Source of the DNA: Candidatus Woesearchaeota archaeon
Lineage (GTDB): Archaea; Nanobdellota; Nanobdellia; SCGC-AAA011-G17; ARS1403
Direction of reading: 5' to 3'
NCBI GenBank assembly: GCA_016188065.1
Contig: JACPIN010000020.1
Coordinates: 764 to 64,763 of the forward strand
Length of the DNA: 64,000 nucleotides
The notes beneath the pieces are model-generated. The model worked only from the letters and a program-made list of their open reading frames with translations. It had not been told where the DNA came from and searched no databases. The position numbers and the translations under genes were made by a program. Below are positions 1-64,000 of the stretch, piece by piece (position 1 is the stretch's first letter; the number at the start of each line of letters is the position of its first letter).

Positions 1-1143
1 TTATACGAAGGAAAACCGATAGATGGAATAATGGGGGTTAGCTTCAAAAATAAAGAAGGAAAAGCTATTCACAATCCTCAGAGAGAATTAGAGCCTTTAG
101 ATAATTTTCCAAGAATGCCTTATGAATTAATTCCAGAAGAGAAATTAATAAGAAGCGTTGCTGAGATGGATACTAGAGTTATAGATTATTTTTCAAGCCA
201 AGGCTGCCCTTACAGGTGTGAGTTCTGCGCTGACCCAGATGTTTACAAAAGGAGAACCACCCTACATAGTGCTGAAAGAGTTTTGAATGATATACAATTT
301 TTGGTTAATAAGTATAAAATTAACTGCGTTGTCTGCACAGATACTAATTTTTTCATAAATGAAAGAAGGATTCAAGATATTTGCAGAGGCTTGATTGAAA
401 GAGGGATAAAGATTAAATGGGGCAGCTTGAATATCAGAAGTGACCAGTTCTTGAGGTTAAAAGAAGAGACAGTTGAATTGATGGAAAAAGTTCATTTCTA
501 TAGTTTCTTGAATGGAGCTGAATCAGGTGACCAAGAAATTTTGGACTTGATTAAAAAAGATTCCACTGTTGAAAACACAATCAATATGGCCAAGAGGTGC
601 AAGAAGTACGGGTTCAAGGTTTACTTCTCATTCATTATAGGGATGCCATTAATTCCAAATAATGGAAGGACAAGCAAGGATATTGTAAAGCGAGAGTTTG
701 ATGCCCTTGTAAATATTTTAGATAAAATAATATCCATTGAAAAGGGTCATAGTTTTTACTTGTCTATGTATACTCCTTATCCTGGCTCTCCATTGTATCA
801 GAATGCATTGAAACTTGGATTCAAAGATCCTAAGAGTTTAGAGGAATGGGGGGATTTTACATTCGATAAAATAAATGTTCCTTGGATTCCAAAAGGTTAT
901 ATCCAGAAAGTTGACCAGCTTGAAGAATTATTTCTACCTTTCTTAACTGGGCATATCTATAAGAAATTCAAGAACTATGGAATGCTTGGAAAGATTGCTA
1001 AGCCTGGAGCCCAGTTAATTGGAAAAATTGTAGAATACAGGTGGAAAAATAGAAAATTTGGTTATCCAATTGAATATCACTTGTTAAAAAATGGGAAGAG
1101 ATTGATGAGGGCTTTGTATCCTAGAATCGGTTATAAGGATTAG
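1..1143 (+). CDS. B12-binding (class B) radical SAM protein, 5' partial
   Basis: Reading frame is open to the window start. CPYRCEFC is a CxxxCxxC radical-SAM cluster only ~60 aa into the visible part, so the cobalamin-binding N-domain must lie upstream. Confidence 0.7.
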   Translation, partial: LYEGKPIDGIMGVSFKNKEGKAIHNPQRELEPLDNFPRMPYELIPEEKLIRSVAEMDTRVIDYFSSQGCPYRCEFCADPDVYKRRTTLHSAERVLNDIQFLVNKYKINCVVCTDTNFFINERRIQDICRGLIERGIKIKWGSLNIRSDQFLRLKEETVELMEKVHFYSFLNGAESGDQEILDLIKKDSTVENTINMAKRCKKYGFKVYFSFIIGMPLIPNNGRTSKDIVKREFDALVNILDKIISIEKGHSFYLSMYTPYPGSPLYQNALKLGFKDPKSLEEWGDFTFDKINVPWIPKGYIQKVDQLEELFLPFLTGHIYKKFKNYGMLGKIAKPGAQLIGKIVEYRWKNRKFGYPIEYHLLKNGKRLMRALYPRIGYKD

Positions 1144-1178
1144 ATAAGTTTATAATTATTTTTTTAAATTATTTTTTT

Positions 1179-2195
1179 ATGAAAGTTATCGTTTATGCTG
1201 AAGATCCTAATCTTAACTATCTTAAAGGTCTTAATCTTTTAGATAAAAATAAAAAAATTGAATTAGAATTAATAAATTCTCGGTTATTTTCTTCTATGAT
1301 GTCATTTATCAAGGGAAAAATTTCTATTAAAGAACTAATAAAGATATTTTTTGCACCAATCAGAATCCTGTTTTGCAAAAATATTATTGTCTCTACAGGC
1401 CCATATGGAAAGAAAGTTTATTATTTTTTATTATTGAAATTGCTTGGGAAAAATTTAATTTATTATAACTCTTGGCCTTACTGGAATGATAAGGATAAAT
1501 ACATCAACAATCCCGGACTATTCGGCAGATTTTTCTGGAAAATTTTTTTGAAAGACCTGAAAGTGCCTACAGTAACACATTTTGGAGTTGATGAGGTTAA
1601 AAAACTTGGAGCTAGAGGATACTATAAACCCCAGTGCATTGATCCAGAGATATTTAAAGATAAAAATTACAAAAGGGAGAAAAAAGTGGTTTTGTTTGTA
1701 GGAAGATTGATAGAAGAGAAAGGGATTTTTGGAATACTAGAAGTTGCTTCAAGATTGAAAGAGATTGAATTCTGGTTCGTCGGTGATGGTCCTCTTAAGG
1801 ATAAGATAAAAGGGGAAAATATAAAATACCTAGGAACTAAAACTCGAGAAGAATTAGTTGAGTTGTATAATAAAGCGACAATTTTTGTTCTGAATAGCTA
1901 TTCTGCAACTAATAGCAGATGGGAAGAATGGTTTGGCATTTCATTAGTTGAGGCTATGAGTTGTGGCTTACCAGTTGTATCTACTGATTGCATCGGCCCG
2001 AGAGAAATAATAAAAGAGGGAGTAAATGGATTTTTAATACCACAGAAAGATAATGATTCATTAAGAAATAAGATTGTTGAGCTAATAGAAACCAAAAAAT
2101 TGAGAGAGACATTTAGAAAAAATGGGAAAGAAAGTATAAAAGAATATAACGTAACTAATTTGTCTAAGATATGGTATAACTTGCTTCTGGAATGA
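1179..2195 (+). CDS. GT-B fold glycosyltransferase (GT4-like)
   Basis: C-terminal EAMSCGLPVVSTD plus GxNGFL motif typical of the GT1/GT4 donor-binding domain. Confidence 0.7.
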   Translation: MKVIVYAEDPNLNYLKGLNLLDKNKKIELELINSRLFSSMMSFIKGKISIKELIKIFFAPIRILFCKNIIVSTGPYGKKVYYFLLLKLLGKNLIYYNSWPYWNDKDKYINNPGLFGRFFWKIFLKDLKVPTVTHFGVDEVKKLGARGYYKPQCIDPEIFKDKNYKREKKVVLFVGRLIEEKGIFGILEVASRLKEIEFWFVGDGPLKDKIKGENIKYLGTKTREELVELYNKATIFVLNSYSATNSRWEEWFGISLVEAMSCGLPVVSTDCIGPREIIKEGVNGFLIPQKDNDSLRNKIVELIETKKLRETFRKNGKESIKEYNVTNLSKIWYNLLLE

Positions 2196-2230
2196 TTAAT
2201 TTTAAAAACTTTCATTTTAGCTTTTAAAAC

Positions 2231-4102
2231 ATGGTAGGAATTACTGGATATCTTGGAATCAAAGATAAAACCTTGTTGAATAAAATGATAGATTCCTTGA
2301 GATATACTAACAAAGAATTGTCAGATATTTATGGAAGCAGAGAGATATCCATTTCAAGAGTACATCATGGAATTATTGACTCTGAAAAACAACCTATATT
2401 CAACGAGGATAAATCTATTTTTATTGTGATGGAAGGAGAGGTATTTGATTATGAAAATGAAAAAAATGACCTCATTAAAAAAGGCCATAAGTTTAAGCTA
2501 AAAAATAATAGTGCTGAGTTTTGCTTACATCTCTATGAAGAATATGGTGATGATACCTTCGAAAAATTAAATGGAAGCTTTTTGATTACTCTATACGATT
2601 TAAAAAATAAAGAACTTATCTTTGTTACTGATAAACTTGGCTGGTATCCCTTTTTTTATTACATTAACGATAAGAAATTTATTTTTGGTACACAGATGTC
2701 AAGCATATTGCAAGATGGTGAATTTGAAAGGCATTTAAATATAGATTCAATTCATGAATTTTTCACTTTTCAAAGGGTCTTCGGCGATAACACTTTCTAT
2801 AAGAATATTAAGATTTCCTTGCCAGCTACAATTATGAAGATTAAAAGTTATAAAATAAAAACAAAATGCTATTGGAAGATGGATTTTACCTCAGAAGAAC
2901 ATGATGAAGATTACTGGGCTGATGAGTTAGCAAGTGCCTTAAAAAAGGCTATAAATATTAGATTGAATAAAAGAGACTATAAGTTTGGAATCCTTCTAGG
3001 CGGAGGGCTGGATGCTAGAGCTATACTTGCTGGGGCAGATAAAAATGTTACTTGTTTTACTTATGGCACTTATAAAAATAATGAATTTACTTTTGGGGAT
3101 ATGACTGCAAAAATAAAGAAGTCAAAACATGTTTTCTTTCAAATTGATAAGAATCATTTTGCTAATTTGGCTGATGTTTCTATCCGTATTGGTGATGGCA
3201 TGCATCCTTTTATCCATGCTCCATGGATAGGATATTTTGAGGAGATTAAAAAAGATTGCAATGTGTTACTGCATGGGTTTTCTTTTGACATTCTTTTTAG
3301 GGGATTGTTTGTCCCCATGGAGAGGAGATCATTTTTAGGAAGAAATGTTTCAATCAGAAGTATTGATTACACATGGGCTGAAAATAATTTCCTTGATAAG
3401 CTAATTAAAGAAGCGAATTATGGACTGCAAGGCTTAAATCCAGCTCAACTATTTAAAGATAAAAACAATGTCAATAATAATTTGAAGGAAAACTTTACAA
3501 AAGTCCTGGAATCTAGGGAAAATGGCATTAAAAATTTATATGACAGAGTGGATCATTTCTGGATCGACTCACTTTATAGATATCCTTCATTCTTGAATGT
3601 ATCTTGTATAAGGCCTTTTGTCGATGAGATGCTTGTAACTATAGACCCATTATTACTTGATGTCTATCTTAGAATGCCGCCAGAAGCAAGAATCAATGAC
3701 AGAATTTGGAAAAAAACTCTGATAAAATTAAACAAAGACGTTGGAGAAGTTCCTGATGCTAAAACCGGGTTTTCCCCATTGCTGCCAAAATCACTAGAAC
3801 ATGGAATTGTGCTTTCAAGAAAATTGGCTCACAAAATTATGTATAAGATTTTAAATAAGATTAATCCAAAACAAAGAAAAGAGTCTAACTTTGCCGAGTT
3901 AATAAGATATAATAAAAAATTTAGAGAGAAGATGTACAACATAATCAATGATCCAAAAGCAATTAACCCAAAGATATTTGATGTTGAAAATATTAATAAA
4001 ATGTTTAAGCTGCATATTAATGGAAAAGAGGATCATAATACTGCTTTCTTTATTGCATTACTAACATTCGGGAGATGGCATAAAATTTACGGACCTACTT
4101 GA
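2231..4102 (+). CDS. asparagine synthetase B-like protein lacking the N-terminal Cys nucleophile
   Basis: N-domain aligns with AsnB (MVGITGY vs MCGIAG; HLYEEYGDD; KLGWYPFFYY). PP-loop region is LGGGLDARAI versus SGGLDS. An in-frame stop lies immediately upstream of the Met-Val start. Confidence 0.65.
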   Translation: MVGITGYLGIKDKTLLNKMIDSLRYTNKELSDIYGSREISISRVHHGIIDSEKQPIFNEDKSIFIVMEGEVFDYENEKNDLIKKGHKFKLKNNSAEFCLHLYEEYGDDTFEKLNGSFLITLYDLKNKELIFVTDKLGWYPFFYYINDKKFIFGTQMSSILQDGEFERHLNIDSIHEFFTFQRVFGDNTFYKNIKISLPATIMKIKSYKIKTKCYWKMDFTSEEHDEDYWADELASALKKAINIRLNKRDYKFGILLGGGLDARAILAGADKNVTCFTYGTYKNNEFTFGDMTAKIKKSKHVFFQIDKNHFANLADVSIRIGDGMHPFIHAPWIGYFEEIKKDCNVLLHGFSFDILFRGLFVPMERRSFLGRNVSIRSIDYTWAENNFLDKLIKEANYGLQGLNPAQLFKDKNNVNNNLKENFTKVLESRENGIKNLYDRVDHFWIDSLYRYPSFLNVSCIRPFVDEMLVTIDPLLLDVYLRMPPEARINDRIWKKTLIKLNKDVGEVPDAKTGFSPLLPKSLEHGIVLSRKLAHKIMYKILNKINPKQRKESNFAELIRYNKKFREKMYNIINDPKAINPKIFDVENINKMFKLHINGKEDHNTAFFIALLTFGRWHKIYGPT

Positions 4103-4882
4103 AATAAGGCTTGAACAGAAAACTCCATGGCTTTATACCGGCTTTAACTTCTCTATACATAATTATTGCTGTCAATATAGGCAAAATTGCACCATAGATA
4201 ATCAGGATTATATCCAGTGAGCTGAAGATTGCTGCTATCAAGAAGAGATATCTTGAATTAGCACCTTGTATTACTGTAAAAATTAATCTGAATAAATTTC
4301 TTAAAAATGATTTTTTATATTGTGTATGTTTTTCATTGGGTATTGGAACGGATTTATCTATTGATATGTGCGGTGATTTTCCTTGTGCACATTCTACAAG
4401 TTTAGAAAATATTACCTCATGTTTTAGGTACTGGATTATTCCATTATAGAAACTGAAGAATATAGCAGAGATTCCAAAAATTAAAACCAGTATATCAAAG
4501 TGATTTTGCATTACTCCAATTGTGACTCCGGCAAATACCAGTGGCATAATGATTACTTCTGATAAAGAGTCCAAAAACAAACCATCTAGTGAAGTAGCTT
4601 TTTTATATCTTGCCAATTCTCCATCTACTTGATCAATAACGATCATCAACTCGAATGGGACTATTGCAAGGATTGAAAATAGATAATTATTCATTGCAAA
4701 GAAAAAAGCTACTAATACATTAAAAAATAATAAAGAGAGCGTTACTTGATTGGGGGTTATTTGTGTGTTTATAAGTAATCGCGTTATATATATTGAAGAA
4801 CTTTTCCCCTTAAAGTACCAAAATCGTGCATTTCTGAAGGTTTCTGACAGATCTCTCTTAGCTCTTTTATTGTTGGAGACAT
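4095..4882 (-). CDS. CDP-alcohol phosphatidyltransferase family protein, interrupted by a frameshift near 4803-4810
   Basis: DG-x2-AR-x8-G-x3-D-x3-E motif (DGELARYKKATSLDGLFLDSLSE). The upstream open frame encodes the family-typical ITPNQVTL N-terminus without an ATG. An ATG at 4882 in the adjacent frame (MSPTIKEL...LRGK) joins after a 1-nt shift in a GGGGAAAA run. Confidence 0.6.
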
Positions 4883-4933
4883 GGAATAAACTTAGCCGTT
4901 AGTTATTTAAGATTTGCTAATGAAGAATAAAAG

Positions 4934-5884
4934 ATGGTAGATAGTATTATCTGCAATAGCATAAAAAACCTTGAGTTGAAAGAAGGGAGGGGAACTGCGA
5001 TTGCTCACCATGGCGAGATCCTGCAAGGAATGTTTGAAGACGCAGGAAAATTATTCAGGGGATCAGTTACTTTACCATGCCACATCTTTGGATCACAAGC
5101 TAGTTTTTTCCCTAAAAAAAATTCTTCTAAAATTGTTGTTGATCCTGAATGGAAAATAAAATCTAAAAAAGCTGCGGAATTAACCTTAAAATCTTTGGGT
5201 GTTGAGGACATAGGAGGTAGATTAATGATTAAAAGCAATACCCCTTTGAGACTAGGTCTTGGCTCTTCCACTAGTGATGTAAATGCTTCTATTTTGTCTG
5301 TTGCAAATTCCCTTGGTGTTGTGTTATCTCCTGTTACAATTGCAAGCATCGCTGTCAAGGCTGAAATAGCAACTGATGCTATAATATTCGGTGAGAGAGC
5401 TGTTCTCTTCGGACATAGAGATGGAAAAGTATTTGAAGACCTTGGTGGCAATTTCCCTCCAATGGAGGTTCTTGGCTTTAATTCCGATCCAGATGGAGAA
5501 GGAGTTGACACTTTAGCTTTCCCTCCTGCAGAATATTCCTGGCAGGAAATTGAAATGCTTAGACCTTTGGTAGGTTTGATGAGAAGGGCCATTTATGAAC
5601 AGAACCCTAAGCTTATCGGAAGAGTTTCAATTGCAAGTACAGAGATTAATCAAAGATTTTTGCCTACCAAAAATTTTGATAGTATAAAAAATATTGTTCG
5701 AAAAGTTAATGCTGCCGGCTTGCAAGCCTCGCATAGTGGCATAGTTGTAGGGATTATATTTGATTCTAATGACGTTGATAAAGAGCAAAAAATTCATAGG
5801 AGCCTTTCTTTATTAAAAGACATTGGCTATGATAATGTGTGGAGATTCAGAACAGATAAATTACATCTGGAGGCAGGCTTATGA
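4934..5884 (+). CDS. GHMP-family kinase
   Basis: PLRLGLGSSTSDVNAS matches the GHMP ATP-binding motif PxGSGLGSSAA. The length of 316 aa fits the family. Confidence 0.65.
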   Translation: MVDSIICNSIKNLELKEGRGTAIAHHGEILQGMFEDAGKLFRGSVTLPCHIFGSQASFFPKKNSSKIVVDPEWKIKSKKAAELTLKSLGVEDIGGRLMIKSNTPLRLGLGSSTSDVNASILSVANSLGVVLSPVTIASIAVKAEIATDAIIFGERAVLFGHRDGKVFEDLGGNFPPMEVLGFNSDPDGEGVDTLAFPPAEYSWQEIEMLRPLVGLMRRAIYEQNPKLIGRVSIASTEINQRFLPTKNFDSIKNIVRKVNAAGLQASHSGIVVGIIFDSNDVDKEQKIHRSLSLLKDIGYDNVWRFRTDKLHLEAGL

Positions 5885-6921
5885 AAAACAGATTAGCTTA
5901 CGATAATATTATTGATTTTGTAGAGCTGCCAAAAATAATTAAATTGGATGATAACCTGTATGGCAGTGCCTTCTTCCTGATGAAATTAATGCCTGCGAGG
6001 TTTATATTAGAGAGAGCTGAAAGGGAAGGCATTTTGAAACCTGGATCTTTGGTTGCTGAAACTACATCCGGAACATTCGGCCTGGCTTTAGCTATGCTAT
6101 GTTCTCTAAAAAGTTACAAATTTATTATGGTAACTGATCCTGTTGTCGATGATGCTTTAAAAAGAAGAATCGAAGATTTAGGCGCTGTTGTTGAGATTGT
6201 TCAAAAACCTGCCGATATCGGTGGTTATCAGCGATCCAGGCTTGATAAATTAGTGGAGATTTTAAAAAAAAATTCTGGAAGCTTTTGCCCTAGCCAATAT
6301 GAAAACACAAACAATCCTGCAGGATATTCAAAGTTTGCTGAAATATTAACTGAATCAGTAGGACATATAGATTGTTTAGTCGGCACTGTCGGTTCTGGTG
6401 GATCTGTCTGCGGTACCAGTAAATATTTAAGACAATTGTTCCCAGATCTGCATGTTGTCGGAGTTGATACCTTGGGAAGCGTAATTTTTGGACAACCTGA
6501 TCAGAAAAGATTGTTGCGAGGTCTTGGAAATAGTTTATGGCCTGATAATGTCGATCATACTGTTTTTAATGAGGTTCATTGGGTAAGCGCTGCTGAGGCT
6601 TTCTTGGCTACTAGAATGCTGCATAGAAAACATGCTTTATTTATGGGAGGAACAAGTGGCGCTGCATATATGGTTGCAAAATGGTGGGCAGAAAAAAATC
6701 CTTGTAAAATCGTTGTATGTATCTTTCCAGATGAAGGATATAGGTATCAAGACACAATATACAATGATAGATGGCTTGAAGAAAATAATGTAAAACTTGA
6801 CAAACTTCCTAATAACCCCATTGAAGTAAAAAATCCGATAGATGCGAAAGCTCAATGGTCTTGTATTGGCTGGAATAGAAGAGATTATGAGAATGTCGTT
6901 GGCAAACATAAAGGAACATGA
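5881..6921 (+). CDS. PLP-dependent fold-type II enzyme, cysteine synthase / SbnA-like
   Basis: AETTSGTFGLALAMLCSLKSYKFIMVTDP and GTVGSGGSVCGT glycine-rich PLP-phosphate loop. Its ATGA start overlaps the upstream kinase stop. Confidence 0.65.
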   Translation: MKNRLAYDNIIDFVELPKIIKLDDNLYGSAFFLMKLMPARFILERAEREGILKPGSLVAETTSGTFGLALAMLCSLKSYKFIMVTDPVVDDALKRRIEDLGAVVEIVQKPADIGGYQRSRLDKLVEILKKNSGSFCPSQYENTNNPAGYSKFAEILTESVGHIDCLVGTVGSGGSVCGTSKYLRQLFPDLHVVGVDTLGSVIFGQPDQKRLLRGLGNSLWPDNVDHTVFNEVHWVSAAEAFLATRMLHRKHALFMGGTSGAAYMVAKWWAEKNPCKIVVCIFPDEGYRYQDTIYNDRWLEENNVKLDKLPNNPIEVKNPIDAKAQWSCIGWNRRDYENVVGKHKGT

Positions 6922-8120
6922 AACCCTATTTTGTTTTTATTGAAAGCAACACTTCTGGAACTGGAAGAATATTCGCTCAAGCTGCTAAAGATAAAGGATT
7001 CAATCCAGTGTTGTTAGCTGGAGACATTTCTAGGTACCATTATGCTAAAGAAGATAACTTAGAGTTTATAAAGGTCAATACTCAAAATGAAACAGATTTA
7101 CTCAACACTTGTAAGAAATTAAAAAATGTTGCAGGTGTTCTTTCCAGCTCAGAATACTTTATTGAAATGGCGGCGATTATTTCTAAAAAATTAAATTTGC
7201 CTGGGGTTAATCCTGATGCAATTAAAAATTGCAGGGACAAAAGCCTTCAGAGAATTATTTTACAAGAAAATAATATCGGAATCCCAAAATTTTATGTCTG
7301 TGAATCTGAAAAAGAATCTGCCGCTGCAAGTAAAAGCATTGGGTACCCTGTTATTGTAAAACCAGTTATGGGTACTGGAAGCGTCGGAGTCAAACTCTGC
7401 ATAAATATTAATGAGGTAGCAGAACATACTAAGCATCTCCTTAAGCAAAAAACAAATGAAAGAGGAATGCCTGTACCACAAAAAGTTCTTGTCGAGGAAT
7501 TTTTAGACGGTGAGGAATACTCTGTTGAAACTTTTGGAGGAAAAATTATCGGGATTACTAAAAAATATGTTGGATCTTTGCCGAACTTTGTTGAGATAGG
7601 CCATGATTTTCCTGCAGATATAGATAGAGATAAAACAAAAAAAATCAATAAAACTACATTGGATGCCCTGGATGCTGTTGGGCTTGACTGTGGACCTGGA
7701 CACGTCGAAGTAAAGTTCGTTTTTGGCGAAGCAAAAATTGTTGAGATCAATCCTAGACTTGCAGGAGGGTTTATCCCTAAACTTGTTGACTATGCTTTTG
7801 GTGTAAACTTAATTAATGAAACGATTAAACTTACCTCTGGAGAAAGAGTAAATTTGGAATCTACAAGAAAGGATTATTCGTCAATCAGATTCATACTCTC
7901 TCCACGCAAGGGCTTATTCTCTAAAGTTGAAGGCTTAGATAACCTTAAAAACAAAAACATAGTTGAGACTTGTATATATAAGAATGAAGGCAATGAAATT
8001 TCAGTCAATGGTGACTTTAGGGATAGGATTGGGCATATAATCTCTTATTCAAAAAATAAGTCAGAGACCATTAGTGCAGCAAATTCTGCTATTAAAAATT
8101 TGAGGGTTATTGTAAAATGA
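6918..8120 (+). CDS. ATP-grasp domain ligase
   Basis: YPVIVKPVMGTGSVGV, EEFLDGEEYSVE and GPGHVEVKF...EINPRLAGG are ATP-grasp motifs. Confidence 0.7.
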   Translation: MKPYFVFIESNTSGTGRIFAQAAKDKGFNPVLLAGDISRYHYAKEDNLEFIKVNTQNETDLLNTCKKLKNVAGVLSSSEYFIEMAAIISKKLNLPGVNPDAIKNCRDKSLQRIILQENNIGIPKFYVCESEKESAAASKSIGYPVIVKPVMGTGSVGVKLCININEVAEHTKHLLKQKTNERGMPVPQKVLVEEFLDGEEYSVETFGGKIIGITKKYVGSLPNFVEIGHDFPADIDRDKTKKINKTTLDALDAVGLDCGPGHVEVKFVFGEAKIVEINPRLAGGFIPKLVDYAFGVNLINETIKLTSGERVNLESTRKDYSSIRFILSPRKGLFSKVEGLDNLKNKNIVETCIYKNEGNEISVNGDFRDRIGHIISYSKNKSETISAANSAIKNLRVIVK

Positions 8121-9568
8121 AAGACACAGGAAGAATTACGAAAGGATTAGATCCAAAGATTGTGGGGATATTATATGGAGATAATCTTGATGAGTTAATT
8201 GATGGTGAAATGGTGTATTCCACTCAAGTTGATAGGGCTCATTTAGTTATGCTAACTAAGGAAAAAATAGTGGATAAAAACAAAGTGAAATTGCTGCTAA
8301 ATGAAATAAATAATCTAAGAGAAAATGAATTTGGACCATTAAGAGGCAAGACTCCACATAGGGGAATATACCTTCTCTATGAAGATTATTTAATCGAGAA
8401 GCTTGGCGAGGATATAGGGGGGGTATTGCAAACCGCAAGGTCAAGAAATGATCTTAATGCAACGATATTGAAATTAAGGCTGAGAGGACATTATAATTCT
8501 ATCATGATGAATTTATTAGAATTACAAAAAATTTTGATTGAAAAATCAAACCAGTTTAAAGATGTAATCATGCCGGCATATACTCACTTTCAGGCAGCAG
8601 TTCCAATAACTTATGGACATTACCTTGCTGGAATCGCTAGTGCAATAGACCGAGATATAGAGAACATAATAGCCAGTAGCAAGGGATTGCAATATTGCCC
8701 CCTCGGAGCTGGCGCGGTTGGCGGGACTTCTTTTCCTATAGACTCTAAATTAACTGCAAAATTGCTTGGCTTCTTTTATGAAGTGGAAAATTCTGTGGAT
8801 GCTGTGGCTTCCAGGGATCTTGTATTGAGATTACTATCAGCGACGTCAATTGCAGGAATCACGATAAGCAGATTAGCAACAGATTATTTACTATGGACCA
8901 CTTCAGAGTTTAATTTTCTATCATTTCCAGATAAACTTGTTGGGTCTAGTTCTATGATGCCTAACAAAAGGAATATCTTTATCCTTGAAAACATCCAAGG
9001 TAAATCCGGTTTTGCTTTGGGACAGTTCATCTCTTCTTCAAATGCAATGCAATGCAAGCCTTACACTAACTCCATTTCTGTTGGTACTGAGGGCGTTAAA
9101 AGTATCTGGAAACCTTTAGAAGAAAGTATTGCAGCAATAATCTTGATGACAAATATGGTAGAGAATGCAACTCCTAATAAAGAAAATATGTTAAGAAAAT
9201 CACTTGATGGGTATACTTTTGCAACTGAAACTGCTAATGAGCTTGTAAGGCAACATGGAATGTCATTCAGATCTGCCCATTATCTTGTTGGAAAAATTGT
9301 TAAAGAATCAATTGAAAACAAAGAACCCTTTAAAGATGCTGCTAAAAGAATATTAAATGAATCAAACAAAAACCTTTCATTTGATAATTTTGAAATGGAA
9401 AGGATTGTAATGAATTCTAGGTTTGGTGGAGGTCCCGGTAGATCTTCATTAAAAATTCTTAATAAAAAACTAATAAGATATAAAAGACATTTTGAAAAAG
9501 ATTTAAAATATTGGGCTAAGTCTGATAAGGTCTTAGAGAGAGAAATAAAAAAAATCTGTGGGTCTTGA
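8117..9568 (+). CDS. fumarate-lyase superfamily enzyme, argininosuccinate/adenylosuccinate lyase-like
   Basis: Superfamily signature GSSSMMPNKRN (GSxxMxxKxN). ARSRNDLNAT resembles the ArgH GRSRNDQ motif. Confidence 0.7.
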   Translation: MKDTGRITKGLDPKIVGILYGDNLDELIDGEMVYSTQVDRAHLVMLTKEKIVDKNKVKLLLNEINNLRENEFGPLRGKTPHRGIYLLYEDYLIEKLGEDIGGVLQTARSRNDLNATILKLRLRGHYNSIMMNLLELQKILIEKSNQFKDVIMPAYTHFQAAVPITYGHYLAGIASAIDRDIENIIASSKGLQYCPLGAGAVGGTSFPIDSKLTAKLLGFFYEVENSVDAVASRDLVLRLLSATSIAGITISRLATDYLLWTTSEFNFLSFPDKLVGSSSMMPNKRNIFILENIQGKSGFALGQFISSSNAMQCKPYTNSISVGTEGVKSIWKPLEESIAAIILMTNMVENATPNKENMLRKSLDGYTFATETANELVRQHGMSFRSAHYLVGKIVKESIENKEPFKDAAKRILNESNKNLSFDNFEMERIVMNSRFGGGPGRSSLKILNKKLIRYKRHFEKDLKYWAKSDKVLEREIKKICGS

Positions 9569-11125
9569 TTATAGTTTTTTTAGAATACGATTCATCTTCG
9601 TAAAATTTATCCCCGACTTTTCTTGTATAAGTTTAATAACCATAATGTCCTCTCGTTCAAATGCCTTTGTTATTATAAGTAATAAGATGTAGATAGTTAC
9701 CAATGCCAAAAAACCAAATGGTGCGGCAATAATATTTGGAAGCAATAACAGATACTTTCTAAGATAATACACTGATACGGTTGCAATAACTATTGAAGAA
9801 AAAACCTTTATATACTTTGCATTGAAAGGGGTTATACCTAGATAATATTTAACCTCTATCATCAACAAAATAGAGCGGGTTATAAAAGCAGTGGCTGTAG
9901 CAAGTGCTGCACCATTTATTCCATATATTGGAATCAAATAGATATTTAATATTAGATTGATAATCATCATGATCATTGAATTCAGAAATATGGTCTTAGT
10001 CTTCTTGTGGATCATAAGGATATCTTGAGTACTGCTCATGGCATATCCTACAAAATAACCGAGCGATAAAATTATTAATGAAGCCGACGCTTCGACATAT
10101 GCCCTGCCAAACAATATTGAGAGCACTTGGCTAGAAAATAGACAGAAAAAACTCAATAAGATGATGTTTATAGAGAAGATCCATTTAGTTATTATGATAT
10201 AGATGGATTTAAAAACTTCATTTTTAGATTGAGAATATATCTCTGTTAATACTGGAATAAATAAAGTGAGCATTATCAGGGGAACCATAAACATAAGCCC
10301 CGAGGTTGGTAAAGCAGCATTGTATAATCCTGTTTCTTGTGGAGATGTAAAATAACCTAACATTAGTGTATCTGTCCATAGGATCACTGAAAATATCAAT
10401 GTGCTGAAAAGCAACGGCAGGGAGTAAACCAGCAGTTCTTTATTGAGGGATAATGAAACTATCTCTTCGTCCTTTTGTTTTAATACCTTTGAATTTAAGA
10501 AATAAAAAGCAGCTATAAAACTTAGAAAAATTGAAATTATATAAGCGACTGTTAATCCAAATAACCTATAACCTAAAAAGGTAAAGATAAACGAGAGACT
10601 AACTTTTGTTACATTTTCTATTATATGTTTGGAATAGACTTCATATTCAACTTTTTGAAGTGCCCTGACTATTTTAAAAAATATTTCCCTTAGTGAATTA
10701 AATGGAATTATCACAGCAAATAATTTTATAATTATATTTAATTCTTGATCGTGAAAAAGATTTATTGCTAGCCACTTTGAAAAAATAAATACTATTATTG
10801 AAAGGAAAATACTTATTATGGAAACTATCTTCACTGAAAATCCTAGCATACTTTTTATTCTTGCATAATCTTCTTTTCCCTTGTAAAAAGAGACGTACCT
10901 CAACAATCCATCTCCTAAACCTATTAATGAAACAGAGGTTAGTAGACCCAATATTGCTATTCCAATGGATAACAAACCATATTCATAGATTCCTGCTCTT
11001 GCAGCGATTATCCTATAGATATAACCAAATATTTTCGAGAAGATTATTCCAAATGCTATTATTTTTGTCCCTTTTAGGATAGTTTTAAGAGGATTGTTTA
11101 TCTCTGATTCTGACATTAGTTTCAA
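9569..11125 (-). CDS. Wzx-type oligosaccharide flippase (MOP superfamily polysaccharide biosynthesis protein)
   Basis: 518 aa with about 14 predicted TM helices and a hydrophobic composition typical of PST/Wzx proteins. Confidence 0.65.
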   Translation of the reverse strand: MKLMSESEINNPLKTILKGTKIIAFGIIFSKIFGYIYRIIAARAGIYEYGLLSIGIAILGLLTSVSLIGLGDGLLRYVSFYKGKEDYARIKSMLGFSVKIVSIISIFLSIIVFIFSKWLAINLFHDQELNIIIKLFAVIIPFNSLREIFFKIVRALQKVEYEVYSKHIIENVTKVSLSFIFTFLGYRLFGLTVAYIISIFLSFIAAFYFLNSKVLKQKDEEIVSLSLNKELLVYSLPLLFSTLIFSVILWTDTLMLGYFTSPQETGLYNAALPTSGLMFMVPLIMLTLFIPVLTEIYSQSKNEVFKSIYIIITKWIFSINIILLSFFCLFSSQVLSILFGRAYVEASASLIILSLGYFVGYAMSSTQDILMIHKKTKTIFLNSMIMMIINLILNIYLIPIYGINGAALATATAFITRSILLMIEVKYYLGITPFNAKYIKVFSSIVIATVSVYYLRKYLLLLPNIIAAPFGFLALVTIYILLLIITKAFEREDIMVIKLIQEKSGINFTKMNRILKKL

Positions 11126-11196
11126 ACTTGAAATTTAATTTAAAAGCCTTTTTATTTATAGATACCTTAATAAAGTTATTTTGAGTTTTTACTAAA

Positions 11197-12498
11197 ATGA
11201 AAAAAGTGTTTGTTGGGATGAGCGGAGATGTATTTCATCATGGACATATCAATATTATAGAAACTGCTAGAAAGCTAGGAGATGTTACTGTAGGATTAAT
11301 GACCGATGAGGGAATTGTTAGCTATAAACGTCCTCCATTATTAAATTATGATCAGAGAAAAAAAATTATTGAGAACATTAAAGGTGTTAGTAAAGTTATT
11401 CCGCAAGACGGCCTTAATGATTATATTAGAATTATACGACAGCTGAAACCAGATTACGTTGTTCATGGAACTGACTGGAGAGAAGGCATTCAGAAGAGTA
11501 CAAGAGAAAAAGTAATTGAAGTCTTGAAGGAGGTTGGTGGAGAATTAATTGAGCCAGAATATACAAAGGATATCTCTTCTACAGCATTAGTAAATGAATT
11601 GCTTGAGCTTGGAACAACCCCAGATGTTCGATTAAAAAAATTGAGAAGATTAATCAAGTTGAAACCTATTGTCAGACTCCTTGAAGTCCATAATGGATTA
11701 ACCGGAAGAATTGTTGAAAAAACTAGAGTGGATTTAGATGGAGAGATTCGGGAATTCGACGGTATGTGGATAAGCAGCTTGACCGACTCCATTTCTAAAG
11801 GCAAGCCAGACATAGAATACGTTGATTTTACTTCAAGAAACCAGACAATTGACCAGATATGTGATGTTACAACCAAACCTATAATCGTCGATGGAGACAC
11901 TGGAGGAATGGCTGAGCATTTTTCCTATGCTGTTAAAACACTTGAAAGACTCGGTGTATCTGCAGTTATTATCGAGGACAAAATAGGCCTAAAAAGAAAT
12001 TCATTATTTGGAGCGGATGCTAACCAAACACAGGATAGTATAGAAAATTTTTCTAATAAAATCTCTGCAGGAAAAAGATCCCAAGTTACAGAAGAATTTA
12101 TGATCATTGCAAGAATTGAAAGTCTTATTTTAAGAAAGGGAATTGATAATGCATTGGAAAGAGCTTATGCTTATATTCAGGCTGGTGCTGATGGAATTAT
12201 GATACATAGCAAGGAGAAAAGCCCTGATGAAATTGTAACTTTTTGCAAGGCTTACCGACATTTTGATAAAAAAGTTCCTTTAATTGTCGTGCCTACAACC
12301 TACAATCAGATTACAGAGCAAGAATTAATAGACATTGGTGTTAATATTGTAATTTATGCAAATCACTTATTGAGAAGTGCATATCCCCCTATGCTAAAAA
12401 CTGCTGAAACAATTTTAAAAAATGGAAGATCTTTTGAAGCTGAAAAATTATGTTTACCTATAAATGAAATATTAACACTAATACCCGGAGGAAAATAA
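11197..12498 (+). CDS. pepM: bifunctional cytidylyltransferase / phosphoenolpyruvate phosphomutase (Fom1-like CyTase-PepM fusion)
   Basis: N-terminal HxGH nucleotidyltransferase (VFHHGHINIIETARKLGD, TagD/CCT-like). C-terminal PEP-mutase fold with the PepM-diagnostic EDKIGLKRNS (EDK-x5-NS), and LLEVHNGLTGRIVEK. Confidence 0.85.
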   Translation: MKKVFVGMSGDVFHHGHINIIETARKLGDVTVGLMTDEGIVSYKRPPLLNYDQRKKIIENIKGVSKVIPQDGLNDYIRIIRQLKPDYVVHGTDWREGIQKSTREKVIEVLKEVGGELIEPEYTKDISSTALVNELLELGTTPDVRLKKLRRLIKLKPIVRLLEVHNGLTGRIVEKTRVDLDGEIREFDGMWISSLTDSISKGKPDIEYVDFTSRNQTIDQICDVTTKPIIVDGDTGGMAEHFSYAVKTLERLGVSAVIIEDKIGLKRNSLFGADANQTQDSIENFSNKISAGKRSQVTEEFMIIARIESLILRKGIDNALERAYAYIQAGADGIMIHSKEKSPDEIVTFCKAYRHFDKKVPLIVVPTTYNQITEQELIDIGVNIVIYANHLLRSAYPPMLKTAETILKNGRSFEAEKLCLPINEILTLIPGGK

Positions 12499-12499
12499 C

Positions 12500-13372
12500 G
12501 TGGCTAGATTTTTGAATGAAATAGTTGATGATGAAAAATTAGCTTGGACAAGAGAAACATTTTCTTTAAACTCTGATGGAATCTATAATTTATTTAAACC
12601 TGGAATTTCTGGGTTACCTGAAAATGTTAAAAAATTCCGTGAAAACGTCTTAGAAAATGGATATGGCTTTGGGATTATTAAAGGGATGAGTCATTTTAAC
12701 AGAGAGATACAGAGAGAGATATACCTCTCTACTGCTAGACTTTTAGGGAACCCCATTGTGCAGAATATTTCTGGAGAGACGGTGGTTGATGTATTTGATA
12801 AAGGCAAAACTATGGAGACTGGTGGGAGGTATCATGAAACTAGACAAGGTGGAGCATTGCATACAGATAGCCCGCAATATAAAGATATTCCAGATTATTT
12901 AGGATTGTTATGTTTGCATCCTGCAAAAGCAGGGGGGGAGAGCAAATTTATCAGCGCGTATAGTTTACATAATCGGCTTTTGAAGGAAAACTCTGAACTT
13001 CTTAAGAGGTTATATCAGCCATTTCATTTCGATAAAAGAGGACATGAAAAACTTGGAGAAAGCCCGACAACATTTGAGCCAGTATTTAGATATGATAGTA
13101 AGGGATTACATTTTAGATATCTAGGAAATTACATCCGATCAGGACATGAAAGAATTTCAGTTCCCCTTTCTGATATTGAAAGAAAGGCACTTGAAGCTGT
13201 TGATAGGTTATTAGAGGATGAAAACCTTATTGTTACTGCAGAGATGGGATCTGGAGATATGCAGTTTTTGAATAACCATCGAGTTGTCCATGGAAGAACC
13301 GACTTTGTAGATTATGAAGATCTTGATAAGAAAAGATTGATGCTAAGAACTTGGTTACGAAAATATGTCTAA
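12500..13372 (+). CDS. TauD/TfdA-family Fe(II)/2-oxoglutarate dioxygenase (paralog 1)
   Basis: HTDSP (HxD) plus distal NHRVVHGRT (second His and Arg). Paralogous to 14537..15544. GTG start per ORF track. Confidence 0.65.
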   Translation: MARFLNEIVDDEKLAWTRETFSLNSDGIYNLFKPGISGLPENVKKFRENVLENGYGFGIIKGMSHFNREIQREIYLSTARLLGNPIVQNISGETVVDVFDKGKTMETGGRYHETRQGGALHTDSPQYKDIPDYLGLLCLHPAKAGGESKFISAYSLHNRLLKENSELLKRLYQPFHFDKRGHEKLGESPTTFEPVFRYDSKGLHFRYLGNYIRSGHERISVPLSDIERKALEAVDRLLEDENLIVTAEMGSGDMQFLNNHRVVHGRTDFVDYEDLDKKRLMLRTWLRKYV

Positions 13373-14120
13373 AGAAATTGTTGGTTTTATTCTCGCAGCA
13401 GGATGCAGCAAAAGGCTTAAAGAATTAACAATAGATAAGCCAAAATCTTTTTTAGAGATCAATAAAAAAAGACTTATTGATTATCATTTGGATTATTTAG
13501 CTGAATTCGGGATTAAAGAAGCGTGCCTAGTAGTTGGCTTCTTAAAAGATTTATTTAAAGAGAATATAGGCCATGATCATAAAGGCGTTAAAATTAATTA
13601 CATTGAAAATGATTTGTACGAGACAACCGGACATAGTTATAGCGTCCTCTTAGGAAAAGAATTATTTCTAGAGAAAGACATCCTACTTATTCATGCAGAT
13701 GTCTTCTATGACCGTTCAATTCTTGAAATGTTGATTAAAGAAAGTTTGGATAATGTAGTGCTTGTTGACGATCATTATAAAGTTCTAACTGGAGATGAAT
13801 TTGTTGTTACTGGAATGGATAATCTTGTTTCTGGAATAGGTCCTAATAAAACAGCGAATATTCAAGGAGAGTTTCTTGGATTGAGCAAACTGAGCTCTAA
13901 TTTTATGACTGAATTTTGCGATTATATGGAAGGCTTTTTTAGTGTTAGAGGAAATAAATTCAATTATGAAATAGTGATGGATGAATTCTTAGGAACAAGT
14001 TCTTCTCCACTTTATTATAAAAAAATTGGCAGAAGCAGATGGATTAATCTTAATTACAAAGAGGATTATGAGGAAGCCAAAAGAATTGCTGTAGAAAATT
14101 ATTCTTTTTTTAAAAAATAA
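13365..14120 (+). CDS. LicC/GlmU-like nucleotidyltransferase (sugar- or alcohol-phosphate cytidylyltransferase family)
   Basis: N-terminal GFILAAGCSKRL (GxGxR loop) and Rossmann-like NTP-transferase layout. 251 aa. Confidence 0.7.
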   Translation: MSKEIVGFILAAGCSKRLKELTIDKPKSFLEINKKRLIDYHLDYLAEFGIKEACLVVGFLKDLFKENIGHDHKGVKINYIENDLYETTGHSYSVLLGKELFLEKDILLIHADVFYDRSILEMLIKESLDNVVLVDDHYKVLTGDEFVVTGMDNLVSGIGPNKTANIQGEFLGLSKLSSNFMTEFCDYMEGFFSVRGNKFNYEIVMDEFLGTSSSPLYYKKIGRSRWINLNYKEDYEEAKRIAVENYSFFKK

Positions 14121-14488
14121 TCACATTCCATGCAACTGGATTTAATACATTGCTCTTTCATATTAAAACCATTGTTCCTTCCCCATTCTTTAATTTGAAG
14201 TAGAATATTTACTAACTCTTGTCCTTTATCTGTAAACCGATAATAGATTTTTCCTGAATTAATTCTTTGAATTATGCTAAATTTAATAAGTTCTTTTATA
14301 GTTAAAGATAGCAAAGAAGAGTTTATAATTTTGTCTGTTCTTTTTTTAAGCTGATTAAAAGTAAGGTTGTTATTTTTAAATTCCAATAATATGGGGATAG
14401 TCCATCTTCTACCTAGGAAATATTCAAGCTCTAGCATTTGACAATGAATATTTTCTTTTAACATAGATACAAAAATTTGTACTTTCAA
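14099..14488 (-). CDS. HxlR-type winged-helix transcriptional regulator
   Basis: GRRWTIPILLEF matches the HxlR core (GxxWTLLIL). Small and Cys-rich at the C-terminus. Confidence 0.65.
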   Translation of the reverse strand: MKVQIFVSMLKENIHCQMLELEYFLGRRWTIPILLEFKNNNLTFNQLKKRTDKIINSSLLSLTIKELIKFSIIQRINSGKIYYRFTDKGQELVNILLQIKEWGRNNGFNMKEQCIKSSCMECDYFLKKE

Positions 14489-14536
14489 TTTAAATTACTT
14501 GTGGTTTTTGATATTAAAAATTAAGGAGGCTTAAAA

Positions 14537-15544
14537 ATGCAAAATATCCCTCAAAGTTTTCCAACTGAAAAAGTTGAGAATAAACGATCCTGGAATAGAA
14601 ATAGTGACTTCAGTCATATAGTGCATGTTTTTTCAAAAGAAACTCAAGATGAAATAAGAGACTATTTAGATATGAGCGTTACAAAAAAAGTTTTAGGCAG
14701 AGAAGAGATTGAATCTGTTGACTATAACCCTAATGAATTATCTAATCTTGTTTCGGAAATAGAATCTGTAAGACCCCAAGTAGATACTGGAACGGGATTC
14801 GTTGTTTTCCCAGATTGGGAAGGCTTGACAATTCATCAAAGCCGAGTTGCATCTTGGTTAGTGGATAACACCTTTGGTAAATGTAAAGAGCAGGATGATA
14901 GGGGGAGTCGTTTGATAGAGATATATAATCAATCAGATACTCTAAGTATGAAAACTGGTGCTAGATACCATGTAACTAGAGAAGGAAATTCTCCACATAC
15001 AGATGGTCCACAGATCATTGATGACCCGGATTATTTGTGTCTACGCTGTGTTAATGATGCTTGGGTAGGCGGAGAAAATATTTTGGTAACCGGAGAATCT
15101 ATATATAATAATCTTCTTGAAAACGCTTCCGATTTAATTGGAGTATTATCTGATAATTTTTACTTCCATTGTAGGGGTGTTAAAAATGCTGAAGGAAGAG
15201 AATATTTTCAAGCACCCATCTTGTCTATGGATAAAGAAGGAATAAGATTACGTTTTTTAGATCATTACATTAGAGAAGGGCATAAATTTGCTAGAACGCC
15301 TTTGACGTATAAACAGGAAAAGGCTATACAGTATATAAATAGTTTATTTGAACAGTCTGATTTACAATTTAGAGCCAGATTAGAGCCTGGACAACAAGTA
15401 GTATTTGCAAATAAAAGGATGTTGCATGCAAGAACGGAATTTGTGGACTTAAACCCTGCAAATGAACACTATGATCCTAGTCAACTAGACAACATAAAAA
15501 CTGCAAATAGATTGATGGATAGAACCTGGACCTATAAAAGATGA
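14537..15544 (+). CDS. TauD/TfdA-family Fe(II)/2-oxoglutarate dioxygenase (paralog 2)
   Basis: ARYHVTREGNSPHTDGPQIIDDPDYLCL aligns with GRYHETRQGGALHTDSPQYKDIPDYLGL of paralog 1. Distal HART motif. A GGAGG ribosome-binding site lies 7 nt upstream. Confidence 0.65.
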   Translation: MQNIPQSFPTEKVENKRSWNRNSDFSHIVHVFSKETQDEIRDYLDMSVTKKVLGREEIESVDYNPNELSNLVSEIESVRPQVDTGTGFVVFPDWEGLTIHQSRVASWLVDNTFGKCKEQDDRGSRLIEIYNQSDTLSMKTGARYHVTREGNSPHTDGPQIIDDPDYLCLRCVNDAWVGGENILVTGESIYNNLLENASDLIGVLSDNFYFHCRGVKNAEGREYFQAPILSMDKEGIRLRFLDHYIREGHKFARTPLTYKQEKAIQYINSLFEQSDLQFRARLEPGQQVVFANKRMLHARTEFVDLNPANEHYDPSQLDNIKTANRLMDRTWTYKR

Positions 15545-15587
15545 ATCTTCCATTAGGCTTTTAATCTTTTTTGTTCTTTATTTTTAT

Positions 15588-16715
15588 ATGATTTCATGCG
15601 AAAAACTATTCAATGTATTTAAGAAACAGGGACTAGAATTTTTTACAGGTGTTCCAGACTCTTTCTTAAAAGATTTTTGCTCTTATATTAATGATCATGC
15701 TAAATCTGAAAACCATATCATTACTGCAAATGAAGGTGGAGCAATTGCATTAGTTACTGGTTATCATCTTGCAACTGGAAACATTGGAGTTGCATATATG
15801 CAGAATTCTGGAGAGGGAAACGCGGTTAATCCTTTAGTCTCACTTGCTGATCCTGAAGTTTATAGCATCCCCATGTTACTATTAATTGGATGGAGGGGAG
15901 AACCAGGGATAAAAGATGAGCCGCAACATGTTAAACAGGGAAAGATTACCATTGATTTGTTGAATGTTCTTGGCATACAGTATGAAATACTTCCGGATTC
16001 TATCAATGATGCTGAGAAATCAGTAGAAAATATAGTTAATAAGATAAAGGAAAAAAATACACCATGTGCACTTGTTATTCGTAAAGATTTATTTGAGCCA
16101 TATGGGTCCAAAAATAAAATAAAATCCCTTTATATTTTATCGAGAGAAAAGGCGATTCAAATCATTGTAGATAATTTGAATCTTGGCGATGTCGTCGTTT
16201 CTACTACTGGTAAGATTTCTAGAGAATTGTTTGAATATAGAGAGAAAATAAAGCAAGGCCATAATCGAGATTTTTTAATTGTTGGATCTATGGGACATTG
16301 TTCGCAGATTGCCTTGGGAATTGCATTATCTAAACCAAATAGACAGATATACTGTTTAGATGGAGATGGAGCAGCCATAATGCACATGGGATCTTTAGCA
16401 ATTATAGGCTCTAAAAACATTAAAAATTTCAAACATATTATTTTAAACAATGGTGCACATGAATCTGTAGGTGGACAGCCAACCGCAGGATTCAATATTG
16501 ACTTCTGCTCTATTGCTAAAGCTTGCGGATATAAAACTGTGTTGAAAGCTGTAGATGAAAATGAGATTAAAAATAGAACTGTGTCTTTAAAATCCTGTAG
16601 CGGACCTGCACTTTTAGAGATTAGAATTAATGCTTTTTCTAGGAAAGAATTGAGCAGGCCAACGGATTCCCCTTTAGAAAATAAAAAGAAGTTTATGAAG
16701 TTTTTACAAGAATGA
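15588..16715 (+). CDS. ppd: phosphonopyruvate decarboxylase (TPP-dependent)
   Basis: N-terminal FFTGVPDSFLKDFC and LLLIGWRGEPGIKDEPQHVKQG are characteristic of Ppd/sulfopyruvate decarboxylase. TPP motif GDGAAIMH...NNGAHESVGGQ. Adjacent to pepM. Confidence 0.85.
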   Translation: MISCEKLFNVFKKQGLEFFTGVPDSFLKDFCSYINDHAKSENHIITANEGGAIALVTGYHLATGNIGVAYMQNSGEGNAVNPLVSLADPEVYSIPMLLLIGWRGEPGIKDEPQHVKQGKITIDLLNVLGIQYEILPDSINDAEKSVENIVNKIKEKNTPCALVIRKDLFEPYGSKNKIKSLYILSREKAIQIIVDNLNLGDVVVSTTGKISRELFEYREKIKQGHNRDFLIVGSMGHCSQIALGIALSKPNRQIYCLDGDGAAIMHMGSLAIIGSKNIKNFKHIILNNGAHESVGGQPTAGFNIDFCSIAKACGYKTVLKAVDENEIKNRTVSLKSCSGPALLEIRINAFSRKELSRPTDSPLENKKKFMKFLQE

Positions 16716-17809
16716 AACAGAAAGAATTCTTCGGATATGGAAGCATTAACAAAATTGCAGGAATTGCCTCTGAATTAGACACTAAAAGAATATTTCTAGT
16801 TACTGGCAGAGATTCTTATGAACATAGTGGTGTTAAAAATTGTTTAGATATGTTGCTCCATCATTATGAAATTAACAGGTTTAATCAATTTTCTTCAAAT
16901 CCTAGACTGGTTGATATAATGAGAGGTTTTGAGCTATTTAAGAAGGAAGATTATGAACTAATTATTGCAGTTGGAGGGGGAAGTGTAATAGATGTTGCCA
17001 AAGCAATTAAGCTGTTTAACTTCAATAAATGTTCTTCAAAAACACCATTAGTTGCAGTACCAACCACCTCTGGAACCGGAAGCGAGGCTACCTATTATAT
17101 TGTCTATTATATTGGCAAAGAAAAACAATCAGAAGGCTTGCCAGAGATAACCTTGCCTGATTACTCCATTTGCGATCCTACTTTTACAATGAATATCCCA
17201 AAAAAAATTGCTGCAGCGACTGGAATGGATGCTTTAGGGCAAGCAATAGAATCTTACTGGAATATTAATTCCACAAAAGAGTCTAAAGAATTTGCAAAGC
17301 AGTCTATTTCTCTTTTAATAGATAATTTGGAAAAATCGGTAGGAAATCCGGATCCAGAATTAAAAGAAAAAGTTATGAGAGCTGCTAATCTTTCTGGAAA
17401 AGCAATAAATATCACAAAGACTACCGCATGCCATTCTATTTCATATCCAATTACTTCTTACTTTCATATCCATCATGGACATGCAGTTGGACTAACATTG
17501 GGAGAAATGCTTGTATACAACTATTATTCTAAGCAGGAATGTGTTGATCAAAGAGGCGAGGATTATCTTAAATCAGCTTTAGAAGAGATTACTGCTTTAA
17601 TCGGCGGAAAAGATGTTATTGAAGCAAGAGATATTCTATATGATCTGATGAAGAATATTGGGCTTGAAACTAAACTGATTGATCTTGGGATAAATAAAGA
17701 GGGAATAGAAGTTATTATAAAACGGGGATTTAATCCTGAAAGGGTAAAGAATAACCCTAGACATCTTGATGAAGATAATCTAAGAGAAATTTTAGAAAGC
17801 ATTTATTAG
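16712..17809 (+). CDS. group III iron-containing alcohol dehydrogenase, probable phosphonoacetaldehyde reductase
   Basis: GGGSVIDVAKAI NAD(P)-binding motif and HIHHGHAVG metal-binding site. ATGA-coupled to ppd, as in characterised HEP-forming pathways. Confidence 0.75.
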   Translation: MKQKEFFGYGSINKIAGIASELDTKRIFLVTGRDSYEHSGVKNCLDMLLHHYEINRFNQFSSNPRLVDIMRGFELFKKEDYELIIAVGGGSVIDVAKAIKLFNFNKCSSKTPLVAVPTTSGTGSEATYYIVYYIGKEKQSEGLPEITLPDYSICDPTFTMNIPKKIAAATGMDALGQAIESYWNINSTKESKEFAKQSISLLIDNLEKSVGNPDPELKEKVMRAANLSGKAINITKTTACHSISYPITSYFHIHHGHAVGLTLGEMLVYNYYSKQECVDQRGEDYLKSALEEITALIGGKDVIEARDILYDLMKNIGLETKLIDLGINKEGIEVIIKRGFNPERVKNNPRHLDEDNLREILESIY

Positions 17810-17852
17810 TATTTTAGATATATTTTTAAAACTTGTATTCAGATTTTTAAAT

Positions 17853-18974
17853 ATGAGGGTTTCAATTATAGGTCCTGCTTATCCGTACAGAGGGGGAATA
17901 TCCCAGTTTAATAGTTTGTTGTCAAAGGAACTTTTATCTGAGGGTTATGAGGTAGATTTGATTTCTTTCAAGAGAATGTTTCCTAATTTTTTATATCCAG
18001 GAAAATTTCAAAAAGATTTTGATAGCAAGATAAGAAGTAATGCTGATAGTCTAATTGATAGTTTAAATCCATTAACCTGGTTTAAGGTTTTTTGGAGGAT
18101 AAAAAGGTATAATCCAGAACTACTTATAATAAATTGGTGGAGCCCTTTTTTTTCAATTGCCTTTTCATCTATAGCTTTTTTTGTCAGAAGATTTACAAAA
18201 ATAAGGATAGTTACTATATGTCATAATGTATTTCCGCATGAAAGAATTTTATTTGATGAGATTTTAACTAAGATTTATTTCAAAAAATCACATGTTTTTA
18301 TAACCCACTCCTCCGAGGAGAAAAAAAGGGTGGAATCCTTAATAATGAATCCCATTGTAAATGTGACTCCCCTCCCAACTTATAATGCTTTTAATATAAA
18401 AAATATAGGGAAAAATGAGGCTAAGAAAAAAATCGGACTAAAAGATAAAAGGATTATTTTATTTTTTGGATTGATAAGGCCTAGCAAAGGTCTGATTTAT
18501 TTAATTCGTGCAATGCCAGAAGTCTTAAGAAAGTTTGATGTAAAACTTCTTGTCGTTGGAGAATTTTTCGGAGATTCTGAAAATAAATACCTTGAGGAAA
18601 TAAAATCATTGGGCTTGGAGAATAATATCAAGATGATAAATAAGTATGTTCCTGATGAAGATGTTGGGATGTACTATTCTGCCTGTGATGTTGCAATTAT
18701 GCCTTATGTCTCTGGTACAAGCAGTGCTGTTCTGCAAACTACTTTTGGATTGATGAAGCCGGTAATCTGCACCAATGTCGGTTTTTCTGATGACATAGAA
18801 GATAATAAGACTGGTTTTATCGTAAAAAAAGAGAGTCCTGAAGCCCTAGCAGGGGCAATTATTAAATTCTATTTGGAAAATAAAGAAAAAAAGTTTGTTA
18901 AAAACATTAAGAAAAGCCAGGATAAATTCTCTTGGAAGAATTATATTGGAGTGTTAGAAAAATGTGTGTCTTAG
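17853..18974 (+). CDS. GT-B fold glycosyltransferase (GT4-like)
   Basis: N-terminal MRVSIIGPAYPYRGGISQF and C-terminal donor-binding domain typical of GT4. Confidence 0.65.
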   Translation: MRVSIIGPAYPYRGGISQFNSLLSKELLSEGYEVDLISFKRMFPNFLYPGKFQKDFDSKIRSNADSLIDSLNPLTWFKVFWRIKRYNPELLIINWWSPFFSIAFSSIAFFVRRFTKIRIVTICHNVFPHERILFDEILTKIYFKKSHVFITHSSEEKKRVESLIMNPIVNVTPLPTYNAFNIKNIGKNEAKKKIGLKDKRIILFFGLIRPSKGLIYLIRAMPEVLRKFDVKLLVVGEFFGDSENKYLEEIKSLGLENNIKMINKYVPDEDVGMYYSACDVAIMPYVSGTSSAVLQTTFGLMKPVICTNVGFSDDIEDNKTGFIVKKESPEALAGAIIKFYLENKEKKFVKNIKKSQDKFSWKNYIGVLEKCVS

Positions 18975-20090
18975 GACTCTAAATAATGAGGGTGTATGCA
19001 ACATAATATTTGAATATGATTGATTCGCAAGTGGACATGCACACTTTTTTTCGTGAACAAACTTCCTTACGTCTTTTGCTTGTTGAGAGTGCCATACTTT
19101 TTTGAAATCGAAATTGTAATCTCGTAGATTCCCCATTGGCTTACTATATCCGAGAACACAGCATGGCCATATCTCGCCCCTAGCATTTATATGCACATTT
19201 GTAATCCCTCCATAACATTGAATTACTTGTGTTTTTCTCTTCAAAATATCTACGACAAGATCATAATATACCAGCCTAAAAGCATACATTGCTCGAGAGA
19301 TACCTTTCTTTTTTTTCATATCATTTCTTGTTTTTTCAGCAAAGTATTCTATAGCCTGACGATATTTTTCTGCTGACGGAGTTATATTATCCTTTTCATT
19401 CCACATCTCTGTTCTATTTTCTGCAACCTCATTGATATAAGTATCCGGCTCCAAAGTGTAAGCAAAATCAACTATCTCTTTTACTTTATCAATGTTATAA
19501 TTTGAAATGACCGTGCCCAAACCCAACTTGAGGTTTGGATATGTCTTTTGTAAATTTTTGAGAAGATTGTAAGTTTCCATTAGTTTTTCAAAATTTCCTT
19601 TTACACCTCTAACTTCATCATGATCTTTTCCAACACCGTCATAAGAAGGCTTAATTGTAAAAGGAACGTTTTCAAATCCATTTTCTTTCATCCATCTCAA
19701 TATTTCTCCTGTTTTTTTTTCTATAAGTTTAGGCGTTAAAGCATTTGTAGGGGTATGAATAACTCTTGGATTCATATGTTTGCAAGCAAGTTGAACTATC
19801 TCTACAATCTCCTTTCGTAAAAACGGCTCACCTCCGCTGATGTTAAAGAAATAAACATGGCCTATATTTTTGAACATTTTTTCTATTTCTTCTAATGTTA
19901 GATCATCTTTTGCCATTGATGGATTCTTTTGATACACAAGTCCAATATTGCAAGTCTTACATAGTGATTGGCATGCACTTGTTATAGAAAATGTCAATGT
20001 TACTGGTTTTGGTGCCTGAATTAACCTTTTCTTAGCTAGCTTAAACGTTACTAATTTTGGAATAAGCTCTTTATCCTTTAGAATATTCAT
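18954..20090 (-). CDS. radical SAM / SPASM-domain protein
   Basis: CQSLCKTC = CxxxCxxC, plus C-terminal Cys-rich CCVLGY...CACPL auxiliary-cluster region. The ORF-track start at 20186 overlaps the upstream SDR gene. Internal Met at 20090 removes the overlap. Confidence 0.6.
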   Translation of the reverse strand: MNILKDKELIPKLVTFKLAKKRLIQAPKPVTLTFSITSACQSLCKTCNIGLVYQKNPSMAKDDLTLEEIEKMFKNIGHVYFFNISGGEPFLRKEIVEIVQLACKHMNPRVIHTPTNALTPKLIEKKTGEILRWMKENGFENVPFTIKPSYDGVGKDHDEVRGVKGNFEKLMETYNLLKNLQKTYPNLKLGLGTVISNYNIDKVKEIVDFAYTLEPDTYINEVAENRTEMWNEKDNITPSAEKYRQAIEYFAEKTRNDMKKKKGISRAMYAFRLVYYDLVVDILKRKTQVIQCYGGITNVHINARGEIWPCCVLGYSKPMGNLRDYNFDFKKVWHSQQAKDVRKFVHEKKCACPLANQSYSNIMLHTPSLFRVLRHTFF

Positions 20091-20106
20091 GCAAATATTT
20101 TGATTA

Positions 20107-21111
20107 TCAAGATTTATTAACCTTGTGTTGTTTCTCATTTTCCATAAAATAATTGACTGTCTCTTCAAGTCCTTGCTCAATACCAATTTTTGGCTCCCAT
20201 TTTAATTCTTTCTTAGCCTTTGAAATGTCAAATACCCTATTAAAAGTAAACGAGTTTAATCTTTGTAAAGTCATTGGTGGATTAATATTTATTATTAGAC
20301 TTAGATTTTGTAAAATAAAAACCGGTATCTTCAAAAACGACTTGGGCAGATTTATTTTGACAACTTTCAGATTTCCTTTTATTTGGATTATGCTAACTAT
20401 TTCTCTTAAATTTTTATTATCATCACCAGCAAGGATATATGTTTCACCAACTCTACCATTTTTAGCTGCAGCCACGATTGCATTTACTACATCTTTCACA
20501 TGTACTGCCGGGATAGTTGCATTGCCCCCATCTACGAAAGGGAAAAAACCTCTTTTCATTATTTTATAGATCTTTAGAATCTGACCGTGCTTCATTCTTG
20601 GACCATATATCATGGTTGGCCTAAGAATTATAACTGGAAGATTATACCTCTGAATATATTCTTTTATCAATTGTTCTGATTCATACTTGCTTTTTTGATA
20701 GGGTGTTTTTGGATTGCAAATATCATTTTCATTGATAATCGGCTTTTTGATTAGCCCCATTGCTGCTGTGCTACTCAAATAGACTATTTTCTTAACTTTA
20801 TATTTCTCACATGCATCCAGTACATTTCTTGTACCTTCTACGTTTATTTCTCTAAATTTCTCATAACTATTTCTTGATAATGCACTAATATTGCCTATGC
20901 CGACCAAATGGAAAACTATATCTTTTCCTTTCACAGCTTCATCAACACCCCTTTTATTTGTTATGTCGCTAATAACAAGATTTACCTTATCCTGATTATT
21001 GAGTTTAATTTCTTTTCTTACAAGACAAGTGACCTTATAATTATGTTTTAATAATTCTTCAATTAAATAATTTCCTACAAATCCTGTGGCTCCAGTAACT
21101 AAAGTTTTCAT
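20107..21111 (-). CDS. NAD-dependent epimerase/dehydratase (extended SDR)
   Basis: MKTLVTGATGFVGNYL Rossmann motif and YQKSKYESE (YxxxK). Confidence 0.75.
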   Translation of the reverse strand: MKTLVTGATGFVGNYLIEELLKHNYKVTCLVRKEIKLNNQDKVNLVISDITNKRGVDEAVKGKDIVFHLVGIGNISALSRNSYEKFREINVEGTRNVLDACEKYKVKKIVYLSSTAAMGLIKKPIINENDICNPKTPYQKSKYESEQLIKEYIQRYNLPVIILRPTMIYGPRMKHGQILKIYKIMKRGFFPFVDGGNATIPAVHVKDVVNAIVAAAKNGRVGETYILAGDDNKNLREIVSIIQIKGNLKVVKINLPKSFLKIPVFILQNLSLIININPPMTLQRLNSFTFNRVFDISKAKKELKWEPKIGIEQGLEETVNYFMENEKQHKVNKS

Positions 21112-21164
21112 GAATATTAGAGTTAACCCAAAGACTTATAAGATTAATTTTTGATTTTGAGTTT

Positions 21165-21851
21165 ATGGATATTACTACGATTATTCCTGCTTATAATGAA
21201 GAAAAAAACGTTGGTGAAATTGTTAATGGGGCGAAAAAACATAGTAATAAAGTCATTGTTATTGTTGCTAAAAAAAGCAGCGATAGAACTGCGGACATTG
21301 CAAGAGATTTTGGTGCTGAAGTCATCTATGACAATGGAAGAGGAATAGGTGATGCAATAAAATGCGGTATAAATCATACTTCTGATGATGACATTGTTGT
21401 AAAAATGGATTGTGATTGTTCTCATGATTTCAATGATATACCAAAACTTGTGAAACCAATTCTTGATGGAGAAGCAGATTTGGTTATTGGCTCTAGAAGA
21501 AAGGGCGGAAGTGATGAACTTTCAGGAAAAATCTCGCATGCATTCAGGGGAATTGCAACAGACCTAATCGTGCTGGCGGTTAACATTAGATGGAACCAGC
21601 AATTTACCGATATTGAAAACGGTTTTCGGGCTGCTCGAGCAAAAACATTAAAGGATATAAACCTAAAAACAAATGATTTTGATTTAGATCAAGAAACCGT
21701 GATGAAAATGCTTAAGAGGGGCTATAGAATTAAAGAAGTTGCTGCACATGAATATCCTAGAAAACATGGACAAAGCACAATGAATTTATTTAGAGTTGGT
21801 TGGAAATTTGTCTGGTCTTATATGAAATATGCATTTCTTGGGTTTAAGTGA
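21165..21851 (+). CDS. GT-A fold glycosyltransferase family 2 (dolichyl-phosphate hexose synthase-like)
   Basis: ITTIIPAYNEEKNVGEIV and DCDCSHD (DxD region). Confidence 0.7.
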   Translation: MDITTIIPAYNEEKNVGEIVNGAKKHSNKVIVIVAKKSSDRTADIARDFGAEVIYDNGRGIGDAIKCGINHTSDDDIVVKMDCDCSHDFNDIPKLVKPILDGEADLVIGSRRKGGSDELSGKISHAFRGIATDLIVLAVNIRWNQQFTDIENGFRAARAKTLKDINLKTNDFDLDQETVMKMLKRGYRIKEVAAHEYPRKHGQSTMNLFRVGWKFVWSYMKYAFLGFK

Positions 21852-21893
21852 AACGATAATTATTTAAGAGTTTACCCTCCTTTTTTTAAAAGT

Positions 21894-23180
21894 ATGGGAA
21901 GTGATTGGATTCAAAAAGAGATTGATTCCTGCAGGGTTTGCGGATCAAAGTTATTAATTCCAATCTTGTCTCTGGGAAAGCAGTATGTTTCTAATTTTGT
22001 CGAAAAGATTGACAAATCTAACGTAAAGATTCCACTTGAGTTAGTTCTTTGTGATAATAACTTTGGAGGATGTGGATTATTACAACTAAAACACACAACA
22101 AATCCGGATATTATGTATAAACAGTATTGGTATATGTCTGGTATAAATAAAACTATGACTGATGCGTTAAAAGACATTGTTGAAAAAATTGAAAAAATTG
22201 TTGAATTTAATAAAAATGATATTGTTCTAGACATTGGATGCAATGATGGAACACTTTTGAGAAGCTATTCTAAAAAATTGATAAGGCTTGTTGGAATCGA
22301 TCCTGCAAAAAATATGGAAAAGTTCTCAAAAATTGGAACAACAAAAATAATTGTTGATTATTTTAGTTCAGAAACATTTCATAAGGAATTCCCTGAAGAT
22401 AAAGCGAAGATTATCACAAGCATTGCCATGTTTTATGATTTAGATAACCCCAATAAATTTGTTAGTGATATCAAGCAATGCTTGCATGATGATGGGATGT
22501 GGATAATCCAGATGAGTTATTTGCCTTCTATGTTAGAGCAGAATGCATTTGATAATATATGCCATGAACATGTCTGCTATTACTCTCTCCTTTCTCTGGA
22601 AAATTTGCTCTGCAGGCATGACTTTGTTATCTTTGATGTTGATCTAAATGATATTAACGGCGGTAGTTTTAGGGCTTATATCAAACACAAGAATGGAGAT
22701 GTTAAAAATTTTGAAAATGAAAATAATAGAATGAAAGAGTTAAGAGAATATGAAAAATCATTTGGACTTGCCTCTAAAAAAGTCTATGAAGAGTTTGCTA
22801 AACGAGTGGAAGGATTTAAGAAAAGAACATTGAGACTTATTAGAGATGTGAACAAAAACGGAGGGAAATTGTATGCCTATGGCGCATCTACAAAAGGTAA
22901 TACCCTGCTTCAATATTATGACCTTAATAACTCACATATTATCGCAGTTGCTGAAAGAAATCCAATGAAATATGGTAAAAAAACAATTGGAAGCTGGATA
23001 CCAATTATTTCTGAGCAGGAAGTTAGGAAGGCCAAACCAGAATACCTCTTAGTTTTACCTTGGCATTTTTTTAAGGAATTTGGAGAAAGGGAAAGAGAGT
23101 TTTTGCAGAATGGAGGAAAGTTTATATTGCCCTTACCTGTACCAAAGATTGTAACTAAAGATTATGAGAAGGAATTTTGA
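21894..23180 (+). CDS. NDP-hexose C-methyltransferase family protein (zinc-ribbon + class I MTase + C-methyltransferase C-domain)
   Basis: N-terminal CRVCGSKL...LGKQYVSNF zinc-binding region, LDIGCNDGTLL SAM motif, and C-terminal YGASTKGNTLLQYY typical of TylC3/TcaB9-like C-methyltransferases. Confidence 0.65.
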   Translation: MGSDWIQKEIDSCRVCGSKLLIPILSLGKQYVSNFVEKIDKSNVKIPLELVLCDNNFGGCGLLQLKHTTNPDIMYKQYWYMSGINKTMTDALKDIVEKIEKIVEFNKNDIVLDIGCNDGTLLRSYSKKLIRLVGIDPAKNMEKFSKIGTTKIIVDYFSSETFHKEFPEDKAKIITSIAMFYDLDNPNKFVSDIKQCLHDDGMWIIQMSYLPSMLEQNAFDNICHEHVCYYSLLSLENLLCRHDFVIFDVDLNDINGGSFRAYIKHKNGDVKNFENENNRMKELREYEKSFGLASKKVYEEFAKRVEGFKKRTLRLIRDVNKNGGKLYAYGASTKGNTLLQYYDLNNSHIIAVAERNPMKYGKKTIGSWIPIISEQEVRKAKPEYLLVLPWHFFKEFGEREREFLQNGGKFILPLPVPKIVTKDYEKEF

Positions 23181-23181
23181 G

Positions 23182-24228
23182 ATGAAAAAGGCACTAATTA
23201 CGGGAATAACAGGCCAAGATGGGAGCTATCTTGCTGAATTCTTATTAAAAAAAGAATATGAAGTTCACGGAATAGTTAGAAGAACAGCATTAGAAGATCC
23301 TGAGCAGAGATTGAGGAGGATCAACCACATAAATGACAGGATAATCTTGCATTCCGGCTCTATTGAGAACTATGCAAGCATTCTTGATATTTTTGATAAG
23401 GTTAAACCAGATGAATGCTATCACTTAGCTGCACAAAGCTTTGTAAAAGAATCATTTGAAGATGCCCATTCAACTTTTAATATTAATATAAATGGGGTTC
23501 TGCATATCTTATCTGCAATAAAACAAAAACATCCGAACTGCAAGCTTTATTTTGCTGGAAGCTCTGAGATGTTTGGAAAAGTTCAGGAAGTCCCACAAAT
23601 AGAGAATACAAAATTTTATCCTAGAAGTCCATATGGTGTAAGCAAAGTTACTGGTTTTGACTTGACAAGAAACTATCGTGAGAGCTATAACCTATTTGCC
23701 TGTTCTGGAATTGCCTTTAATCATGAGTCTCCAAGAAGGGGGTTTGAATTTGTAACAAGAAAAATCTCGTCTACAATAGCGAAAATAAAACAAGGTAAAA
23801 CGAATATTTTAGTACTTGGAAATTTAGATGCAAAAAGGGATTGGGGATTTGCTGGAGACTATGTTGAGGCTATGTGGCTGATGTTGCAACAAGAAAAACC
23901 AGATGACTTTGTTATATCTACTGGCGAAAACCATTCTGTAAAAGAATTCATTGATTTGGCATTTAAACATGCAGGAATAAAATATGAGCTGATTGATTTA
24001 CACAACCTTTCTGAAAAAGTAGCAGATAAAAAAATTGAATGGTTTAAAAAACAGAAGAATAAAGCCTTTGTAGTTCAGCACCCTAAATTCTATAGACCTG
24101 CAGAAGTTCATGAATTATTGGGAGACTCATCAAAAGCAAGAAAAATCCTTAAATGGAAGCCAAAGGTATCATTTAATGAACTTGTAAAGATGATGGTTGA
24201 CAATGATATAAAATTGGTTAACACCTAA
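23182..24228 (+). CDS. gmd: GDP-mannose 4,6-dehydratase
   Basis: MKKALITGITGQDGSYLAEFLLKKEYEVHGIVRR is a near-canonical Gmd N-terminus. The ORF-track start at 23164 overlaps the upstream gene, so Met 23182 is preferred. Confidence 0.85.
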   Translation: MKKALITGITGQDGSYLAEFLLKKEYEVHGIVRRTALEDPEQRLRRINHINDRIILHSGSIENYASILDIFDKVKPDECYHLAAQSFVKESFEDAHSTFNININGVLHILSAIKQKHPNCKLYFAGSSEMFGKVQEVPQIENTKFYPRSPYGVSKVTGFDLTRNYRESYNLFACSGIAFNHESPRRGFEFVTRKISSTIAKIKQGKTNILVLGNLDAKRDWGFAGDYVEAMWLMLQQEKPDDFVISTGENHSVKEFIDLAFKHAGIKYELIDLHNLSEKVADKKIEWFKKQKNKAFVVQHPKFYRPAEVHELLGDSSKARKILKWKPKVSFNELVKMMVDNDIKLVNT

Positions 24229-24231
24229 TTC

Positions 24232-25653
24232 TCAAAGTTTTTTTCTTAGTCCTAAAGCTAGAATTAAACTGTGCCTTATGTCTGCTCCGAAAAGATTAAA
24301 CTTAACCCATCCAGAAGAAAATTTTTCTACATAATTGAAAAGTTTATTTGGTTTCATCCCAATCAATGGTTGAATAAGATATTTAGATTTCGGAAATCTT
24401 ACTAAAACCCAAAAGAAGTTTTGTAGATTTATTATTTCATTTTTATTTTTTAATTTTATAGGATTATAACTACCATCATGCATCATTCCTATGTTATTTA
24501 CATCAAAACTTTCGTCTAAAACGCCTGTTTTTTGAGCATATTCCTTTAGTTCTGTTGCTGGATATGGCTGAAACACAGTACTAAATGGATAATCTGGTTT
24601 TATCTGTGCATTGATTTTAATAGTGTTCCAGGCCTGCTCTAAAGTTTCACCAGGCATGCCAAACATATTATATGTTGAAAATTTGATTTTATATTTTTTT
24701 AACAATTTTCCGGCCTCCCTTATCTGATCATCATTTAAGAATTTATGTAAAACCTTTTTTCTATATTCTTCATCTCCGGACTCTATGCCCCACGCAATGT
24801 TATCACACCCTCCTTCTTTTAGAGCTTTTAAAACATCTTCGGATAACAGCTCATTTCCTCTTGCTAAGATACTGAATGGAAGATTAATTTCTCTTTTGTA
24901 CATTTCCATAAATTCAAGAACCCATTCTGAATGAGTCGCAAAAGTATCATCTGAGAATCGAACATTTTTTAATGGATACTTTTCTTTGACCATTTTTATT
25001 TCATCTATCATGCTCTGAGGGCTTCTTTTTCTTACAAATTGCCCTTTACCTTTATACATTTTCTTTATTGTCGGATTATAACAAAATGTACAATTAGCAA
25101 CACAACCACGTCCAGTCATAAATCTTTTTGTAGGTATGTCTCTTAGAAATTTATACCTCTTATAGTAAATTTCCCTATCCATAAAAGGTAAAGAATCTAA
25201 ATCTTCGACTAAATCTCTTAATTCATTTTTATATATCTTCCCATCTTTTTTAACCCACAAATCTTTGATTTTAGTTATATCTTTTCCTTTCTCTAAATTA
25301 TTAATTAACTCAACTATGGATATATCCCCTTCTCCTCTGCAGATTACATCTACTGGTTCCTCATTCAAAACTTCTGGAAAATAAGTTGGATGTGTTCCGC
25401 CAAATACAATTACTACTTCTGGATATCTTTCTTTAATTTCTTTTGCTTTTTGCAAAGATGTTTTATGCCAACCACTTATTACTGAAAAACATACCACTTC
25501 AGGATTAATTTCTTTAAACTCTGTCCAGAAGTCTTTTTCTTTTTCCCAGATTAGAGCATCGCATTCATGACCTGCCTTCTTCAAATTAGCAGACATCTGC
25601 ATTACCCCGATATAATCATAGGGAACATCCTGCAAAAATAATATCCTTGTCAT
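24232..25653 (-). CDS. B12-binding (class B) radical SAM protein
   Basis: N-terminal cobalamin-binding domain, then GRGCVANCTFC (CxxxCxxC). Confidence 0.75.
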   Translation of the reverse strand: MTRILFLQDVPYDYIGVMQMSANLKKAGHECDALIWEKEKDFWTEFKEINPEVVCFSVISGWHKTSLQKAKEIKERYPEVVIVFGGTHPTYFPEVLNEEPVDVICRGEGDISIVELINNLEKGKDITKIKDLWVKKDGKIYKNELRDLVEDLDSLPFMDREIYYKRYKFLRDIPTKRFMTGRGCVANCTFCYNPTIKKMYKGKGQFVRKRSPQSMIDEIKMVKEKYPLKNVRFSDDTFATHSEWVLEFMEMYKREINLPFSILARGNELLSEDVLKALKEGGCDNIAWGIESGDEEYRKKVLHKFLNDDQIREAGKLLKKYKIKFSTYNMFGMPGETLEQAWNTIKINAQIKPDYPFSTVFQPYPATELKEYAQKTGVLDESFDVNNIGMMHDGSYNPIKLKNKNEIINLQNFFWVLVRFPKSKYLIQPLIGMKPNKLFNYVEKFSSGWVKFNLFGADIRHSLILALGLRKKL

Positions 25654-26534
25654 TTTACGATTTGCCTCATTAAATTTTTAATGCCAAATTTTGGTATATA
25701 TAAATCACTGCACCCAGTGCATATGTCTGGCTCATTCCCATTAAAAAAGGTTTTCCTTAAGCTTTGAATTCTTTTACCATTCCATATTGCGTCTAATGTT
25801 TCAGTAACAGCATTGCCAATTGTCAACCTAAAATTATAATCTTTACAACAAACAGTAACTTTCCCCTGCCAGTCAACTACAAGCATATAAAACGGAAAAT
25901 AGCAACCTCTTTTTTTTAATCCTGAATTGCGTAAATCTGGCATTGTATCCAAATTAATCCCACCTGCAAAATTGTGCTTTGGCGACCAATAAATTTTATC
26001 TGCATTGGAATAAGGTTTAATGTCCTCTTTAGTATCTTCCAAGACACCTGCAATCGCTTGAGGAGTTTCTCTGTCCCCTCTAACTCTCATAAAAGTTTCA
26101 TAGGATTGCTGAGTTTTATCTGTTTCATCATCAATGCTAAAATATAATTTATCCAAACCAGATTCTATCAATATCTTGCTTCTTTCTTCATTCAATATGG
26201 TAGCATTAGTATTGAGCTGGACTACTAACCCATATTCCTTCAGATGCCTAATCATTTCCCCTATTTTTGGATGCAAAGTTGACTCTCCAAATACATAAAG
26301 ATGAATTTCGCTTTCTTTCAGGAATCTATGATTTGTATCTATAATTTTTTTGAAGATCTCAATATCCATGTATCCTTTCGGCCTTTGAAGATCATCTCTT
26401 GGACAGAATGAGCAATGAAGATTACAAATGTTTGTAGGCTCTATATTAACTTGAATCGGTTTATAATTACAAAACGTTTTTTCAGCCTTAATAGTATAAA
26501 ACATCTTCAGATTACTTATAAGTGCCCCTTTCAT
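25650..26534 (-). CDS. radical SAM protein with C-terminal auxiliary Cys cluster (SPASM/twitch-like)
   Basis: CNLHCSFC = CxxxCxxC. Additional C-terminal CCKDY...CTGCSD. ATGA-coupled to the upstream B12-rSAM gene. Confidence 0.65.
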   Translation of the reverse strand: MKGALISNLKMFYTIKAEKTFCNYKPIQVNIEPTNICNLHCSFCPRDDLQRPKGYMDIEIFKKIIDTNHRFLKESEIHLYVFGESTLHPKIGEMIRHLKEYGLVVQLNTNATILNEERSKILIESGLDKLYFSIDDETDKTQQSYETFMRVRGDRETPQAIAGVLEDTKEDIKPYSNADKIYWSPKHNFAGGINLDTMPDLRNSGLKKRGCYFPFYMLVVDWQGKVTVCCKDYNFRLTIGNAVTETLDAIWNGKRIQSLRKTFFNGNEPDICTGCSDLYIPKFGIKNLMRQIVK

Positions 26535-26594
26535 CTTATCACCTAATTAACTATCGTTAACAATACTTTATAAAGTTTATTTATTATTCCCCCT

Positions 26595-27503
26595 TTAAAT
26601 TCTAACCCTTAATGCTAAAAATGTAAAAAAAACTATAAGGTTTACTACAATAGTTCCTAAGATATACGCGCTTGCTGTTATTACTGGGTCTAACCCAATA
26701 AATGTATAAAATAATGCTGCAGAAGATTCTTTTATTCCGAGCCCATTTGGTGTTATCGGTATGAATGTCAAAATTGTTATCATTGAATCAATCACGAGTA
26801 TATGAAGAAAATTAACTTGCTGCCCGAAAGATAAAAATAAAAATGAGACTGCCACTGATGAGATCATTGCTTTCAATATTGTTATAGTAAGATTAAATAG
26901 GATCGCTGATTTTTTGTGCTTGATAAGTTTCAAAAGGTTTGATGAAAATCCGCTGAACATTGTTGAATATTTTCTTAAAATATATTTTTTTATTATCGCT
27001 TTCACTTTTTCACTGATCATTGCAACTATAAATATAAATAGAAGAAAAGAGAGGACCATTAGCGGGAGAGTTAAATAATCTGTGTCAAACAAGAATATTG
27101 CTCCAATTGTTGAAGCTACTATAAGAAAGATCAAAGTGATTGCTTTATCAATAAGGTAGAGAACAGAGCTCAGTCCATATTCAACATTGTCTTTTTTAAG
27201 AAATTTTATCAAAATGAATTCTCCAATTTTTCCCGGTAAAATTAATCCTGATGCCCAACTCATCAAGTTGTACCTAAATAATTTGAGCAGTGGCATTTTT
27301 ACGCCCAGTGCATTTAATAATATCTTCAAGTTATACGCTCCTAATAGAAATAGTAAAATCCACAACAAAATCGTAGGGACTACCCATAACAGATTTGCGG
27401 ATAATAAGGTTTCAAACAGTTTCCTTATACCTAAAGTGTATGTTAGTATTGTTAATATCGCTGCTGCCAAAATAATTCTTTGAATAAAATTTTTAGAGAT
27501 CAT
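26595..27503 (-). CDS. polytopic membrane protein, flippase-like (lysyl-PG synthase TM-region / UPF0104-like)
   Basis: 302 aa with about 8 TM helices. Directly coupled to a downstream membrane-anchored GT2, a common archaeal pairing. Confidence 0.45.
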   Translation of the reverse strand: MISKNFIQRIILAAAILTILTYTLGIRKLFETLLSANLLWVVPTILLWILLFLLGAYNLKILLNALGVKMPLLKLFRYNLMSWASGLILPGKIGEFILIKFLKKDNVEYGLSSVLYLIDKAITLIFLIVASTIGAIFLFDTDYLTLPLMVLSFLLFIFIVAMISEKVKAIIKKYILRKYSTMFSGFSSNLLKLIKHKKSAILFNLTITILKAMISSVAVSFLFLSFGQQVNFLHILVIDSMITILTFIPITPNGLGIKESSAALFYTFIGLDPVITASAYILGTIVVNLIVFFTFLALRVRI

Positions 27504-28372
27504 TTTTTCATGTCTGCCAGAAATCCAAAGAGGATAATCTGAACTCCGACTATGTATAATAACGCAGTTACTATCGTCAAGGGAATATGTCCAACTCTTC
27601 CAGTTGCTATAAATGTATAAGCTAGAAAGAGGCTGTTTAACATGCCAACAAAGATAAATATGCTACCGAAGACTCCAAAGAACCTAAGAGGTTCAAAGTC
27701 TCTGTAAATCCTGAAGATATTTATCCATGCTTTTATCGCATAATCGAATGAATTTTTGAACAATCTGCTCTCCCTTGTTTTTCTTGTGCTTATCGGAATT
27801 TCTGCTACCTTCATCTTTGCCTTGCCTGCTCTTATCAACTGTTCTTGAGTATATGTAAAAGTGTTTATCAACGGAAGCTTTGCAACTTCTGATGTGAAAG
27901 CTCTGAACCCCGTGGTGGTATCTGTTATTTTTGTTTTTAATAATCCTGAGAAAACTTTTGCAAATGCTATGTTACCAACTCTTTTCATTAATGATCCTTG
28001 ATAATTGCCTCTTCCGAATCTCGCTCCAAGAACAAGATTATACCCCTCCTCAACTTTTTTAATCATTTCTGGGATATAATGCGCAGGATATTGCCCATCT
28101 GCATCTGTATGGATTATGATATCTGCCTTAAACTTCGTGCATTCTTCCATTTCTCTCTTAAATGTTTCAGCCAAGCCTAGATTTCTTGAGTTTGAAACAA
28201 CAATAGAACCATTTTCTCTTGCTATCTTGGCTGTATTATCTTTACTCCCATCATTGACTACAAGAATTTTATATTTATATCTTGTCGAGTCCATGACTTC
28301 TTTTATCTCTTTCAAGACATTCCCAATGTCCTTCTCTTCGTTGTAAGCTGGCAGTGTAATTACAATGTTCAT
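27500..28372 (-). CDS. GT2 dolichyl-phosphate hexose synthase-like glycosyltransferase with C-terminal TM helices
   Basis: MNIVITLPAYNEEKDIGNVL, HTDADGQYPA (DxD), and a hydrophobic C-terminus. Confidence 0.7.
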   Translation of the reverse strand: MNIVITLPAYNEEKDIGNVLKEIKEVMDSTRYKYKILVVNDGSKDNTAKIARENGSIVVSNSRNLGLAETFKREMEECTKFKADIIIHTDADGQYPAHYIPEMIKKVEEGYNLVLGARFGRGNYQGSLMKRVGNIAFAKVFSGLLKTKITDTTTGFRAFTSEVAKLPLINTFTYTQEQLIRAGKAKMKVAEIPISTRKTRESRLFKNSFDYAIKAWINIFRIYRDFEPLRFFGVFGSIFIFVGMLNSLFLAYTFIATGRVGHIPLTIVTALLYIVGVQIILFGFLADMKK

Positions 28373-29988
28373 TTCTGTATTTTATAGATATTTATTTTAT
28401 TTCTTGACTGGATTAATTCATAATCAAGCTCATGATTTGAAACAATTAAATCAATATTCTCTGGTGGATTTAAAACATTTCCTATGGCAATATTTTGATT
28501 CATCCAAAAAGCCATCGGGATAAATTGTGGAGAACATAATGCCTGATTGAACTTTGTAATTGGATCTATGCAATCTCTCTCATCGAATATTATGTTTGTA
28601 TTTGCTGGGAAATTCTTGCTAAGCCATGCTCCCAAAATTATATGATCTTCATTGTACCAATAAGTTTTTGAGTTAACATAATCAACTGTGTAATTTGTCA
28701 TCCCGACCAATAAGAAGAATAAAATAAATACTTTCAGCAGACTATTTAATTTAATTCTTTTATAGAAGAAATTTACAATAAACGGCAAAATAAAAAATAA
28801 AATAGAGAACAAAATTATCGATTTAGATTCATATGTTATTATGCCCAGCCATGTAAGCGACATATTATTTACTGGGAATAGCGGGAAAAAGATTAGTTGA
28901 GATGATGCTGCCAGAATAATTGAGCTGAAAAAGATGGGTAGATTGTAAAGTTTTTTATTGCTTAAGCCTAAAAAACCAGTGATTAGAATCAACGGAAGCA
29001 AAACATCTAGATATCTTCCAATTGGTCTGCCAGTTAGCCAACCAAACGAGGTTTTATAAAATATTGTGGTTACATTATATTTTGCCAGGACGAACAAAGT
29101 TGTTGCCACTGAAAATAGAAATATCAAAGATAATACCTTTTGTTTTTTATTATCGGTTTTTACCTTAATAAAACTTATACTTGCCAATGAAAACAAAATT
29201 CCTGAGGCAAGAACCAAAAATCCTAGATAAAGAATAATCCATATCAAAAATGACAAAATTCCTGTCGAGCTAAAGAGGTTGTTAGCCTCAATTATGTTAT
29301 CATAAGTTCTGAAGAATACATTCAAGTTAAATCCTAACAAAAACATATTCCTCAAAGTCCAAGGTAAGATAACTCCAAGTCCAACTGCCAATATTGAAAG
29401 AGCTTTCTTTTTTGATGCGAAAAAGAACAATAAGCCAACTACGATAAACAGCATGAATGCAGAGGTTTTTGTCAAGAAAGTCAAGCCTATAAATATCCCT
29501 GAAATTATCGGATAAATTTTTCTCTCATCCGTGAATGATTTGTAAATGAAATATACTGAAAATAAGAATAAAGGATAAAAAATATTCTCTGCCATGATAT
29601 ATCCTGAAAAAGAAAAATTGCTAGGCAATATTGAGACTAAGACTGCAGCATACACGGCTTTCTTTTTTGAGGTGAATTCTTTGGTAATAAGCCATGAAGG
29701 GAATAGAATCAAAGAAGAGATTAGTGCATTAATTAGTTTCATTACTGGATAAATGATATTCATGCTTTTGAAGAGGTAAGCCGGGGCTAATGCTAACGAA
29801 TATAATGGCGGAAAAAAGGCTGCTTTTCCTCCAACTTGCAGATTGAGATCATAAAAAATACTTCTAGCCATTTTTGCATAAATATAACTATCTGAAAAGG
29901 CAGTCGGGTATGGGATTGTATAAGATAAAACGAATTTAGCCAGGACAAAAACAAGATACCAAATCATTAACTTCTTAATCCACTTCAT
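28369..29988 (-). CDS. GT-C fold membrane glycosyltransferase (ArnT/PMT-like)
   Basis: 539 aa with 12 or more TM helices and an acidic first-loop motif near the N-terminus. Operonic with the GT2 and flippase-like genes. Confidence 0.5.
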   Translation of the reverse strand: MKWIKKLMIWYLVFVLAKFVLSYTIPYPTAFSDSYIYAKMARSIFYDLNLQVGGKAAFFPPLYSLALAPAYLFKSMNIIYPVMKLINALISSLILFPSWLITKEFTSKKKAVYAAVLVSILPSNFSFSGYIMAENIFYPLFLFSVYFIYKSFTDERKIYPIISGIFIGLTFLTKTSAFMLFIVVGLLFFFASKKKALSILAVGLGVILPWTLRNMFLLGFNLNVFFRTYDNIIEANNLFSSTGILSFLIWIILYLGFLVLASGILFSLASISFIKVKTDNKKQKVLSLIFLFSVATTLFVLAKYNVTTIFYKTSFGWLTGRPIGRYLDVLLPLILITGFLGLSNKKLYNLPIFFSSIILAASSQLIFFPLFPVNNMSLTWLGIITYESKSIILFSILFFILPFIVNFFYKRIKLNSLLKVFILFFLLVGMTNYTVDYVNSKTYWYNEDHIILGAWLSKNFPANTNIIFDERDCIDPITKFNQALCSPQFIPMAFWMNQNIAIGNVLNPPENIDLIVSNHELDYELIQSRNKINIYKIQK

Positions 29989-30041
29989 AATCGTAATCTC
30001 GTTAAAAAAGGCTTTTAAGCTTTCCTTTATACCATTATATA

Positions 30042-31484
30042 ATGAAGCAACTTGAAAACAAAGTATTTTATTTTTTGACTGTCTTTTTAGGAATCATATT
30101 CCTGATAAATTTTATAAAAATAAGTTCTCTAGTGTCGTATTTTCCATTAAATGATTTCATGGACGGCACAAGCTATATGGGAAGATTAGCATTATTGATA
30201 AAATATGGTTATCATAGTTTTGCTCCTAACTGGTATAATGGATTTTATGTGCTGCAGCATTATGCTCCTGGCTGGTTTTTTTTTACGCTACCATTATATT
30301 GGCTGACAGAAAGTATTGAAATTTCAACTTTTATTTCTATGTTCCTTTCTTATCTATTAAGCCTAATATTCTTTATCATGTTAGGAAAAGAATTCAGAAT
30401 TTCTTTAATAAAATCAATAGCTTTTTTCTTACTGTTTTATCTCTCCCCTTCGGCGTTTTCAAGTTTTTTTAACTTGGGAAGGCTTCCTGAACTACTTGCC
30501 TTTACATTATTCATTCCTGCATTTGTTTTAATTTATAAAAATAGAGAGTTAAATAAAAAGTTCTTTTTCTTGTTCTTTCTATTATTCAGCATCTTAATGC
30601 TGCAGCAATCTTCAATAGTTGTTTTCTTTTCTTTTCTTGTACTTGGATTATTTTTTTTAATTAGCTGGAAACAAAGACTTATTTTAAGCATCTTGATGAT
30701 TGTTGCTTTATTGCTTTCCTTATTCTGGCTTATACCCTTTCTCAATGATGAGGGAACAGCATTACAATATATTCGAGGGATAACTGTAGCAAATTTCATT
30801 TCTTTTGGAACAATAATTTCAATATTATTTTTTATTAGCTTCTTATTTTTTTGGAATGGAAGAAATAGAAATCGACGTGATCTGATATTTTTCTTACCTA
30901 GCTTGATTCTTTGTTTTCTTTATGCGACAAGATTAGTTTCGTTTATACCAATCTTGGATAAGATATGGCCCAACTCTTATAACTTATTTTTTACTTTCTT
31001 AACAATATTTTTTATTCTGGCGACTCGCTTTCAAAATAATGTATATAAATTAGTTAATTTTAGTTTATATCTTATTCCATTACTTGTGTTATTAATACAC
31101 TTTTTGTATCCAGTTAATGGATTTGACTATGGTGATACTGAATATGAAATTATTTCTATGTTTGAAAATGTAAATGATAGGGTGCTGATTGTTTCTGCAG
31201 GGGAAAGACTCGTATCTACAAGATCCTTGCTTGCATATGCTACCCATTATTACAATATAACTACGCCTGATGGCTGGGGAGAGTTCAGTGTTCAGCAGAA
31301 ATTGTATGAAAATGTTGAAGACACGAAAATTGTAGAAAACAAAAGCTGTGAAGAGATTACCAATAATCTTATAGATTTAGAAATAAGACAGATAGTGGCT
31401 TTGTCTGATGCATGCAGGATTTTATCTGATTGCCAATATGACATGGTAATTAAAAAGGAAAATGTTTGTCTATTAAAATTATAA
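30042..31484 (+). CDS. polytopic membrane protein, possible GT-C glycosyltransferase
   Basis: 480 aa, many TM helices, no recognisable soluble domain. The call rests on genomic context only. Confidence 0.35.
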   Translation: MKQLENKVFYFLTVFLGIIFLINFIKISSLVSYFPLNDFMDGTSYMGRLALLIKYGYHSFAPNWYNGFYVLQHYAPGWFFFTLPLYWLTESIEISTFISMFLSYLLSLIFFIMLGKEFRISLIKSIAFFLLFYLSPSAFSSFFNLGRLPELLAFTLFIPAFVLIYKNRELNKKFFFLFFLLFSILMLQQSSIVVFFSFLVLGLFFLISWKQRLILSILMIVALLLSLFWLIPFLNDEGTALQYIRGITVANFISFGTIISILFFISFLFFWNGRNRNRRDLIFFLPSLILCFLYATRLVSFIPILDKIWPNSYNLFFTFLTIFFILATRFQNNVYKLVNFSLYLIPLLVLLIHFLYPVNGFDYGDTEYEIISMFENVNDRVLIVSAGERLVSTRSLLAYATHYYNITTPDGWGEFSVQQKLYENVEDTKIVENKSCEEITNNLIDLEIRQIVALSDACRILSDCQYDMVIKKENVCLLKL

Positions 31485-31967
31485 AAACCTGTACAGAAGA
31501 GTTACCGTAATATAACTTAACACTCCAAAGAAAATTCCTCCTAGAACATCCCAAATGTCATGCTGTTTGAGCAATATCCTTGATGACCCTACTAAGATTA
31601 CTAGAATTGTAAAAAATAAAATCGTATATAAATCTGAAAAAATTCCAATCATAGATAATGATATCATTGTTATTCTTAAAGTATGGACACTTGGAAATGC
31701 ATGCCTGTCTGTTTTCATGAGGATTTTATTAAATCCTTTTAAAGAAGTCTCATTTTTTGTCTTCGCCGGTCTTGATTTTGAATAGATTATCTTGATTAGT
31801 GTTCCTAAAAGCATTCCGACAATAAGAAGCAAAAAAAGTTTAAGGCTCAGAATATACATCTTAAAGATAAACATTAGAATTATCAAAAAACAATAGAATG
31901 GTAGCCCCCCTAAAGCGGATATATCCGCGATTAATTTCATGAGAATTTGTTTATTCATTATCCCCAT
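31479..31967 (-). CDS. PAP2-family lipid phosphatase
   Basis: KIIYSKSRP (Kx6RP), PSVH (PSGH-like) and SRILLKQHDIWD (SRx5Hx3D). The ORF-track start at 32048 overlaps the divergent SDR gene, so Met 31967 is preferred. Confidence 0.7.
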   Translation of the reverse strand: MGIMNKQILMKLIADISALGGLPFYCFLIILMFIFKMYILSLKLFLLLIVGMLLGTLIKIIYSKSRPAKTKNETSLKGFNKILMKTDRHAFPSVHTLRITMISLSMIGIFSDLYTILFFTILVILVGSSRILLKQHDIWDVLGGIFFGVLSYITVTLLYRFL

Positions 31968-32019
31968 TATGCCTTCATAATATTTATAAAGTGCATATAA
32001 AGGTTTCTCTATTGGTAAA

Positions 32020-33018
32020 ATGCGAGACGTTGTATTTGTTACTGGCACTCCTGGTTGGCTTGGCTCTGCATTAGTTGAGGCACTAAAAAAAAATAAAAGG
32101 AAGGTTCGATGTCTGGTGCTTAAAGGAGCATCATTATTACATTTGCAGAACTTAGGTGTTGAGATTGTAGAAGGGGATATTGCTGTTCCTTCTTCTATAA
32201 AAGATGATTATTTCACAGATGTTTGTACTGTTTTTCATTGCGCGGGGATTATTCATCCAAAATTATTTCGTGCGAGAGATTTCTATAAGATAAATCGAGA
32301 CGGCACTAAAAATTTACTTGAAAAATCTGTATCTGCAGGAGTGGAGAAATTTATCTATATTAGTAGTAATGCTGCAGCAGGAGTTAACAAAGTAAATGGA
32401 AATCTAATGCGAGAGGGGGATACTGAAAATCCTTATACAGATTACGGCAAAAGCAAATGGCAGGCTGAGCAAGTTGTTAAGGAATTTCAAAATAAAAGAT
32501 TAATTAAGACAGTAATAATCCGCCCATGCTGGTTCTACGGCCCTAAACTGCCAGACAGGATGATAAAATTAGCTAAAATGATAAAATCTGGAAAGCCTCT
32601 ACTGTTTGGAGATGGAAAGAATCTTAGAAGCATGACTTATGTGTATGACCTTGTTGATGCTTTGATTCTTGCTGAAAAAAATAATAATGCAATAGGTCAG
32701 ACCTACTGGATAACGGATGAAAGGCCATACACTACAATAGAAATCTATCGGACCATGGCAAAAATATTCGAAGTGGATAATTTAGAATTTAGAAAAATAC
32801 CTGCTTCAGTATCTATCGTTTTAGAATTAGTTGACAAAACCTTAGGAAAATTTGGAATATATGAGATTAATTTCCACGTCGGTGGAGAGATGACAAGAGA
32901 TATTGCAGTCAGTATAGAGAAAGCCAAAAATGAGCTCGGATGGAAACCTAAACATGGGGGATTAGAAGAAGGGATGAGAGAATCTTTGAAATGGGCGATG
33001 GAGAATAATTTAATATAA
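32020..33018 (+). CDS. NAD-dependent epimerase/dehydratase (SDR)
   Basis: VTGTPGWLG (GxxGxxG) and YGKSKWQAE (YxxxK). Confidence 0.7.
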   Translation: MRDVVFVTGTPGWLGSALVEALKKNKRKVRCLVLKGASLLHLQNLGVEIVEGDIAVPSSIKDDYFTDVCTVFHCAGIIHPKLFRARDFYKINRDGTKNLLEKSVSAGVEKFIYISSNAAAGVNKVNGNLMREGDTENPYTDYGKSKWQAEQVVKEFQNKRLIKTVIIRPCWFYGPKLPDRMIKLAKMIKSGKPLLFGDGKNLRSMTYVYDLVDALILAEKNNNAIGQTYWITDERPYTTIEIYRTMAKIFEVDNLEFRKIPASVSIVLELVDKTLGKFGIYEINFHVGGEMTRDIAVSIEKAKNELGWKPKHGGLEEGMRESLKWAMENNLI

Positions 33019-33037
33019 TTGATATTCAAATTATTTT

Positions 33038-34063
33038 ATGAAAAAGGTTTTAATCACCGGGGGTTCTGGATTCTTTGGAGAACATCTTGCTGAAAGAATT
33101 CTTAAAGAAAATAATGAGATAGTTATATTTGATATTAATACCCCTTCTGAAAAAATTAAAAACTATGTAAAGTTTATCAGTGGCGACATAACAAACAAAC
33201 AAGAAATTATGAACGCCTGCAAAAATATTGACCTAGTCTACCATTCTGTTGCACTTGTCCCAATATCACGTGCAGGAGATCTTTTTCACAAAGTTAATGT
33301 TGTTGGTACAAGGAATCTTCTTGAGGCGTGTTTGATTAATAGAGTAAAAAAGGTTATACATATTTCCAGCAGCTCAGTTTATGGAATCCCCAGGGAATTT
33401 CCGTTGAAAGAAGATTCTGAATTAAGGCCTTTTGGTGAATATGCATCGACAAAATATCAGGCTGAGGAAATGTGCATGGAATATATAAAGAAAGGTATTA
33501 GTATAACAATTATCAGACCCAGAACAATTGTCGGCGAGGGAAGACTTGGGATTGTTGGAGTTATGTTTGATTGGATGCGCCGTGGAAAAAACATTTACTT
33601 GATTGGTTCTGGCAAAAACTATTATCAATTTATAAGCCCTTCTGATCTTGCAGATGCTTGCGTTCTGGCTGCTAAAAAAAATTACAATGAAGTTTTCAAT
33701 ATAGGAGCTGAGCAGTACAGAACATTAAGAGAAGATTTGACTGCATTAGCAGATTATGCCGGGAGCGGTGCAAAAGTTGTTGGCTTCCCATCTTCAGTGA
33801 TAAAATCCGGATTGTGGGTTCTTGATGTATTAAAATTGTCACCTTTTGTCTACTGGCATTATATGACTATCGACAAGAATTATGCTTTTGATGTAACTAA
33901 AGCAAAAAATATGCTTGGGTGGAAGCCGGAAAAGAGTAATTTTGATTGTCTCAAGGAAGCATATGACTGGTATCTAAAGAATTATAAAAATTTGAAATAT
34001 GGAAACACACACAAATCAGTTCCAAAACAGAAGCTACTAAAGATCGTGAGGGCATTTTCATGA
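33038..34063 (+). CDS. NAD-dependent epimerase/dehydratase (SDR)
   Basis: LITGGSGFFGEHL and YASTKYQAE. Confidence 0.7.
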   Translation: MKKVLITGGSGFFGEHLAERILKENNEIVIFDINTPSEKIKNYVKFISGDITNKQEIMNACKNIDLVYHSVALVPISRAGDLFHKVNVVGTRNLLEACLINRVKKVIHISSSSVYGIPREFPLKEDSELRPFGEYASTKYQAEEMCMEYIKKGISITIIRPRTIVGEGRLGIVGVMFDWMRRGKNIYLIGSGKNYYQFISPSDLADACVLAAKKNYNEVFNIGAEQYRTLREDLTALADYAGSGAKVVGFPSSVIKSGLWVLDVLKLSPFVYWHYMTIDKNYAFDVTKAKNMLGWKPEKSNFDCLKEAYDWYLKNYKNLKYGNTHKSVPKQKLLKIVRAFS

Positions 34064-34935
34064 ACAGATTTTTAAAATTCATATATGAAGGGATTAGATT
34101 ATGCAGACCCCATCAATGGTATAAAAATCTTTTAATTTTTCTACCAATTGTCTTTTCAAAGAATCTACTGACTGCAGAATTATGGTCTCCATTAATTCTT
34201 GGCTTTATCTCTTTAGTATTGATTTCATCTGTTAATTATATTTTCAATGATGCAATTGATTACCAAAAAGACAGAAAAAACCCTGAAAAGATGCACAGGC
34301 CAATAGCTTCCGGAATAATTTCCAGCTGGCGTGCTTCTATAATTGCAATGTTGTTATTATTTGGAGCATTGTACGTCTCTTTCTCTCTCAATATTATCTT
34401 TTTTTATATTGTGATCATGCTATTCTTTTTGACATTGATTTATTCTGTTTATCTTAAAAACGAATTGTTTGCAGACATTATAATTATTGGAATAAACTTT
34501 GTATTGAGGACAATTAGCGGTTCTATTCTGATGAATGCTGAAATCAGTCCTTGGGTAATAATATGCGTGTTCTTTTTCACATTGTTCCTTACTGTTGGAA
34601 AAAGGTATAGCGAGATAATTTTTCTCAAAGATGGTGCTTCTAATCACAGAAAAGTTCTTAATGAATATGACTCAAAAACATTAAACTCACTTATGGATAT
34701 AAGCACAACCGTTTTTATTATCACATTTAGCATTTTTACATTTTTCTCGCAACATAGCCAGAACCTAATCTATCTAGTTCCACTATTTGTGTATGTGATA
34801 TTAAGATATACCTGGCTTATTCGAAATGGGTCCATTATTGCAAGACATCCTGAGAAAATATACAAAGACAAGAAACTTTTTGTTTCGTTGCTGCTTTTTA
34901 TTTTCTTAAGCACTCTACTGATTTACTTCCCATAA
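34060..34935 (+). CDS. UbiA-family prenyl-phosphate phosphoribosyltransferase-like protein (DPPR synthase-like)
   Basis: NDAIDYQKDRKNPEKMHRPIASG closely matches the NDxxDxxxD...RPIAAG motif of decaprenyl-phosphate 5-phosphoribosyltransferase. Multi-TM. Confidence 0.65.
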   Translation: MNRFLKFIYEGIRLCRPHQWYKNLLIFLPIVFSKNLLTAELWSPLILGFISLVLISSVNYIFNDAIDYQKDRKNPEKMHRPIASGIISSWRASIIAMLLLFGALYVSFSLNIIFFYIVIMLFFLTLIYSVYLKNELFADIIIIGINFVLRTISGSILMNAEISPWVIICVFFFTLFLTVGKRYSEIIFLKDGASNHRKVLNEYDSKTLNSLMDISTTVFIITFSIFTFFSQHSQNLIYLVPLFVYVILRYTWLIRNGSIIARHPEKIYKDKKLFVSLLLFIFLSTLLIYFP

Positions 34936-34982
34936 CCCTTAAATACTTTAGTGAAACTTTATGTATACTATTCAGAGAGAAT

Positions 34983-36455
34983 ATGAATAGAGAAATACTA
35001 CTAATACAACCAAAAGCAGGTAGCTGGGAAACCTTAGGAATCAGACCCCCTGATGGGCTTTTAACTCTCGCGGCTATACCTAAAAAAGAAGGATACAATA
35101 TAAAAATATTAGATCTCAGATTGGAAAGAGATTGGAGATCCGTTGTTAGAAAACATGTTGAAAATGGACCTTTACTTGTTGCTACAACTTCTATGACTGG
35201 TCCTCAAATAAAATATGCTTTGGAACTTTCTCAATTTGTTAAGCAAATAGACAAATCAGTTCCTATCATATGGGGGGGATTGCATCCGACATTTTTACCT
35301 GAGCAAACTCTTGAAAATGAAAGCATCGACATTGTTGTTATTGATGAGGGAGATTTGACTTTCATTGATCTAATAAAGACCATTGAGAAAAACAAACCAT
35401 TAAAAGATGTGCTCGGAATTGCTTACAAAGATTCAGAAGATAAGATACATAAAAACCCCCCTCGAGGATTAATAAAAGATTTAGATACTCTTCCAGATAC
35501 TCCTTATGATTTAATAGATCTAAAAAAATATTATGGATTGGACATTGAGAAAGGAGAACCCTCAATAACCCTTATGACAAGCAGAGGATGCCCCTTTAAA
35601 TGCAATTTCTGCTATGATACAAAACTTTATGGAAATACTTGGAGAGCTTATTCTGTAGAAAGAACAATAAATATGATTAAAGATGTTGTTGAAAAATTTG
35701 GTGTTAAGAACATTTATTTCCAAGATGATAATTTTGCTACAAACTTGAAAAGATTCAAAGACATTATTCACAGAATTATTTAAGAGAAGATAGACATCAA
35801 ATTCGGGTTGCTTGGGATAAGAGTAGATACTCTCCAAATACTTGATGATAATTTTCTAAAGGACTTGAGTAGATCGGGCTGTGTTAACATTGATTCAGGT
35901 ATAGAATCTGGGAATGACAGGATTCTGAAGATGATTAGAAAGGGCATTACTTCACAACAAGTCAGAGAAGTGAATAAGAAAATGGGGAGATATAATTTCA
36001 ATGCCAAATATACATTCATTCTTGGCTATCCCTCTGAAACTAAAGATGAAATGATGGATTCTGTAAGGCTGGCACTGCAACTAGTAAAGGACAATAAAAA
36101 TGCGTACACCCCATTTTTTGTTTATGCTGCTTATCCTGGTGTTGGCCTTTGGGAGATTGCAAAACAATATGGACTTGAAGAACCTAAAAAATTAGAAGAT
36201 TGGTGCACAATTGATTTTGATAACGCCTACAATAATTATCCCTGGTTGAATGAAAAACAAATAAAAATAATAAAGAATATTGCATTCACTTCATTTTTTG
36301 CCAATAAAAACATAAAATATAAGATTTCCAGAAGATATCTAAGATTATTATTTGATCTTTACCAGCCATTTGCAAAATTAAGATTTAGATATAACCTTTA
36401 TCAGTTTCCAATTGACAGGGTATTGGCTAAGTCAGTAGCAAACTCAATGTACTGA
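34983..36455 (+). CDS. B12-binding (class B) radical SAM protein interrupted by an in-frame TAA at 35781-35783
   Basis: Cobalamin-domain N-terminus, SRGCPFKCNFC, then after the stop the same frame continues with ...IDSGIESGNDRILKMIRKGI and the rSAM C-terminal half. Confidence 0.65.
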
Positions 36456-36496
36456 TTTTCAATACTCTTAAAAATGTTTTTTCCTAGATCCTATCG

Positions 36497-38074
36497 ATGA
36501 GATATAGGATGAAGATTGCACTTTTTTTGATAGTCCTAATGATTGCAGTCGCACTGAGAGTTTATTCAATGCAACATTATGTCGGTGTTAATTCTAATGG
36601 TTTTAATGCTGAGCCATTATATGGTGATGAAGCAGCTTATTATGAACTTGGGAGAAATGTTTACTTAGGAGAAGGGCCTGTAGAATACGTTGTCTGGGAT
36701 TTATGGGCACATAATGAGGTTCCTCATTTGCATTCTTTTTGGCCGCCGTTTTTTGCATATCTTATAGGGGCATTATTTTATATTTTTGGTGAAAGCATTT
36801 TTGTAATAAGGTTATTTGCATTTATCATCTCTTTACTAACGGTAATTTTAACTTATTATATTGGAAGTAAAATTTATGATAATAAAATTGGATTAATTGC
36901 AATGTTTCTAATTGCAATTAATCCATTTCATATTTTTCATTCCGGACTTATCATGATTGAGAATTTATTTACTTTTTTTGTATTGCTATTCATATTTTTT
37001 GCATATAAATCCTTTTACCATGGAAAATTAATTTATTGGATTTTACTTGGATTGAGCTTGGGGATAGCGACTATAACAAGGTATTTCGGATTTTTATTGT
37101 TAATAGGTTTGATGATTATTATTTTCATCAGAAGAAAAAATATAAAAATAAGTTATGCATTGATTTCACTTATAATTTTCCTTTTTGTGATTCTCCCAGT
37201 TGGAATCCAAACATATAAGAATTTTGGATCTCCGTTTTACTCTACAAGCACCTACATGAAATATGTTGATCATAGGGTTAGCTATTATGAGCCAAATCCG
37301 CCAAGCCTTGAAAAATATTTGAGCAGACCGATTGGAGAATTAGTTTATGAACGCCTTTACGGTGTTGGAAGGGTAATTGTCCTTTTCCCTCAAATTATTA
37401 CCCCAATAATATTTGCATTACTATTTTTATCATTAATTTTCATTGATAGATTTTCTAAATTTGTATTAACTTTTTTTGTAATATTTTATTTTTTTATTAT
37501 ACTTTCAATAGGTCCAGGATATTTAATAGGGGAAAGGTACCTAATATATTTTGTTCCATCACTTTTAATAATAGCTGCTTACTCTATGAAAAGTTTGGTT
37601 GATAAAGATAATAGACATATTAAACATGCTGTTGTAGCAATGTTAATCTTTACATTTTTATTTTCTTCTGCGAGGATAATAAATTTTTTTGACGAGTATC
37701 CGACTCCTGAGCAAAGAAACATCCTTGGATTCAATGACAAAGATATCTATGAAATGAGTTTGTGGATAAAGAGAAATACGCATAAAGATGATGTAATGAT
37801 GTCCGACTCTTTTTCCATTTCAAGATTTTTTTTCGATAGAAGGATTGTTAATAACCCTTATCCGAGGATTATCTCAATGAACTTGAATGATTACTCTGAA
37901 GAAGCTAAAACAATCCATATTGATCAGGCCAAGAAATTTAATGTTTCTTATTTAATGATCACTCCAAGAAGCGGTGATAGGGAGGAAATATTGTATGGAT
38001 TTTCTGAGTTTGAGCCTGAACTTATAAAGAATATAAGTGGGGTTTACTTATACAAATTGGATAAGTCAAAATGA
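36497..38074 (+). CDS. GT-C fold membrane glycosyltransferase (ArnT/PMT-like, GT39/83-type)
   Basis: 525 aa multi-TM. First-loop YGDEAAYYELG resembles the DE-x-x-Y catalytic motif of ArnT/PMT enzymes. Confidence 0.55.
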   Translation: MRYRMKIALFLIVLMIAVALRVYSMQHYVGVNSNGFNAEPLYGDEAAYYELGRNVYLGEGPVEYVVWDLWAHNEVPHLHSFWPPFFAYLIGALFYIFGESIFVIRLFAFIISLLTVILTYYIGSKIYDNKIGLIAMFLIAINPFHIFHSGLIMIENLFTFFVLLFIFFAYKSFYHGKLIYWILLGLSLGIATITRYFGFLLLIGLMIIIFIRRKNIKISYALISLIIFLFVILPVGIQTYKNFGSPFYSTSTYMKYVDHRVSYYEPNPPSLEKYLSRPIGELVYERLYGVGRVIVLFPQIITPIIFALLFLSLIFIDRFSKFVLTFFVIFYFFIILSIGPGYLIGERYLIYFVPSLLIIAAYSMKSLVDKDNRHIKHAVVAMLIFTFLFSSARIINFFDEYPTPEQRNILGFNDKDIYEMSLWIKRNTHKDDVMMSDSFSISRFFFDRRIVNNPYPRIISMNLNDYSEEAKTIHIDQAKKFNVSYLMITPRSGDREEILYGFSEFEPELIKNISGVYLYKLDKSK

Positions 38075-39309
38075 AAGAAGATTTTTTTGCCTATATTATA
38101 ATAATCCTTGCATTTACTATCCCTCTGATTTTGCTAGTTAATCTGTCTTTTTGCGACCTTGATTCTGACGAATGTTTACTTCGCATTGAGCCTTTAATGC
38201 CTGATTTTTACTGGCATCATAATATTATCAAATATGTAGCTTCTCACGGGGATTTTCCTGATTATGTGCTTGGATATGAAGACGGAGGAGAATCTGGCGA
38301 TTCCCTATATGGAAAGACGAAACCTGTTTTACATAGCCCATTATATTATTATATCGCTGCTGGAGTTTTAATCCTTTCAAAGAAATTTTCTCTTAACCCA
38401 CTTCTAAACCTGCATATACTCTCCTTGCTCTTTACCCTTATAGCCAATATATTCTTTTATTTTTTTACTAAAAAAATTTCTGCAGGGATGTACAAAAAAA
38501 ATCGTTTCACTATCTCGGCTATTGCGCTTTCTGTTTTCCTGCCAATTAATCTTTATATGGGATTGGCCATACATAATCATGCATTTTTTTATGCTATGGC
38601 TATGTTAAGCCTTTATCTATTTGCATTATTTAATGAAAAGAATAGCTTATTCATGGCATTAGCTTTTGGAATCATTCTGGGAGTATCTCTTTTATCGAAT
38701 TTAATTGGAATAACCCTGCTCGTGGCGCTACTCATTTACATTGCCTATATTATACATGGGCGGGAATTTAACGAAGCTAGACTACTTATAATTTCACTAT
38801 TGATTGGGAGCTTTATCGGTGCCTTTGTTTTGGCCAGGAATTATATCTTATTTGGCGAGTTTATCTGGGCCGGACTTTTTGAGCCAGTTACAAGAAACGC
38901 TTTTGTTTTACTTCATGTTTTAACCTCTTATTTCGGGGGGGTATATGGAAGGATCCCTTTTATTTTTCCTTTAGCGGGACTTGCAAGTTTATTTGTATTG
39001 ATAGTTAGTGTTTTTGGTTTTTTTAACCCTCTGATGTGGAAAAAAGATCTGCAGTATATATGGATTATTGGAATATTAACCCTAATTTTTGGATTCAATA
39101 CGGTGTGCAGCGTATTTTCTTTTTTCAAAACTTTTTCTTGTACAGGAAATATTGTACATGGAAGATATTTTCTTTTAGCAAATCCCCTCCTTATTCTGTT
39201 TTTTTCATCTGGTTTTGCTAGATTTATTAAAAATAAAAAAATATTTTATTTTATTCTAGCGCTCATCTGTACTTTATATTTAATAGATTTCATGTACGCC
39301 TTTTTTTAA
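38071..39309 (+). CDS. polytopic membrane protein (glycosylation-associated)
   Basis: 412 aa multi-TM. ATGA-coupled to the upstream GT-C gene. Confidence 0.35.
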   Translation: MKEDFFAYIIIILAFTIPLILLVNLSFCDLDSDECLLRIEPLMPDFYWHHNIIKYVASHGDFPDYVLGYEDGGESGDSLYGKTKPVLHSPLYYYIAAGVLILSKKFSLNPLLNLHILSLLFTLIANIFFYFFTKKISAGMYKKNRFTISAIALSVFLPINLYMGLAIHNHAFFYAMAMLSLYLFALFNEKNSLFMALAFGIILGVSLLSNLIGITLLVALLIYIAYIIHGREFNEARLLIISLLIGSFIGAFVLARNYILFGEFIWAGLFEPVTRNAFVLLHVLTSYFGGVYGRIPFIFPLAGLASLFVLIVSVFGFFNPLMWKKDLQYIWIIGILTLIFGFNTVCSVFSFFKTFSCTGNIVHGRYFLLANPLLILFFSSGFARFIKNKKIFYFILALICTLYLIDFMYAFF

Positions 39310-39354
39310 TTTTATCAAAGGTCATACTTAAAAGATGTTAAAATGTCGGTTGCC

Positions 39355-39452
39355 CGAAAGCTTTATATAGAGGGTGTGTTTCTATATCGATAATTAAACG
39401 AGGTTGATATCAATTGCATTTATCTAAAATAAATCAAAGGGGTGTGTATATA
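39355..39452 (+). promoter_or_regulatory. putative strong promoter and leader of the surface glycoprotein gene
   Basis: TTTATATA at 39364-39371 followed by GGGTGTGTTTCTA. GGGGTGTGTAT ribosome-binding site immediately before the ATG. The same motifs recur upstream of the other surface-protein gene. Confidence 0.4.
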
Positions 39453-41840
39453 ATGGATAAAAAAGTGGGTGTATCTGTTTTATTTGGTTTTCTTCTTCTT
39501 GTTGGTTTGGTCGTTACAAATGCTATAGTAGATTCAAGTGATTCTCCATCTGATATGTTGAGGTCTGCAAATATTACTTTATATGGAGATGCAATAAGCA
39601 TTGATAATGCAAGTATCGGTGGTGGAAGTGAAATTGTTAATTTAACTGTTCGTGCAGGTGTTTCTGATAGTTCTGGTTTAAATAATATTACAAATATTAC
39701 TGTTACATGGGATGCTAATTTTACTTTCTTGGGATGGATTTCTGTTACTGACGTATTTGAGAGTGCATGTACAAATCAAGCACTTGGACTTGATTGTAGT
39801 CTTGGAGACAGTGATGATGGCGGTGCCTCTAATGCTACAATTTTCAATAATGTTACATTAATTACTGATGGAACTTCAACAGATTCACTTTCAGCTAATT
39901 GGAGTTGTAGAAATCTTTCAGCGACCAGTGTAAATTGTTATAATGATACTGACTTCTCAGCTTTGGTGGGTAATGGGAACAATACATTATTAATTAGATT
40001 TAATGTAACTGCAGCTTCTAATATTGAAGACAGAAGTATATTCATTGTAAATGTGTCAAACTCTGAAGCAAGTATCGCTGGCACTAATGAATCACAATTA
40101 ACTGTGTTTGTTGATGGAAAGGCTCCAACTTTATTAGAATTAAATATATCTGATGGGAATACTACTTGGGAAAATGGTACATTTAATGGAACTGTTGGAG
40201 AAGGATATTCAACTTTCTTAAGCAATCAGAGTCCTTTAACTGTTACTGCTACAGTTCTTGAGCAAAACCCTGATGATGCTACAGTATGGTTATTCTTCAA
40301 TGGATCTAACATAAACAGCAATGTGGCATGGGGTGAACTTGACAGAGGATTTTTATTATATCCTGCTAACAGAACAGAAGTAACACCTACAGTTACTAGA
40401 GGTACTTTATCAGGTGTGGCTACTTCATATTATACACATGCTATTAAGTATGAGTGGACTATTCCTGCTGGATCTGTTGCTAATTTTGGAGATAGTGCTA
40501 CTTTAAATCAGACAATAGCATTCATGGGGCTTGCAAATGACACACTTAATCAGGAGAATACTTTTAACGATACAACAACTATAAATGCTGCAGCGGTACC
40601 ATTTATGATATTATTGAACGATACATTGCCACGAGTATTTAATTTAACTTTGAAGGATCATAAGAGCAATGAATTGAAAGGCGGAAATGCAGATGGAAGC
40701 GGTGATTATTTGGCTGAAGGCAATATAACAATTACAATTGACGTAAAAGGAGCACCTAAGCCTACAATGGATTTGATTAATGGATCTACAATATATTTGT
40801 TTTATAATACAACTGGATCTTTAACAAGTTTGCAGAATGGTGAGATTGCAAACTTTGATGAAAAGATTAATTTGACTGATGTGAACATTACAGTATCATC
40901 CAGTGCTAGTGTAGTTGATCCTGATACTGTTGAGACTTATGAAACTTCAATATATTTGAATGCAAATGCAAGTAACGATGTTGAAATTTATGTTGTAGTT
41001 GGTAATAAATCAGAAGACATGAATCAAGCTGATTTAGGTTTAGCAGGAAATTATACATCTGAAGTGTTTATGAAGTTCAGAGTTGATGGTACAAATCCTG
41101 GAGCAGAGTTAAGTACTCCAAATAATAGGGGATTGGGATTATCTGGAAGCAGTACTTTCACTCAGATTGCAGAAGAATCAAAGACCACTGGAACAGATAC
41201 ACAGAAATTCAGCGGAACAGATATTAGTACTGCTGGAACCTATAATGTAAGATGCAGAGTTACTGATGCGGTTGGCAATGTTAAAGATACAGATACAACA
41301 AACCTTAATCAATTTACTGTAAGCATTTCATCAACTGGAGGTGGTGGTGCGGGTACTGGTGGCGGAGCAGGAGCAGCTGTAAGTTTTGATGTTGACTTTA
41401 CAAGTTCACCTCAAGCTACATTTAAAGCTAGCCAAGGAAGAGTCAAGAGCTTCAGTTTTGATGGGATAACAAAACACACAATAACATTCAGTGAAGTAGC
41501 TTCAGATAGCGTTACATTAATAATAGCATCTGATCCAATAACTGCTAAACTAAATGTAGGTCAAAGCAAATCTATTGATGTAAATGCTGATGGGACAGAT
41601 GATATGAAAGTCCAACTAAATGGGATAGACAATGGTGTCGCTGATGTTACTGTAACTAAGATGGAGGAAGGCGCAGCAAAGATAAAAGCTCAAGAGGAAC
41701 AGGCAAGAGAAGAATCAACTGGAGAAGTGGGTGAAGGGGTAATACCTGTTGCTGGAAGAAGCCTGGCTTGGTTATGGTGGACATTGATAGTAATTGTAGC
41801 TATCGTTGCAATCGGCTATTATGTAAATAAAAGGAAGTAA
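39453..41840 (+). CDS. secreted surface glycoprotein, S-layer-like, with C-terminal TM anchor
   Basis: Signal peptide MDKKVGVSVLFGFLLLVGLVVTNA, more than 30 N-x-S/T sequons, Thr/Ser/Asn-rich, and a C-terminal LAWLWWTLIVIVAIVAIGYYVNKRK anchor. AGGGGTGTG ribosome-binding site before ATG 39453 with TATA-like TTTATATA upstream. Confidence 0.65.
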   Translation: MDKKVGVSVLFGFLLLVGLVVTNAIVDSSDSPSDMLRSANITLYGDAISIDNASIGGGSEIVNLTVRAGVSDSSGLNNITNITVTWDANFTFLGWISVTDVFESACTNQALGLDCSLGDSDDGGASNATIFNNVTLITDGTSTDSLSANWSCRNLSATSVNCYNDTDFSALVGNGNNTLLIRFNVTAASNIEDRSIFIVNVSNSEASIAGTNESQLTVFVDGKAPTLLELNISDGNTTWENGTFNGTVGEGYSTFLSNQSPLTVTATVLEQNPDDATVWLFFNGSNINSNVAWGELDRGFLLYPANRTEVTPTVTRGTLSGVATSYYTHAIKYEWTIPAGSVANFGDSATLNQTIAFMGLANDTLNQENTFNDTTTINAAAVPFMILLNDTLPRVFNLTLKDHKSNELKGGNADGSGDYLAEGNITITIDVKGAPKPTMDLINGSTIYLFYNTTGSLTSLQNGEIANFDEKINLTDVNITVSSSASVVDPDTVETYETSIYLNANASNDVEIYVVVGNKSEDMNQADLGLAGNYTSEVFMKFRVDGTNPGAELSTPNNRGLGLSGSSTFTQIAEESKTTGTDTQKFSGTDISTAGTYNVRCRVTDAVGNVKDTDTTNLNQFTVSISSTGGGGAGTGGGAGAAVSFDVDFTSSPQATFKASQGRVKSFSFDGITKHTITFSEVASDSVTLIIASDPITAKLNVGQSKSIDVNADGTDDMKVQLNGIDNGVADVTVTKMEEGAAKIKAQEEQAREESTGEVGEGVIPVAGRSLAWLWWTLIVIVAIVAIGYYVNKRK

Positions 41841-41875
41841 TTTTCTTTTTTATTTTATTAAACATTATTTCTATC

Positions 41876-42454
41876 TTGATAAAGCTTATAAACTATGATT
41901 TTATGATAAACTTTATGAAACTGAAAATTTTAATTATAATATTTATCTGTCTATTGCCAATAATTAATGCTGATCAAGGCAGAACTTTTAATCTAGATTT
42001 TAATTTACATGACCAGTATGATTTATTTCTTAAAAAAAGTGACAGAGTGCTGTTTGAATATGGTGGGTATAATAACACAATTATTATTGATGAAATAAAA
42101 GTAAATACTACTGAATTAGACCTATTCCTATTTTTAGAAATGGGGCTTCATAACCCCGATTACCAATTCTTAGGAAATGGATATGATATTCGGCTGGATT
42201 TTAACAAGGATGGTAAAAAAGAGATGAGTATTAGGTTAGTAAGAAATGACTTGAAAAATGGTGTAACTAACATATTGTTCAATAGGCTTGATGGCTGGGA
42301 TGAAGATGCTAAATTAGACCTCTCTAGCTGGAAAGTTGAAAATGAAAGAACAAATAATAACGTTATTTGGTACTTCATTGGAGCAGTTATTTTAATGTTA
42401 ATGGTCATTATATTATTGACTTATGGTCTTAAGAGAAGAGGAGTTTATTTTTGA
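41876..42454 (+). CDS. small membrane-anchored protein
   Basis: N-terminal signal/TM and C-terminal TM (IGAVILMLMVIILLTYGL). Function unknown. Confidence 0.4.
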   Translation: MIKLINYDFMINFMKLKILIIIFICLLPIINADQGRTFNLDFNLHDQYDLFLKKSDRVLFEYGGYNNTIIIDEIKVNTTELDLFLFLEMGLHNPDYQFLGNGYDIRLDFNKDGKKEMSIRLVRNDLKNGVTNILFNRLDGWDEDAKLDLSSWKVENERTNNNVIWYFIGAVILMLMVIILLTYGLKRRGVYF

Positions 42455-42981
42455 GTTTTATTAATTTTAAATCTAAATTCTATCTCCTGTGCTGGAAATA
42501 CTTTATCTAAAAAATTAGCATAAAACCATGCGTGTTTATTGGCAAATCTTTCCATAAATTTGAAGTATTTAGAGAAGACAAGATTGATTTGCTGATCAGT
42601 TAATTTTACATTATGATTATTGCGATAGCTTTGCTTTTCTTCCACATAAGGATTAAATGCTATATGGGAAAAGGATCTTTTTGCATATTCGCCATGAGCT
42701 AAGAAATGTGAATAATAATTTACTATTATTTTAATATTAGCTTCATTTTTGCAGATTCTGTAAATCTCTTCCATTGCATTTTCTAAATTATCTACGTACT
42801 GCAAAACATGCCTGCAGTAAACCTCTTCGACAGAATTATTCTCTAAAGGAATCCCCTCTGAAACATCTGCTACGATGTCAATATTGTCTCCTGGAACTAT
42901 GTCTAAATTAGTAAAACCTTCGATTCTTCCTTTACCACTTCCTAGATTTAGCTTCATTTTAATAAATCCTTCCAGTGCCAC
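42445..42981 (-). CDS. class I SAM-dependent methyltransferase
   Basis: LNLGSGKGRIEGFTNLDI methyltransferase motif I. Confidence 0.6.
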   Translation of the reverse strand: MALEGFIKMKLNLGSGKGRIEGFTNLDIVPGDNIDIVADVSEGIPLENNSVEEVYCRHVLQYVDNLENAMEEIYRICKNEANIKIIVNYYSHFLAHGEYAKRSFSHIAFNPYVEEKQSYRNNHNVKLTDQQINLVFSKYFKFMERFANKHAWFYANFLDKVFPAQEIEFRFKINKTQK

Positions 42982-43730
42982 CCCCTATTCTTTATTAAAT
43001 GTTTGCACTTTATTCTAGGATCTGCATATATCTCAAATCCGTTTTCTTTTGCATCTTCACAGAACCAAACATCATCAAAGCCCCTATATTTCTCAGAATA
43101 TCTGAATTCTATCTTTTCAAGAACCTTTCTTGAAATTAAAACCGCCCCTAAGCCGCATGAATGCACTTTAGTTGGAGATTTTTCTTTTTCTATCTCCTCT
43201 ATTGTATAGTAAGCTTTGACCATATCCAAATATGAAGAATTCATTTCTGCCTTCAGCTGCTTAAGATTCGAGTTATCAATAATCTGCTTAGCTTCATTTA
43301 ATCTGGACTCTGGTGGAAACTTATATACCAATGGGAGGATCCTTACTTGATCTCCAATTTTAATATTGCCGCAATATATTCCAGATAGTATGTCTTTTTT
43401 ATGCGACATTGCCATTTCAATAATATTTTTCGGTGGGATAACATCCTGCTCTAGTGAAAGGAAGTAATCATAATTTCCTTCTAGAGCTTTCTGCCTTAAG
43501 ATGTTTCTTGATGCGACTATCCTAATACGGGGGTTTTCATTAAAAGAAATCCTTGCCGTATTTATCCATTTTTTTATCAAATCCTTAAAGAATGTATCCT
43601 CTTTTGAATTGTCAACTAATAATATATCATAATCTTTGTATGTCAATGACTTTAGTGCATTCAGATATTCATCTGTGCAATAGAGATGATAATCAGAAAC
43701 AGGACAGCCGACTATTATCCTTTTACCCAT
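42954..43730 (-). CDS. small GT-A fold glycosyltransferase, paralog family member 1
   Basis: VGCP..DY, LLVDNS.ED, SRNILRQKALEGNYDYFLSLEQDVIPP. This conserved core is shared with five other ORFs in the window. Confidence 0.55.
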   Translation of the reverse strand: MGKRIIVGCPVSDYHLYCTDEYLNALKSLTYKDYDILLVDNSKEDTFFKDLIKKWINTARISFNENPRIRIVASRNILRQKALEGNYDYFLSLEQDVIPPKNIIEMAMSHKKDILSGIYCGNIKIGDQVRILPLVYKFPPESRLNEAKQIIDNSNLKQLKAEMNSSYLDMVKAYYTIEEIEKEKSPTKVHSCGLGAVLISRKVLEKIEFRYSEKYRGFDDVWFCEDAKENGFEIYADPRIKCKHLIKNRGWHWKDLLK

Positions 43731-43808
43731 GTATTGTTAGGAGAATATCAGACTTAAAAATTTATTGAATTTAAAAAAGAAAAAAAGAAAAAAGGCTTAT
43801 TCAACCTT

Positions 43809-46076
43809 TTATTCTACAGTGTAGCTTCCAACTGTTTGCGTTGTACTTACTACCTTTGCTTCTGCCTTGCTCATTCCAGCTAATTTACCAGCTGCTACAG
43901 CTTCTGCTGCATTTCTAGTGTCTACTGCACTATAACCTGCAACCAATAGAGCTACATTTGCACCATTGTCAGCTAATTTGACCATCGCTTCATTTGGTGT
44001 AAAGTCTCCTCTTGTTAATCCAAACACGCTGTTTGCTAATGGGTTTACTGCTGGACCACCAATTACAATCAAGTTTTGTGCGCTTGCGCTTGTTACTTCT
44101 TCTGACAATGCAGCTGCACTGCTTGGAATTGGGTTAACTACAACAGATCCTCCACTGGATGTTGATTTTGCTGTTGTTCCTTTAACAACCACATTAGCTT
44201 CTACCTGATCTCCCGGTATATCTATTACAACTTCATCACTACTTCCATGTGCTTTTGGATCTCTAATGATGATACCATACCTTGTTCTGTGGTCTTCATC
44301 TTTTGTACCAAGGTTAGTTGCTGTACCAGAATCCGGTTGTGTCCAAACTAATTCAGCAGCTTCTTCTGAGGTTGCAGTGGCACCTAGTCCGTTAAACGAT
44401 CCACTACTCAAATTAAACTGCATTGTAATGTTATCATTGTAGTCTGGAAGATTTGTGCTATGGTATGGTACTAATGTAATATCCACACTGTTACTTCCTA
44501 CTAATCCACTGTCGGCAAAGTCAAAAAACATTTGCAAATCTGTGTCTTTGCTATTGTCATAGTTGATTTCGATTGGTCTTGCTTGTCCTGCACCCGCGGA
44601 ATCATTCATAAAGATTAAACCTGCAAATTTTACTTTGCTGTCATCTGCATCTTTATAGAATACACCAAGGTCTGTACTGTTTGAACCAACATCGATAGCA
44701 ACTGCTGAATTACTTTCTGCTGCATAAAACCAGATTTCCTTTGTTTTGATGTCTTTTGCTGTGCCATTAAACCTACCTAAATTACTCCCCTTAATAACTA
44801 ATCCTTCAGTTTGAGGGGTTTTAACCTGTATGGTTTTAGCTGCTGTCAGCGTTCCAATTGCCTGGCTTAAATCTGCTGAGCTTTCATATTCAAACGTGTA
44901 TGTTGCATAGTTGTCATCTGAAACAGTTAAACTATCTAAGCAGATGCTCACATAGTTATTTGGCAGATCTATACATTCGCCTATTTTTGGTGGATTATCT
45001 GAATCATCGTTGTAGATGAAGTCATTTTCTATACCGAAAAATGGTCCTGTAAATTCTGCTGTTGTCGATGGTGTTGTCGATGTTGTTGATGCTTGTATAT
45101 TAGATACATTCCACACCCAATCTGGATTGTCTTTATCCTCTCCAGCATAAGCATCTCCATCCTTATAGGTTTCCTGAGCATCCTTGCCTAAAATTAAGCT
45201 TGCGGATGATGCTGCTTGGTTATTACTGTCGTAGAAGGTTTCATCATTTACAATCTCTACACCATTAACTGTCTTTGTGCTTCCTGAAGAGATTGTTTCA
45301 GTAACGCCATCTACATCTACAACTATTGCACCAGCTGAACCTACTCTTACAAGTTTTACAGTTTTTCCATTGACAACTACAGAGTCCCCTGAATCCATAA
45401 AGTATTCAGAGCCTACATAAGCTGTAAACTTCCCATCTGTATCATCATCTACATCCGTAATCTTTAAAGTTTTACCTAAGAACTTAATGCTTAATGGGTC
45501 AGAGCTTGTTGTCTTATTTACCTGAATAGCTTCTGAGAATGCATAATAATATTTAATAGCATCTCTAGCTACTTCCAAAACAACATCTGTTTGATAGTCA
45601 TCTTCTGAGCTTGTCAATGATGTATCTACAGATACTTTATTACCTGCTTGGTTTATCTCTAAAAACTCTTCTATGTCGTATTCAGCACCCTGGAAAGTAA
45701 TAGTACCATCCAACAAGCTATCTATATCGTCGTCTGCTAACTCAACATCCATAGTGAATGAATTTGAGTCTGAAATATTTGCACCTAAAGGAATATCTTC
45801 AGAGACGCCTCCTGAAACTGTAACTGTTGTTCCGCCAGAAGGGGAAACTGCTTTTGTCTGCAAATCTGCTAACATAACAGACTGACCAATTGTATCAGAT
45901 GCTGCCGCATTTTGACCTACAGCTATAACACCAGAAAATACTCCATTTGTAATAAATGGCGCTGGGTAATCAGCTAAGGTATAACTCAGTGCTAATGCCC
46001 CTGTTATTGATGAACCAAGCATTGCTGCACCGGTAGAAAGAGCGGCTATTTTTTTTAACACTCTTTTAGTTCTCAT
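43809..46076 (-). CDS. major secreted surface (S-layer-type) protein
   Basis: Signal peptide MRTKRVLKKIAALSTGAAMLGSSITGALA. About 750 aa, acidic and Thr/Ser/Gly/Val-rich, with no TM anchor. GGAGGTG ribosome-binding site 8 nt before ATG 46076. The ORF track extends to a GTG at 46085. Confidence 0.6.
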   Translation of the reverse strand: MRTKRVLKKIAALSTGAAMLGSSITGALALSYTLADYPAPFITNGVFSGVIAVGQNAAASDTIGQSVMLADLQTKAVSPSGGTTVTVSGGVSEDIPLGANISDSNSFTMDVELADDDIDSLLDGTITFQGAEYDIEEFLEINQAGNKVSVDTSLTSSEDDYQTDVVLEVARDAIKYYYAFSEAIQVNKTTSSDPLSIKFLGKTLKITDVDDDTDGKFTAYVGSEYFMDSGDSVVVNGKTVKLVRVGSAGAIVVDVDGVTETISSGSTKTVNGVEIVNDETFYDSNNQAASSASLILGKDAQETYKDGDAYAGEDKDNPDWVWNVSNIQASTTSTTPSTTAEFTGPFFGIENDFIYNDDSDNPPKIGECIDLPNNYVSICLDSLTVSDDNYATYTFEYESSADLSQAIGTLTAAKTIQVKTPQTEGLVIKGSNLGRFNGTAKDIKTKEIWFYAAESNSAVAIDVGSNSTDLGVFYKDADDSKVKFAGLIFMNDSAGAGQARPIEINYDNSKDTDLQMFFDFADSGLVGSNSVDITLVPYHSTNLPDYNDNITMQFNLSSGSFNGLGATATSEEAAELVWTQPDSGTATNLGTKDEDHRTRYGIIIRDPKAHGSSDEVVIDIPGDQVEANVVVKGTTAKSTSSGGSVVVNPIPSSAAALSEEVTSASAQNLIVIGGPAVNPLANSVFGLTRGDFTPNEAMVKLADNGANVALLVAGYSAVDTRNAAEAVAAGKLAGMSKAEAKVVSTTQTVGSYTVE

Positions 46077-46165
46077 TAAATACACACCTCCATGTGTCCC
46101 ATTAATTTGGGAATATTATTCATTAGATGTTTAGAAACCCACTCGGTTTATATAGCTTATGGTTA
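46077..46165 (-). promoter_or_regulatory. putative strong promoter and leader of the S-layer-type gene
   Basis: Minus-strand TATATAAA (plus 46146-46153) followed by GTGGGTTTCTA. GGAGGTGTGTATTTA precedes the ATG. Confidence 0.4.
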
Positions 46166-46336
46166 ACCTAGTAAGGAGAAGGATATATAAATAAAGCCCA
46201 AAGAGGGTATTTTAATTCTTAAGTTGGGAGATCTAGAAAAATCGTTCTCATCTTCTAAGCTTTTTATATCAATACTGATGAGAGCAAATGCAAATAGAAA
46301 GGTTTAAATATTACTTTGTATATACAAAATAATACC

Positions 46337-46600
46337 ATGGAAACAATAACTTTGAAGATGGAAGAGAATATGGTGAGAGAGATTGACAAAAAGCTTGCCA
46401 GCAATAGATACAGTACAAGGACAGAATTTATCAGAGACGCGATTAGAGATAAGCTTTCTGATTTGGAGAAAGAAGAGGCTTTAATGAGGTTGGAGAAGCT
46501 ATATGGGGCTTCAAAAAGGAATACAACTGATACACAATTAAAGAAAGCTAGGGAAGAAGCTGCTAAAGATCTTGCTAATGAATTGGGATTTAAATTATAG
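46337..46600 (+). CDS. ribbon-helix-helix (CopG/Arc/MetJ) DNA-binding protein
   Basis: METITLKMEENMVREIDK...YSTRTEFIRDAIRDKL, an RHH beta-strand plus helix pattern. Confidence 0.55.
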   Translation: METITLKMEENMVREIDKKLASNRYSTRTEFIRDAIRDKLSDLEKEEALMRLEKLYGASKRNTTDTQLKKAREEAAKDLANELGFKL

Positions 46601-46995
46601 AATATCTTCTGGAAAACTTGGTTTTGATATGTCTTTTATTTTATTAAAATCGGAATCTCTTGATATTAAATGTGCTTCATCTCTGGCAATTATTGCATGA
46701 ATTGCATCTCCTAATGGAATGTTTCTTTTACTTGCTATCCTTTTCCTTCTGAAAATTGTTCTTTTGTGACATGGACAATTCTCTTATTAGCAGATTCGAC
46801 TAAACGATAGATTTGATTGATTTCGTTTCTGGAATATCCGATTCTCTTTAGCTCCATTGATATGAAATTTGAATAGATGATTATGTTATCTTCTTTGATA
46901 ATCTTTTGCATCAATTTCTTGGCAATCTCACCATTGTAGCCTCTTTTTTCGTAAATATCAACCATATGGAGGGTGTCAAAATAAAAACTTCTCAT
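46594..46995 (-). pseudogene. PIN-domain (VapC-like) protein disrupted by a frameshift in an A-run near 46735-46745
   Basis: N-part FYFDTLHMVDIY (PIN Asp-Thr) ends at a TAG. The adjacent frame encodes ...IPLGDAIHAIIARDEAHLISRDSDF, the PIN C-terminal acidic motifs. Confidence 0.55.
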
Positions 46996-47034
46996 CTAGA
47001 AATGAAAATTCTTTTTGTTTAATAATTTAATGAA

Positions 47035-47107
47035 TGGGTCCGCCCAGAATTGAACTGGGGATCTCCGCTACGTCAAAGCGACGTCATAACCACTAGACCA
47101 CGGACCC
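47035..47107 (-). tRNA. tRNA-Val (anticodon GAC)
   Basis: Hand-folded cloverleaf: acceptor GGGTCCG/CGGACCC, anticodon loop TTGACGT, T-arm CCCAG-TTCAATT-CTGGG, discriminator A. No intron. Confidence 0.8.
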
Positions 47108-47856
47108 TATCTCTTGATTTCCGTCCATTTCCAGGGTTTTTCATTTATTAAATGTTTGCACTTTATCGATAAATCTGCAAATATTTCAAAGCCTTCATAG
47201 AAAACGTCCCTGCAGAACCAATTATCATCAAAATACGGGAAAAATGGATCATAGCGAAACTCTATCTTTTCTAGGACCGTTCTATGAATTAACAGGCAGC
47301 CAGAGCCGCACGAGATTACTTTAACTATCTTGTCCTGCTCCGTCTCCTTTGGATGCATTAATCTTATGCTCGCTCCGTCTATCACCTTATCTGAAAGTGC
47401 ATTTGAAACCCATAGTGTCGGAATCAGGTATCTTGCCTGTTGTGATGAGTATTGATTGTTATAAACAAAGTAAATCCCTGTTTGTATTTTTTTATTATTC
47501 TCGATCATTCTCTCTATTATATCCTTAGGTGGGATAATGTCCTGGTCTAAGTTTAAGAGATAATCATAACCTTCTTCCAGTGCCTTTCTCCTTAAAATAT
47601 TCCTGGAAACAATCATTCTTTCTCTAGCGTTTTCTAAGTATCCTATTCTTGTATAAGGCAGACCATTTTCCTTTAATTTTCCTGAAAAGCTTTCCGATTT
47701 CGAGTTATCTACAAAGAACAAATCATGATTCTTAAATGTTAAAGACTTTCTTGAGTTTGCGAATTCATCAAAGCAATAATCATAAAGGTCAGATACCGGG
47801 CTTCCGACTAATATTTTTGGGTTTGGACTCATAGCTCCAATTCGCTCCAGTTCCAC
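47107..47856 (-). CDS. small GT-A fold glycosyltransferase, paralog 2
   Basis: Same conserved core (FVDNS, SRNILRRKALEEGYDYLLNLDQDIIPP, CGSGCLLIHR). Its stop abuts the tRNA-Val gene. Confidence 0.55.
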   Translation of the reverse strand: MELERIGAMSPNPKILVGSPVSDLYDYCFDEFANSRKSLTFKNHDLFFVDNSKSESFSGKLKENGLPYTRIGYLENARERMIVSRNILRRKALEEGYDYLLNLDQDIIPPKDIIERMIENNKKIQTGIYFVYNNQYSSQQARYLIPTLWVSNALSDKVIDGASIRLMHPKETEQDKIVKVISCGSGCLLIHRTVLEKIEFRYDPFFPYFDDNWFCRDVFYEGFEIFADLSIKCKHLINEKPWKWTEIKR

Positions 47857-48509
47857 GGCCTTTTGTTAAGCAGGTGTCTGCATTTTAATGACAAGTCAGC
47901 GTAAATCTTAAAGCCTTGCCCTTCAGCATCTTTACAGAAGAACCAATCATCAAATCCAGGCTTTTTATCTATCCTGAACCTTACTTTTTCTAATACCCTT
48001 CTTGAAATTAGTATTGCTCCTAAGCCTGCATAGTTAACTTTTATCAGATTATTGTTCTTATCAGCATAATTAAACGGAAGATAACCGTACTTCCCATTGC
48101 TTTCTTTAATTGCGAGCATCGGAGTCAAAGAAGTGCTATTTGGCATGAAATAGAGCGCGGAGATTATATCCTCTTTAGGTTTAAGGAGTCTCTCTATTAT
48201 ATTTGCTTGCGGCAAGACGTCCTGCTCTAAACTGAAAAGATAATCGTAACTGCCATCTAGGACTTTCTGCCTGAGGATGTTTCTTGATGCGACTATCCTA
48301 TCTCTAGCTGATTCAAAGTGAGGACCTTTCATTACTGGGATTTTTAGTGATTTAATTTTTTCAAGATAGTTATCATCTTGAGAGTTATCAACTAAAAGCA
48401 GATCCTGATTTTTGTATGTTAATTTCTTGACTGCTTCTGCATACTCCTTCAGGCAATACTCTTTGTGAGAACTAGTAGGACATCCTACCAGAATTTTTGG
48501 TAATTTCAT
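47829..48509 (-). CDS. small GT-A fold glycosyltransferase, paralog 3
   Basis: VGCPTSSHKEY, LLVDNSQDD, SRNILRQKVLDGSYDYLFSLEQDVLP. Overlaps paralog 2 by 28 nt. Confidence 0.55.
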   Translation of the reverse strand: MKLPKILVGCPTSSHKEYCLKEYAEAVKKLTYKNQDLLLVDNSQDDNYLEKIKSLKIPVMKGPHFESARDRIVASRNILRQKVLDGSYDYLFSLEQDVLPQANIIERLLKPKEDIISALYFMPNSTSLTPMLAIKESNGKYGYLPFNYADKNNNLIKVNYAGLGAILISRRVLEKVRFRIDKKPGFDDWFFCKDAEGQGFKIYADLSLKCRHLLNKRPWNWSELEL

Positions 48510-48571
48510 TAATGTTTTGGATAATATAAAAGATTATAAACATTTTTGAATTATAAAAGGGAAAAATAGGC

Positions 48572-49978
48572 TTAAATAAACTTTATCTTCCTCATTGCAA
48601 AAAAGCACATCTTTATTAGAAGCCAGCCATGTGCAAATCTCCGGATGTTTGTTTCTCCGTATTTTCTTTCCTGGTATCTTATCGGGATTTCAACAATTTT
48701 CAAATCCATTTTAGAAGCTCCGAATATTAGATCAAAGTCGCCAAAAGGATCAAAGTCGCCAAAATATGACCCGTTTTTCTTTAACATCATGTAATTCTCT
48801 TTTGATATCACCTTGGTTCCACATAGAGTATCTTTCAATCTTTGATCTAGAAGCCAAGAAAACATTAAACTGAACATTTTATTGCCAAACAAGTTTAAGG
48901 TGCGCATTGCTTCTTCTTCCATCGGATAGACTAACCGAGAGCCATTGATGAATTCTCCTTTGTTTGATGCTATTGCTCTGTAGAACTTTTCCATGTCTTT
49001 TGCAGGGACTGTCATGTCTGCATCATAAATCATTAGGATCTCTCCTGATGCTAATTCAAAGCCTTTTCTTACTGCATCTCCTTTTCCTCTCCTCTCCTGT
49101 TGCGACTGGAGAATGTTTTTGTTTCTATACTTTTCAGCTATCCTTTTTATTTCTTCCCATGTTCCATCGCTAGAACCCCCTTCAATGAATATTATTTCTG
49201 TTTCTTCCCCGAGATCAGGAAGCTGCTGAACAATTTTTTCAATGTTGCCTTTTTCATTCCTTGCTGGGACAATGATAGAAACTGTTTTTTCTTTTTTCGG
49301 CTCTATATTTATCGGCCTTGCTATAATATATTGAGATAGGCATAATTTTCTTATTAACGGCAATGGCGCTAAATATCTATTGCAGAAATTTGAGATTAAC
49401 GGGATGAATTTAGGAATTAAAATTATCTCGCCTGTTTTAATCACTTCAAATTGTTCTAAGTTTAGCAGCCCTTCAATGTCTTTTTTTGAAAGCCAGTTTG
49501 TAAAAGGCTCTTTTGCCTTAAGCCCTAGAAACTCAGCTAATTTAAGTACAGGCTCCCATAACTTATTGTAGTAATTAATGATGACTCTTGTTTTGTTTGT
49601 GCAGTTCTGCCTTATATTTTTTAATATTGCTTGAACATCTTCAAAATAACCAATAGAATCTGAGATGATGATGTGATCAAACTTTTCATTGAGCTTGTAA
49701 TCTGATGCATTCCCGACGATGAAATTAAGATTTATGTATTTTTTAGATCCTAAACTTATCATTTCCTTGCTGAAATCAATTCCAAAACCTTTTTTTGGCT
49801 TTAACGAGTTCAAAATAAAACCAATTCCACAACCTATTTCTAAAACATTTTTTTCTTCTGGTATGTGAAATTTTAAAAAGTTTATAAGAAGCTTATTGTA
49901 GTATTTGTTTTTTTTTATCCATATATCTCTATCACTAGCACTTTTGTCAAAATATCCTATAAGTCTGTCTTGCTTCAT
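48572..49978 (-). CDS. fusion of class I SAM methyltransferase (N-terminal) and GT2 glycosyltransferase (C-terminal)
   Basis: N-terminal VLEIGCGIGFILNSL. C-terminal VSIIVPARNEKGNIEKIV...YDADMTVP, a DPM1-like GT2. Confidence 0.65.
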   Translation of the reverse strand: MKQDRLIGYFDKSASDRDIWIKKNKYYNKLLINFLKFHIPEEKNVLEIGCGIGFILNSLKPKKGFGIDFSKEMISLGSKKYINLNFIVGNASDYKLNEKFDHIIISDSIGYFEDVQAILKNIRQNCTNKTRVIINYYNKLWEPVLKLAEFLGLKAKEPFTNWLSKKDIEGLLNLEQFEVIKTGEIILIPKFIPLISNFCNRYLAPLPLIRKLCLSQYIIARPINIEPKKEKTVSIIVPARNEKGNIEKIVQQLPDLGEETEIIFIEGGSSDGTWEEIKRIAEKYRNKNILQSQQERRGKGDAVRKGFELASGEILMIYDADMTVPAKDMEKFYRAIASNKGEFINGSRLVYPMEEEAMRTLNLFGNKMFSLMFSWLLDQRLKDTLCGTKVISKENYMMLKKNGSYFGDFDPFGDFDLIFGASKMDLKIVEIPIRYQERKYGETNIRRFAHGWLLIKMCFFAMRKIKFI

Positions 49979-50031
49979 CTATAAATAATAAAATCAAGAA
50001 ATCAATTTTTTAAACATATCTAAAATCTAAT

Positions 50032-50117
50032 AGCCATCGGAGGGATTTGAACCCCCAACCTATTGCTTACAAGGCAACTGAGCTTTTTTAATTGCTCTAC
50101 CATTGAGCTACGATGGC
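50032..50117 (-). tRNA. tRNA-Thr (anticodon UGU) with a ~14-nt non-canonical intron
   Basis: Acceptor GCCATCG/CGATGGC, D-arm GCTC-AATGGTA-GAGC, anticodon arm GTTGC-CTTGTAA-GCAAT, T-arm GGGGG-TTCAAAT-CCCTC. The extra ATTAAAAAAGCTCA sits between the D-arm and the anticodon stem. Confidence 0.6.
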
Positions 50118-50151
50118 TTTGAGAAGATTTAGAAAAAGTTTATTTATTAAA

Positions 50152-50715
50152 TTATTGCTTTTCAAAAATTCTTATCTGGCAGCCTGTAACTGGGTAGATT
50201 TTTTTTAGATGCTCGCGCAACTGCACCTGAAGCTTTGCTTCTAATAATGCATGGATGTTTTCCTGATAGCTCTGCTTTTTGACTGCTGCCCTCAAAAATT
50301 CTTCTGAGTTTTTTCTGATTTTTGACAGAACACCCTTTGTTGTTTTTGATTTTGTAATTAGGACCGGCTTTGCAACCACTGCAATATTGTCTTTTGTCTC
50401 CAGCTTGAAGCTTTGGTCTACCTTGCTTTTGCCAGGGTGCATCATTCGTTTAATAGAACTTGGCATTATCTGATAACCCTTTATTTCTGTCAATGCTTTA
50501 TTATCCTTAATCTCAGTTATCCTGAAGGTTATCTTGACATTCTGCTTTTTAGGATCGTGCAGTAAATCCATTCCAGTCATAGTAACTGTCTTTCCTACTA
50601 GCTTAGAAGGGTCCGAGGTTAGTGTTTCTCCAATCTCCGGGATCCTGAAGCCAGGTGTTGGCAGTATAGAATACCAGTGCTTTTTCTTTACCTTTATTTC
50701 CTGCTTTGCCATCAT
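50152..50715 (-). CDS. rps3ae: 30S ribosomal protein S3Ae (eS1)
   Basis: KKKHWYSILPTPGF N-terminal signature and a length typical of archaeal S3Ae. Confidence 0.8.
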   Translation of the reverse strand: MMAKQEIKVKKKHWYSILPTPGFRIPEIGETLTSDPSKLVGKTVTMTGMDLLHDPKKQNVKITFRITEIKDNKALTEIKGYQIMPSSIKRMMHPGKSKVDQSFKLETKDNIAVVAKPVLITKSKTTKGVLSKIRKNSEEFLRAAVKKQSYQENIHALLEAKLQVQLREHLKKIYPVTGCQIRIFEKQ

Positions 50716-50862
50716 TAGATTTCCATAAAGTTCGTTTATAAAATTATTGTTTTCAGAGTGTTAAGTTTCCGAGTGGTTGATTAGCTGTTATGTATCGGGT
50801 GACGGAGAGGATGTCGCATTATCAGGAGATAATTTTAATGTCTTATGGAAGGGCTTAAAGAT

Positions 50863-51924
50863 TCATACTTCCCCCCTTTTCTCTAAATAAAATTGTAAGT
50901 ATTCCAAAAATTCTCTTGAATTTGCAAAATAATTTAGATATGCTTTTTTTAGTTCTTCAACAGAATCTGCTCCAACAAGAACTACATCCTTATCCTTACT
51001 ATCGCTTTGTAATTTTTCTGCTTCTAAATAATGTTCTGTTGCGATCGTTTCTCCTTCTTCGGGATAACCTCTGATACTTAGATTTGGTTTTGTCTCATCG
51101 GATACATCCAATTCTAATAAAAAGAATTTCCATTCTTTAAGTTTTGGTTCTATAACTTTCAATGCTTGCGTCCAACTTCTCATTTTTGAAAATATTTTCA
51201 ATTTGTCCACTTTTTCTTTTATAGCACTGAATAGATTAGCATTATTTGTGGGGGTGTTTTCTACTTCTTTTTGTTTTTCAATTTTTGCAAAGGCAGAACT
51301 TAATAATCTAAAAAATTCTTTCCATTCTTCATCGCCCTCATTTGATTTAATTGCTTGTTTTGTAAACAAATCCACTATCTCTATTGCTGTTGCCCACGCA
51401 TGCTGAATTTTGCTTCTGACTTGTATCTCAATAAGCAATCCATCGTAAGTGTTTATTTTATCGCTTTTGTATCTGTAAATTAAATGCATACTTCTATATC
51501 CATCTTTTTTAGGATTTTTTATATAGTCTTTTTCTCTAATTTTTTTATGCTTAAGCCCTCTACTTTTTCTATAAATTCCCACTAATTCATTAACTTTATC
51601 CACATCAGAAAGAACAGCTCTACAACCCGCAATATCTTGCATTTGAGATAAACTCATGGTTTTTGTCTGGTCTCTTTTTAATTTTTTAATAATTGAAGGG
51701 GCTCTTTTCAACCTTTGTACAACTAAGTAGTTTTCATCTACCTTTTTTGATACTTGCCTTAATCTTGCTTGAAAAGTATTCATGGGGTAACCATGAGATG
51801 AACGCCAATTGTTCAAAATTGACATTGCTTCTTCTTTTTCTTCTTCTGTAGAATCTTCACTAACAAGAATATGTCCTGCTCTGTCTATTTTTGCTTTTCC
51901 GTATTTTGGCTTAGTCCATGCCAT
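50863..51924 (-). CDS. RelA/SpoT-domain nucleotidyltransferase (small alarmone synthetase-like)
   Basis: DIAGCRAV, GYRSMHLIYR and EIQVRSKIQHAWA match the RelA/SpoT synthetase motifs (GYRSLH...EIQIRT..Q..WA). An extra C-terminal domain of about 150 aa follows. Confidence 0.7.
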   Translation of the reverse strand: MAWTKPKYGKAKIDRAGHILVSEDSTEEEKEEAMSILNNWRSSHGYPMNTFQARLRQVSKKVDENYLVVQRLKRAPSIIKKLKRDQTKTMSLSQMQDIAGCRAVLSDVDKVNELVGIYRKSRGLKHKKIREKDYIKNPKKDGYRSMHLIYRYKSDKINTYDGLLIEIQVRSKIQHAWATAIEIVDLFTKQAIKSNEGDEEWKEFFRLLSSAFAKIEKQKEVENTPTNNANLFSAIKEKVDKLKIFSKMRSWTQALKVIEPKLKEWKFFLLELDVSDETKPNLSIRGYPEEGETIATEHYLEAEKLQSDSKDKDVVLVGADSVEELKKAYLNYFANSREFLEYLQFYLEKRGEV

Positions 51925-51947
51925 GCGATTATTAATTACTTAATTAC

Positions 51948-52045
51948 GCATGCTTTATATATCTTTGCATGCTTAAAAATTAACGCATGCAAAGGTTTAA
52001 ATATAGGGTTACATCATTATTGCATGCGTATTTTTATTTGCATGC
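51948..52045. promoter_or_regulatory. array of five GCATGC palindromes at ~18-19-bp phasing in a divergent intergenic region
   Basis: GCATGC occurs at 51948, 51967, 51985, 52022 and 52040. The last lies within the 10-bp palindrome TTGCATGCAA. The array sits between the RelA/SpoT gene and ORF 52052. Confidence 0.5.
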
Positions 52046-52051
52046 AATAAA

Positions 52052-52285
52052 ATGGAAAACACACAACAATATATAAAAAGTTTCTCCTCATGGAGAGAAG
52101 AAAGAGCAAAGGCAATTTTAGAGAAAGGTAACCCTCAAATTTTAGATGAATTTACCTATTTTGTGCCTTCTCAATCATCAGATAAAAAATACAAAGTAAC
52201 CCACATTGACGCTTATAGCTGTAATGTGCAGACTTTCAAAACAGATGTAAAGGCAAAAGGTTATACTGCAAACACCAGCAGATAA
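52052..52285 (+). CDS. small hypothetical protein (77 aa) divergent from the RelA/SpoT gene
   Basis: ORF only, no recognisable domain. Its start lies 7 nt after the last GCATGC site. Confidence 0.3.
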   Translation: MENTQQYIKSFSSWREERAKAILEKGNPQILDEFTYFVPSQSSDKKYKVTHIDAYSCNVQTFKTDVKAKGYTANTSR

Positions 52286-52400
52286 ATGTGGTATTGGAGT
52301 TCAAGGTAACACATGGGAAACAATACTATTAAACTCAATTAAATACAAAAACACTTACGCCTTAACAGCAGAGGAGAAAATGCCAATAACACCCTTATTC

Positions 52401-53768
52401 CTAACACTCTCTTGTTTTCACTCTCACTGCTCTTGCAAGCCCTATGAACTCAGATTCTTTTTCCCGATGGATTAAAGCGCCAGCTGCGTTCCTATGGCCG
52501 CCTGCCTGAAACCCTAGCTTGGAGGTTATTGAATCCAGGATTTCCTTTAAATTGAGATTATTATTTTTGTGGCCTGAGCAGCGCATGGATATTTTTGTGC
52601 TTTCCTCTGCGGTATGCGCCATGGAGATTATTATTGTATTTTCTGGATAGAGATTAGACTTGGCTATCATTGAAGTTAATGTCCCTATGATCGTATCCCT
52701 TACATGATTTTCAGCGTTAATAATAACAAGATTTCCCACTTCAATTATTTTTTCTTTATTATTGTAAAACCAGTTCAATGACGAGATTAATTCCTTTTTG
52801 TAGTCGTTCAGTGTGCTGATTGCTGCTTCCTTCAGATTTTTATCCCCTATGCATGCAGCGATTCCTAAAGAATATCTATTCAACCTGCCGCAGGAATTCA
52901 GCAAAGTTGCAAACTCTCTCAGATCTTTTAGAGGAGACTCTTCCTGCTCTGTTTTCAATAAGTAAATTGGGCCGAGCACATCTTCAGGATTTTCCTCTGA
53001 CCCTAACCTCTGCAGGATTATTGATGTAACTAGATTCTTCATCTCTTCCTTGCTTAGATGAATTAATTTTTTTTCAGGATTGATGCCCAATTCATTGAGA
53101 AATTCTTTTGATGCCTGCTCGCTTCCGGTTATTCCAGGAATATAAGGATCTGTTGAATACTGCAGCAGCTTGCATAAATGCTTTGTCTGCGCTCCGAACA
53201 TCCTCAAACCTGTTGTTATCTCCAGATATGGCTTTGCATCTTCCAGAATTATTTTGTTTATTGACGTAAATCCCCCATTATCCTGGTTGTCACCTATTGC
53301 GCCTACTAGAGCTAATGTTGATAGATCTTTATTTTTCTCGTCTAAAGATTTTGCAAATAGATATGCAAGGCCTGCTCCAGAAACATCCTTGTTCCCGTCT
53401 AAGCCAAAAAGCATCGGGTTTAAATGAATGAAATTATTTTCAAAATGCTCTGGCTGATGATGATCAAGAATAATTATTTTTTTTGCATTGATTGCTTCTT
53501 TTATTTCTGCCAGATTTCCTGAGCCCAAATCGACGAATAAAAAAGTTTCATAAGATTCTGACTTGAATTGCGATAGAGTGTTGATAGAAATCTGCTTGAC
53601 AATTGTTAAAGCAAACTTCTTGTTCAGCCTCTTCAATGCTTTTGTAATTATCGCAGCTGAAGAAATTCCGTCTGCATCTAAATGTGAAATTACTCTTACT
53701 GTGCCGTTGCCGTTCCTTAAGTTTTCAGCTTCCTGCTTTACTTTTTCAAGAAATGATTGCATCATCAT
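52401..53768 (-). CDS. DHH/DHHA1 phosphoesterase (archaeal RecJ/GAN-like or nanoRNase)
   Basis: ISHLDADGISS (DxD), IILDHHQPE (DHH) and GFQAGGHRNAAG (the GGGH motif of DHHA1). Confidence 0.65.
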   Translation of the reverse strand: MMMQSFLEKVKQEAENLRNGNGTVRVISHLDADGISSAAIITKALKRLNKKFALTIVKQISINTLSQFKSESYETFLFVDLGSGNLAEIKEAINAKKIIILDHHQPEHFENNFIHLNPMLFGLDGNKDVSGAGLAYLFAKSLDEKNKDLSTLALVGAIGDNQDNGGFTSINKIILEDAKPYLEITTGLRMFGAQTKHLCKLLQYSTDPYIPGITGSEQASKEFLNELGINPEKKLIHLSKEEMKNLVTSIILQRLGSEENPEDVLGPIYLLKTEQEESPLKDLREFATLLNSCGRLNRYSLGIAACIGDKNLKEAAISTLNDYKKELISSLNWFYNNKEKIIEVGNLVIINAENHVRDTIIGTLTSMIAKSNLYPENTIIISMAHTAEESTKISMRCSGHKNNNLNLKEILDSITSKLGFQAGGHRNAAGALIHREKESEFIGLARAVRVKTREC

Positions 53769-54220
53769 TCAATTAAAAGGGATGCATGCTCTCTTGAGAA
53801 TCTCCAGTCTTGAGGGAGCTTGTCATTTGCCTTGTAATATTTGGCCAGCCTCTTTATCTTTGATTCTGTCAGCTGCAAACCCCTGACTGACGGCTGGTCT
53901 TTCCTGTTTGCCTGCAGATGCTTCGTTATGTTTATATATTTTCTAATTAAATTCAGCATATCTTCAGGGAGCTTTGGAAGCAGCTTTTCCTCTGCCAGAA
54001 TCTGGGTTATTGATTTCCCAGTTAATTGGCTAACGCTAGGTATTCCGTATGAGTCTCTTAAGATTATGCCTATCTGAGAATGAGATTTCTGAGCCTTTGC
54101 CAGCTTAGATATTAATTGTGTTAGCTCATTCTTGTCATACCTCTGCCAGGTAATTTTCTTTGCGCTTAGTGGCTTTTTACTGCCAGACTTTCCTTTCTTA
54201 CCTGAGTGCATTCTTGCCAT
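53765..54220 (-). CDS. rps15: 30S ribosomal protein S15 (uS15, S13e-type)
   Basis: MARMHSGKKGKSGSKKP is the archaeal S15 N-terminus. The ORF-track start at 54280 is an upstream extension, so Met at 54220 is preferred. Confidence 0.8.
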   Translation of the reverse strand: MARMHSGKKGKSGSKKPLSAKKITWQRYDKNELTQLISKLAKAQKSHSQIGIILRDSYGIPSVSQLTGKSITQILAEEKLLPKLPEDMLNLIRKYINITKHLQANRKDQPSVRGLQLTESKIKRLAKYYKANDKLPQDWRFSREHASLLIE

Positions 54221-54305
54221 TTTAATATTGAGTGAACAGCTTGAAACTAGAAAAAATTTCCAGCATAGGCAAGCTTTCACTGACCTATCTTGAAAAGAAT
54301 TGCAA

Positions 54306-54584
54306 TTATTCAGCTTTATAAACCTTATCGTTTTTTCTTGCCTTGTCTTTTACTTTAATGCCGACTGAATCCCCTTTCTTTGCGACTGCAACTTTTTTAT
54401 GCTCTATCTGCATTGAGTCAACTTTTTGCGTAAAGTCTGTTGTAGCGCCTTTTACATGTACCTTATCTCCGACTTTCAATGGGGCTGAGAGCTGAATTGC
54501 AATCACACCTACATGGCTATAAAACCCCATTACCTCCCCAATAAGAATCTCTTTAGATTTTTCTTTAGACATATCTTTTGGCAT
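54306..54584 (-). CDS. small conserved beta-barrel protein (EF-Tu domain-2-like)
   Basis: 92 aa. The GEVMGFYSHVGVIAIQL...GDKVHVKG pattern resembles translation-factor beta-barrel domains. Weak call. Confidence 0.3.
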   Translation of the reverse strand: MPKDMSKEKSKEILIGEVMGFYSHVGVIAIQLSAPLKVGDKVHVKGATTDFTQKVDSMQIEHKKVAVAKKGDSVGIKVKDKARKNDKVYKAE

Positions 54585-54624
54585 AGTAAACTATAATACA
54601 ATTAAATATTTAAATATTATTGTT

Positions 54625-55368
54625 TTAAAATTTTGAATAATAATCAGCCCATGTCCATCCTTTCTGCTTTATCAGGTGCTTGCAAATCATTGATGTATCT
54701 GCGTAAATTGGAATCTTCAACTCTGTTAGATCCTTGCAGAAAAACGCATCATCGAAAACAAAGTAGTTTTTTTCTTTTTTATCATACTCTTTTGAATAAT
54801 GAAAACTAATTTTTTTTAAAACCGAATTATGTATGAATAAACATCCTGAGCCGCATGAAGCTATCTGCATTAATTCTCCTGTTAATTCTCCCTCTTCCAA
54901 CTGCTGGATTACCTCTTTTTTATTTGTGAATTTCCAAATTGTTGGAAATATTCTTCCAAATCTTATTCCTTCTCTTGAACCCAATTTCTTCGGTGTAAAA
55001 TTTTTATAATTGAAATATATTCCAGTGATTACTCTTTTTTTATGCTGTAAAAACCGCCCTATAATCTCTTTTGGTGGAATAACATCCTGATCAATATTGA
55101 GGAAAAAATCATAATTATCTTCGAGAACTTTCTGCCTGAGAATATTTCTTGAATGCACCATCCTATCCCTTGGCTCTTCAAAGTATTTTCCCCTAATTAC
55201 ATTTACTTTCATTGATTTTAATTTTTTATAGAAGCTATCTGTTTTTGAATTGTCAATAAGCAAGACATCATAATTTCCATAGGTTAGACTTTTAACGGCT
55301 TCTACATATTCTTTAATGCAGTAATCATACATTTCATTTACAGGGCTGCCGACGAGGATTTTTTTCAT
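54625..55368 (-). CDS. small GT-A fold glycosyltransferase, paralog 4
   Basis: VGSPVNEMYDY, LLIDNSKTD, SRNILRQKVLEDNYDFFLNIDQDVIPP. Confidence 0.55.
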   Translation of the reverse strand: MKKILVGSPVNEMYDYCIKEYVEAVKSLTYGNYDVLLIDNSKTDSFYKKLKSMKVNVIRGKYFEEPRDRMVHSRNILRQKVLEDNYDFFLNIDQDVIPPKEIIGRFLQHKKRVITGIYFNYKNFTPKKLGSREGIRFGRIFPTIWKFTNKKEVIQQLEEGELTGELMQIASCGSGCLFIHNSVLKKISFHYSKEYDKKEKNYFVFDDAFFCKDLTELKIPIYADTSMICKHLIKQKGWTWADYYSKF

Positions 55369-55369
55369 T

Positions 55370-56056
55370 TTATTTAAGATTGCTCCAACTCCAAGGCCTG
55401 TTTTTGATTAAATGCCTGCAGATCATATTTGTGTCTGCATAGATTTCTATTTTGTTATCTCTGCAGTCAAGCCCAAAAAAAATATCGTCGAACGCCGGGT
55501 ATTGCTTTTCATATCTGAATTTTATTTTCTCCAAAACTGATCTGTGCATTAATATGCAGCCAACTCCGGACATCGCAATCTTTATCAATCCTCTATTCAA
55601 CTCGGACGGCTTGAGAAAATACCTTTCCTCTTTTTCTAGATTTACTTTAGACCAGACTACCGGAGCTAGCTCAACACCTTTTTTTGTGTTTATGTAATTA
55701 AAATATACTCCTGTGACTACTCTTTTTTTATGCTGGAGAAGCCTTTCTATAACATCTTTTGGAGGGATAACATCCTGCTCTAAACTTAAAAAATAATCAT
55801 AATTGCCGTCGAGGACTTTCTGCCTGAGGATGTTTCTTGAAGTTATTATTCTTTCCCTGGCTGATTCAAAGTAAGGCCCTTTTACCGTCGGTAAATTTAA
55901 CGAATTTAGTTTTTTAAAATAAGAATCCTCTTTAGAGTTGTCGACCAGCATAATGTCATAGTTTTTGTAAGATAAGGACTTAACGGCTTCTGCATACTCT
56001 TTTAATGCATATTCGTGGTAGTCTGAAGTCGGGCAGCCTACTAAGATCTTTTTCAT
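55370..56056 (-). CDS. small GT-A fold glycosyltransferase, paralog 5
   Basis: VGCPTSDYHEY, MLVDNSKED, SRNILRQKVLDGNYDYFLSLEQDVIPP. Internal Met 56056 preferred over the ORF-track start at 56074. Confidence 0.55.
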   Translation of the reverse strand: MKKILVGCPTSDYHEYALKEYAEAVKSLSYKNYDIMLVDNSKEDSYFKKLNSLNLPTVKGPYFESARERIITSRNILRQKVLDGNYDYFLSLEQDVIPPKDVIERLLQHKKRVVTGVYFNYINTKKGVELAPVVWSKVNLEKEERYFLKPSELNRGLIKIAMSGVGCILMHRSVLEKIKFRYEKQYPAFDDIFFGLDCRDNKIEIYADTNMICRHLIKNRPWSWSNLK

Positions 56057-56751
56057 TTTTTTATCTTGCTCCATGGATAAGGCCTGTTATAAATTAAGTG
56101 TTTGCATTTTATTGACGTATCTGCATACACTGGAATATTCTTGTTGTATAGATCTAGGAAAAACCATCTATCGTCGAAAGAATTTAAATCGTATCTGAAT
56201 TGAACTTCTTTTAAAACATCTCTGTGGATTAAAACACATCCTAACCCTGCTGAAATAATTTTCATTAGCCCTTGATTTTTCCAAAGCTCATCTTCATTTA
56301 ATGGGCGCATTGAAAGCGTTTTTTCATCCTCTAAAACATAAGCCAATGGAATCAATTTCGATAATGTTTCTCCTGGAATCATATTGTTGGCAAAATAAAC
56401 GGCTGTAATAACTTTTTTGTTGTGCTTGATTAATCTTTCTAAGATATCTTTTGGCGGGATAACATCCTGCTCCAGAGAGAAGAGATAATCATAATTGCCG
56501 TCGAGGACTTTCTGCCTGAGAATATTTCTTGAAGTTATTATCCTTTCCCTGGCTGATTCAGACCAAGCGCCTTTTATTACTGAGAGACCTGCCTCTTTTA
56601 TTTTATCTGAATAAGTATCGTCTCGAGAATTATCAACAAGCAGAATATCATGATTTTTATAAACAATCTTCTTAAGTGACTCTGTATACTGCTGCAGGGC
56701 GTATTCTTTATGAAAACTTGTTGGGCATCCTACCAGTACCTTTGGCTGCAT
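56053..56751 (-). CDS. small GT-A fold glycosyltransferase, paralog 6
   Basis: VGCPTSFHKEY, LLVDNSRDD, SRNILRQKVLDGNYDYLFSLEQDVIPP. Shares ~90-bp tracts of about 95% nucleotide identity with paralog 5. Confidence 0.55.
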   Translation of the reverse strand: MQPKVLVGCPTSFHKEYALQQYTESLKKIVYKNHDILLVDNSRDDTYSDKIKEAGLSVIKGAWSESARERIITSRNILRQKVLDGNYDYLFSLEQDVIPPKDILERLIKHNKKVITAVYFANNMIPGETLSKLIPLAYVLEDEKTLSMRPLNEDELWKNQGLMKIISAGLGCVLIHRDVLKEVQFRYDLNSFDDRWFFLDLYNKNIPVYADTSIKCKHLIYNRPYPWSKIKK

Positions 56752-56802
56752 ATCGCTTATATACTGAAAAGGCTTAAAAACATAATTGAATTTAATTTTT
56801 AC

Positions 56803-58104
56803 ATGAAGATCGTGTTCCTTGAGGTGGAATCTGACAAGAAGATTTATAGGGATTATAACGGCGGATATGGAACTAGCTTTAATGCAGGTAAATCCCTTCT
56901 TGGAAAATTTTTAACAGGCTTGAGAACAACTAAAGAATATTTTCCTTACATGCCTTATGCCTATGGTGCAACCGTAATGAAGAAAAATGGGCACGAGGTT
57001 TCCATTTCTACAAATAAAACTGATGATGCTGATTTAGTTATAATGCATGCTTCTATGCCAAATCACAGCCATGAAATGAAATACTTGAAAGCGTTGAATG
57101 AAGAAGGAATTAAGGTTGGAATCATTGGACCTTTTGCCGGGATGAAGCCTGAACTTTTTGAAGATGCTGAGTTTATTATTAAGGGCGATGTTGAAAATAT
57201 TCTGGGAGGAATAAAAAAAGAGAAAGATATCCCTCATGGATTAGTCAGCTCTTCTGTCTCTAATCTAGATGAACTTCCATATCCTGACTGGAGCCTGTTT
57301 CCCGTTGAAAAATTTTCTTATAGCCCGATTATTACAAAGAAGCCATTTACTTTTGTCCTGTCAAGCAGAGGATGCACTTACGGCTGCAATTACTGCCCAT
57401 ATATTTCTGAATCTAACCTCGGAAGCAAATATCGGATGAGAAGCGTTGAAAACGTAATCGGTGAATTGAAACACTTGAAAGAAAAATTTGGCATTAAAGG
57501 AATACAGTTTAGAGATCCTTTATTTACATTAATTAAAAAAAGAACTGAAGATTTGTGCAGAGCAATTATTAAAGAAAATCTTGGAATTGAGTTTGGCTGT
57601 GAAACTAGGCTTGATAGGGTTGATGAAAATCTGCTGGATTTGATGCATGAAGCTGGATTTAGAGCTTTGAAAGTTGGGATCGAATCTGCTGATCTTGAAG
57701 TTTTAAGGAAAAGCAAAAGAATGCCAATAGCTTTGGAGCACCAAGAGAGAATGATTAAGCATTGTGACAACATTGGAATGAAAGTTGTTGGCTTCTATGT
57801 TATTGGACTGGAGAATGATACCGAGGAGACAGTAAAAGCCACTTTAAAATATTCTAAAAAATTGAATACTGATTTTGCTAACTTTACTATCTGCACCCCA
57901 ATTCCCGGGACTGAGTTTTATGATACTGTAAAAGATAGGATTAATACAGAGGATTATGACTTATTTGACAACTTCCATGTCACTTTTGACCATCCAAACA
58001 TTCCTAAGGAAAAAATAATCAAATATCAGGAAAAAGCATTAGTCGGATATTATTTAAGGCCGAGATATTTTTATAAATATTTTACAAAGACAATATTTAC
58101 ATGA
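56803..58104 (+). CDS. B12-binding (class B) radical SAM protein
   Basis: MKIVFLEV... cobalamin-domain start, then SSRGCTYGCNYCPY (CxxxCxxC). The ORF-track start at 56710 overlaps the divergent GT gene. Confidence 0.7.
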   Translation: MKIVFLEVESDKKIYRDYNGGYGTSFNAGKSLLGKFLTGLRTTKEYFPYMPYAYGATVMKKNGHEVSISTNKTDDADLVIMHASMPNHSHEMKYLKALNEEGIKVGIIGPFAGMKPELFEDAEFIIKGDVENILGGIKKEKDIPHGLVSSSVSNLDELPYPDWSLFPVEKFSYSPIITKKPFTFVLSSRGCTYGCNYCPYISESNLGSKYRMRSVENVIGELKHLKEKFGIKGIQFRDPLFTLIKKRTEDLCRAIIKENLGIEFGCETRLDRVDENLLDLMHEAGFRALKVGIESADLEVLRKSKRMPIALEHQERMIKHCDNIGMKVVGFYVIGLENDTEETVKATLKYSKKLNTDFANFTICTPIPGTEFYDTVKDRINTEDYDLFDNFHVTFDHPNIPKEKIIKYQEKALVGYYLRPRYFYKYFTKTIFT

Positions 58105-58892
58105 AAATTTTAGTTACTGGAGCTACTGGCTTTGTCGGAAAAAATTTAATGAAAAGATTAGAAAGATATGATGCAAATATTTTATCCAGAAAAGAAACTT
58201 CCATTAATAAAGCAAATATTTTCATCGGAGACTTGTTTGACAAGAAAATTCTGCTAGAAGCCAGCAAGGTTGATGCTGTAATACATTTAGCAGGAATTAC
58301 TAAAGGCGATGTCTTTAAGGCAAATTATGAAGGGACAAAAAACCTTGTTGATGCATGCATCGAAAACAAAGTTAAGAAGTTCATTTTTGTAAGCTCATTT
58401 AATGCTGTTCTAAATACAGATTATGGAAAATCCAAATTAAAGGCAGAGGAATATGTAAAAAATTCAGGACTGGCTTATATTATTTTCAGGCCAACGGTAA
58501 TATACGGAAGGGATAATAAAAAAGACATTGGTAAATTGATAAGGCTAATTAAACTTGGTTTTGCTCCTGTTCCTGGAGACGGAAAGTCAAAACTGCAGCC
58601 AATATTTGTCGAAGACTTAACTGCAATCATCACTAAATCCATTGAGAGCAAAATAAAGAACAAGGTTTATTTTGTTATGGGAGGAGATGCATTGACTTTT
58701 AATGAAATTGTTGAGATAATCCTTAAACGCTTAAATAAAAAAGCTGTCAGGATAAAAATTCCCAGATTATTAGTAAATTTAATTGACAAGACCCTGTTGG
58801 TAGACAAGGTATGCAGCGACAATGAAGTTGAGAAAGATTTTAAATTCCGCGCTAGAAAATTTGAAGATGGGATAAGAGAGATTATTCCATGA
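58101..58892 (+). CDS. NAD-dependent epimerase/dehydratase (SDR)
   Basis: MKILVTGATGFVGKNL and YGKSKLKAE. ATGA-coupled to the rSAM gene. Confidence 0.7.
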   Translation: MKILVTGATGFVGKNLMKRLERYDANILSRKETSINKANIFIGDLFDKKILLEASKVDAVIHLAGITKGDVFKANYEGTKNLVDACIENKVKKFIFVSSFNAVLNTDYGKSKLKAEEYVKNSGLAYIIFRPTVIYGRDNKKDIGKLIRLIKLGFAPVPGDGKSKLQPIFVEDLTAIITKSIESKIKNKVYFVMGGDALTFNEIVEIILKRLNKKAVRIKIPRLLVNLIDKTLLVDKVCSDNEVEKDFKFRARKFEDGIREIIP

Positions 58893-59454
58893 CCTCTATA
58901 ATCTCGTAAATAAAACGGTCTGCTGCCCGATTAATGTCCTCTTCTGTCGCTCCCTGTATGATTATGCAGTTGCCCTCTAACTTTATTTCTGTCTTTTCTC
59001 CCAATTTTAAGACAGCTACATTCAAATCTTTTTGAACATCGCTGCAATCAATAACATAAGTTCCATTGTTTGCAAACTCTGTTGTTGCACCTATTACTTG
59101 AATCCCATACAAGCCAAGCCTTCTTCCTAAAATATTTGCTATGTCTATCGCCCCTAAAACTGCCCTTGATGTTAGATTTGGATCTATAGTTGTTGCAAGT
59201 GCTGGCTTTGATAAAACTAAATCCCGGATTCTATCATCTACGGTTATGTTTTCCAGTGTTTTTGGATCATGCCGTAACTGCAATAAATATGGCTGCTCTC
59301 CCTTGTATGCCCATGTAACCCAGCCTGTCGGGCTTTTCTGCAATTTGAAATTATTATATTCGTATTCATTCGGATTTTTTATTATGACTAAAGGCGACAA
59401 TGCGGCCAGGGCTAGAACAACTGCTACGATTATCATTATATTTCTTTCTTTCAT
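58882..59454 (-). CDS. secreted/membrane-anchored protein of unknown function (paralog A)
   Basis: N-terminal TM/signal. Shares KF...GW.T.AYKGE and C-terminal GNCIIIQGATEEDI with the next ORF. Confidence 0.4.
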   Translation of the reverse strand: MKERNIMIIVAVVLALAALSPLVIIKNPNEYEYNNFKLQKSPTGWVTWAYKGEQPYLLQLRHDPKTLENITVDDRIRDLVLSKPALATTIDPNLTSRAVLGAIDIANILGRRLGLYGIQVIGATTEFANNGTYVIDCSDVQKDLNVAVLKLGEKTEIKLEGNCIIIQGATEEDINRAADRFIYEIIEVME

Positions 59455-60002
59455 TTTATACTGTGCAGGCTTAAAACTAGAGCATCTACCTGCTGCGTTA
59501 TTAGGTGCGTCGGCCCTTGAATTAAAAGGCAGTTATTGTTGAATGTTGTTTCCTGGCTTTCTGACAACTGTGCCTGAATCACAATTGCTTCCTGACCAGC
59601 ATCTTTGCAAGCTTTCAATGGGAGGCTAACACATGCTTCAGAGTCTTCAATGCAAGAGATTATCACATTGTTCAGATATGGAAAGATATTGTTTTGTATC
59701 GAGAATAAAGCTTGCTGCGGGAGCTGATTTTTTGGATTTGAACTGAAATAAATTTTATTGGCTTTATTTAAATCTGTAAAAGTGATATCCGGAACTTGCT
59801 GATATTGAAGCAAATCTGGCTGCGTTGGGATTATGATCTGCTTGTTGTCTTTGTAAGTAATCCAGCCACCTTGATAAGGGGTAAATTTTTGTTTGCGAAA
59901 TTTTATATTTTCTGAATCGGTAGTATATTGGATAGCGATTCCCAAAACACTAAGTATCATAATTGATGCAATAAATATTGACATGAAATGTTTCTTGTTC
60001 AT
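59451..60002 (-). CDS. secreted/membrane-anchored protein of unknown function (paralog B)
   Basis: N-terminal TM/signal. NNCLLIQGPTHLIT aligns with paralog A. Confidence 0.4.
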   Translation of the reverse strand: MNKKHFMSIFIASIMILSVLGIAIQYTTDSENIKFRKQKFTPYQGGWITYKDNKQIIIPTQPDLLQYQQVPDITFTDLNKANKIYFSSNPKNQLPQQALFSIQNNIFPYLNNVIISCIEDSEACVSLPLKACKDAGQEAIVIQAQLSESQETTFNNNCLLIQGPTHLITQQVDALVLSLHSIK

Positions 60003-60021
60003 TTTTTTATTCCTCAGTATA

Positions 60022-60111
60022 TAGCCCCACCAGGATTCGAACCTGGGTCAATGGCTTGCTTCACACCCTTATTCCAAAGGCCACTATCTTTGACCGCTAG
60101 ACCATGGGGCT
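60022..60111 (-). tRNA. tRNA-Gln (anticodon UUG) with a 17-nt intron at the canonical 37/38 position
   Basis: Acceptor AGCCCCA/TGGGGCT, anticodon stem GTGGC/GCCAT, loop CTTTGG+A, T-arm CCAGG-TTCGAAT-CCTGG. The 90-nt length implies an intron. Confidence 0.65.
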
Positions 60112-60148
60112 ATAAAAGAATTATTAGAAAGCGGTTTTAAAAAGATTG

Positions 60149-60897
60149 TTATTCGCTTAATTTTCTTACTGTTTCAATTAATAGTTTCTTAACATTATTT
60201 GCATTCTGCTCGAACACTTTTAGAATTTCTTCCCATGTAACGGGGATTTCCTCCTCTTTCCATGAATCGAAATCAGTTGCCATGGCAATGGCCGCATAGG
60301 GAATTCCTGCTTCATTTGCTAAGATACATTCAGGTGCTATTGACATGTTTATTACATCTGCCCCCAAGATCTAAACATATGCGATTCTGCTCTTGTTGAA
60401 AACCTTGGACCTTCAATTGTAATCACGGTTCCATTTTCATGTGTTTTATACCCTAGCTTTTTAGAGGATTCAATTAGAACTTTTCTTAATTTTTCATCAA
60501 AAGGAGCCACCATCGGAGTATGTTTAATTCCATTACTGAAATCGCCGTGAAAGGTTATACTTCTATGTTTCGTGAAATCTATAAACTGATCAAGAATAAC
60601 AAAATTTCCTCTTCCGATTTCTTCTCTTAGTGAGCCACAGGCTGTTGTTGCTAAAATGCAATCTACTTTTTGATCTTTTAATGCTTGTATGTTTGCTCTG
60701 TAATTAACTTGTGTTGGAGATAAAACATGTCCTTTACCATGCCTTGCTAAGATTATAACTTCTATATCGTTTATTTTCCCTATAGTTAATTTTGAACTTG
60801 GTTTCCCAAATTTTGTTTCAACCTCAATCTCCTTAAAATCTTGAAGAAGTTTCGGATCATCAAGCCCGCTTCCACCAATAATTCCAACCTTTGCCAT
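60149..60897 (-). CDS. mtnP: S-methyl-5'-thioadenosine / purine nucleoside phosphorylase, split by a frameshift in a C5/G5 run at 60361-60365
   Basis: MAKVGIIGGSGLDDP N-terminus. ...FRSWG in one frame and ADVINMSIAPE in the next reconstitute the MTAP SWGADVINM motif if one G is added. Confidence 0.7.
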
Positions 60898-60986
60898 AAT
60901 TCTATTTGTTAAGTAAAAGTTATAAGAATTTCTGAATTAGAAAGATTATTTTCTTTATATCTTTTTGAATTCTATTTTTAATCATC

Positions 60987-61901
60987 TTATGCCTTCAAAT
61001 ACTTACCTTTAATGTAGTTAACAAAAGGCCTTTCTTTCTTTTCTATTTGATATCCATCTAGCACATCATAATACTCTTCTAAATCTTCAATAGGGATGTC
61101 TACAAGAGGATATTCTCTTTTCCATAAAACCCAATTCATCAAAAGCCTTGCCAATCTTGAATTTCCATCTACGAAAGGCTGTATTGAAGCTATTTTTAAA
61201 TGGATTAATGCTGCCAATTCAAGAGTATGAAACCTTCTATTTTCAGACTTGTACCATTTAAAGAAACTACCTAATTCTTTCTTAGCATCCTGCCATTTTG
61301 GGGGGGTGTAAACCGTTCCAGCAATTTTCACATTTCTCCTAATCTCATACCTTAATTTTCCAGCAGTAGGGTCATCTACCCCCGCAAAAAGAATGTTGTG
61401 CATTTTTTTAATAAAATGAATATCAAACTTTCCTTTATATTTAGTTATGGCAATAATGCATTTTTCATGATTTTCCAGTTCTTTTGCAACAATTAGGTTC
61501 TTAAATCCCTTAGGGACAATCCCCTTTTCTAGGATTAAATATGTCTGTCTTAGTGTAATGTCAAGCCCGGATAATTTACTGCTATCATAAGTATATCTAA
61601 CAATGAATTCCTCCATCTTTTTCTTTCTTTCAAGTTTGCTTAATTTATTTGTTTCTTTTCTGTATTCTTCTTTTTTCTTCTCTATTTTTTCAATATCCTC
61701 AAAGGAGAAATATTTGTATCTGTCTCCTTTTATTTCCTTAAGAAATTCTTTTTTCAAATGTTCAAGTCTAGCTTTAGGAGGAAGATTTTTGCCGAGGTAT
61801 TTAGTTCTTTGAATAACTTTTTTTCCTTCTCTTACCGAATGCACTAACACCCAGTATTCTTTATTTTTACTTTTAACTTTCCTCAATATTACCATTATCA
61901 T
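60987..61901 (-). CDS. Fic/DOC-family protein
   Basis: QPFVDGNSRLARLL matches the Fic motif HPFx[DE]GNGRxxR. Confidence 0.7.
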   Translation of the reverse strand: MIMVILRKVKSKNKEYWVLVHSVREGKKVIQRTKYLGKNLPPKARLEHLKKEFLKEIKGDRYKYFSFEDIEKIEKKKEEYRKETNKLSKLERKKKMEEFIVRYTYDSSKLSGLDITLRQTYLILEKGIVPKGFKNLIVAKELENHEKCIIAITKYKGKFDIHFIKKMHNILFAGVDDPTAGKLRYEIRRNVKIAGTVYTPPKWQDAKKELGSFFKWYKSENRRFHTLELAALIHLKIASIQPFVDGNSRLARLLMNWVLWKREYPLVDIPIEDLEEYYDVLDGYQIEKKERPFVNYIKGKYLKA

Positions 61902-61952
61902 AAGTTGTCACTACACTTATTTAAGCTTTGTGGTTGTCACTACATTATAGAA

Positions 61953-62537
61953 TTATTTTCTTTCCTTATACCTTCCCCTGCTTTCAACTTTTTCCAATCT
62001 CTTTAATACATCTTTGTGTTTGTAATGCTTTAGAATCTTATTGTGAGATTCCGGGAAGGATTTATAATGTTTTGATTCTAATGCCTGTTTTAATAATCTC
62101 AAGTCTACGGCTTTATCCTCTAACTTGTTTGAAAAAAACCCCAATCCAAAGTCTATGAAATAAATTTTATTATCTTTTAAAATTAAATTTGAAGTGGTTA
62201 GATCTCCATGAACGATGTCTTGAGAGTGTAATTCTGAAATTTCTTCTGCTAAATTTTTACATAGTTTCAACCTTTCTCTTTCTTTTAAACCATCAAAAAT
62301 ATTCTTCAACAAATCTCCTTCGAGGTACTCCATCTCAATCTTCATATCATTTACATTTAGGACTTTAGGAACATTAACTTTTGCTTTGTCCAATAATTTA
62401 GCTTCGCTTTTTGTTCTTAACTTGCGAATTTTCTCATCGATTTCTTTTATCCTGTAAGATTTCTTGATTCTGTGCTTTATTATTCTGTCTTTATCCAGAA
62501 ATATTATTGATTCTGCGCCTTGCTTTAGGATTTTCAT
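61953..62537 (-). CDS. bud32: Kae1-associated Ser/Thr kinase Bud32 (KEOPS subunit)
   Basis: Small kinase of about 190 aa with IVHGDLTTSNLIL and YFIDFGL catalytic motifs. Confidence 0.7.
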   Translation of the reverse strand: MKILKQGAESIIFLDKDRIIKHRIKKSYRIKEIDEKIRKLRTKSEAKLLDKAKVNVPKVLNVNDMKIEMEYLEGDLLKNIFDGLKERERLKLCKNLAEEISELHSQDIVHGDLTTSNLILKDNKIYFIDFGLGFFSNKLEDKAVDLRLLKQALESKHYKSFPESHNKILKHYKHKDVLKRLEKVESRGRYKERK

Positions 62538-62588
62538 AGATTGATGCTATATGGATATATTTTTAAAAGTTTATTGTATGGGCTTTTC

Positions 62589-63488
62589 ATGAGAACCTTG
62601 GTTACTGGCGGTACTGGATTTATCGGGAGCAATATTGCTCTTGAATTGATTAAGCAAGGACATGAAGTCTTAATTACTGGAAATGATTCTGAGGGACAGG
62701 TAAAAGGGGTCAAGAAATATTTACAGCCCAGCTTTGTGGGCTTGGATTTTGATTCTATCGGAAAAATAGACATTTTATTCCATCAAGCTGCGATAAACAA
62801 CACTACCAATTTAGATAGGACGGAAATGTTTAGGGCTAATGTTGATTCTTCAAAGAAATTATTTGAATATGTTATCAAAAATGGATGCAAACAAATAGTA
62901 TATGCCAGTTCAACTGCTATATATGGAAATTCCCCTGCTCCTTATAAAGAAAATGAGACAGAATTAGATCCTTTAAACCCTTATGCAGAATCCAAAATCG
63001 CATTAGAAAATGTTGCTAAAGATCTTAATGAAAAACATCCGGAGGTTATATTTGTTGGATTGAGATATTGCAATGTTTATGGTCCTGGTGAAAATATAAA
63101 AGGAAAAAGGGCGACGATGATTTATCAACTGGCCCAACAAATCCTAAAAGGGAGCCCTAAAATTTTCAGACATGGAGAGCAAAAGAGGGATTATATTTAT
63201 GTAAAGGATGTTGTCAAAGCAAATTTACTTGCTGCAAAAGCAAAGGAAAGCTGCGTCGTTAACTGCGGTTTTGGAAAGGCGACTACCTTTAATGATCTTA
63301 TTAAAATTCTGAATGAAGTTTTGAATTTAAACAGGAAAACAGAATACATTGAAAACCCTTATGTTGGAAGATATCAGGATTATACCCAATGCGACATGTC
63401 TTTAGCTAAAGAAAGACTGAATTTCGTTCCAGAATTTGATATTGAAAAAGGCATTAGAGATTATTACGAATCTGGAAACTTAGTCTAA
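62589..63488 (+). CDS. NAD-dependent sugar epimerase (HldD/UDP-glucose 4-epimerase family)
   Basis: LVTGGTGFIGSNIALEL and YAESKIALE. Met 62589 preferred over the ORF-track start at 62541. Confidence 0.65.
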   Translation: MRTLVTGGTGFIGSNIALELIKQGHEVLITGNDSEGQVKGVKKYLQPSFVGLDFDSIGKIDILFHQAAINNTTNLDRTEMFRANVDSSKKLFEYVIKNGCKQIVYASSTAIYGNSPAPYKENETELDPLNPYAESKIALENVAKDLNEKHPEVIFVGLRYCNVYGPGENIKGKRATMIYQLAQQILKGSPKIFRHGEQKRDYIYVKDVVKANLLAAKAKESCVVNCGFGKATTFNDLIKILNEVLNLNRKTEYIENPYVGRYQDYTQCDMSLAKERLNFVPEFDIEKGIRDYYESGNLV

Positions 63489-64000
63489 GGGTTTTCTTCA
63501 ATGATTCTTGCTGCTTCTAATAAATCTGATGCAGTAAAATCTGGTTTAACGTTGTCTTTTCCATCTTTCCCGGCTTTACCAGTTAAAACTAAAATCGTTT
63601 TTGTGCCAGCATTTCGGCCGCATTTAATATCAGAAGTTGAATCTCCTATAAAAAAAGAATTCTTCATGTCAATTCTCCCCCCGTAGTAAAGTTGTGCTCT
63701 TTCAATTAGCCCAATTTTAGGTTTCCTGCATTCACAATTCTCTGCTACTGTATGCGGACAGAAATATATTTTATCTATCTGAATTATTTGTTGAGAAAGT
63801 TGTTTAAACATGTGCAGATTTACTTTAAAAAAATCTTCTTTTGTGAAATATCCTAATCCTATGCCTGGCTGGTTTGTTACTATCATTAATTTGCATCCTA
63901 GACTTTGCATCTTTTTCATTCCTTCTAATGCATTTGGTGTAAACTTGAACTGATCCGGGCTATGCAGATATTCTACTTCCTCATTTATTGTCCCGTCTCT
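63485..64000 (-). CDS. HAD-IIIA phosphatase, D,D-heptose 1,7-bisphosphate phosphatase (GmhB)-like, 5' partial
   Basis: IVTNQPGIGLGYF, CPH...CECRKPK and IGDSTSDI match GmhB and histidinol-phosphatase-like enzymes. The frame stays open to the window end (RDGTINE upstream). Confidence 0.65.
   Translation of the reverse strand, partial: RDGTINEEVEYLHSPDQFKFTPNALEGMKKMQSLGCKLMIVTNQPGIGLGYFTKEDFFKVNLHMFKQLSQQIIQIDKIYFCPHTVAENCECRKPKIGLIERAQLYYGGRIDMKNSFFIGDSTSDIKCGRNAGTKTILVLTGKAGKDGKDNVKPDFTASDLLEAARIIEENP

Follow-up and report, generated by a model that had tools for sequence, protein, structure and literature searches.

Phosphonates destined for the cell surface are known to pass through nucleotidyl activation, and fusions of a PF01467 domain to Ppm account for 23.6% of Ppm in RefSeq (PMC6697681). 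For the phosphonolipids of Burkholderia, alpha-hydroxylation of phosphonoacetate by TauD/TfdA enzymes has been proposed (PMC12723261), and DhpA and PhnY* group with FzmG (PMC4303578, PMC8942020). The locus described here combines both elements, i.e., a cytidylyltransferase (CyTase)-PepM fusion of the same architecture as Fom1 and similar to it in sequence, and two Fe(II)/2-oxoglutarate (2OG) dioxygenases, TauD1 and TauD2. In our reading, to which we give a rough probability of 0.62, this cassette builds an oxidised, CMP-activated phosphonate decoration for a cell-surface glycoconjugate.

The window, i.e., the whole stretch of 64,000 nucleotides that was analysed, stems from a small marine DPANN archaeon whose MAG carries the NCBI label Candidatus Woesearchaeota. 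Profile searches gave a strong family match for each of the seven ORFs at 11197-17809, and the gene calls of the sequence-only reading thus all stand (Table 1). Arranged in two operons, pepM-tauD1-pntC and tauD2-ppd-adh-GT4, which are split by the antisense hxlR, the genes are tightly spaced or translationally coupled, and direct reading of the sequence found all catalytic motifs intact. The cassette lies inside a glycan and S-layer island of at least 45 kb containing Wzx, GT2, GT4, PMT_2 enzymes, nucleotide-sugar enzymes, an S-layer-like protein and a surface protein with 35 sequons. With Wzx and GT4 flanking the set, the proposed surface-glycan placement is real. No aminotransferase occurs inside the cassette (11197-17809), as had been noted before, and the window holds no cupin, HEPD or MPnS-like ORF, no sulfatase-family or LicD gene and no clear phosphonate transferase.

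Table 1. Features of the phosphonate cassette and its surroundings, in window coordinates
Feature	Coordinates	Strand	Family matches and remarks
CDP-alcohol phosphotransferase-family membrane protein, short	4095..4694	-	PF01066 8e-06
Wzx-type polysaccharide flippase	9569..11125	-	PF01943 7.6e-26; divergent from pepM
CyTase-PepM fusion, bifunctional	11197..12498	+	PF01467 CTP_transf_like 1.4e-15; PF13714 PEP_mutase 5.5e-56; Fom1-type cytidylyltransferase residues ~1-135, PEP mutase residues ~146-433
TauD1, Fe(II)/2OG dioxygenase	12500..13372	+	PF02668 TauD 2.3e-35
PntC/LicC-like nucleotidyltransferase	13365..14120	+	PF00483 NTP_transferase, PF12804; 8-nt overlap with TauD1
HxlR-family winged-helix regulator	14099..14488	-	PF01638 5e-12; divergent from TauD2
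TauD2, second Fe(II)/2OG dioxygenase	14537..15544	+	PF02668 TauD 8.9e-20
Ppd, phosphonopyruvate decarboxylase, fused alpha/beta, TPP-dependent	15588..16715	+	TIGR03297
Group-III Fe alcohol dehydrogenase (Fe-ADH)	16712..17809	+	PF00465 Fe-ADH, PF25137 ADH_Fe_C; 4-nt overlap with ppd
GT4 glycosyltransferase	17853..18974	+	PF00534, PF13692; 43 nt downstream of adh, same strand
B12-binding radical SAM ORF	24232..25653		6.4 kb from cassette; HpnJ and BchE models match best, all far under cutoffs
Secreted protein, 808 aa, C-terminal anchor	39414..41840	+	Sequon-rich; candidate acceptor
S_layer_C protein	43809..46085	-	

The fusion protein forms the C-P bond and probably makes a CMP-phosphonate. Its score against the TIGR02320 PEP mutase model is 403.8 bits (cutoff 319.55), and its PepM structure matches include 5unc (E 1e-42) and 1m1b (E 3e-41). 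Aligned to Mytilus PepM (1m1b), it has counterparts of the catalytic residues D58, D85/D87, E114, K120, N122, S123, R159 and H190; this check had been set beforehand. The motifs HHGH (residues 14-17, nt 11236-11247), ISST (126-129) and EDKIGLKRNS (260-269, nt 11974-12003) are present, and the predicted Fom1-type domain shares 55% identity with the Fom1 CyTase structure 5x3d (E 3e-44). In JGI annotations, homologues already go under the name [quoted passage not shown]. That the CyTase domain is specific for 2-hydroxyethylphosphonate (HEP) is not secure, because fusions at 71% identity sit in clusters with aminotransferases and without Ppd or ADH.

Identification of the decarboxylase as Ppd is supported by 496.6 bits against TIGR03297 (cutoff 312.5), whereas the sulfopyruvate decarboxylase models stay below cutoff (alpha 83.6 vs. 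147.95, beta 120.7 vs. 221.5), which rules against an assignment as ComDE. In the PDB it matches best the two Ppd subunits, beta and alpha, of 9iz3, and the motif GDG-x24-NN is found at residues 259-288. For the Fe-ADH, matches in NCBIfam and PDB are generic only, with no phosphonate-specific signature (TIGR03405, 159 vs. cutoff 423.7), and its predicted role as phosphonoacetaldehyde reductase giving HEP therefore rests on the coupling to Ppd and on the Ppd-ADH pair conserved in six further loci (L001, L005, L007, L013, L028, L033). The family assignments of PepM, Ppd and Fe-ADH agree with the route from PEP to HEP proposed earlier.

TauD1, which starts with GTG 1 nt past the pepM stop, is a predicted phosphonate hydroxylase whose clade lies close to FrbJ and TmpA. 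FrbJ is its best PDB sequence match (5eqn, 5e-28), and TmpA, TtnM and FrbJ lead the Foldseek matches of its AF2 model (pLDDT 86.9); HTD 121-123 and H264 are invariant across 22 homologues. Homologues lie within 10 kb of PepM, Ppd or Fe-ADH genes in L005-L009, L013, L014, L017, L018, L020, L022, L028 and L031; the lineages showing this co-location are Nanoarchaeia, MGI Thaumarchaeota and Chloroflexota. The phosphonate genes of these loci have no class I/V (AEP-type) aminotransferase next to them; only DegT-type sugar aminotransferases are present, at a greater distance, in L007 and L008/L009. The homologues are common in marine Thaumarchaeota, and in Group I they also occur within HEP-type clusters with no MPnS in the vicinity. 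Almost always, TauD1 is paired with a PntC-like nucleotidyltransferase (adjacent in L005, L013, L015, L016, L019, L028 and L031), and in L012 the nucleotidyltransferase stands next to a more distant TauD (32% identical). The L016 pair is located in a glycan cluster, directly after a CDP-alcohol transferase resembling TagF. The window copy best matches the T. denticola PntC-AEPT fusion 6pd1 (3e-16), followed by LicC 1jyk (5e-13), as its earlier LicC/PntC-type label implied.

As the sequence-only reading had it, the two dioxygenases are paralogous (32% identity, E 1e-41), and their profiles align over the full length (hhalign probability 100). Judged from sequence, the TauD2 clade is sister to that of TauD1 and rare: among 5.8e9 proteins, 18 more homologues were found at 56-79% identity, and 1.84e9 representatives contain one 50%-cluster representative at 56%, the next being at 37%. 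HTD 154-156 and H297 are invariant, and FrbJ is the best sequence match here as well. TauD2 is usually paired with HxlR, with a flanking hxlR gene in L007, L010/L011, L012, L013 and L028; L010, L011 and L030 share one TauD2-HxlR pair, which is flanked by the genes of EF-1alpha and S10 and has no PepM within 10 kb. Translation of hxlR probably begins with the ATG at 14464, for a protein of 121 aa, and homologues measure 116-121 aa.

DhpA and PhnY, named earlier as precedents for the two dioxygenases, did not hold up as structural ones, as the nearest solved relatives of both are FrbJ, TmpA, TtnM and BBOX. FrbJ and TmpA are phosphonate hydroxylases, whereas TtnM, also close in structure, has a polyketide as its substrate; trimethyllysine dioxygenase, AsnO and lysine hydroxylases (KDO) are also among the relatives.

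Further genes of the island suggest how a phosphonate could reach the surface. In L001, L002-L004, L005 and L012, too, a Polysacc_synt flippase is found beside the phosphonate genes, in L007 at a distance of ~5 kb, and the GT4 is conserved with the cassette (syntenic and 73% identical in L013 and L028). As the transferase of the CMP-activated phosphonate, the CDP-alcohol phosphotransferase-family protein is a weak candidate; it shows the D-x2-DG-x2-AR...G-x3-D motif with Glu for the last Asp and a short N-terminus. The secreted 808-aa protein, a candidate acceptor of the decoration, has 35 N-x-S/T sequons, i.e., 4.3 per 100 aa against at most 1.6 in every other ORF tested.

We infer the chemistry beyond phosphonoacetaldehyde, the oxidation site, what HxlR does, and which transferase and acceptor take part as follows. 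PEP would be converted to phosphonopyruvate by the PepM domain and further to phosphonoacetaldehyde by Ppd, a decarboxylation which would pull the unfavourable PepM equilibrium forward. Reduction by Fe-ADH would yield HEP and the Fom1-like CyTase domain CMP-HEP. TauD1, together with its conserved nucleotidyltransferase partner, would then oxidise the phosphonate, either free or bound to CMP, for which hydroxylation at C1, giving 1,2-dihydroxyethylphosphonate, is most plausible, and TauD2, whose operon is probably gated by HxlR, could add a second oxidation. The CMP-activated, putatively hydroxylated head group would be passed on to a lipid-linked glycan or to a lipid. After flipping by Wzx it would be exposed at the surface, probably on the sequon-rich protein or the S-layer.

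The head group could instead be plain HEP, with TauD1 and TauD2 acting on a sugar, a glycan or protein amino-acid side chain, an osmolyte or a BBOX-like quaternary amine. We consider this unlikely, although HEP esters themselves occur in marine high-molecular-weight organic matter (PMC9381506) and the known relatives include TtnM, BBOX, trimethyllysine dioxygenase, AsnO and KDO. Distant TauD relatives stand in non-phosphonate contexts, e.g., in Pseudomonas (L027), and in L010 and L016 there is no PepM within 10 kb. Against this, phosphonate clusters that differ in architecture and come from several unrelated lineages contain members of both TauD clades, the tauD1 gene stands in translational coupling between pepM and the PntC-like gene, TauD2 comes first in the operon holding ppd and adh, and the phosphonate hydroxylase FrbJ tops the sequence matches of both. 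A point against our main reading is that Fe/2OG enzymes depend on both O2 and 2-oxoglutarate, for which a reduced DPANN cell may have no source but its host or its environment. About as improbable is a phosphonolipid, in which a CDP-alcohol phosphotransferase-family protein transfers the CMP-phosphonate to an archaeol or diacylglycerol-type lipid. In L005 (two copies), L007 and L012, genes of this family are neighbours of the phosphonate genes, Borg elements have been described with the same pairing (bioRxiv 10.1101/2024.11.05.622173), and the Burkholderia proposal introduced above involves TauD-type hydroxylation for phosphonolipids (PMC12723261). The window copy, however, besides its N-terminal shortness and altered motif, lies 6.5 kb away beyond an unrelated four-gene operon and is weakly similar to the cluster-adjacent copies (E 1e-5 to 1e-8 among all of them), and the cassette is physically tied to GT4 and Wzx inside the glycosylation island.

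Far less probable is a secreted small molecule, fosfomycin-like or otherwise antimetabolic, made via transient cytidylylation of the Fom1 type. Fom3 belongs to the B12-binding radical SAM class, and the epoxidase HppE has a cupin fold. The Fom1-like fusion and a B12-binding radical SAM gene, present in the window and beside related fusions (L002-L004, L005), would suit this pathway, but the window has no ORF of the HppE fold, the radical SAM ORF is distant and scores far under the HpnJ and BchE cutoffs, and glycan and flippase genes consistently neighbour the cassette in all relatives. Least probable of all, the TauDs could serve phosphonate salvage, a PhnY*-like hydroxylation priming C-P cleavage, as the catabolic role of their close structural relative TmpA would allow; yet an HD-domain partner of the PhnZ/TmpB type, phosphonatase and C-P lyase genes are absent from the window and the related loci listed, and the operon in which the tauD genes lie is biosynthetic.

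We thus favour an oxidised, CMP-activated surface decoration. The enzyme set had not been recognised as a described pathway, but it is less new than first thought, because the fusion type is common among RefSeq Ppm and public metagenomes contain the cassette again: it is present as such in three further contigs (L013, L028, L033), and L007, L012 and L031 carry shuffled versions with different PepM fusion types. While the core chemistry is known, the new part is the two dioxygenases as putative phosphonate oxidisers, and enzymes of the TauD1 type, predicted to be oxidising, recur in abundant ocean archaea.

ORF calling and Pfam/NCBIfam scans recovered all seven genes that the sequence-only reading had listed between 11197 and 17809, each as first assigned (see table). 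They are laid out in two units: in the first, pepM is followed after 1 nt by tauD1, which overlaps the nucleotidyltransferase gene by 8 nt, while the second runs from tauD2 over a gap of 43 nt to ppd, which overlaps adh by 4 nt, and from there over a further 43 nt to a GT4 glycosyltransferase gene. Between the two lies hxlR in antisense orientation, overlapping the nucleotidyltransferase gene at its 3′ end and divergent from tauD2, and pepM and ppd consequently fall into separate transcription units. As homologues of the regulator comprise 116–121 aa, its true start is probably the ATG at 14464, which would leave a divergent control region of 72 bp. Ppd, the phosphonopyruvate decarboxylase, pulls PepM's unfavourable equilibrium forward; HxlR, if it controls the tauD2 unit, would for this reason gate the pathway flux. 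The sole inverted repeat found falls within the hxlR coding region and was discarded as a candidate operator.

Genes of the phosphonate cassette and selected neighbours in the surrounding glycan island
Feature	Position	Strand	Family or model match, remarks
Wzx flippase	9569-11125	-	glycan island
CTP_transf_like (PF01467) + PEP_mutase (PF13714) fusion, 433 aa	11197-12498		TIGR02320 403.8 bits, cutoff 319.55
TauD1, TauD-family, 290 aa	12500-13372		PF02668 2.3e-35
NTP_transferase, 251 aa	13365-14120		Pfam/NCBIfam scans
HxlR regulator	14099-14488	-	PF01638 5e-12
TauD2, TauD-family, 335 aa	14537-15544		PF02668 8.9e-20
Phosphonopyruvate decarboxylase (Ppd)	15588-16715		TIGR03297 496.6 bits, cutoff 312.5
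Group-III Fe alcohol dehydrogenase (Fe-ADH)	16712-17809		PF00465 + PF25137
Secreted protein, 808 aa, C-terminal transmembrane anchor	39414-41840	+	no Pfam match
S_layer_C-like protein, 758 aa	43809-46085	-	glycan island

Within the fusion protein, PF01467 spans residues 11–132, with HHGH at 14–17 and ISST at 126–129, and EDKIGLKRNS at residues 260–269 provides the EDK-x5-NS motif, the criterion by which PepM is separated from the isocitrate-lyase superfamily (PMC6697681, PMC8931226). The proposed union of PepM with an HxGH cytidylyltransferase (CyTase) on one polypeptide is thus borne out by both motifs. Furthermore, all nine Mg/substrate positions of Mytilus PepM (1m1b), which we take to be D58, D85, D87, E114, K120, N122, S123, R159 and H190, are matched in the alignment, and with these and the EDK-NS residues in place the assignment as PepM stands. 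The CyTase domain matched the solved one of Fom1 (5x3d) with an E-value of 3e-44 and 55% identity over 132 residues. Fusion homologues of about 70% identity occur by the thousands in marine metagenomes, several of them in MAGs labelled Woesearchaeota or Nanoarchaeota, and some bear the JGI name ‘PEP phosphomutase / 2-hydroxyethylphosphonate cytidylyltransferase’. With 23.6% of RefSeq Ppm being fused to PF01467 (PMC6697681), the fusion itself is ordinary.

The presence of Ppd and Fe-ADH beside the fusion favours 2-hydroxyethylphosphonate (HEP) as the predicted CyTase substrate. Fusions of 71% identity are also found in clusters with aminotransferases and without Ppd or ADH, so that the fused CyTase is not necessarily HEP-specific. 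The contigs concerned are a Tara Oceans scaffold (L002) and two JGI metagenome contigs (L003, L004), in which, in the region of about 9457–14223, a class V aminotransferase, a PntC-like nucleotidyltransferase and a class I/II aminotransferase come after the fusion, an arrangement looking like a phosphonoalanine-type branch. Upstream of the fusion, these three contigs carry a standalone CTP_transf_like gene and a B12-type radical SAM (B12-rSAM) gene; Ppd and ADH are missing from them.

A clustering of the decarboxylase with the sulfopyruvate decarboxylase ComDE did not emerge, as the ComE and ComD models stayed well below their cutoffs (120.7 vs. 221.5 and 83.6 vs. 147.95, respectively), while the Ppd model exceeded its own. 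The top PDB matches are the Ppd subunits in 9iz3, and the TPP motif GDG-x24-NN is present. For the dehydrogenase, the Fe-ADH fold is given by Pfam; the phosphonate-specific model TIGR03405 (Phn_Fe-ADH) scored 159.2, below its cutoff of 423.7, generic ADH models scored equal to or above it, and the PDB matches are generic as well. Its predicted role as phosphonoacetaldehyde reductase of the PhpC/FomC/Pdh-type derives from the overlap of the gene with ppd and from the retention of the Ppd-ADH pair in relatives.

The claimed lack of an aminotransferase in the cluster proved correct and, according to Pfam, extends to the whole window. With the Pnt pathways for surface 2-aminoethylphosphonate (AEP), as represented by Treponema denticola PntC (PMC6697681), the locus shares Ppm and surroundings with glycosyltransferases and flippase, a candidate LicC-family cytidylyltransferase is present as well, and the Pnt scheme, in which CMP-activated phosphonate is passed on to the cell surface, matches the one proposed here. 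Such nucleotidyl activation is established for surface phosphonates (PMC6697681). Unlike Pnt, the window features an Fe-ADH in place of the AEP transaminase, which sets the branch point at HEP instead of AEP, and it encodes two nucleotidyltransferases of different folds as well as two Fe/2OG dioxygenases. The standalone nucleotidyltransferase found its best PDB match in the T. denticola PntC-AEPT fusion 6pd1 (3e-16), followed by LicC (5e-13), with N-terminal domains of sugar-1-phosphate nucleotidyltransferases scoring similarly on it in NCBIfam.

The two dioxygenases belong to the TauD family, whose members are 2OG-dependent, and they exceed the PF02668 gathering score of 27 clearly (123.2 bits for TauD1, 72.1 for TauD2). 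Their facial triad HxD...H (HTD 121–123 and H264 in TauD1, HTD 154–156 and H297 in TauD2) is invariant across homologues. The two proteins are 32% identical to each other and appear in profile-profile alignment as sister clades over the full length, with an invariant R-Y-H-x-T motif, missing from the aligned stretch of FrbJ, about 10 residues before HTD. Among solved structures, both come closest in sequence to FrbJ, the FR-900098 hydroxylase (5e-28 for TauD1, 4e-10 for TauD2), followed in the PDB by TtnM (7n7v), gamma-butyrobetaine hydroxylase, the phosphonate hydroxylase TmpA and DfmD; the AlphaFold model of TauD1 (pLDDT 86.9) likewise retrieved TmpA, TtnM, FrbJ and BBOX as top folds, at a TM of about 0.7 overall and about 0.72 for FrbJ and TmpA. 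FrbJ (FR-900098 to FR-33289) and TmpA (C1-hydroxylase of TMAEP) both act on alkylphosphonates and share the HxD...H triad, but TauD1 and TauD2 are only 15–22% identical to them and lack the BBOX/TmpA N-terminal domain. The dioxygenase precedents originally named, DhpA and PhnY*, hold for the chemistry (HEP to 1,2-dihydroxyethylphosphonate), as DhpA, FzmG and PhnY* are 2OG-dependent alpha-hydroxylases of HEP, methyl-phosphonoacetate and AEP, but not for the lineage, which appears to be different: these enzymes presumably belong to the PhyH-type family rather than to PF02668, none of them or their relatives occurred among the TauD1 and TauD2 matches, and FrbJ and TmpA are nearest instead. The conversion of HEP to 1,2-dihydroxyethylphosphonate has been described for DhpA and FzmG (PMC4303578), the latter being a PhnY* homologue (PMC8942020).

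TauD2 is rare, with 18 further homologues (56–79% identity) among 5.8 billion proteins and a single 50%-identity representative among 1.84 billion cluster representatives, the next relative following at 37%. In every lineage examined but L031, a contig carrying TauD2, TauD1, the nucleotidyltransferase and CyTase-PepM, an hxlR gene flanks it. In three contigs of one DPANN lineage (L010, L011, L030), the TauD2-HxlR pair is inserted at about 10001–11420 between the genes of EF-1alpha and ribosomal protein S10, with phosphonate genes absent nearby; intein domains are present at this locus in the genes of ribosomal protein S12 (684 aa) and EF-2 (1224 aa). The bacterial TauD2 relative Pseudomonas P0266 lies in a TauD-EamA-LysR context unrelated to phosphonates and was set aside as uninformative on the substrate.

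The full cassette recurs in the same order in three other contigs (L013, L028 and the 1.75-kb fragment L033), with proteins about 60–86% identical to those of the window; in L013 and L028, the GT4 and SPASM radical SAM genes follow downstream as well. Other arrangements are found in L007 (PepM-PntC fusion, Ppd, ADH, TauD1, CDP-alcohol transferase, TauD2, HxlR and nucleotidyltransferase) and in L012, where a comparable set includes a TauD1-like gene of greater divergence, while the woesearchaeal L001 combines CyTase-PepM, Ppd, Fe-ADH, nucleotidyltransferase, Wzx and sulfatases in the absence of TauD. Homologues of TauD1 (41–57% identity) number in the hundreds in metagenomes and are distributed, among GTDB species representatives, over Nanoarchaeia, Marine Group I Thaumarchaeota (Nitrosopelagicus and Nitrosopumilus single-cell genomes), one Chloroflexota MAG and one Acidiferrobacteraceae MAG. 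Most of those with sufficient flank have PepM, Ppd and Fe-ADH less than 10 kb away (L005/6/14, L007, L008/9, L017, L018, L020, L022). In none of these loci does a class I/V (AEP-type) aminotransferase border the phosphonate genes; the aminotransferases present are DegT-type sugar enzymes at a greater distance, in L007 and L008/L009. Usually the TauD1 homologue has a PntC-like nucleotidyltransferase as its neighbour, including in L016, where the pair comes after a TagF-like CDP-alcohol transferase within a glycan cluster with an AglB-like oligosaccharyltransferase and no PepM was found within 10 kb of it.

The thaumarchaeal clusters (L008/L009, L017, L018, L020) contain PepM, a split Ppd, Fe-ADH, two nucleotidyltransferases, the TauD1 homologue, a metallophosphoesterase, a NUDIX protein, two sulfatase-family proteins and a KedN5-like B12-rSAM C-methyltransferase of about 700 aa, and within the 21 kb examined no unassigned gene of the size of MPnS, the methylphosphonate synthase-type enzyme, was present. 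They may represent a pathway to methylated or hydroxylated HEP that differs from the methylphosphonate cluster of Nitrosopumilus maritimus. The TauD1 homologues in the Marine Group I clusters L008, L017, L018 and L020 link the window to N. maritimus-type systems (PepM-Ppd-Pdh-MPnS, nucleotidyltransferases, sulfatases), which are equally archaeal and marine and proceed via HEP, and whose phosphonate is presumed to be attached to exopolysaccharide or glycoprotein (PMC9381506). Differing from these, the window has neither an MPnS/HEPD-type cupin nor a sulfatase-family gene, and a LicD gene was likewise not detected in its 64 kb. MPnS/HEPD was sought as a cupin-type protein of about 440–460 aa acting on HEP; across the 64,000-nt window of the genome, which all our gene-absence searches cover, no cupin-fold ORF of the MPnS/HEPD or HppE-type was found, also among unannotated ORFs of about 400–800 aa, and all ORFs of about 400–500 aa have other assignments or encode polytopic membrane proteins. 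Three ORFs considered for this role were rejected: 30042–31484 (without PDB match) and 38071–39309 encode polytopic membrane proteins, and the third is the secreted, sequon-rich protein. We know of no TauD-family enzyme cleaving the C1-C2 bond of HEP.

The cassette is embedded in a long surface-glycan island comprising radical SAM enzymes, GT1/GT2/GT4 glycosyltransferases, an asparagine-synthase-like amidotransferase, nucleotide-sugar dehydratases and epimerases, a C-methyltransferase, PMT_2-type GT-C enzymes and a UbiA prenyltransferase, and the G+C content of 33–34% is constant throughout the window, cassette included. Proteins 100% identical to three of the cassette's ORFs carry the NCBI name Candidatus Woesearchaeota archaeon, by which the source would be a DPANN lineage of the kingdom Nanobdellati. 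Its placement between flippase and glycosyltransferases, as noted from the sequence before, holds and can be extended by plausible glycoprotein acceptors encoded nearby. The secreted 808-aa protein carries 35 N-x-S/T sequons, i.e., 4.3 per 100 residues compared to at most 1.6 in every other ORF tested; this protein and the adjoining S_layer_C-like protein are likely surface glycoproteins and possible carriers of a phosphonylated glycan. An LPG_synthase_TM (UPF0104) membrane protein (26595–27503, minus strand), which may serve as flippase or transferase partner, is encoded in the island beside GT2 and PMT_2 genes, and a gene of the same family directly neighbours the phosphonate genes in L007 (14591–15493).

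Several further features of the window were observed. Just upstream of the flippase, four translationally coupled genes (4934–9568, plus strand) code for a GHMP kinase, a PLP enzyme, an ATP-grasp ligase and a lyase resembling argininosuccinate lyase. The PLP enzyme is SbnA-like, its 234 bits for TIGR03945 falling short of the cutoff, and also resembles cysteate and cysteine synthases; ligase and lyase each match one half of the fused model PRK02186. As a set, the four genes appear to specify a route to an uncommon amino acid or amine, which would be Dap-like and take its nitrogen from aspartate, and the operon is not conserved with the phosphonate cassette, different genes lying upstream in L028. 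ARAGORN called two tRNA-Phe genes, one at 50031–50118 (88 nt, anticodon AAA) and one at 60021–60112 (minus strand, 92 nt, anticodon GAA); both are probably intron-containing, and the AAA call looks unreliable. A RelA/SpoT-domain protein resembling small alarmone synthetases and a Fic/DOC-domain protein are encoded at 50863–51924 and 60987–61901 (both minus strand).

From the enzyme families assigned by sequence, we infer all later steps of the pathway as follows. PEP would be converted to phosphonopyruvate by the PepM domain, further to phosphonoacetaldehyde by Ppd and to HEP by the Fe-ADH, and the Fom1-like CyTase would yield CMP-HEP. TauD1 together with the PntC-like enzyme would be responsible for oxidative tailoring, most plausibly a C1 hydroxylation, because hydroxylation at C2 would merely regenerate the aldehyde, and TauD2 would perform a second oxidation, probably under the control of HxlR. 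Finally, the CMP-activated head group would be transferred to a lipid-linked glycan or lipid, flipped by Wzx and displayed. That the genes form an HEP-type phosphonate cluster for surface decoration seems very probable to us, while a hydroxylated HEP as the head group is a guess at slightly less than even odds. As best explanation we favour an HEP-type surface-decoration cluster with oxidative tailoring, at a probability of roughly 0.6.

Other readings of the cassette are less probable. The predicted alkylphosphonate substrate of TauD1 and TauD2 draws on neighbourhood conservation and the nearest solved relatives. Plain HEP could be the head group, with the TauD enzymes acting on another substrate, as conceivable for the solitary TauD2-HxlR pairs; the frequent proximity of TauD1 homologues to PepM, Ppd and Fe-ADH makes this improbable. 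A catabolic role of the TauD paralogues is the least credible of all. A phosphonolipid head group instead of a glycan decoration, which we also consider improbable, would be in line with the CDP-alcohol phosphotransferase-family genes adjoining phosphonate genes in L005, L007 and L012, a pairing similar to that noted in Borg elements. The window's own member (4095–4694, minus strand) is a short protein of 199 aa whose signature motif begins at residue 21, compared to about 70–90 in the cluster-adjacent homologues, and the last motif Asp is replaced by Glu. It may be truncated or functionally diverged, and being weakly similar to the cluster-adjacent copies elsewhere, it was rejected as dedicated phosphonate transferase and kept as a weak candidate.

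A secreted fosfomycin-like small molecule is suggested by the architecture of the fusion, as Fom1 of Streptomyces wedmorensis shows the same order of N-terminal PF01467 CyTase and C-terminal PepM, shares HxGH and ISST and is likewise accompanied by Ppd and Fe-ADH that would supply HEP. In contrast to the fosfomycin pathway, the window contains neither a credible Fom3 nor a cupin-fold HppE/Fom4-type ORF, and its genes reside in an archaeal glycan island rather than an antibiotic cluster, so that we regard such a product as very unlikely. The B12-rSAM protein at 24232–25653 (minus strand) was not counted as Fom3-like cassette member: it lies 6.4 kb from the cassette, its NCBIfam matches to the HpnJ/BchE/PhpK families are all generic and sub-cutoff, and the PDB returned AprD4 and TokK. 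A split B12-rSAM (B12 domain and start of the rSAM core at 34983–35783, rest of the core at 35808–36455, plus strand) may reflect a frameshift, a pseudogene or an assembly error; a further paralogue is located at 56710–58104 (plus strand), and all copies in the window reached HpnJ/BchE/PhpK-type matches only below cutoff.

With the HEP-type surface-decoration cluster with oxidative tailoring as the favoured reading, the initial impression that the enzyme set is not a described pathway stands in part. Already known are the core, namely the HEP branch seen in 8.5% of ppm neighbourhoods (PMC8942020), the activation of surface phosphonates by nucleotidyl transfer, and the PF01467-Ppm fusion. What is undescribed in the literature searched is that the HEP branch comes together with a dioxygenase, or two, from an uncharacterised clade of PF02668 near FrbJ/TmpA, a pairing found in DPANN archaea and marine Thaumarchaeota. 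This literature covered few subscription journals, in which an earlier characterisation is possible, and held no description of the window's enzyme set; the marine phosphonate surveys among it mention neither DPANN producers nor TauD-type tailoring.

Phosphonates constitute a large share of marine dissolved organic phosphorus and feed aerobic methane production; to our knowledge, few producers and structures (HEP, methylphosphonate, AEP) are known. Our analysis indicates that DPANN archaea carry complete HEP-type clusters sited within surface-glycan islands, and that an uncharacterised Fe/2OG clade accompanies both these clusters and the ones found in Thaumarchaeota abundant in the ocean. Should the TauD enzymes hydroxylate HEP, both the head group, as a natural phosphonate, and the biomarker gene that they would provide for the production of marine phosphonates would be new; if not, the locus would be one more HEP-type cluster for surface decoration. 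It makes testable which phosphonates besides methylphosphonate and HEP come from ocean archaea. More tentatively, and with the odds against it, the TauD1/PntC-like pair could define an undescribed widespread HEP branch common to marine DPANN and many Marine Group I clusters seemingly devoid of MPnS, in which HEP or CMP-HEP would be hydroxylated, e.g., to 1,2-dihydroxyethylphosphonate, and installed on surface glycans; in DPANN, the rare HxlR-paired TauD2 would add a second, regulated oxidation, giving a head group not yet seen in nature. If true, such a branch could explain part of the unassigned phosphonate in the high-molecular-weight organic matter of the ocean.

Follow-up and report, generated by a model that had tools for sequence, protein, structure and literature searches.

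The window, meaning the whole 64-kb stretch of DNA analysed here, belongs to a Woesearchaeota-type DPANN archaeon and forms a dense surface-glycan island, with a GDP-mannose dehydratase, a C-methyltransferase, several GT2/GT4 genes, a Wzx-like flippase, a phosphonate cluster and at least five SDR/epimerase genes besides the two discussed below. The UbiA, PAP2, two SDR and GT-C genes named in a preliminary description of this DNA are all found where it had placed them, and the region comprises the following features:

26595-27503, minus strand: LPG_synthase_TM protein (PF03706, 4.6e-29), candidate lipid-linked-sugar flippase
27500-28372, minus strand: GT2 with a C-terminal hydrophobic region (Glycos_transf_2, 5.2e-22)
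28369-29988, minus strand: GT-C, 539 aa, first gene of the GT-C/GT2/LPG_synthase_TM operon (PMT_2, 6.6e-9; hhalign 99.2%)
30042-31484, plus strand: GT-C-like membrane protein, 480 aa (no Pfam match)
31479-31967 (open reading frame to 32048), minus strand: PAP2 membrane phosphatase (Pfam PAP2, 1.4e-14), candidate 5'-phosphatase in the Rv3807c role
32020-33018, plus strand: extended SDR, SDR1, 332 aa (Pfam Epimerase, 2e-33; GxxGxxG and YxxxK in the translation)
33038-34063, plus strand: extended SDR, SDR2, 341 aa (Pfam Epimerase, 5.9e-44), of a PPPRS-linked subfamily
34060-34935, plus strand: predicted polyprenyl-phosphate 5-phosphoribosyltransferase (PPPRS; Rv3806c/DPPR-synthase branch of the UbiA family), 291 aa (NCBIfam, PDB match, profile, AF2 model)
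34246-34314, plus strand: loop-II motif NDAIDYQKDRKNPEKMHRPIASG of the preceding protein, with N63, D64, D67, D71, K77 and R80
34983-36455, plus strand: B12-binding radical SAM protein, accessory, 490 aa when intact (Pfam B12-binding and Radical_SAM)
36497-38074, plus strand: GT-C glycosyltransferase, 525 aa (PMT_2, 4.4e-19; PMT, 5.7e-12)
38071-39309, plus strand: divergent GT-C-like membrane protein, 412 aa (PMT_2, 2.2e-4, under the Pfam cutoff)
39414-41840, plus strand: surface protein with a C-terminal membrane anchor, 808 aa (no Pfam match), candidate acceptor glycoprotein

Regarding the UbiA gene, its product (Pfam UbiA, E 1.3e-25) appears to belong to the PPPRS (Rv3806c-type) branch and not to the DGGGP synthases or the quinone/heme prenyltransferases, in line with the DPPR-synthase assignment first proposed for it. 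The top NCBIfam matches are three decaprenyl-phosphate phosphoribosyltransferase models and a HAD-UbiA model (136-188 bits, with 188 for NF008977), whereas families not of the DPPRS type reach at most 69 bits (DGGGPS 26-28, heme O synthase 29, UbiA/MqnP 31-38); however, the protein falls under the equivalog cutoffs (188 against 234 and 169 against 207), which counts against the assignment. Rv3806c is the sole match of a PDB sequence search (E 1.2e-31, full length), and the profile of the archaeal family gives 176 bits for Rv3806c (8j8j), compared to 52 for AfUbiA, 39 for DGGGPS and 18 for ApUbiA. The AF2 model (pLDDT 95) has a TM score of 0.86 to 8j8j and 0.67 to DGGGPS, with 25% identity to Rv3806c in the structural alignment.

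The translation of this open reading frame contains NYIFNDAIDYQKDRKNPEKMHRPIASG, with the loop-II motif at about 34246-34314, whose N63, D64, D67, D71, K77 and R80 align with N73, D74, D77, D81, K87 and R90 of Rv3806c and are invariant or nearly so across 25 archaeal homologues; in Rv3806c they are ligands of Mg2+ and pyrophosphate or required for activity (PMC10994848, PMC11127046). Ten of the 11 Rv3806c residues contacting PRPP/Mg2+ are retained or conservatively substituted: R22, K28, Y70, N73, D77, K87, R90, Y138 and K143 are identical to R16, K22, Y60, N63, D67, K77, R80, Y128 and K133, and Y157 is replaced by phenylalanine, as in some mycobacteria. The sole differing contact residue is Q135, which touches the ribose O3 (PMC10994848) and is a threonine here, a point against the assignment. 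Conservation of K28 and Y70, which bind the 5-phosphate of PRPP, does not extend to other UbiA enzymes (PMC10994848), and the equivalents of both are invariant across the archaeal family. This conservation of PRPP-binding residues is consistent with the PRPP dependence foreseen for the protein.

SDR1 and SDR2 are conserved partners of PPPRS beyond this host, in Woesearchaeota, Bathyarchaeota, Chloroflexota and other bacteria. As judged from their sequences, both are of the extended GalE/3-beta-HSD type, scoring about equally with NDP-sugar enzymes and with lipid-acting 3-beta-HSD enzymes, and differ in class from DprE2, a classical SDR; this counts against the pathway proposed below, and of the earlier idea of two DprE2-like SDRs, their presence stands, but not their class. 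The 3' end of SDR2 overlaps the start of the UbiA gene by 4 nt. In the SDR2 family (22 sequences), T7/G8/G9/G11/G14, D32, Y135 and K139 are invariant and S110/S112 nearly so, the conserved motifs being TGGxGxxG, D32, a serine and Y135-x3-K139. Six other Woesearchaeota loci have an SDR2 orthologue 1-4 genes from the UbiA gene (35-40% identity, 214-264 bits), and six of the seven distant homologues sampled (40-47% identity; from Chloroflexota, Sungbacteria, Bathyarchaeota, Limnocylindrales and two other genomes) lie at most four genes from a UbiA gene, the seventh adjoining PHP. These distant loci also hold HAD, PHP or PgpA phosphatases, GtrA or SMR flippases and YfhO GT-Cs, and three of them SDR1 orthologues as well. 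In PPPRS clusters, SDR1 orthologues are found in Chloroflexota (50% identity), Bathyarchaeota (39%) and Limnocylindrales (39%), the last forming the C-terminal half of a fusion with a GMC oxidoreductase. SDR1 is a candidate for oxidising/reducing or epimerising lipid-P-ribofuranose. A role of both SDRs on the lipid-linked sugar is suggested by this conserved synteny and by analogy with ORF13 of Citrobacter youngae O2, an SDR epimerase converting undecaprenyl-P-Ribf to -Xylf, such donors being used by GT-C enzymes (PMC11127046).

Gene neighbourhoods were surveyed in 80 related Woesearchaeota/Nanoarchaeia loci, counting as near any gene at most three positions from the UbiA gene and as far any gene at least five positions away; since these loci are phylogenetically related, p-values are rough. 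The association around UbiA is more than chance. PAP2 occurs near UbiA (within three genes or about 1 kb) in 9-10 of the 80 loci and never far, and PHP near in 16 and far in one, the two never being together near UbiA in one locus. They also take the same position in otherwise matching loci, as in L041 and L070, which share the order SDR-SDR-FADox-(PHP or PAP2)-UbiA-EamA-EamA, one with PHP and the other with PAP2. Across related loci this slot holds PAP2, PHP, HAD or PgpA, and because these four families are unrelated, a phosphate on a soluble headgroup fits better than carrier recycling. In the PAP2 protein studied here, probably starting at the ATG at 31967 (162 aa, as called in near-identical contigs; a GTG at 32048 is possible), the catalytic motifs K-x6-RP, PSxH and SR-x5-H-x3-D are intact. 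Together, the motifs and the conserved, interchangeable partners suggest that PAP2 may act as the 5'-phosphatase, which agrees with the Rv3807c role earlier put forward for it. Two general features of PAP2 enzymes, however, speak against this role: they usually act at the outer side of the membrane, and their function is often the recycling of polyprenyl diphosphate.

Regarding the large membrane proteins, all four appear related to ArnT/PMT-type GT-C glycosyltransferases and possess the loop-1 Asp. A 26-member alignment served as the GT-C reference for profile-profile comparison. The best solved relatives of the PPPRS-adjacent GT-C profile are ArnT (5ezm, the closest, E 4e-17) and Pmt1. The 36497-38074 protein, encoded downstream of PPPRS in the same operon, is the best candidate pentofuranosyltransferase, and the 38071-39309 protein, whose gene overlaps the preceding one by 4 nt, is a second candidate (hhalign probability 97.5%, E 7.5e-12, 298 columns including the loop-1 PLxxD). 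The family of the 30042-31484 protein also aligns with the GT-C profile (probability 98.0%, E 1.7e-13), and its orthologues adjoin a GT2 gene in L012, L027, L031, L033 and L039; it probably works with a lipid-linked sugar made by a GT2, not with the pentose. Meanwhile, the 28369-29988 GT-C is translationally coupled to the GT2, with a 4-nt overlap, and to the LPG_synthase_TM gene. The GT2, with probably two membrane helices in the hydrophobic region visible in its translation, seems to be a polyprenyl-phosphate glycosyltransferase of the GtrB/Dpm1 type, and this minus-strand operon (26595-29988) is read as a separate three-component system, sharing the logic of the ArnT/ArnC/ArnE-F and GtrA-GtrB-GtrV systems, in which a GT2 makes a lipid-P-monosaccharide that is flipped and used by a GT-C. 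Hence, of the several GT-C proteins first described, all four hold as GT-C relatives, but two probably use another lipid-linked sugar, so that the likely pentofuranosyltransferases are the remaining two, at 36497-38074 and 38071-39309.

The most likely function of the cluster is to convert PRPP to a lipid-linked pentose that is added to extracellular surface molecules. The plus-strand operon SDR1-SDR2-UbiA-(radical SAM)-GT-C-GT-C and the divergent PAP2 gene are best explained, and probably so, as a system of archaeal extracytoplasmic pentofuranose glycosylation. Firstly, the UbiA-family enzyme would transfer 5-phosphoribose from PRPP to a polyprenyl phosphate, giving lipid-P-ribose-5-P, a step predicted from close homology and conserved active-site residues; because this host is archaeal, the lipid is presumably dolichyl phosphate, and LPS does not come into question as the acceptor. 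Then, PAP2 would remove the 5'-phosphate, and the two NAD-dependent extended SDRs would alter the ribose configuration on the lipid, either as an oxidase/reductase pair, an FAD-free stand-in for DprE1/DprE2, or as epimerases like ORF13; cross-phylum synteny suggests that ribose is probably epimerised. The product could be Araf, Xylf, another pentofuranose or ribose kept as it is. The nearby LPG_synthase_TM protein might flip the lipid-linked sugar, as tentatively suggested by its family lying directly after PPPRS in L061 and L081 and in the contiguous UbiA-PHP-LPG_synthase_TM-DUF362-GT-C module of Methanobacterium paludis; the plus-strand operon itself contains no dedicated GtrA, SMR/EamA or MATE-type flippase, a point against the proposed pathway. 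Finally, the two ArnT/PMT-like GT-Cs would pass the sugar to a surface glycoconjugate outside the membrane, one possible acceptor being the 808-aa protein encoded directly downstream (35 N-x-S/T sequons, about 15 expected) or its glycans. The proposal is also weakened by the possibility that many DPANN archaea do not synthesise isoprenoid carriers themselves. The lipid-linked pentofuranose donor used outside the membrane, as predicted in the preliminary description, is thus favoured by the apparent PPPRS identity and the recurring PAP2, SDR and GT-C neighbours.

The PPPRS pathway is known from mycobacteria and some Gram-negative bacteria, the closest known relatives of the present cluster being the bacterial three-component pentofuranose system of C. 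youngae O1/O2 (Kelly et al. 2024, PMC11127046) together with the DPA pathway of mycobacteria. The former likewise has a UbiA-type PPPRS using PRPP and polyprenyl phosphate, a phosphatase for the 5'-phosphate, in some cases a cytoplasmic SDR epimerase converting the lipid-bound pentose, a flippase exporting the donor and a GT-C transferring it outside the membrane. It differs in having the phosphatase as a fused HAD domain rather than a separate PAP2 membrane protein and none or one SDR rather than two extended ones, whereas the archaeal operon has ArnT/PMT-like GT-Cs, no MATE flippase and an inserted B12-radical SAM gene. The DPA pathway (Rv3806c, Rv3807c, DprE1/DprE2, Rv3789 and Emb/Aft GT-Cs) shares the homologous PPPRS with its nearly identical PRPP/Mg2+ site, a PAP2-type phosphatase and GT-C consumers, but the GT-Cs here are not Emb/Aft-like and no GtrA-like Rv3789 homologue is present. 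The absence of an FAD oxidase of the DprE1 type, observed earlier, holds for the 64-kb window, where about 57 main open reading frames have no FAD_binding_4, GMC or amine-oxidase domain and tblastn with a related FAD oxidase gave no match; in the 80 loci, FAD oxidases number 21 near UbiA and 2 far. The description as a mycobacterial DPA-like module is therefore kept for the homologous parts and refined, the bacterial three-component system being equally close. ArnT is the closest to the GT-C profile, and pairs of small EamA proteins adjoining PPPRS in related archaeal loci are ArnE/F-like, but the plus-strand donor would come from PRPP through a UbiA-type phosphoribosyltransferase and not from a nucleotide sugar through a GT2. 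The D-arabinofuranosylation of Pseudomonas aeruginosa pilin, as summarised in PMC11127046, involves PPPRS, TfpW and DprE1/DprE2 homologues, the latter absent here; there, a GT-C puts a PPPRS-derived lipid-linked pentofuranose on a surface protein, which offers a plausible picture of how the neighbouring protein here might be modified. Regarding archaea, no description of the pathway or family was found in the literature searched, although archaeal records, cultured Methanobacterium included, already carry the automatic name 'decaprenyl-phosphate phosphoribosyltransferase', so that the unfamiliarity first noted applies to publications but not to annotation. As cultured Methanobacterium has relatives of the cluster, the proposal is testable.

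It is unlikely, albeit worth weighing, that the pentose pathway consists of PPPRS and one or more GT-Cs only, delivering plain ribofuranose, with the SDRs, PAP2 and radical SAM protein being ordinary glycan-island neighbours, namely NDP-sugar enzymes and a carrier-lipid pyrophosphatase. The dense glycan island with its further SDR/epimerase genes, the about equal fit of SDR1/SDR2 to NDP-sugar enzymes, the top NCBIfam matches of PAP2 to undecaprenyl-diphosphatases, though weak, and the lack of enrichment of the radical SAM family beside PPPRS genes (5 near, 12 far in the 80 loci) agree with this. Nevertheless, SDR2 orthologues follow PPPRS in the six Woesearchaeota and six of the seven distant loci, SDR1 orthologues track it in three of the latter, SDR2 overlaps the UbiA start codon, and the four unrelated phosphatase families argue for a soluble-headgroup substrate.

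It is also rather improbable that the PPPRS product is no glycosyl donor but an intermediate, perhaps handled by DUF362 and FAD enzymes in related archaea, on the way to a membrane lipid head group or some other lipid derived from ribose, with the GT-Cs serving other lipid-linked sugars. DUF362 is the commonest and tightest-linked UbiA neighbour in Woesearchaeota (34 near, none far), and its absence from the window counts against the pentofuranose glycosylation proposed above; in M. formicicum only UbiA and PHP are linked, with no GT-C. Within three genes of UbiA, GT-Cs occur in 25 of the 80 loci and SDRs in 11, and GT-C copies number 27 near and 20 far (p ~0.06), a weak enrichment also unfavourable to pentofuranose glycosylation, explained by GT-C genes being common throughout glycosylation islands. 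On the other hand, one GT-C family (BLAST cluster 4) adjoins UbiA in 15/80 loci and lies within two genes in 21/80, with 23 copies at that distance against 3 at five or more genes; the M. paludis module includes a GT-C in the same row, bacterial relatives have YfhO GT-Cs and small flippases, and the characterised members of the PPPRS branch all supply GT-C donors (PMC11127046, PMC10994848). As for a conventional prenyltransferase (DGGGP synthase, heme O, menaquinone or other aromatic), superfamily membership and the JGI automatic name of homologues, '4-hydroxybenzoate polyprenyltransferase', are outweighed by the NCBIfam scores, by profile and fold comparisons placing Rv3806c far ahead and by the invariant K28/Y70 equivalents, making this reading scarcely credible.

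The radical SAM gene, which separates the UbiA gene from the GT-Cs and is not mentioned in the preliminary description, is broken by an in-frame TAA at 35781-35783, which is GAA in four contigs 99.97-99.99% identical.

The window is archaeal, with a G+C content of about 33% and genes for the ribosomal proteins S3Ae and S13/S15, and the homologues of its proteins come nearly all from metagenome-assembled genomes of Woesearchaeota/Nanoarchaeia (DPANN). The bulk of it is a surface-glycan island, encoding GT2 and GT4 glycosyltransferases, a GDP-mannose 4,6-dehydratase, a sugar C-methyltransferase, a Wzx-like flippase, several radical SAM enzymes, a phosphonate cluster and S-layer-like proteins. 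The preliminary description predicted, at 28369-39309, a module resembling the mycobacterial decaprenyl-phosphoarabinose (DPA) pathway; all the genes that it listed and the UbiA motif that it quoted are present in the sequence, confirming the observation, and its interpretation is supported with the refinements described here.

Genes of the cluster and of the adjoining operon (window coordinates)
26595-27503, minus strand: LPG_synthase_TM protein, followed by two radical SAM genes
27500-28372, minus strand: GT2 glycosyltransferase with hydrophobic C-terminal helices
28369-29988, minus strand: GT-C membrane protein, in an operon with the GT2 and LPG_synthase_TM genes
30042-31484, plus strand: membrane protein of 480 aa without a Pfam match, upstream beyond the PAP2 gene
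Probable start 31967 (as called on near-identical contigs), minus strand: PAP2 protein, on the opposite strand just upstream of the plus-strand operon
32020-33018, plus strand: extended short-chain dehydrogenase/reductase SDR1, first gene of the operon
33038-34063, plus strand: extended SDR2, second gene of the operon
34060-34935, plus strand: UbiA-family protein, probable phosphoribosyltransferase, overlapping SDR2 by 4 nt
34983-36455, plus strand: B12-binding radical SAM protein, between the UbiA and GT-C genes
36497-38074, plus strand: GT-C protein with a clear PMT_2/PMT match
38071-39309, plus strand: GT-C-like protein of 412 aa, Pfam match below threshold, overlapping the preceding GT-C by 4 nt

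The product of the UbiA gene is very probably a polyprenyl-phosphate 5-phosphoribosyltransferase (PPPRS) of the Rv3806c type, a placement that rests on profile scores and fold ranking. It matches the Pfam UbiA family (E 1.3e-25), and its AlphaFold (AF2) model, all-helical with a pLDDT of 95.2, has the predicted UbiA fold of about nine transmembrane helices with two cytoplasmic Asp-rich loops, ranking the Rv3806c structure 8j8j first (TM 0.86, rmsd 2.8 Å), then AfUbiA (about 0.72) and DGGGP synthase (DGGGPS, about 0.67). Among the NCBIfam models, three for decaprenyl-phosphate phosphoribosyltransferase give 188, 169 and 136 bits and a HAD-UbiA fusion model gives 161; the next best of the other UbiA families reaches 69 bits, with 26-28 for DGGGPS, 29 for heme O synthase and 31-38 for UbiA/MqnP. 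Mycobacterium tuberculosis Rv3806c is also the sole match among all PDB sequences (E 1.2e-31, residues 12-281 on 18-290), and a profile of 25 archaeal homologues ranks it first against the PDB (176 bits), followed by AfUbiA (52), DGGGPS (39), chlorophyll synthase (25) and ApUbiA (18). A grouping with DGGGPS or with a quinone or heme prenyltransferase, the alternative named in the preliminary description, is disfavoured by the NCBIfam, PDB-profile and fold rankings, all of which favour DPPR synthase. Sequence and fold agree on membership of the PPPRS subfamily except for the NCBIfam equivalog cutoffs, below which the protein falls with all three models (188.1 against 234 for NF008977, 168.7 against 207 for NF008978 and 135.8 against 474 for NF008976). 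The subfamily comprises 952 clusters at 50% identity matching at E<=1e-30, and archaeal homologues, including those of Methanobacterium paludis, M. formicicum, M. aggregans and M. oryzae, are already named 'decaprenyl-phosphate phosphoribosyltransferase' in RefSeq/GenBank.

In Rv3806c, Mg2+ is bound by N73 and D77, the ribose by N73 and Q135, the 5-phosphate by K28, Y70 and Y157 and the pyrophosphate by R22, K87, R90, K143 and Y138, and conservation of the phosphoribose-binding residues does not extend to other UbiA enzymes (PMC10994848). As seen by alignment, the window protein is identical to Rv3806c at R16, K22, Y60, N63, D67, K77, R80, Y128 and K133, and F147 replaces Y157, a change seen in some mycobacteria too. 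The only real difference among the 11 Mg2+/PRPP residues is T125, at the position of Q135, and the archaeal family (n=25 homologues) shows no variation at most of these positions. Loop IV reads GKRYSE, compared to GKRYAE in Rv3806c (residue roles, including the loop-IV KRxxE, are those of PMC10994848 and PMC11127046).

A pattern and motif scan, with each species represented by a single genome, gave relatives in at least 479 species-level genomes, the best 80 loci being nearly all from Woesearchaeota/Nanoarchaeia. All 1,153 neighbour genes of these 80 loci were grouped by BLAST/Louvain clustering and annotated by Pfam on cluster representatives and 150 pooled neighbours, counting genes as near at three or fewer genes from the UbiA gene and as far at five or more; the Fisher p-values of such counts are only indicative, as the loci are phylogenetically related. 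A single-sequence phmmer comparison of the window proteins with the ORFs of the 80 loci was discarded, being too insensitive for GT-C and PAP2 neighbours. The near versus far counts are 21 vs 2 for an amine-oxidase-like FAD enzyme, 10 vs 1 for DUF2304, 16 vs 8 for SDRs and 27 vs 20 for GT-Cs; one GT-C family (BLAST cluster 4) has 23 copies at most two genes from the UbiA gene, compared to 3 at a distance of five or more. The commonest neighbour in Woesearchaeota is DUF362 (34 near, 0 far), and a second recurrent order, GT2, 250-aa protein, GT-C, (DUF362), UbiA and PAP2, is found in L014, L018, L019, L024 and other loci. In the window, tblastn found none of DUF362, PHP, the amine-oxidase-like FAD enzyme, DUF2304 or the 250-aa protein (cluster 12).

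DUF362 genes occur at 8339-9412 in L014, 8943-10007 in L045, 10604-11731 in L092 and in about 25 other loci, from Woesearchaeota and Methanobacterium paludis. The family shares a Pfam clan with the N-domain of the lactate racemase LarA (PMC11770544), and its copies share 61-77% identity between genomes in which the identity of the UbiA proteins is only about 45%. DUF362 may act in the pathway as a LarA-like epimerase, or its presence could simply be conserved synteny. Among the loci of the scan, many contigs labelled 'uncultured Methanosarcinales archaeon' (L007, L010, L011, L015 and others) have a Woesearchaeota-like gene content, with UbiA proteins 45-50% identical to those of Woesearchaeota, and their taxonomic labels look unreliable.

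Regarding the phosphatase, the PAP2 gene reported beside the UbiA gene is confirmed, its product having the PAP2 domain with the three catalytic motifs, and it is a candidate for the 5'-phosphatase role of Rv3807c. PAP2 adjoins the PPPRS gene in 10 of the 80 loci; the near versus far counts are 9 vs 0 for PAP2 and 16 vs 1 for PHP phosphoesterases, and the two never occur together in one locus. The loci L070 and L041 share the order SDR-SDR-FADox-[PAP2 or PHP]-UbiA-EamA-EamA, with PAP2 and PHP in the same slot; their paired small EamA proteins resemble the ArnE/ArnF flippase. The interchange of PAP2, PHP, HAD and PgpA is a clear case of non-orthologous replacement, and a useful guide for annotation. 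A fuller DPA-like module is seen in other Woesearchaeota (L041, L043, L052, L070, L072 and L030), where UbiA is accompanied by an SDR2 orthologue, an SDR of 310 aa, a FAD enzyme of amine-oxidase/phytoene-desaturase type, either PHP or PAP2, and two small ArnE/F-like EamA proteins. The FAD enzyme of these modules may be a non-homologous stand-in for DprE1.

The two SDRs had been assigned a DprE2-like role. Both are present and linked to the PPPRS gene, with intact cofactor and Tyr-x3-Lys motifs; however, they are extended SDRs matching the Epimerase/3Beta_HSD families of Pfam (adh_short matching one of the two, only at 6.5e-6), whereas DprE2 is a classical SDR, and their identity as DprE2 was rejected on family class. 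ORF13 of Citrobacter youngae is described with TGxxGxxG and YxxxK motifs (PMC11127046), which both window SDRs also carry, a likeness by described motifs. SDR2 has orthologues that stand apart from the other SDRs (35-40% identity and 214-264 bits, compared to at most 134 bits for the next SDRs); in six other loci from Woesearchaeota they are separated from UbiA by a distance of one to four genes. Seven more distant homologues of SDR2 (40-47% identity) were sampled, from Chloroflexota, Sungbacteria, Bathyarchaeota, Limnocylindrales and three further genomes; for six of them a UbiA gene is at most four genes away, and the seventh adjoins a PHP gene and a transposase. These distant loci also encode HAD (fused or separate), PHP or PgpA phosphatases, small transporters of the GtrA or SMR type and YfhO GT-Cs, with a GMC oxidoreductase in three of the loci. 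SDR1 orthologues are found in three of them, in Chloroflexota (50% identity), in Bathyarchaeota (39%) and as the C-terminal half of a GMC-oxidoreductase::SDR fusion (39%), and the Chloroflexota locus has the order UbiA-SDR1-SDR2-GtrA-PHP-membrane protein. PPPRS, SDR1 and SDR2 therefore form a conserved cross-domain unit.

The lack of a FAD oxidase analogous to DprE1, already remarked in the preliminary description, is borne out by Pfam, which finds a FAD-dependent oxidoreductase domain in 0 of about 57 main window ORFs, and the Chloroflexota and Bathyarchaeota SDR2 loci likewise have no FAD oxidase. An SDR pair accompanying PPPRS in archaea as well as bacteria, often without a FAD oxidase, points to an uncharacterised and possibly anaerobe-adapted epimerisation of lipid-linked ribose, and the occurrence of SDR1 fused to a FAD oxidase suggests that both act in redox chemistry on one substrate. 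The bacterial PPPRS/SDR2 loci with a GMC oxidoreductase are L088 (4437-7004), L086 (3118-6948) and L090 (1270-4942). In L088, the GMC oxidoreductase and an SDR1-type domain make up one fused protein of 855 aa, and a gene of the DprE1 fold, FAD_binding_4, lies nearby. In L086 and L090, a conserved pair of unannotated proteins, of about 611-617 and about 137 aa, comes before the GMC oxidoreductase.

The window membrane proteins have the features of GT-C enzymes, namely a multi-pass architecture, a conserved Asp in loop 1, the first extracytoplasmic loop, and homology to PMT/ArnT/STT3. Pfam PMT_2/PMT matches are clear for 28369-29988 and 36497-38074, and hhalign against a 26-member alignment of GT-Cs neighbouring PPPRS genes gives probabilities of 99.2% for 28369-29988, 97.5% for 38071-39309 and 98.0% for the family of 30042-31484, values that membrane-protein composition bias can inflate. 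The loop-1 Asp motif is lined up in these alignments, as FSD, PLMPD and PL-ND compared to PLWWD in the family. The profile of the PPPRS-neighbour GT-Cs is closest to ArnT (GT83; E 4e-17), followed by Pmt1, PIG-M and AglB, and does not match the Emb/Aft enzymes. The preliminary description counted several GT-C enzymes in the module, and their GT-C homology is supported, but only 36497-38074 and 38071-39309, downstream of the UbiA gene, are assigned to the pentose pathway, because 28369-29988 is translationally coupled to the GT2 and to the LPG_synthase_TM protein, and orthologues of the 480-aa protein (30042-31484) adjoin GT2 genes in five other loci. The minus-strand GT-C, GT2 and LPG_synthase_TM genes form the classical three-component arrangement for a lipid-P-hexose. 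The LPG_synthase_TM protein, a candidate flippase, is encoded 6.5 kb away in this neighbouring operon, and its family adjoins the PPPRS gene in L061 and L081. Its candidacy is supported by the gene order in Methanobacterium paludis (locus L092, CP002772 176700-193569), UbiA-PHP-LPG_synthase_TM-DUF362-GT-C, a compact module that makes the prediction testable in a cultured organism.

The B12-binding radical SAM gene, although it sits between the UbiA and GT-C genes, was rejected as a module member, the family not being enriched (5 near vs 12 far), and is treated as accessory. It carries a single in-frame TAA at 35781-35783, where four contigs from other samples (L001-L004, 99.97-99.99% identical) have GAA, their gene coding for an uninterrupted protein of 490 aa. 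Recoding and a split gene were considered; as the site is a single G>T difference from these near-identical contigs, recoding was rejected, and the TAA reflects either a nonsense mutation at the strain level or an error in the assembly.

Pentofuranose donors linked to lipids have been established for the cell walls of mycobacteria, where they are a drug target, for Pseudomonas pilin and, since 2024, for enterobacterial O antigens. A full pathway for the window cluster, which we consider reasonably probable, would start with PRPP and polyprenyl or dolichyl phosphate, from which PPPRS, as homology indicates, would form lipid-P-ribose-5-P. PAP2 would then remove the 5'-phosphate, SDR1 and SDR2 would oxidise and reduce the lipid-linked ribose in a NAD-dependent manner, or epimerise it, and the product would be flipped and transferred by the two downstream GT-Cs. 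A precedent exists in C. youngae, where an SDR epimerase acts on undecaprenyl-P-ribofuranose to give xylofuranose, with a GT-C as consumer (PMC11127046).

The cluster would work like the three-component pentofuranose system of Kelly et al. (PPPRS, 5'-phosphatase, flippase and GT-C), having PPPRS, PAP2 and GT-Cs together but a flippase only as a candidate; the GT-C of that system is GT136, and the window GT-Cs match PMT_2/PMT with a profile nearest to ArnT (GT83). It would also work like the DPA pathway, with the PAP2 protein as a candidate for the Rv3807c role, but DprE1 (FAD_binding_4) and DprE2, a classical SDR, have no counterpart among the approximately 57 window ORFs. The examples of Kelly et al. 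are bacterial, with one from a phage (PMC11127046), and no archaeal description of the pathway was found in a literature search covering few subscription journals. The archaeal host, the two-SDR module without a FAD oxidase and the PAP2 phosphatase mark the cluster as a variant of the known systems. If the same chemistry were shown in archaea, the pathway would be found in two domains of life, and a new class of surface sugars would be predicted for archaea.

More tentatively, and with less confidence than for the cluster itself, archaea including this DPANN organism, Bathyarchaeota and cultured Methanobacterium might make dolichyl- or polyprenyl-P-pentofuranoses from PRPP, a NAD-dependent pair of extended SDRs epimerising the 2' or 3' position in place of the FAD/quinone-linked DprE1/DprE2. 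If true, Araf, Xylf or a related sugar would be made by a route that needs neither oxygen nor quinones and is common to several uncultivated bacterial phyla, and the S-layer or other envelope glycoconjugates would bear a sugar class not so far reported from archaeal surfaces.

A candidate acceptor for the pathway, linked by position, is the 808-aa protein encoded directly downstream (39414-41840), which has a Gly-rich linker, is anchored at its C-terminus and contains 35 N-x-S/T sequons compared to about 15 expected. A second large surface protein (43809-46085, 758 aa) has an S_layer_C domain and no more sequons than expected.

Elsewhere in the window, the phosphonate biosynthesis cluster (11197-17809) encodes a PEP mutase fused to a cytidylyltransferase, two TauD-family dioxygenases, a nucleotidyltransferase, a phosphonopyruvate decarboxylase-like TPP enzyme and a Fe-alcohol dehydrogenase, which suggests that this DPANN archaeon decorates its surface glycans with phosphonates. 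Five paralogues of about 230-260 aa with weak Anp1/GT2 matches (42954-43730, 47107-47856, 54625-55368, 55370-56074 and 56053-56751), three of them in tandem, form an expanded family of small glycosyltransferase-like proteins. ARAGORN calls two long tRNA-Phe genes, at 50031-50118 and 60021-60112 (minus strand), of 88 and 92 nt, one with anticodon AAA and the other with the anticodon at position 39, which may be intron-containing archaeal tRNAs or miscalls. RelA/SpoT-domain and Fic-domain proteins are encoded at 50863-51924 and 60987-61901 (minus strand), respectively.

Follow-up and report, generated by a model that had tools for sequence, protein, structure and literature searches.

What is a RelA/SpoT-domain gene doing between the ribosomal protein and tRNA genes of an archaeon, and to which gene does the array of GCATGC palindromes beside it belong? 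The locus lies in a 64-kb stretch of a Candidatus Woesearchaeota (DPANN) genome, here called the window. An initial annotation took it for a small-alarmone-synthetase-like gene with two possible partners, a divergent 77-aa ORF and a DHH phosphoesterase. Our analysis leads to another account, which as a whole we hold to be quite probable: a CapRel-type fused toxin–antitoxin, sitting in a decayed IS6-like cargo transposon and owning the operator in front of it. The locus is a further member of the known CapRel family, and the conserved operator is its unexplained element. In what follows, clade A denotes nine close orthologous loci, namely the window and eight others (L005-L011 and L047), with 67–86% protein identity among the orthologs; clade B is the sister clade of DPANN/CPR homologs, which are 44–55% identical. 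Residue invariance was judged in a 38-sequence homolog alignment (A2).

A full-length CapRel-type protein in a DPANN archaeon

50863-51924, minus strand: CapRel-type fused toxin–antitoxin gene; 353 aa, ATG start, intact ORF
51388-51717, minus strand: toxSYNTH catalytic core, aa 70-179 (Pfam PF04607 RelA_SpoT, E 1.2e-20), holding R71, D97, R102, G-loop Y143 and E166
50929-50940, minus strand: autoinhibitory YXXY motif (YLNY, aa 329-332) within the C-terminal antitoxin domain, placed by alignment with KKAYPNYF (Y352/Y355) of CapRelSJ46

The RelA/SpoT-domain gene is real, and the synthetase motifs that had marked it out can be placed at aa 142-147 (GYRSMH), 166-171 (EIQVRS) and 174-178 (QHAWA), in addition to QDIAGCR at aa 96-102. 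The key acidic residues of the synthetase, the Mg-binding D97 and E166, are retained and invariant, and the toxSAS-type catalytic residues are intact. The second half of the protein, earlier described as an unrelated C-terminal extension, aligns with the antitoxin half of CapRelSJ46 and is thus a built-in antitoxin/sensor; the polypeptide consists of an N-terminal toxSYNTH (RelA/SpoT) domain followed by a C-terminal anchor/pseudo-zinc-finger antitoxin-sensor domain. In a phmmer search of the PDB, CapRelSJ46 (7ZTB/9ERV) is matched with an E-value of 1.7e-42 (query aa 6-347 against chain positions 13-370), whereas ordinary small alarmone synthetases reach only 1e-15. The PADLOC profile PDC-S33 is matched over aa 1-347 (profile positions 1-342 of 349; E 6.6e-121), and the AF2 model (pLDDT 88.9) has 7ZTB as its best PDB match in Foldseek, at full length over 359 columns with a TM-score of 0.68-0.70.

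The residues that define CapRel function are R79 and R116 (ATP-coordinating), the G-loop Y155 and the YXXY pair Y352/Y355, with A351, V338, L339 and A341 as the scaffold of the neutralization motif (PMC9712102). Read against that paper, our phmmer alignment equates R79 with R71 (in VVQRLKR), R116 with R102 (in GCRAV), Y155 with Y143 (in GYRSMH) and Y352/Y355 with Y329/Y332; the segment LKKAYLNYF pairs with LKKAYPNYF of CapRelSJ46, and the scaffold positions are held by V315, L316, G318 and A328. R71, D97, R102, Y143 and E166 are invariant across the 38 homologs, as are Y329, N331, Y332 and F333 of the neutralization segment. Judged by sequence, the protein is a full-length archaeal member of the CapRel fused toxin–antitoxin family.

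[quoted passage not shown] In the resting state, the C-terminal pseudo-zinc-finger domain would fold back and the YLNY motif would plug the ATP site. We envision that a viral protein binding to the C-terminal domain would release this block, whereupon the infection would be aborted.

The closest characterized relatives, CapRelSJ46 and CapRelEbc (PDB 7ZTB, 9ERV; Zhang et al. 2022, PMC9712102), are likewise single polypeptides of ~350-370 aa with a toxSYNTH domain and an anchor/pseudo-zinc-finger domain bearing YXXY. CapRelSJ46 is collinear with our protein over aa 6-347 at 30% identity, its fold matches the predicted one over the full length, and it too is carried on a mobile element. The host and the carrier differ: an enterobacterial prophage there, a DPANN archaeon and an IS6-like cargo transposon here. 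The GC-core operator array of our locus also sets it apart, as none has been described for CapRelSJ46 and none is present in 80 phage-borne relatives. The full-length profile match makes the protein a member of the candidate single-gene family PDC-S33, which is itself a bioinformatic phage-defense candidate only; our literature search found no paper mentioning PDC-S33. Bicistronic toxSAS systems (FaRel2:ATfaRel2, PhRel:ATphRel, Mycobacterium CapRel:ATcapRel) share the toxSYNTH toxin, and in them neutralization works through a YXXY-bearing pZFD-type element that occludes the ATP donor site (PMC11782079). Unlike in those systems, the antitoxin here is fused in cis, no partner gene is conserved and the adjacent small ORF is a transposase relic (see below). 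Housekeeping synthetases (RelQ/RelP, YjbM/YwaC) are single-domain proteins of about 200-230 aa and lack the extra 170-aa CapRel-type C-terminal half. The PANGU NAP-toxSAS (bioRxiv 10.64898/2026.04.06.716658) was considered as an analog and set aside, as the present locus has no partner gene and its protein has a CapRel-like C-terminal domain.

Two expectations attached to the gene fall away with this assignment. A separate small antitoxin is not needed by a protein that carries its own C-terminal antitoxin domain with YXXY, and no conserved adjacent small antitoxin gene is found, the nearest ORFs being different in almost every one of ~80 loci. Nor does the rarity of RSH enzymes in archaea extend to the CapRel-type family: it counts 2543 homologs, with DPANN archaea accounting for nearly all of the ~60 closest genome loci.

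The gene is cargo of a decayed IS6-like transposon

50031-50118: tRNA
50152-50715: S3Ae gene
50747-50754: left target-site duplication, 8 bp, TTGTTTTC; the identical octamer lies at 52412-52419, just outside the inverted repeats
50755-50792: transposon end, CapRel side; terminal inverted repeat AGAGTGTTAAG and two degenerate GTGTTA-like subterminal repeats, GAGTGGTTGAT and TAGCTGTTATG
52049-52382, plus strand: remnant of a SWIM/Zn-ribbon/DDE (IS6-like) transposase, from tblastn with the intact L008 protein, DNA alignment and three-frame translations
52386-52411: transposon end, transposase side; two GTGTTA-type repeats (reverse complement GAGAGTGTTAGG, AGGGTGTTATT); extends over the final codons and the stop of the DHH gene
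52412-52419: right target-site duplication, TTGTTTTC, the same octamer as the left copy
52401-53768, minus strand: DHH gene, archaeal RecJ/Cdc45 (GAN)-like; Pfam DHH PF01368, DHH_CID PF21763 (2.1e-16), DHHA1 PF02272
53765-54280: S15 gene, overlapping the DHH gene

The CapRel gene, the spacer and a transposase stump together form a decayed transposon remnant of 1.66 kb (50755-52411). The terminal repeat AGAGTGTTAAG has its inverted partner, CCTAACACTCT, at 52400-52410 with one mismatch. Inverted repeats with flanking direct repeats recur in two orthologous loci, and the flanking genes differ in each of the three: L008 has the inverted repeats GAGAGTGTTAG / TTAACACTCTC within a flanking duplication ACATGTGAA, and L005 has 34-nt inverted repeats within a flanking duplication CCTTCATGAAGG. 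The element's CapRel-side terminus in the window has homologous counterparts in GAGAGTGTTAG of L008 and the GCTGTTAA repeats of L005, and TTCTAACACTCTCTT is common to the window and L008, where it directly follows the transposase stop codon.

The state of the transposase explains the 77-aa ORF. This ORF does exist (52052-52285, plus strand) and does start 6 nt past the last GCATGC, as had been noticed; the regulator or antitoxin role proposed for it does not hold, as it is the frameshifted 5' stump of a ~410-aa transposase. In tblastn with the intact 414-aa transposase of L008, 52049-52258 corresponds to aa 4-73 (70% identity) and 52272-52382, in another frame, to aa 374-410 (62%). Two lesions are evident: near 52223 a 1-nt frameshift falls within the SWIM-finger CxC, and ~aa 88-373 are deleted, the junction lying near 52270-52276. 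A 1-nt sequencing error was considered as the origin of the 77-aa ORF and dismissed: both lesions recur in four independent assemblies, and there is the ~860-bp internal deletion as well. Since only aa 4-73 and 374-410 of the transposase survive in the window, this copy is non-autonomous. Intact 414-aa proteins with SWIM, DUF7838 and DDE_Tnp_IS240 domains are encoded divergently to the CapRel orthologs in L008 and L011, and the PF13610 DDE domain is matched at E 4.2e-10 in the intact L008 protein and at 2.3e-11 in that of L005.

An 8-bp target duplication is an IS6 trait, and the element further resembles the IS6 family (IS26/IS240) in its DDE_Tnp_IS240 domain and short terminal inverted repeats. 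It differs in that its transposase has an N-terminal SWIM finger and Zn-ribbon (DUF7838), in the 2-3 subterminal GTGTTA-like repeats at its ends, and in defense-type passengers that lie, divergently transcribed, between the transposase gene and one inverted repeat. Such a cargo transposon most probably inserted in the last codons of the DHH gene, between DHH and S3Ae, duplicating TTGTTTTC; the predicted empty site would read ...GTGAAAACAATAATTTTATAA, with the DHH protein ending in VKTIIL and a stop. When the empty site was sought through contigs with an identical S3Ae protein, the insertion was present in all (5/5).

This anatomy also bears on the role of the neighbors. The gene does lie between ribosomal protein and tRNA genes, with S3Ae and the tRNA on one side and DHH on the other. 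The transposon landed in an S15-DHH-S3Ae cluster, as its inverted repeats and 8-bp duplication attest, and the adjacency of DHH is therefore accidental. The suggestion that DHH could degrade the nucleotide product finds no support: the protein is of the RecJ/Cdc45 (GAN) type with DHH_CID (Arc_Cdc45 PF27767 gives a faint match) and overlaps S15. DHH is a host gene with an insertion-hit 3' end, outside the system.

A conserved operator array belongs to the CapRel gene

51925-52051: divergent promoter/operator spacer, 127 bp, with five GCATGC; architecture kept in L005-L011 and L047
51954-51962, minus strand: putative CapRel TATA box, ATATATAAA, preceded by AAAG (BRE-like); 29 nt before the ATG
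51996-52003, plus strand: putative TATA box TTTAAATA of the divergent transposase gene, assigned by conservation

The five palindromes in the 127-bp spacer are confirmed, with starts at 51948, 51967, 51985, 52022 and 52040 and start-to-start spacings of 19, 18, 37 and 18. The window holds 18 GCATGC in total, and at the background rate elsewhere in it five within 127 bp have a Poisson probability of ~1e-10. The helical-face periodicity once read into these spacings is not borne out: 18-19 bp correspond to ~1.75 turns and 37 bp to ~3.5 turns, so that adjacent sites point to different faces of the helix.

The core of the spacer reads TATA(rev) - CCTTT - GCATGC - N12 - GCATGC - AAAG - TATA(fwd). 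One further GCATGC lies just downstream of the CapRel TATA box; the remaining two separate the reverse TATA from the transposase start. An AAAG + TTTAWAWA element is found 21-29 nt before the CapRel ATG in nine of nine loci, and GGTTTAAATA occupies the same place in clade-A loci, including L009, whose transposase gene is lost. Both TATA/BRE assignments are putative and draw on this conservation; the TATA-to-ATG distances elsewhere in the AT-rich window were too noisy to confirm leaderless transcription. We interpret the 127-bp spacer as a probable bidirectional archaeal promoter region in which five GC-core operators would flank or overlap two BRE/TATA elements.

Conservation among the orthologous loci, which the initial annotation had left as a point to be checked, is evident: every orthologous locus keeps the number of sites, the 12-13-bp spacers and the placement with respect to the TATA box. 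The eight other clade-A loci all have 3-6 GCATGC sites, at about -41, -60, -98 and -116, abutting the BRE/TATA boxes, with an operator consensus of about WAC-GCATGC-AAAG. Over the nine loci, the hexamers are 100% conserved, the spacers 49% and the BRE/TATA elements 72%. Solitary CapRel genes without a transposase (L007, L009, L010) retain the array. More distant DPANN/CPR homologs bear a related GCGCAAAA array: at 44-55% identity, (A)CC-GCGC-AAAA(C) repeats occupy the equivalent promoter positions, with a 50-fold enrichment relative to the remainder of these loci. The operator sequence follows the protein clade, from GCATGCAAAG to GCGCAAAAC to GCCCAAAAC (L023, L068), and all copies at any one locus change in concert. 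A GCGC array is present also in a bacterial context, beside TsaD and trigger factor (L034), which makes a shared host factor unlikely. On this evidence of conservation the array is a real control region, and the operator is to be assigned to the CapRel gene rather than the transposase; sister transposases with other cargo have neither GCATGC nor a related array.

The array is absent from L218 (65% identity), from L222 (60% identity) and from the 80 phage-borne homologs, and the operator is therefore dispensable for the function of the protein. A host regulon for the motif was considered and rejected: the 64-kb window contains no second paired GCATGC array, and a single extra GCGCAA cluster (L016) was found in the flanking DNA of clade-B loci. 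An Rfam scan of the window at gathering thresholds returned three tRNAs only and no RNA family in the spacer. Scans for GCATGCN{12,13}GCATGCN{31,32}GCATGC returned 13 viral loci and at least 120 metagenome loci, none listed with CapRel or the transposase; the matches are unrelated, mostly GC-rich sequences and 19-bp tandem iterons, the pattern being too unspecific.

The layout resembles promoters of type II toxin–antitoxin systems and of restriction–modification controllers (C-proteins), where several short repeated or palindromic sites lie over the core promoter of a toxic mobile gene, and the site positions, over BRE/TATA and the start site, are typical of repression; in contrast to those systems, neither an antitoxin with a DNA-binding domain nor a C-protein is encoded here. 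No candidate DNA-binding protein linked to the array was found at these loci. Most likely, the operator is bound by a sequence-specific protein acting as a repressor or other modulator of transcription.

Alternative readings of the protein and the operator

The protein could be taken for a housekeeping small alarmone synthetase making (p)ppGpp for stress signaling, in line with its Pfam RelA_SpoT and NCBIfam YjbM-like matches and with the label of ppGpp synthetase in source databases. We consider this very improbable: the NCBIfam NF053588 match, at 72.9 bits, falls far short of the equivalog cut-off of 320, CapRel is matched 27 orders of magnitude better than RelQ/RelP-type synthetases in the PDB search, antitoxin half included, and no hydrolase partner is present. 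The gene is moreover mobile, being transposon cargo with neighbors that differ from genome to genome, and defense-island neighbors (GmrSD, DpnI, AbiJ) occur. Bicistronic toxSAS systems do exist (bioRxiv 10.1101/575399), and a two-gene system, with the divergent ORF as antitoxin and/or GCATGC repressor and DHH degrading the nucleotide product, would fit an ORF that starts 6 nt after the last GCATGC and has a homologous divergent gene in L005, L008 and L011. Such a system is extremely improbable in view of what these genes are, the ORF being the broken 5' end of a transposase (SWIM CxC frameshift, aa 88-373 deleted) and DHH a protein with the CMG-interacting DHH_CID in a transposon-interrupted S15-DHH-S3Ae cluster; the ORF is also missing from L007, L009, L010 and all clade-B loci, which nonetheless have arrays, and the CapRel-type protein brings its own antitoxin domain with YXXY.

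Turning to the operator, a non-functional cluster arising by local duplication, by chance in an AT-rich spacer or as mere restriction-type palindromes is unlikely. Tandem duplications do occur (a 57-bp unit triplicated in L009, a ~70-bp unit duplicated in L026), GCATGC and GCGC are typical restriction sites, and unrelated 19-bp GCATGC iterons are common in metagenomes; against this stand the probability of ~1e-10 in the window, hexamers that stay invariant across nine loci although spacer identity there is only 49%, and site positions fixed relative to the TATA boxes, while the non-palindromic GCCC core variant (L023, L068) and the conserved asymmetric flanks (AAC...AAA) speak against restriction sites. 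SWIM and Zn-ribbon modules can bind nucleic acids, and the N-terminus of the transposase might bind GCATGC for autoregulation and co-regulation of its cargo, acting in trans at loci whose own copy is defunct; in its favor, the stretch from the reverse TATA to the transposase start codon contains two sites, and in L005, L008 and L011 the array is exactly between both genes. This we judge improbable, as the transposase gene is preceded by unrelated palindromes and not by GCATGC in six loci where a 74-84%-identical transposase carries other cargo, the array persists without a transposase (L007, L009, L010), clade-B arrays are never found alongside one, and the GTGTTA/GCTGTTAA repeats at the transposon ends are the likely transposase sites. 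A further candidate is the CapRel-like protein itself, which, or a form of which, might bind the GC-core repeats (GCATGCAAAG in clade A, GCGCAAAAC in clade B) and control its own promoter in the manner of type II antitoxins. No gene other than CapRel is always found with the arrays, across unrelated neighborhoods, including the bacterial context of L034; the motif is 50-fold enriched upstream of it, with one other cluster (L016) in clade-B flanks; and the operator changes with the protein clade (GCATGCAAAG, GCGCAAAAC, GCCCAAAAC), its copies in step at each locus, although simple co-inheritance of gene and promoter would give the same co-variation. No DNA-binding domain is recognizable in the protein, nor does it have any segment that CapRelSJ46 lacks; DNA binding by CapRel is reported in neither PMC9712102 nor PMC11782079, and relatives without arrays exist. 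We therefore regard autoregulation of the DPANN/CPR CapRel branch as a doubtful, tentative proposal.

Implications

CapRel is among the best understood one-protein antiviral sensors and has been studied only in enterobacteria and their phages; for CapRel in DPANN, our literature search found nothing beyond a census-style survey. The CapRel account of the present locus shows that complete CapRel proteins, with catalytic and autoinhibitory residues intact, are common in DPANN archaea and CPR-type bacteria, and that they travel as cargo of a previously uncharacterized SWIM/IS6-like transposon family, which also carries restriction–modification and other defense genes. This is direct evidence of a route along which immunity genes enter and pass between ultra-small symbionts with tiny genomes, even landing inside a ribosomal-protein/replication cluster. 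Were the array to act as a switch, autoregulatory or responsive to infection, control of this system, so far regarded as purely post-translational, would gain a transcriptional layer. Should CapRel autoregulation in particular prove true, it would be the first DNA-binding CapRel, a fused toxin–antitoxin with type II-like promoter control, and a self-contained control circuit that works in archaeal and bacterial hosts while moving on transposons. For annotation, the neighboring small ORF and the DHH gene should not be taken as functional partners.

As a separate observation, the surroundings of some homologs are defense-related: an MTase and GmrSD-HNH accompany the gene in L008, and AbiJ and DpnI in L222.

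Identity and distribution of the CapRel-type gene

The gene that the initial annotation had read as a RelA/SpoT-domain synthetase is intact, and its motifs were confirmed as QDIAGCR (aa 96–102), GYRSMH (aa 142–147), EIQVRS (aa 166–171) and QHAWA (aa 174–178).

Features of the CapRel locus and related transposase loci (L-numbers denote loci from database searches)
50863–51924, minus strand: CapRel ORF, intact, 353 aa
51948, 51967, 51985, 52022 and 52040: GCATGC sites, in the 127-bp spacer before the divergent ORF at 52052
50755–52411: transposon remnant
50755–50765: inverted repeat, CapRel side, AGAGTGTTAAG
52400–52410: inverted repeat, transposase side, CCTAACACTCT
50747–50754 and 52412–52419: flanking direct repeat TTGTTTTC, both sides of the element
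L008:3632–8223; L227, L229, L231 and L234 around 4500–6250: transposase-family loci

Pfam RelA_SpoT matches the protein (E 1.2e-20), and its top PDB sequence match is the fused toxin–antitoxin CapRelSJ46 (7ZTB, 9ERV; E 1.7e-42), with query residues 6–347 aligned to 13–370 of the 373-aa chain; the C-terminal half, earlier called an unrelated extension, is not unrelated and is included in this alignment up to residue 347. Ordinary small alarmone synthetases reached 1e-15 at best and covered only aa ~66–181, and the NCBIfam alarmone-synthetase models scored 72.9 bits, far under the cut-off of 320. The PADLOC candidate family PDC-S33 matched end to end (E 6.6e-121); a literature search for PDC-S33 returned no mention. 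An AlphaFold2 model built from 38 homologues (mean pLDDT 88.9, pTM 0.87) likewise had CapRel as its best PDB structure match (359 columns, TM 0.68–0.70), at an rmsd to the crystal of ~10 Å, as we would expect if the mobile C-terminal domain were placed differently in the two. The functional residues of CapRel comprise the G-loop Y155, the ATP-coordinating R79 and R116, and the neutralisation motif YXXY (Y352/Y355) plus its scaffold (PMC9712102; PMC11782079). Their counterparts in the PDB sequence alignment, Y143, R71, R102 and Y329/Y332, are invariant in the 38-sequence alignment, and the YXXY region reads LKKAYLNYF against LKKAYPNYF in CapRelSJ46. The protein thus has all that defines the CapRel family in sequence and structure, and we interpret it as a CapRel-type fused toxin–antitoxin; since toxin and antitoxin/sensor share one chain, a separate antitoxin is not required. 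As a predicted functional CapRel it would have a toxic N-terminal fragment, pyrophosphorylate tRNA and respond to a viral trigger.

NCBI lists the identical protein under a Candidatus Woesearchaeota archaeon. The family has 2543 homologues at E ≤ 1e-5. GTDB species representatives contain 534 relatives, and the closest ~60 loci are almost all from DPANN archaea, so that the supposed rarity of RSH enzymes in archaea does not extend to it; on CapRel in DPANN we found nothing in the literature beyond a census. Compared with studied CapRel members, the host here is a DPANN archaeon, the carrier is a cargo transposon of IS6-like type whose transposase has SWIM and Zn-ribbon parts, and the promoter bears a conserved operator array that co-varies by clade. 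The window CapRel belongs to a known family, with one unexplained feature, the array. A Micrarchaeota homologue at 60% identity (L222:3063–6349), without an operator array, has an AbiJ_NTD4 gene on one side and a DpnI-type restriction gene on the other, which makes a small defence island.

A decayed transposon carries the gene

The 77-aa divergent ORF, proposed earlier as regulator or antitoxin, has no Pfam match. Two loci with close CapRel orthologues (L008, L011) have an unbroken version of the divergent gene, whose product of 409–414 aa has SWIM, Zn-ribbon (DUF7838) and DDE_Tnp_IS240 (IS6-type) catalytic domains. With the intact protein as tblastn query, the window retains transposase aa 4–73 (70% identity, 52049–52258) and, in another frame, aa 374–410 (62% identity, 52272–52382). 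Frame 3 carries the ORF onward as CADFQNRCKGKRLYCKH..., completing the SWIM CxCx(n)CxH finger; DNA alignment places a 1-nt deletion within its CxC, and ~860 bp are missing after ...TACTGCAAACAC. These lesions recur in four assemblies made independently from one population. The ORF is the stump of a dead transposase and neither the proposed regulator nor an antitoxin.

In L008, the terminus GAGAGTGTTAG directly follows the transposase stop codon and recurs inverted 4.6 kb away, on the far side of CapRel and of genes for an EcoRI-like methylase and a GmrSD_N-HNH protein, with ACATGTGAA outside both ends. In L005, 34-nt inverted repeats enclose transposase and CapRel and are flanked by CCTTCATGAAGG. 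In the window, the inverted repeats and flanking TTGTTTTC delimit the element to 50755–52411. The ends have two to three GTGTTA/GCTGTTAA-like repeats, likely transposase sites. The insertion hit the final codons of the neighbouring DHH gene, and translation of this gene now stops within the right inverted repeat (...KTREC*; region 52401–52419); with the element taken out, the protein would again end in ...VKTIIL*, and the start of S3Ae would come ~20 bp further on. S15 overlaps the DHH gene, and S3Ae originally lay directly beside it. With its DHH, DHH_CID and DHHA1 domains and a faint Arc_Cdc45 match, the DHH product is a RecJ/Cdc45 (GAN)-type replication protein, whose C-terminus the insertion appears to have rewritten while splitting the S15–DHH–S3Ae cluster. 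The proposal that this neighbour is a partner hydrolase is accordingly abandoned, its adjacency to CapRel being an accident of insertion. None of five contigs with an identical S3Ae protein held an empty-site allele.

Transposases of this ~410-aa SWIM, Zn-ribbon (DUF7838) and DDE_Tnp_IS240 architecture number 444 homologues at E ≤ 1e-10, their named sources all archaeal (Nanoarchaeota, Pacearchaeota, 'archaeon'). They lie divergent to varied defence-type cargo: CapRel with EcoRI-like methylase and GmrSD-HNH; a 52-aa ORF with ParB_N; a type I/IIG methylase; an N6_N4 methylase with SNF2/DEAD helicase; or an ApaLI-type restriction–modification system. The spacers often contain tiny ORFs of 44–67 aa and cargo-specific palindromes. 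Together these look like an undescribed family of defence-cargo transposons.

A conserved operator array

The five GCATGC sites within 127 bp were confirmed (Poisson P ~1e-10, with the rate elsewhere in the window as background); all 64 kb together contain only 18 sites, where ~10 would be expected. Three to six GCATGC sites at about −41, −60, −98 and −116 occur in every locus with a 67–86%-identical CapRel (L005–L011, L047). The conserved central pair lies 12–13 bp apart, each site abutting an outward-facing BRE-like AAAG and TATA box (...TATTTAAACCTTT-GCATGC-N12-GCATGC-AAAG-ATATATAAA...); two more occupy the stretch from the reverse TATA box to the start of the transposase gene, and the window and L007 have an extra site immediately after the TATA box of CapRel. 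When the nine distinct loci are compared, conservation is 100% for the proximal hexamers, and identity is 72% for the BRE/TATA segment and 49% for the intervening spacer, which is a phylogenetic footprint. The spacing in orthologous loci, named beforehand as part of a refuting test, is conserved. Three loci (L007, L009, L010) keep the array with a solitary CapRel in three different chromosomal contexts. Of the initial reading, the operator array stands, and more strongly; the small antitoxin or regulator, the DHH hydrolase and the one-face helical phasing do not, the last because 18–19 bp is ~1.75 turns and 37 bp ~3.5 turns.

Upstream of some CapRel homologues whole operator-plus-TATA units are present in tandem, a 57-bp unit three times in L009 (825–998) and a ~70-bp unit twice in L026, within the 170 bp that precede the match, so the control region is prone to expansion. 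Long iteron-like tandem arrays of 19-bp units, each with GCATGC, occur on many viral/metagenome contigs (L093, L168, L182, L194, L200); they share the period of the window sites, are otherwise unrelated, and are not beside CapRel or the transposase.

Homologues at 44–55% identity have no GCATGC and carry, at equivalent positions, two to five copies of (A)CC-GCGC-AAAA(C): one abuts AAAG-TTTAAATA, often one lies between TATA box and ATG, and the rest are upstream. Within 260 bp upstream, GCGCAA reaches 50 times the density that it has elsewhere in these loci. Lineage variants include GCGCAATTTGACAT and also GCCCAAAAC, the latter with every copy changed together. In the 170 bp before the match in L023 and L068, ACCGCCCAAAAC takes the place of ACCGCGCAAAAC in all four operator copies, a concerted change at every site within the locus. 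Two GCATGC sites are present in L220 (62% identity) and none in L218 and L222, and 80 phage- or prophage-borne relatives (35–45% identity) have no operator array. For one GCGC-array locus, L034, the adjacent genes point to a bacterium, as they resemble TsaD and trigger factor, judged by sequence alone; L034 is labelled Gammaproteobacteria, is low in GC and is probably from a CPR bacterium. L049, labelled Patescibacteria, has by eye an apparent archaeal-type L18e beside CapRel; such MAG labels look wrong.

Candidate binders of the array

The position of the sites over BRE/TATA and the presumed start site suggests repression; TATA-to-ATG statistics are too noisy in this AT-rich window to establish leaderless transcription. 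The transposase is an unlikely binder: six loci with 74–84%-identical transposases and other cargo (ParB_N, type I/IIG methylase, N6_N4 methylase with helicase, or ApaLI-type restriction–modification) lack GCATGC in front of the transposase gene and have unrelated palindromes there. Nor is a host regulon visible, as the 64-kb window has no paired GCATGC sites elsewhere and the flanking DNA of the GCGC-array loci has a single extra GCGCAA cluster, in L016. CapRel alone always accompanies the array, which makes autoregulation attractive as a hypothesis; however, no DNA-binding module can be recognised in the protein, nor does it have any segment that CapRelSJ46 lacks, and we consider it rather improbable that CapRel controls its own promoter through these sites.

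Other features of the window

Two tRNA genes (50031–50118, 60021–60112) are 88–92 nt long and probably contain introns; the ARAGORN anticodon 'aaa' (Phe) for the former is doubtful. Paralogous ORFs at 47829–48509 (226 aa) and 54625–55368 (247 aa) flank the ribosomal/DHH cluster and share similar N-termini (MK..ILVG.P...........EY.EAVK.LTY.N.D.LL.DNS); with an adjoining 468-aa ORF bearing methyltransferase and glycosyltransferase family 2 domains, they may form a duplicated glycosylation module.
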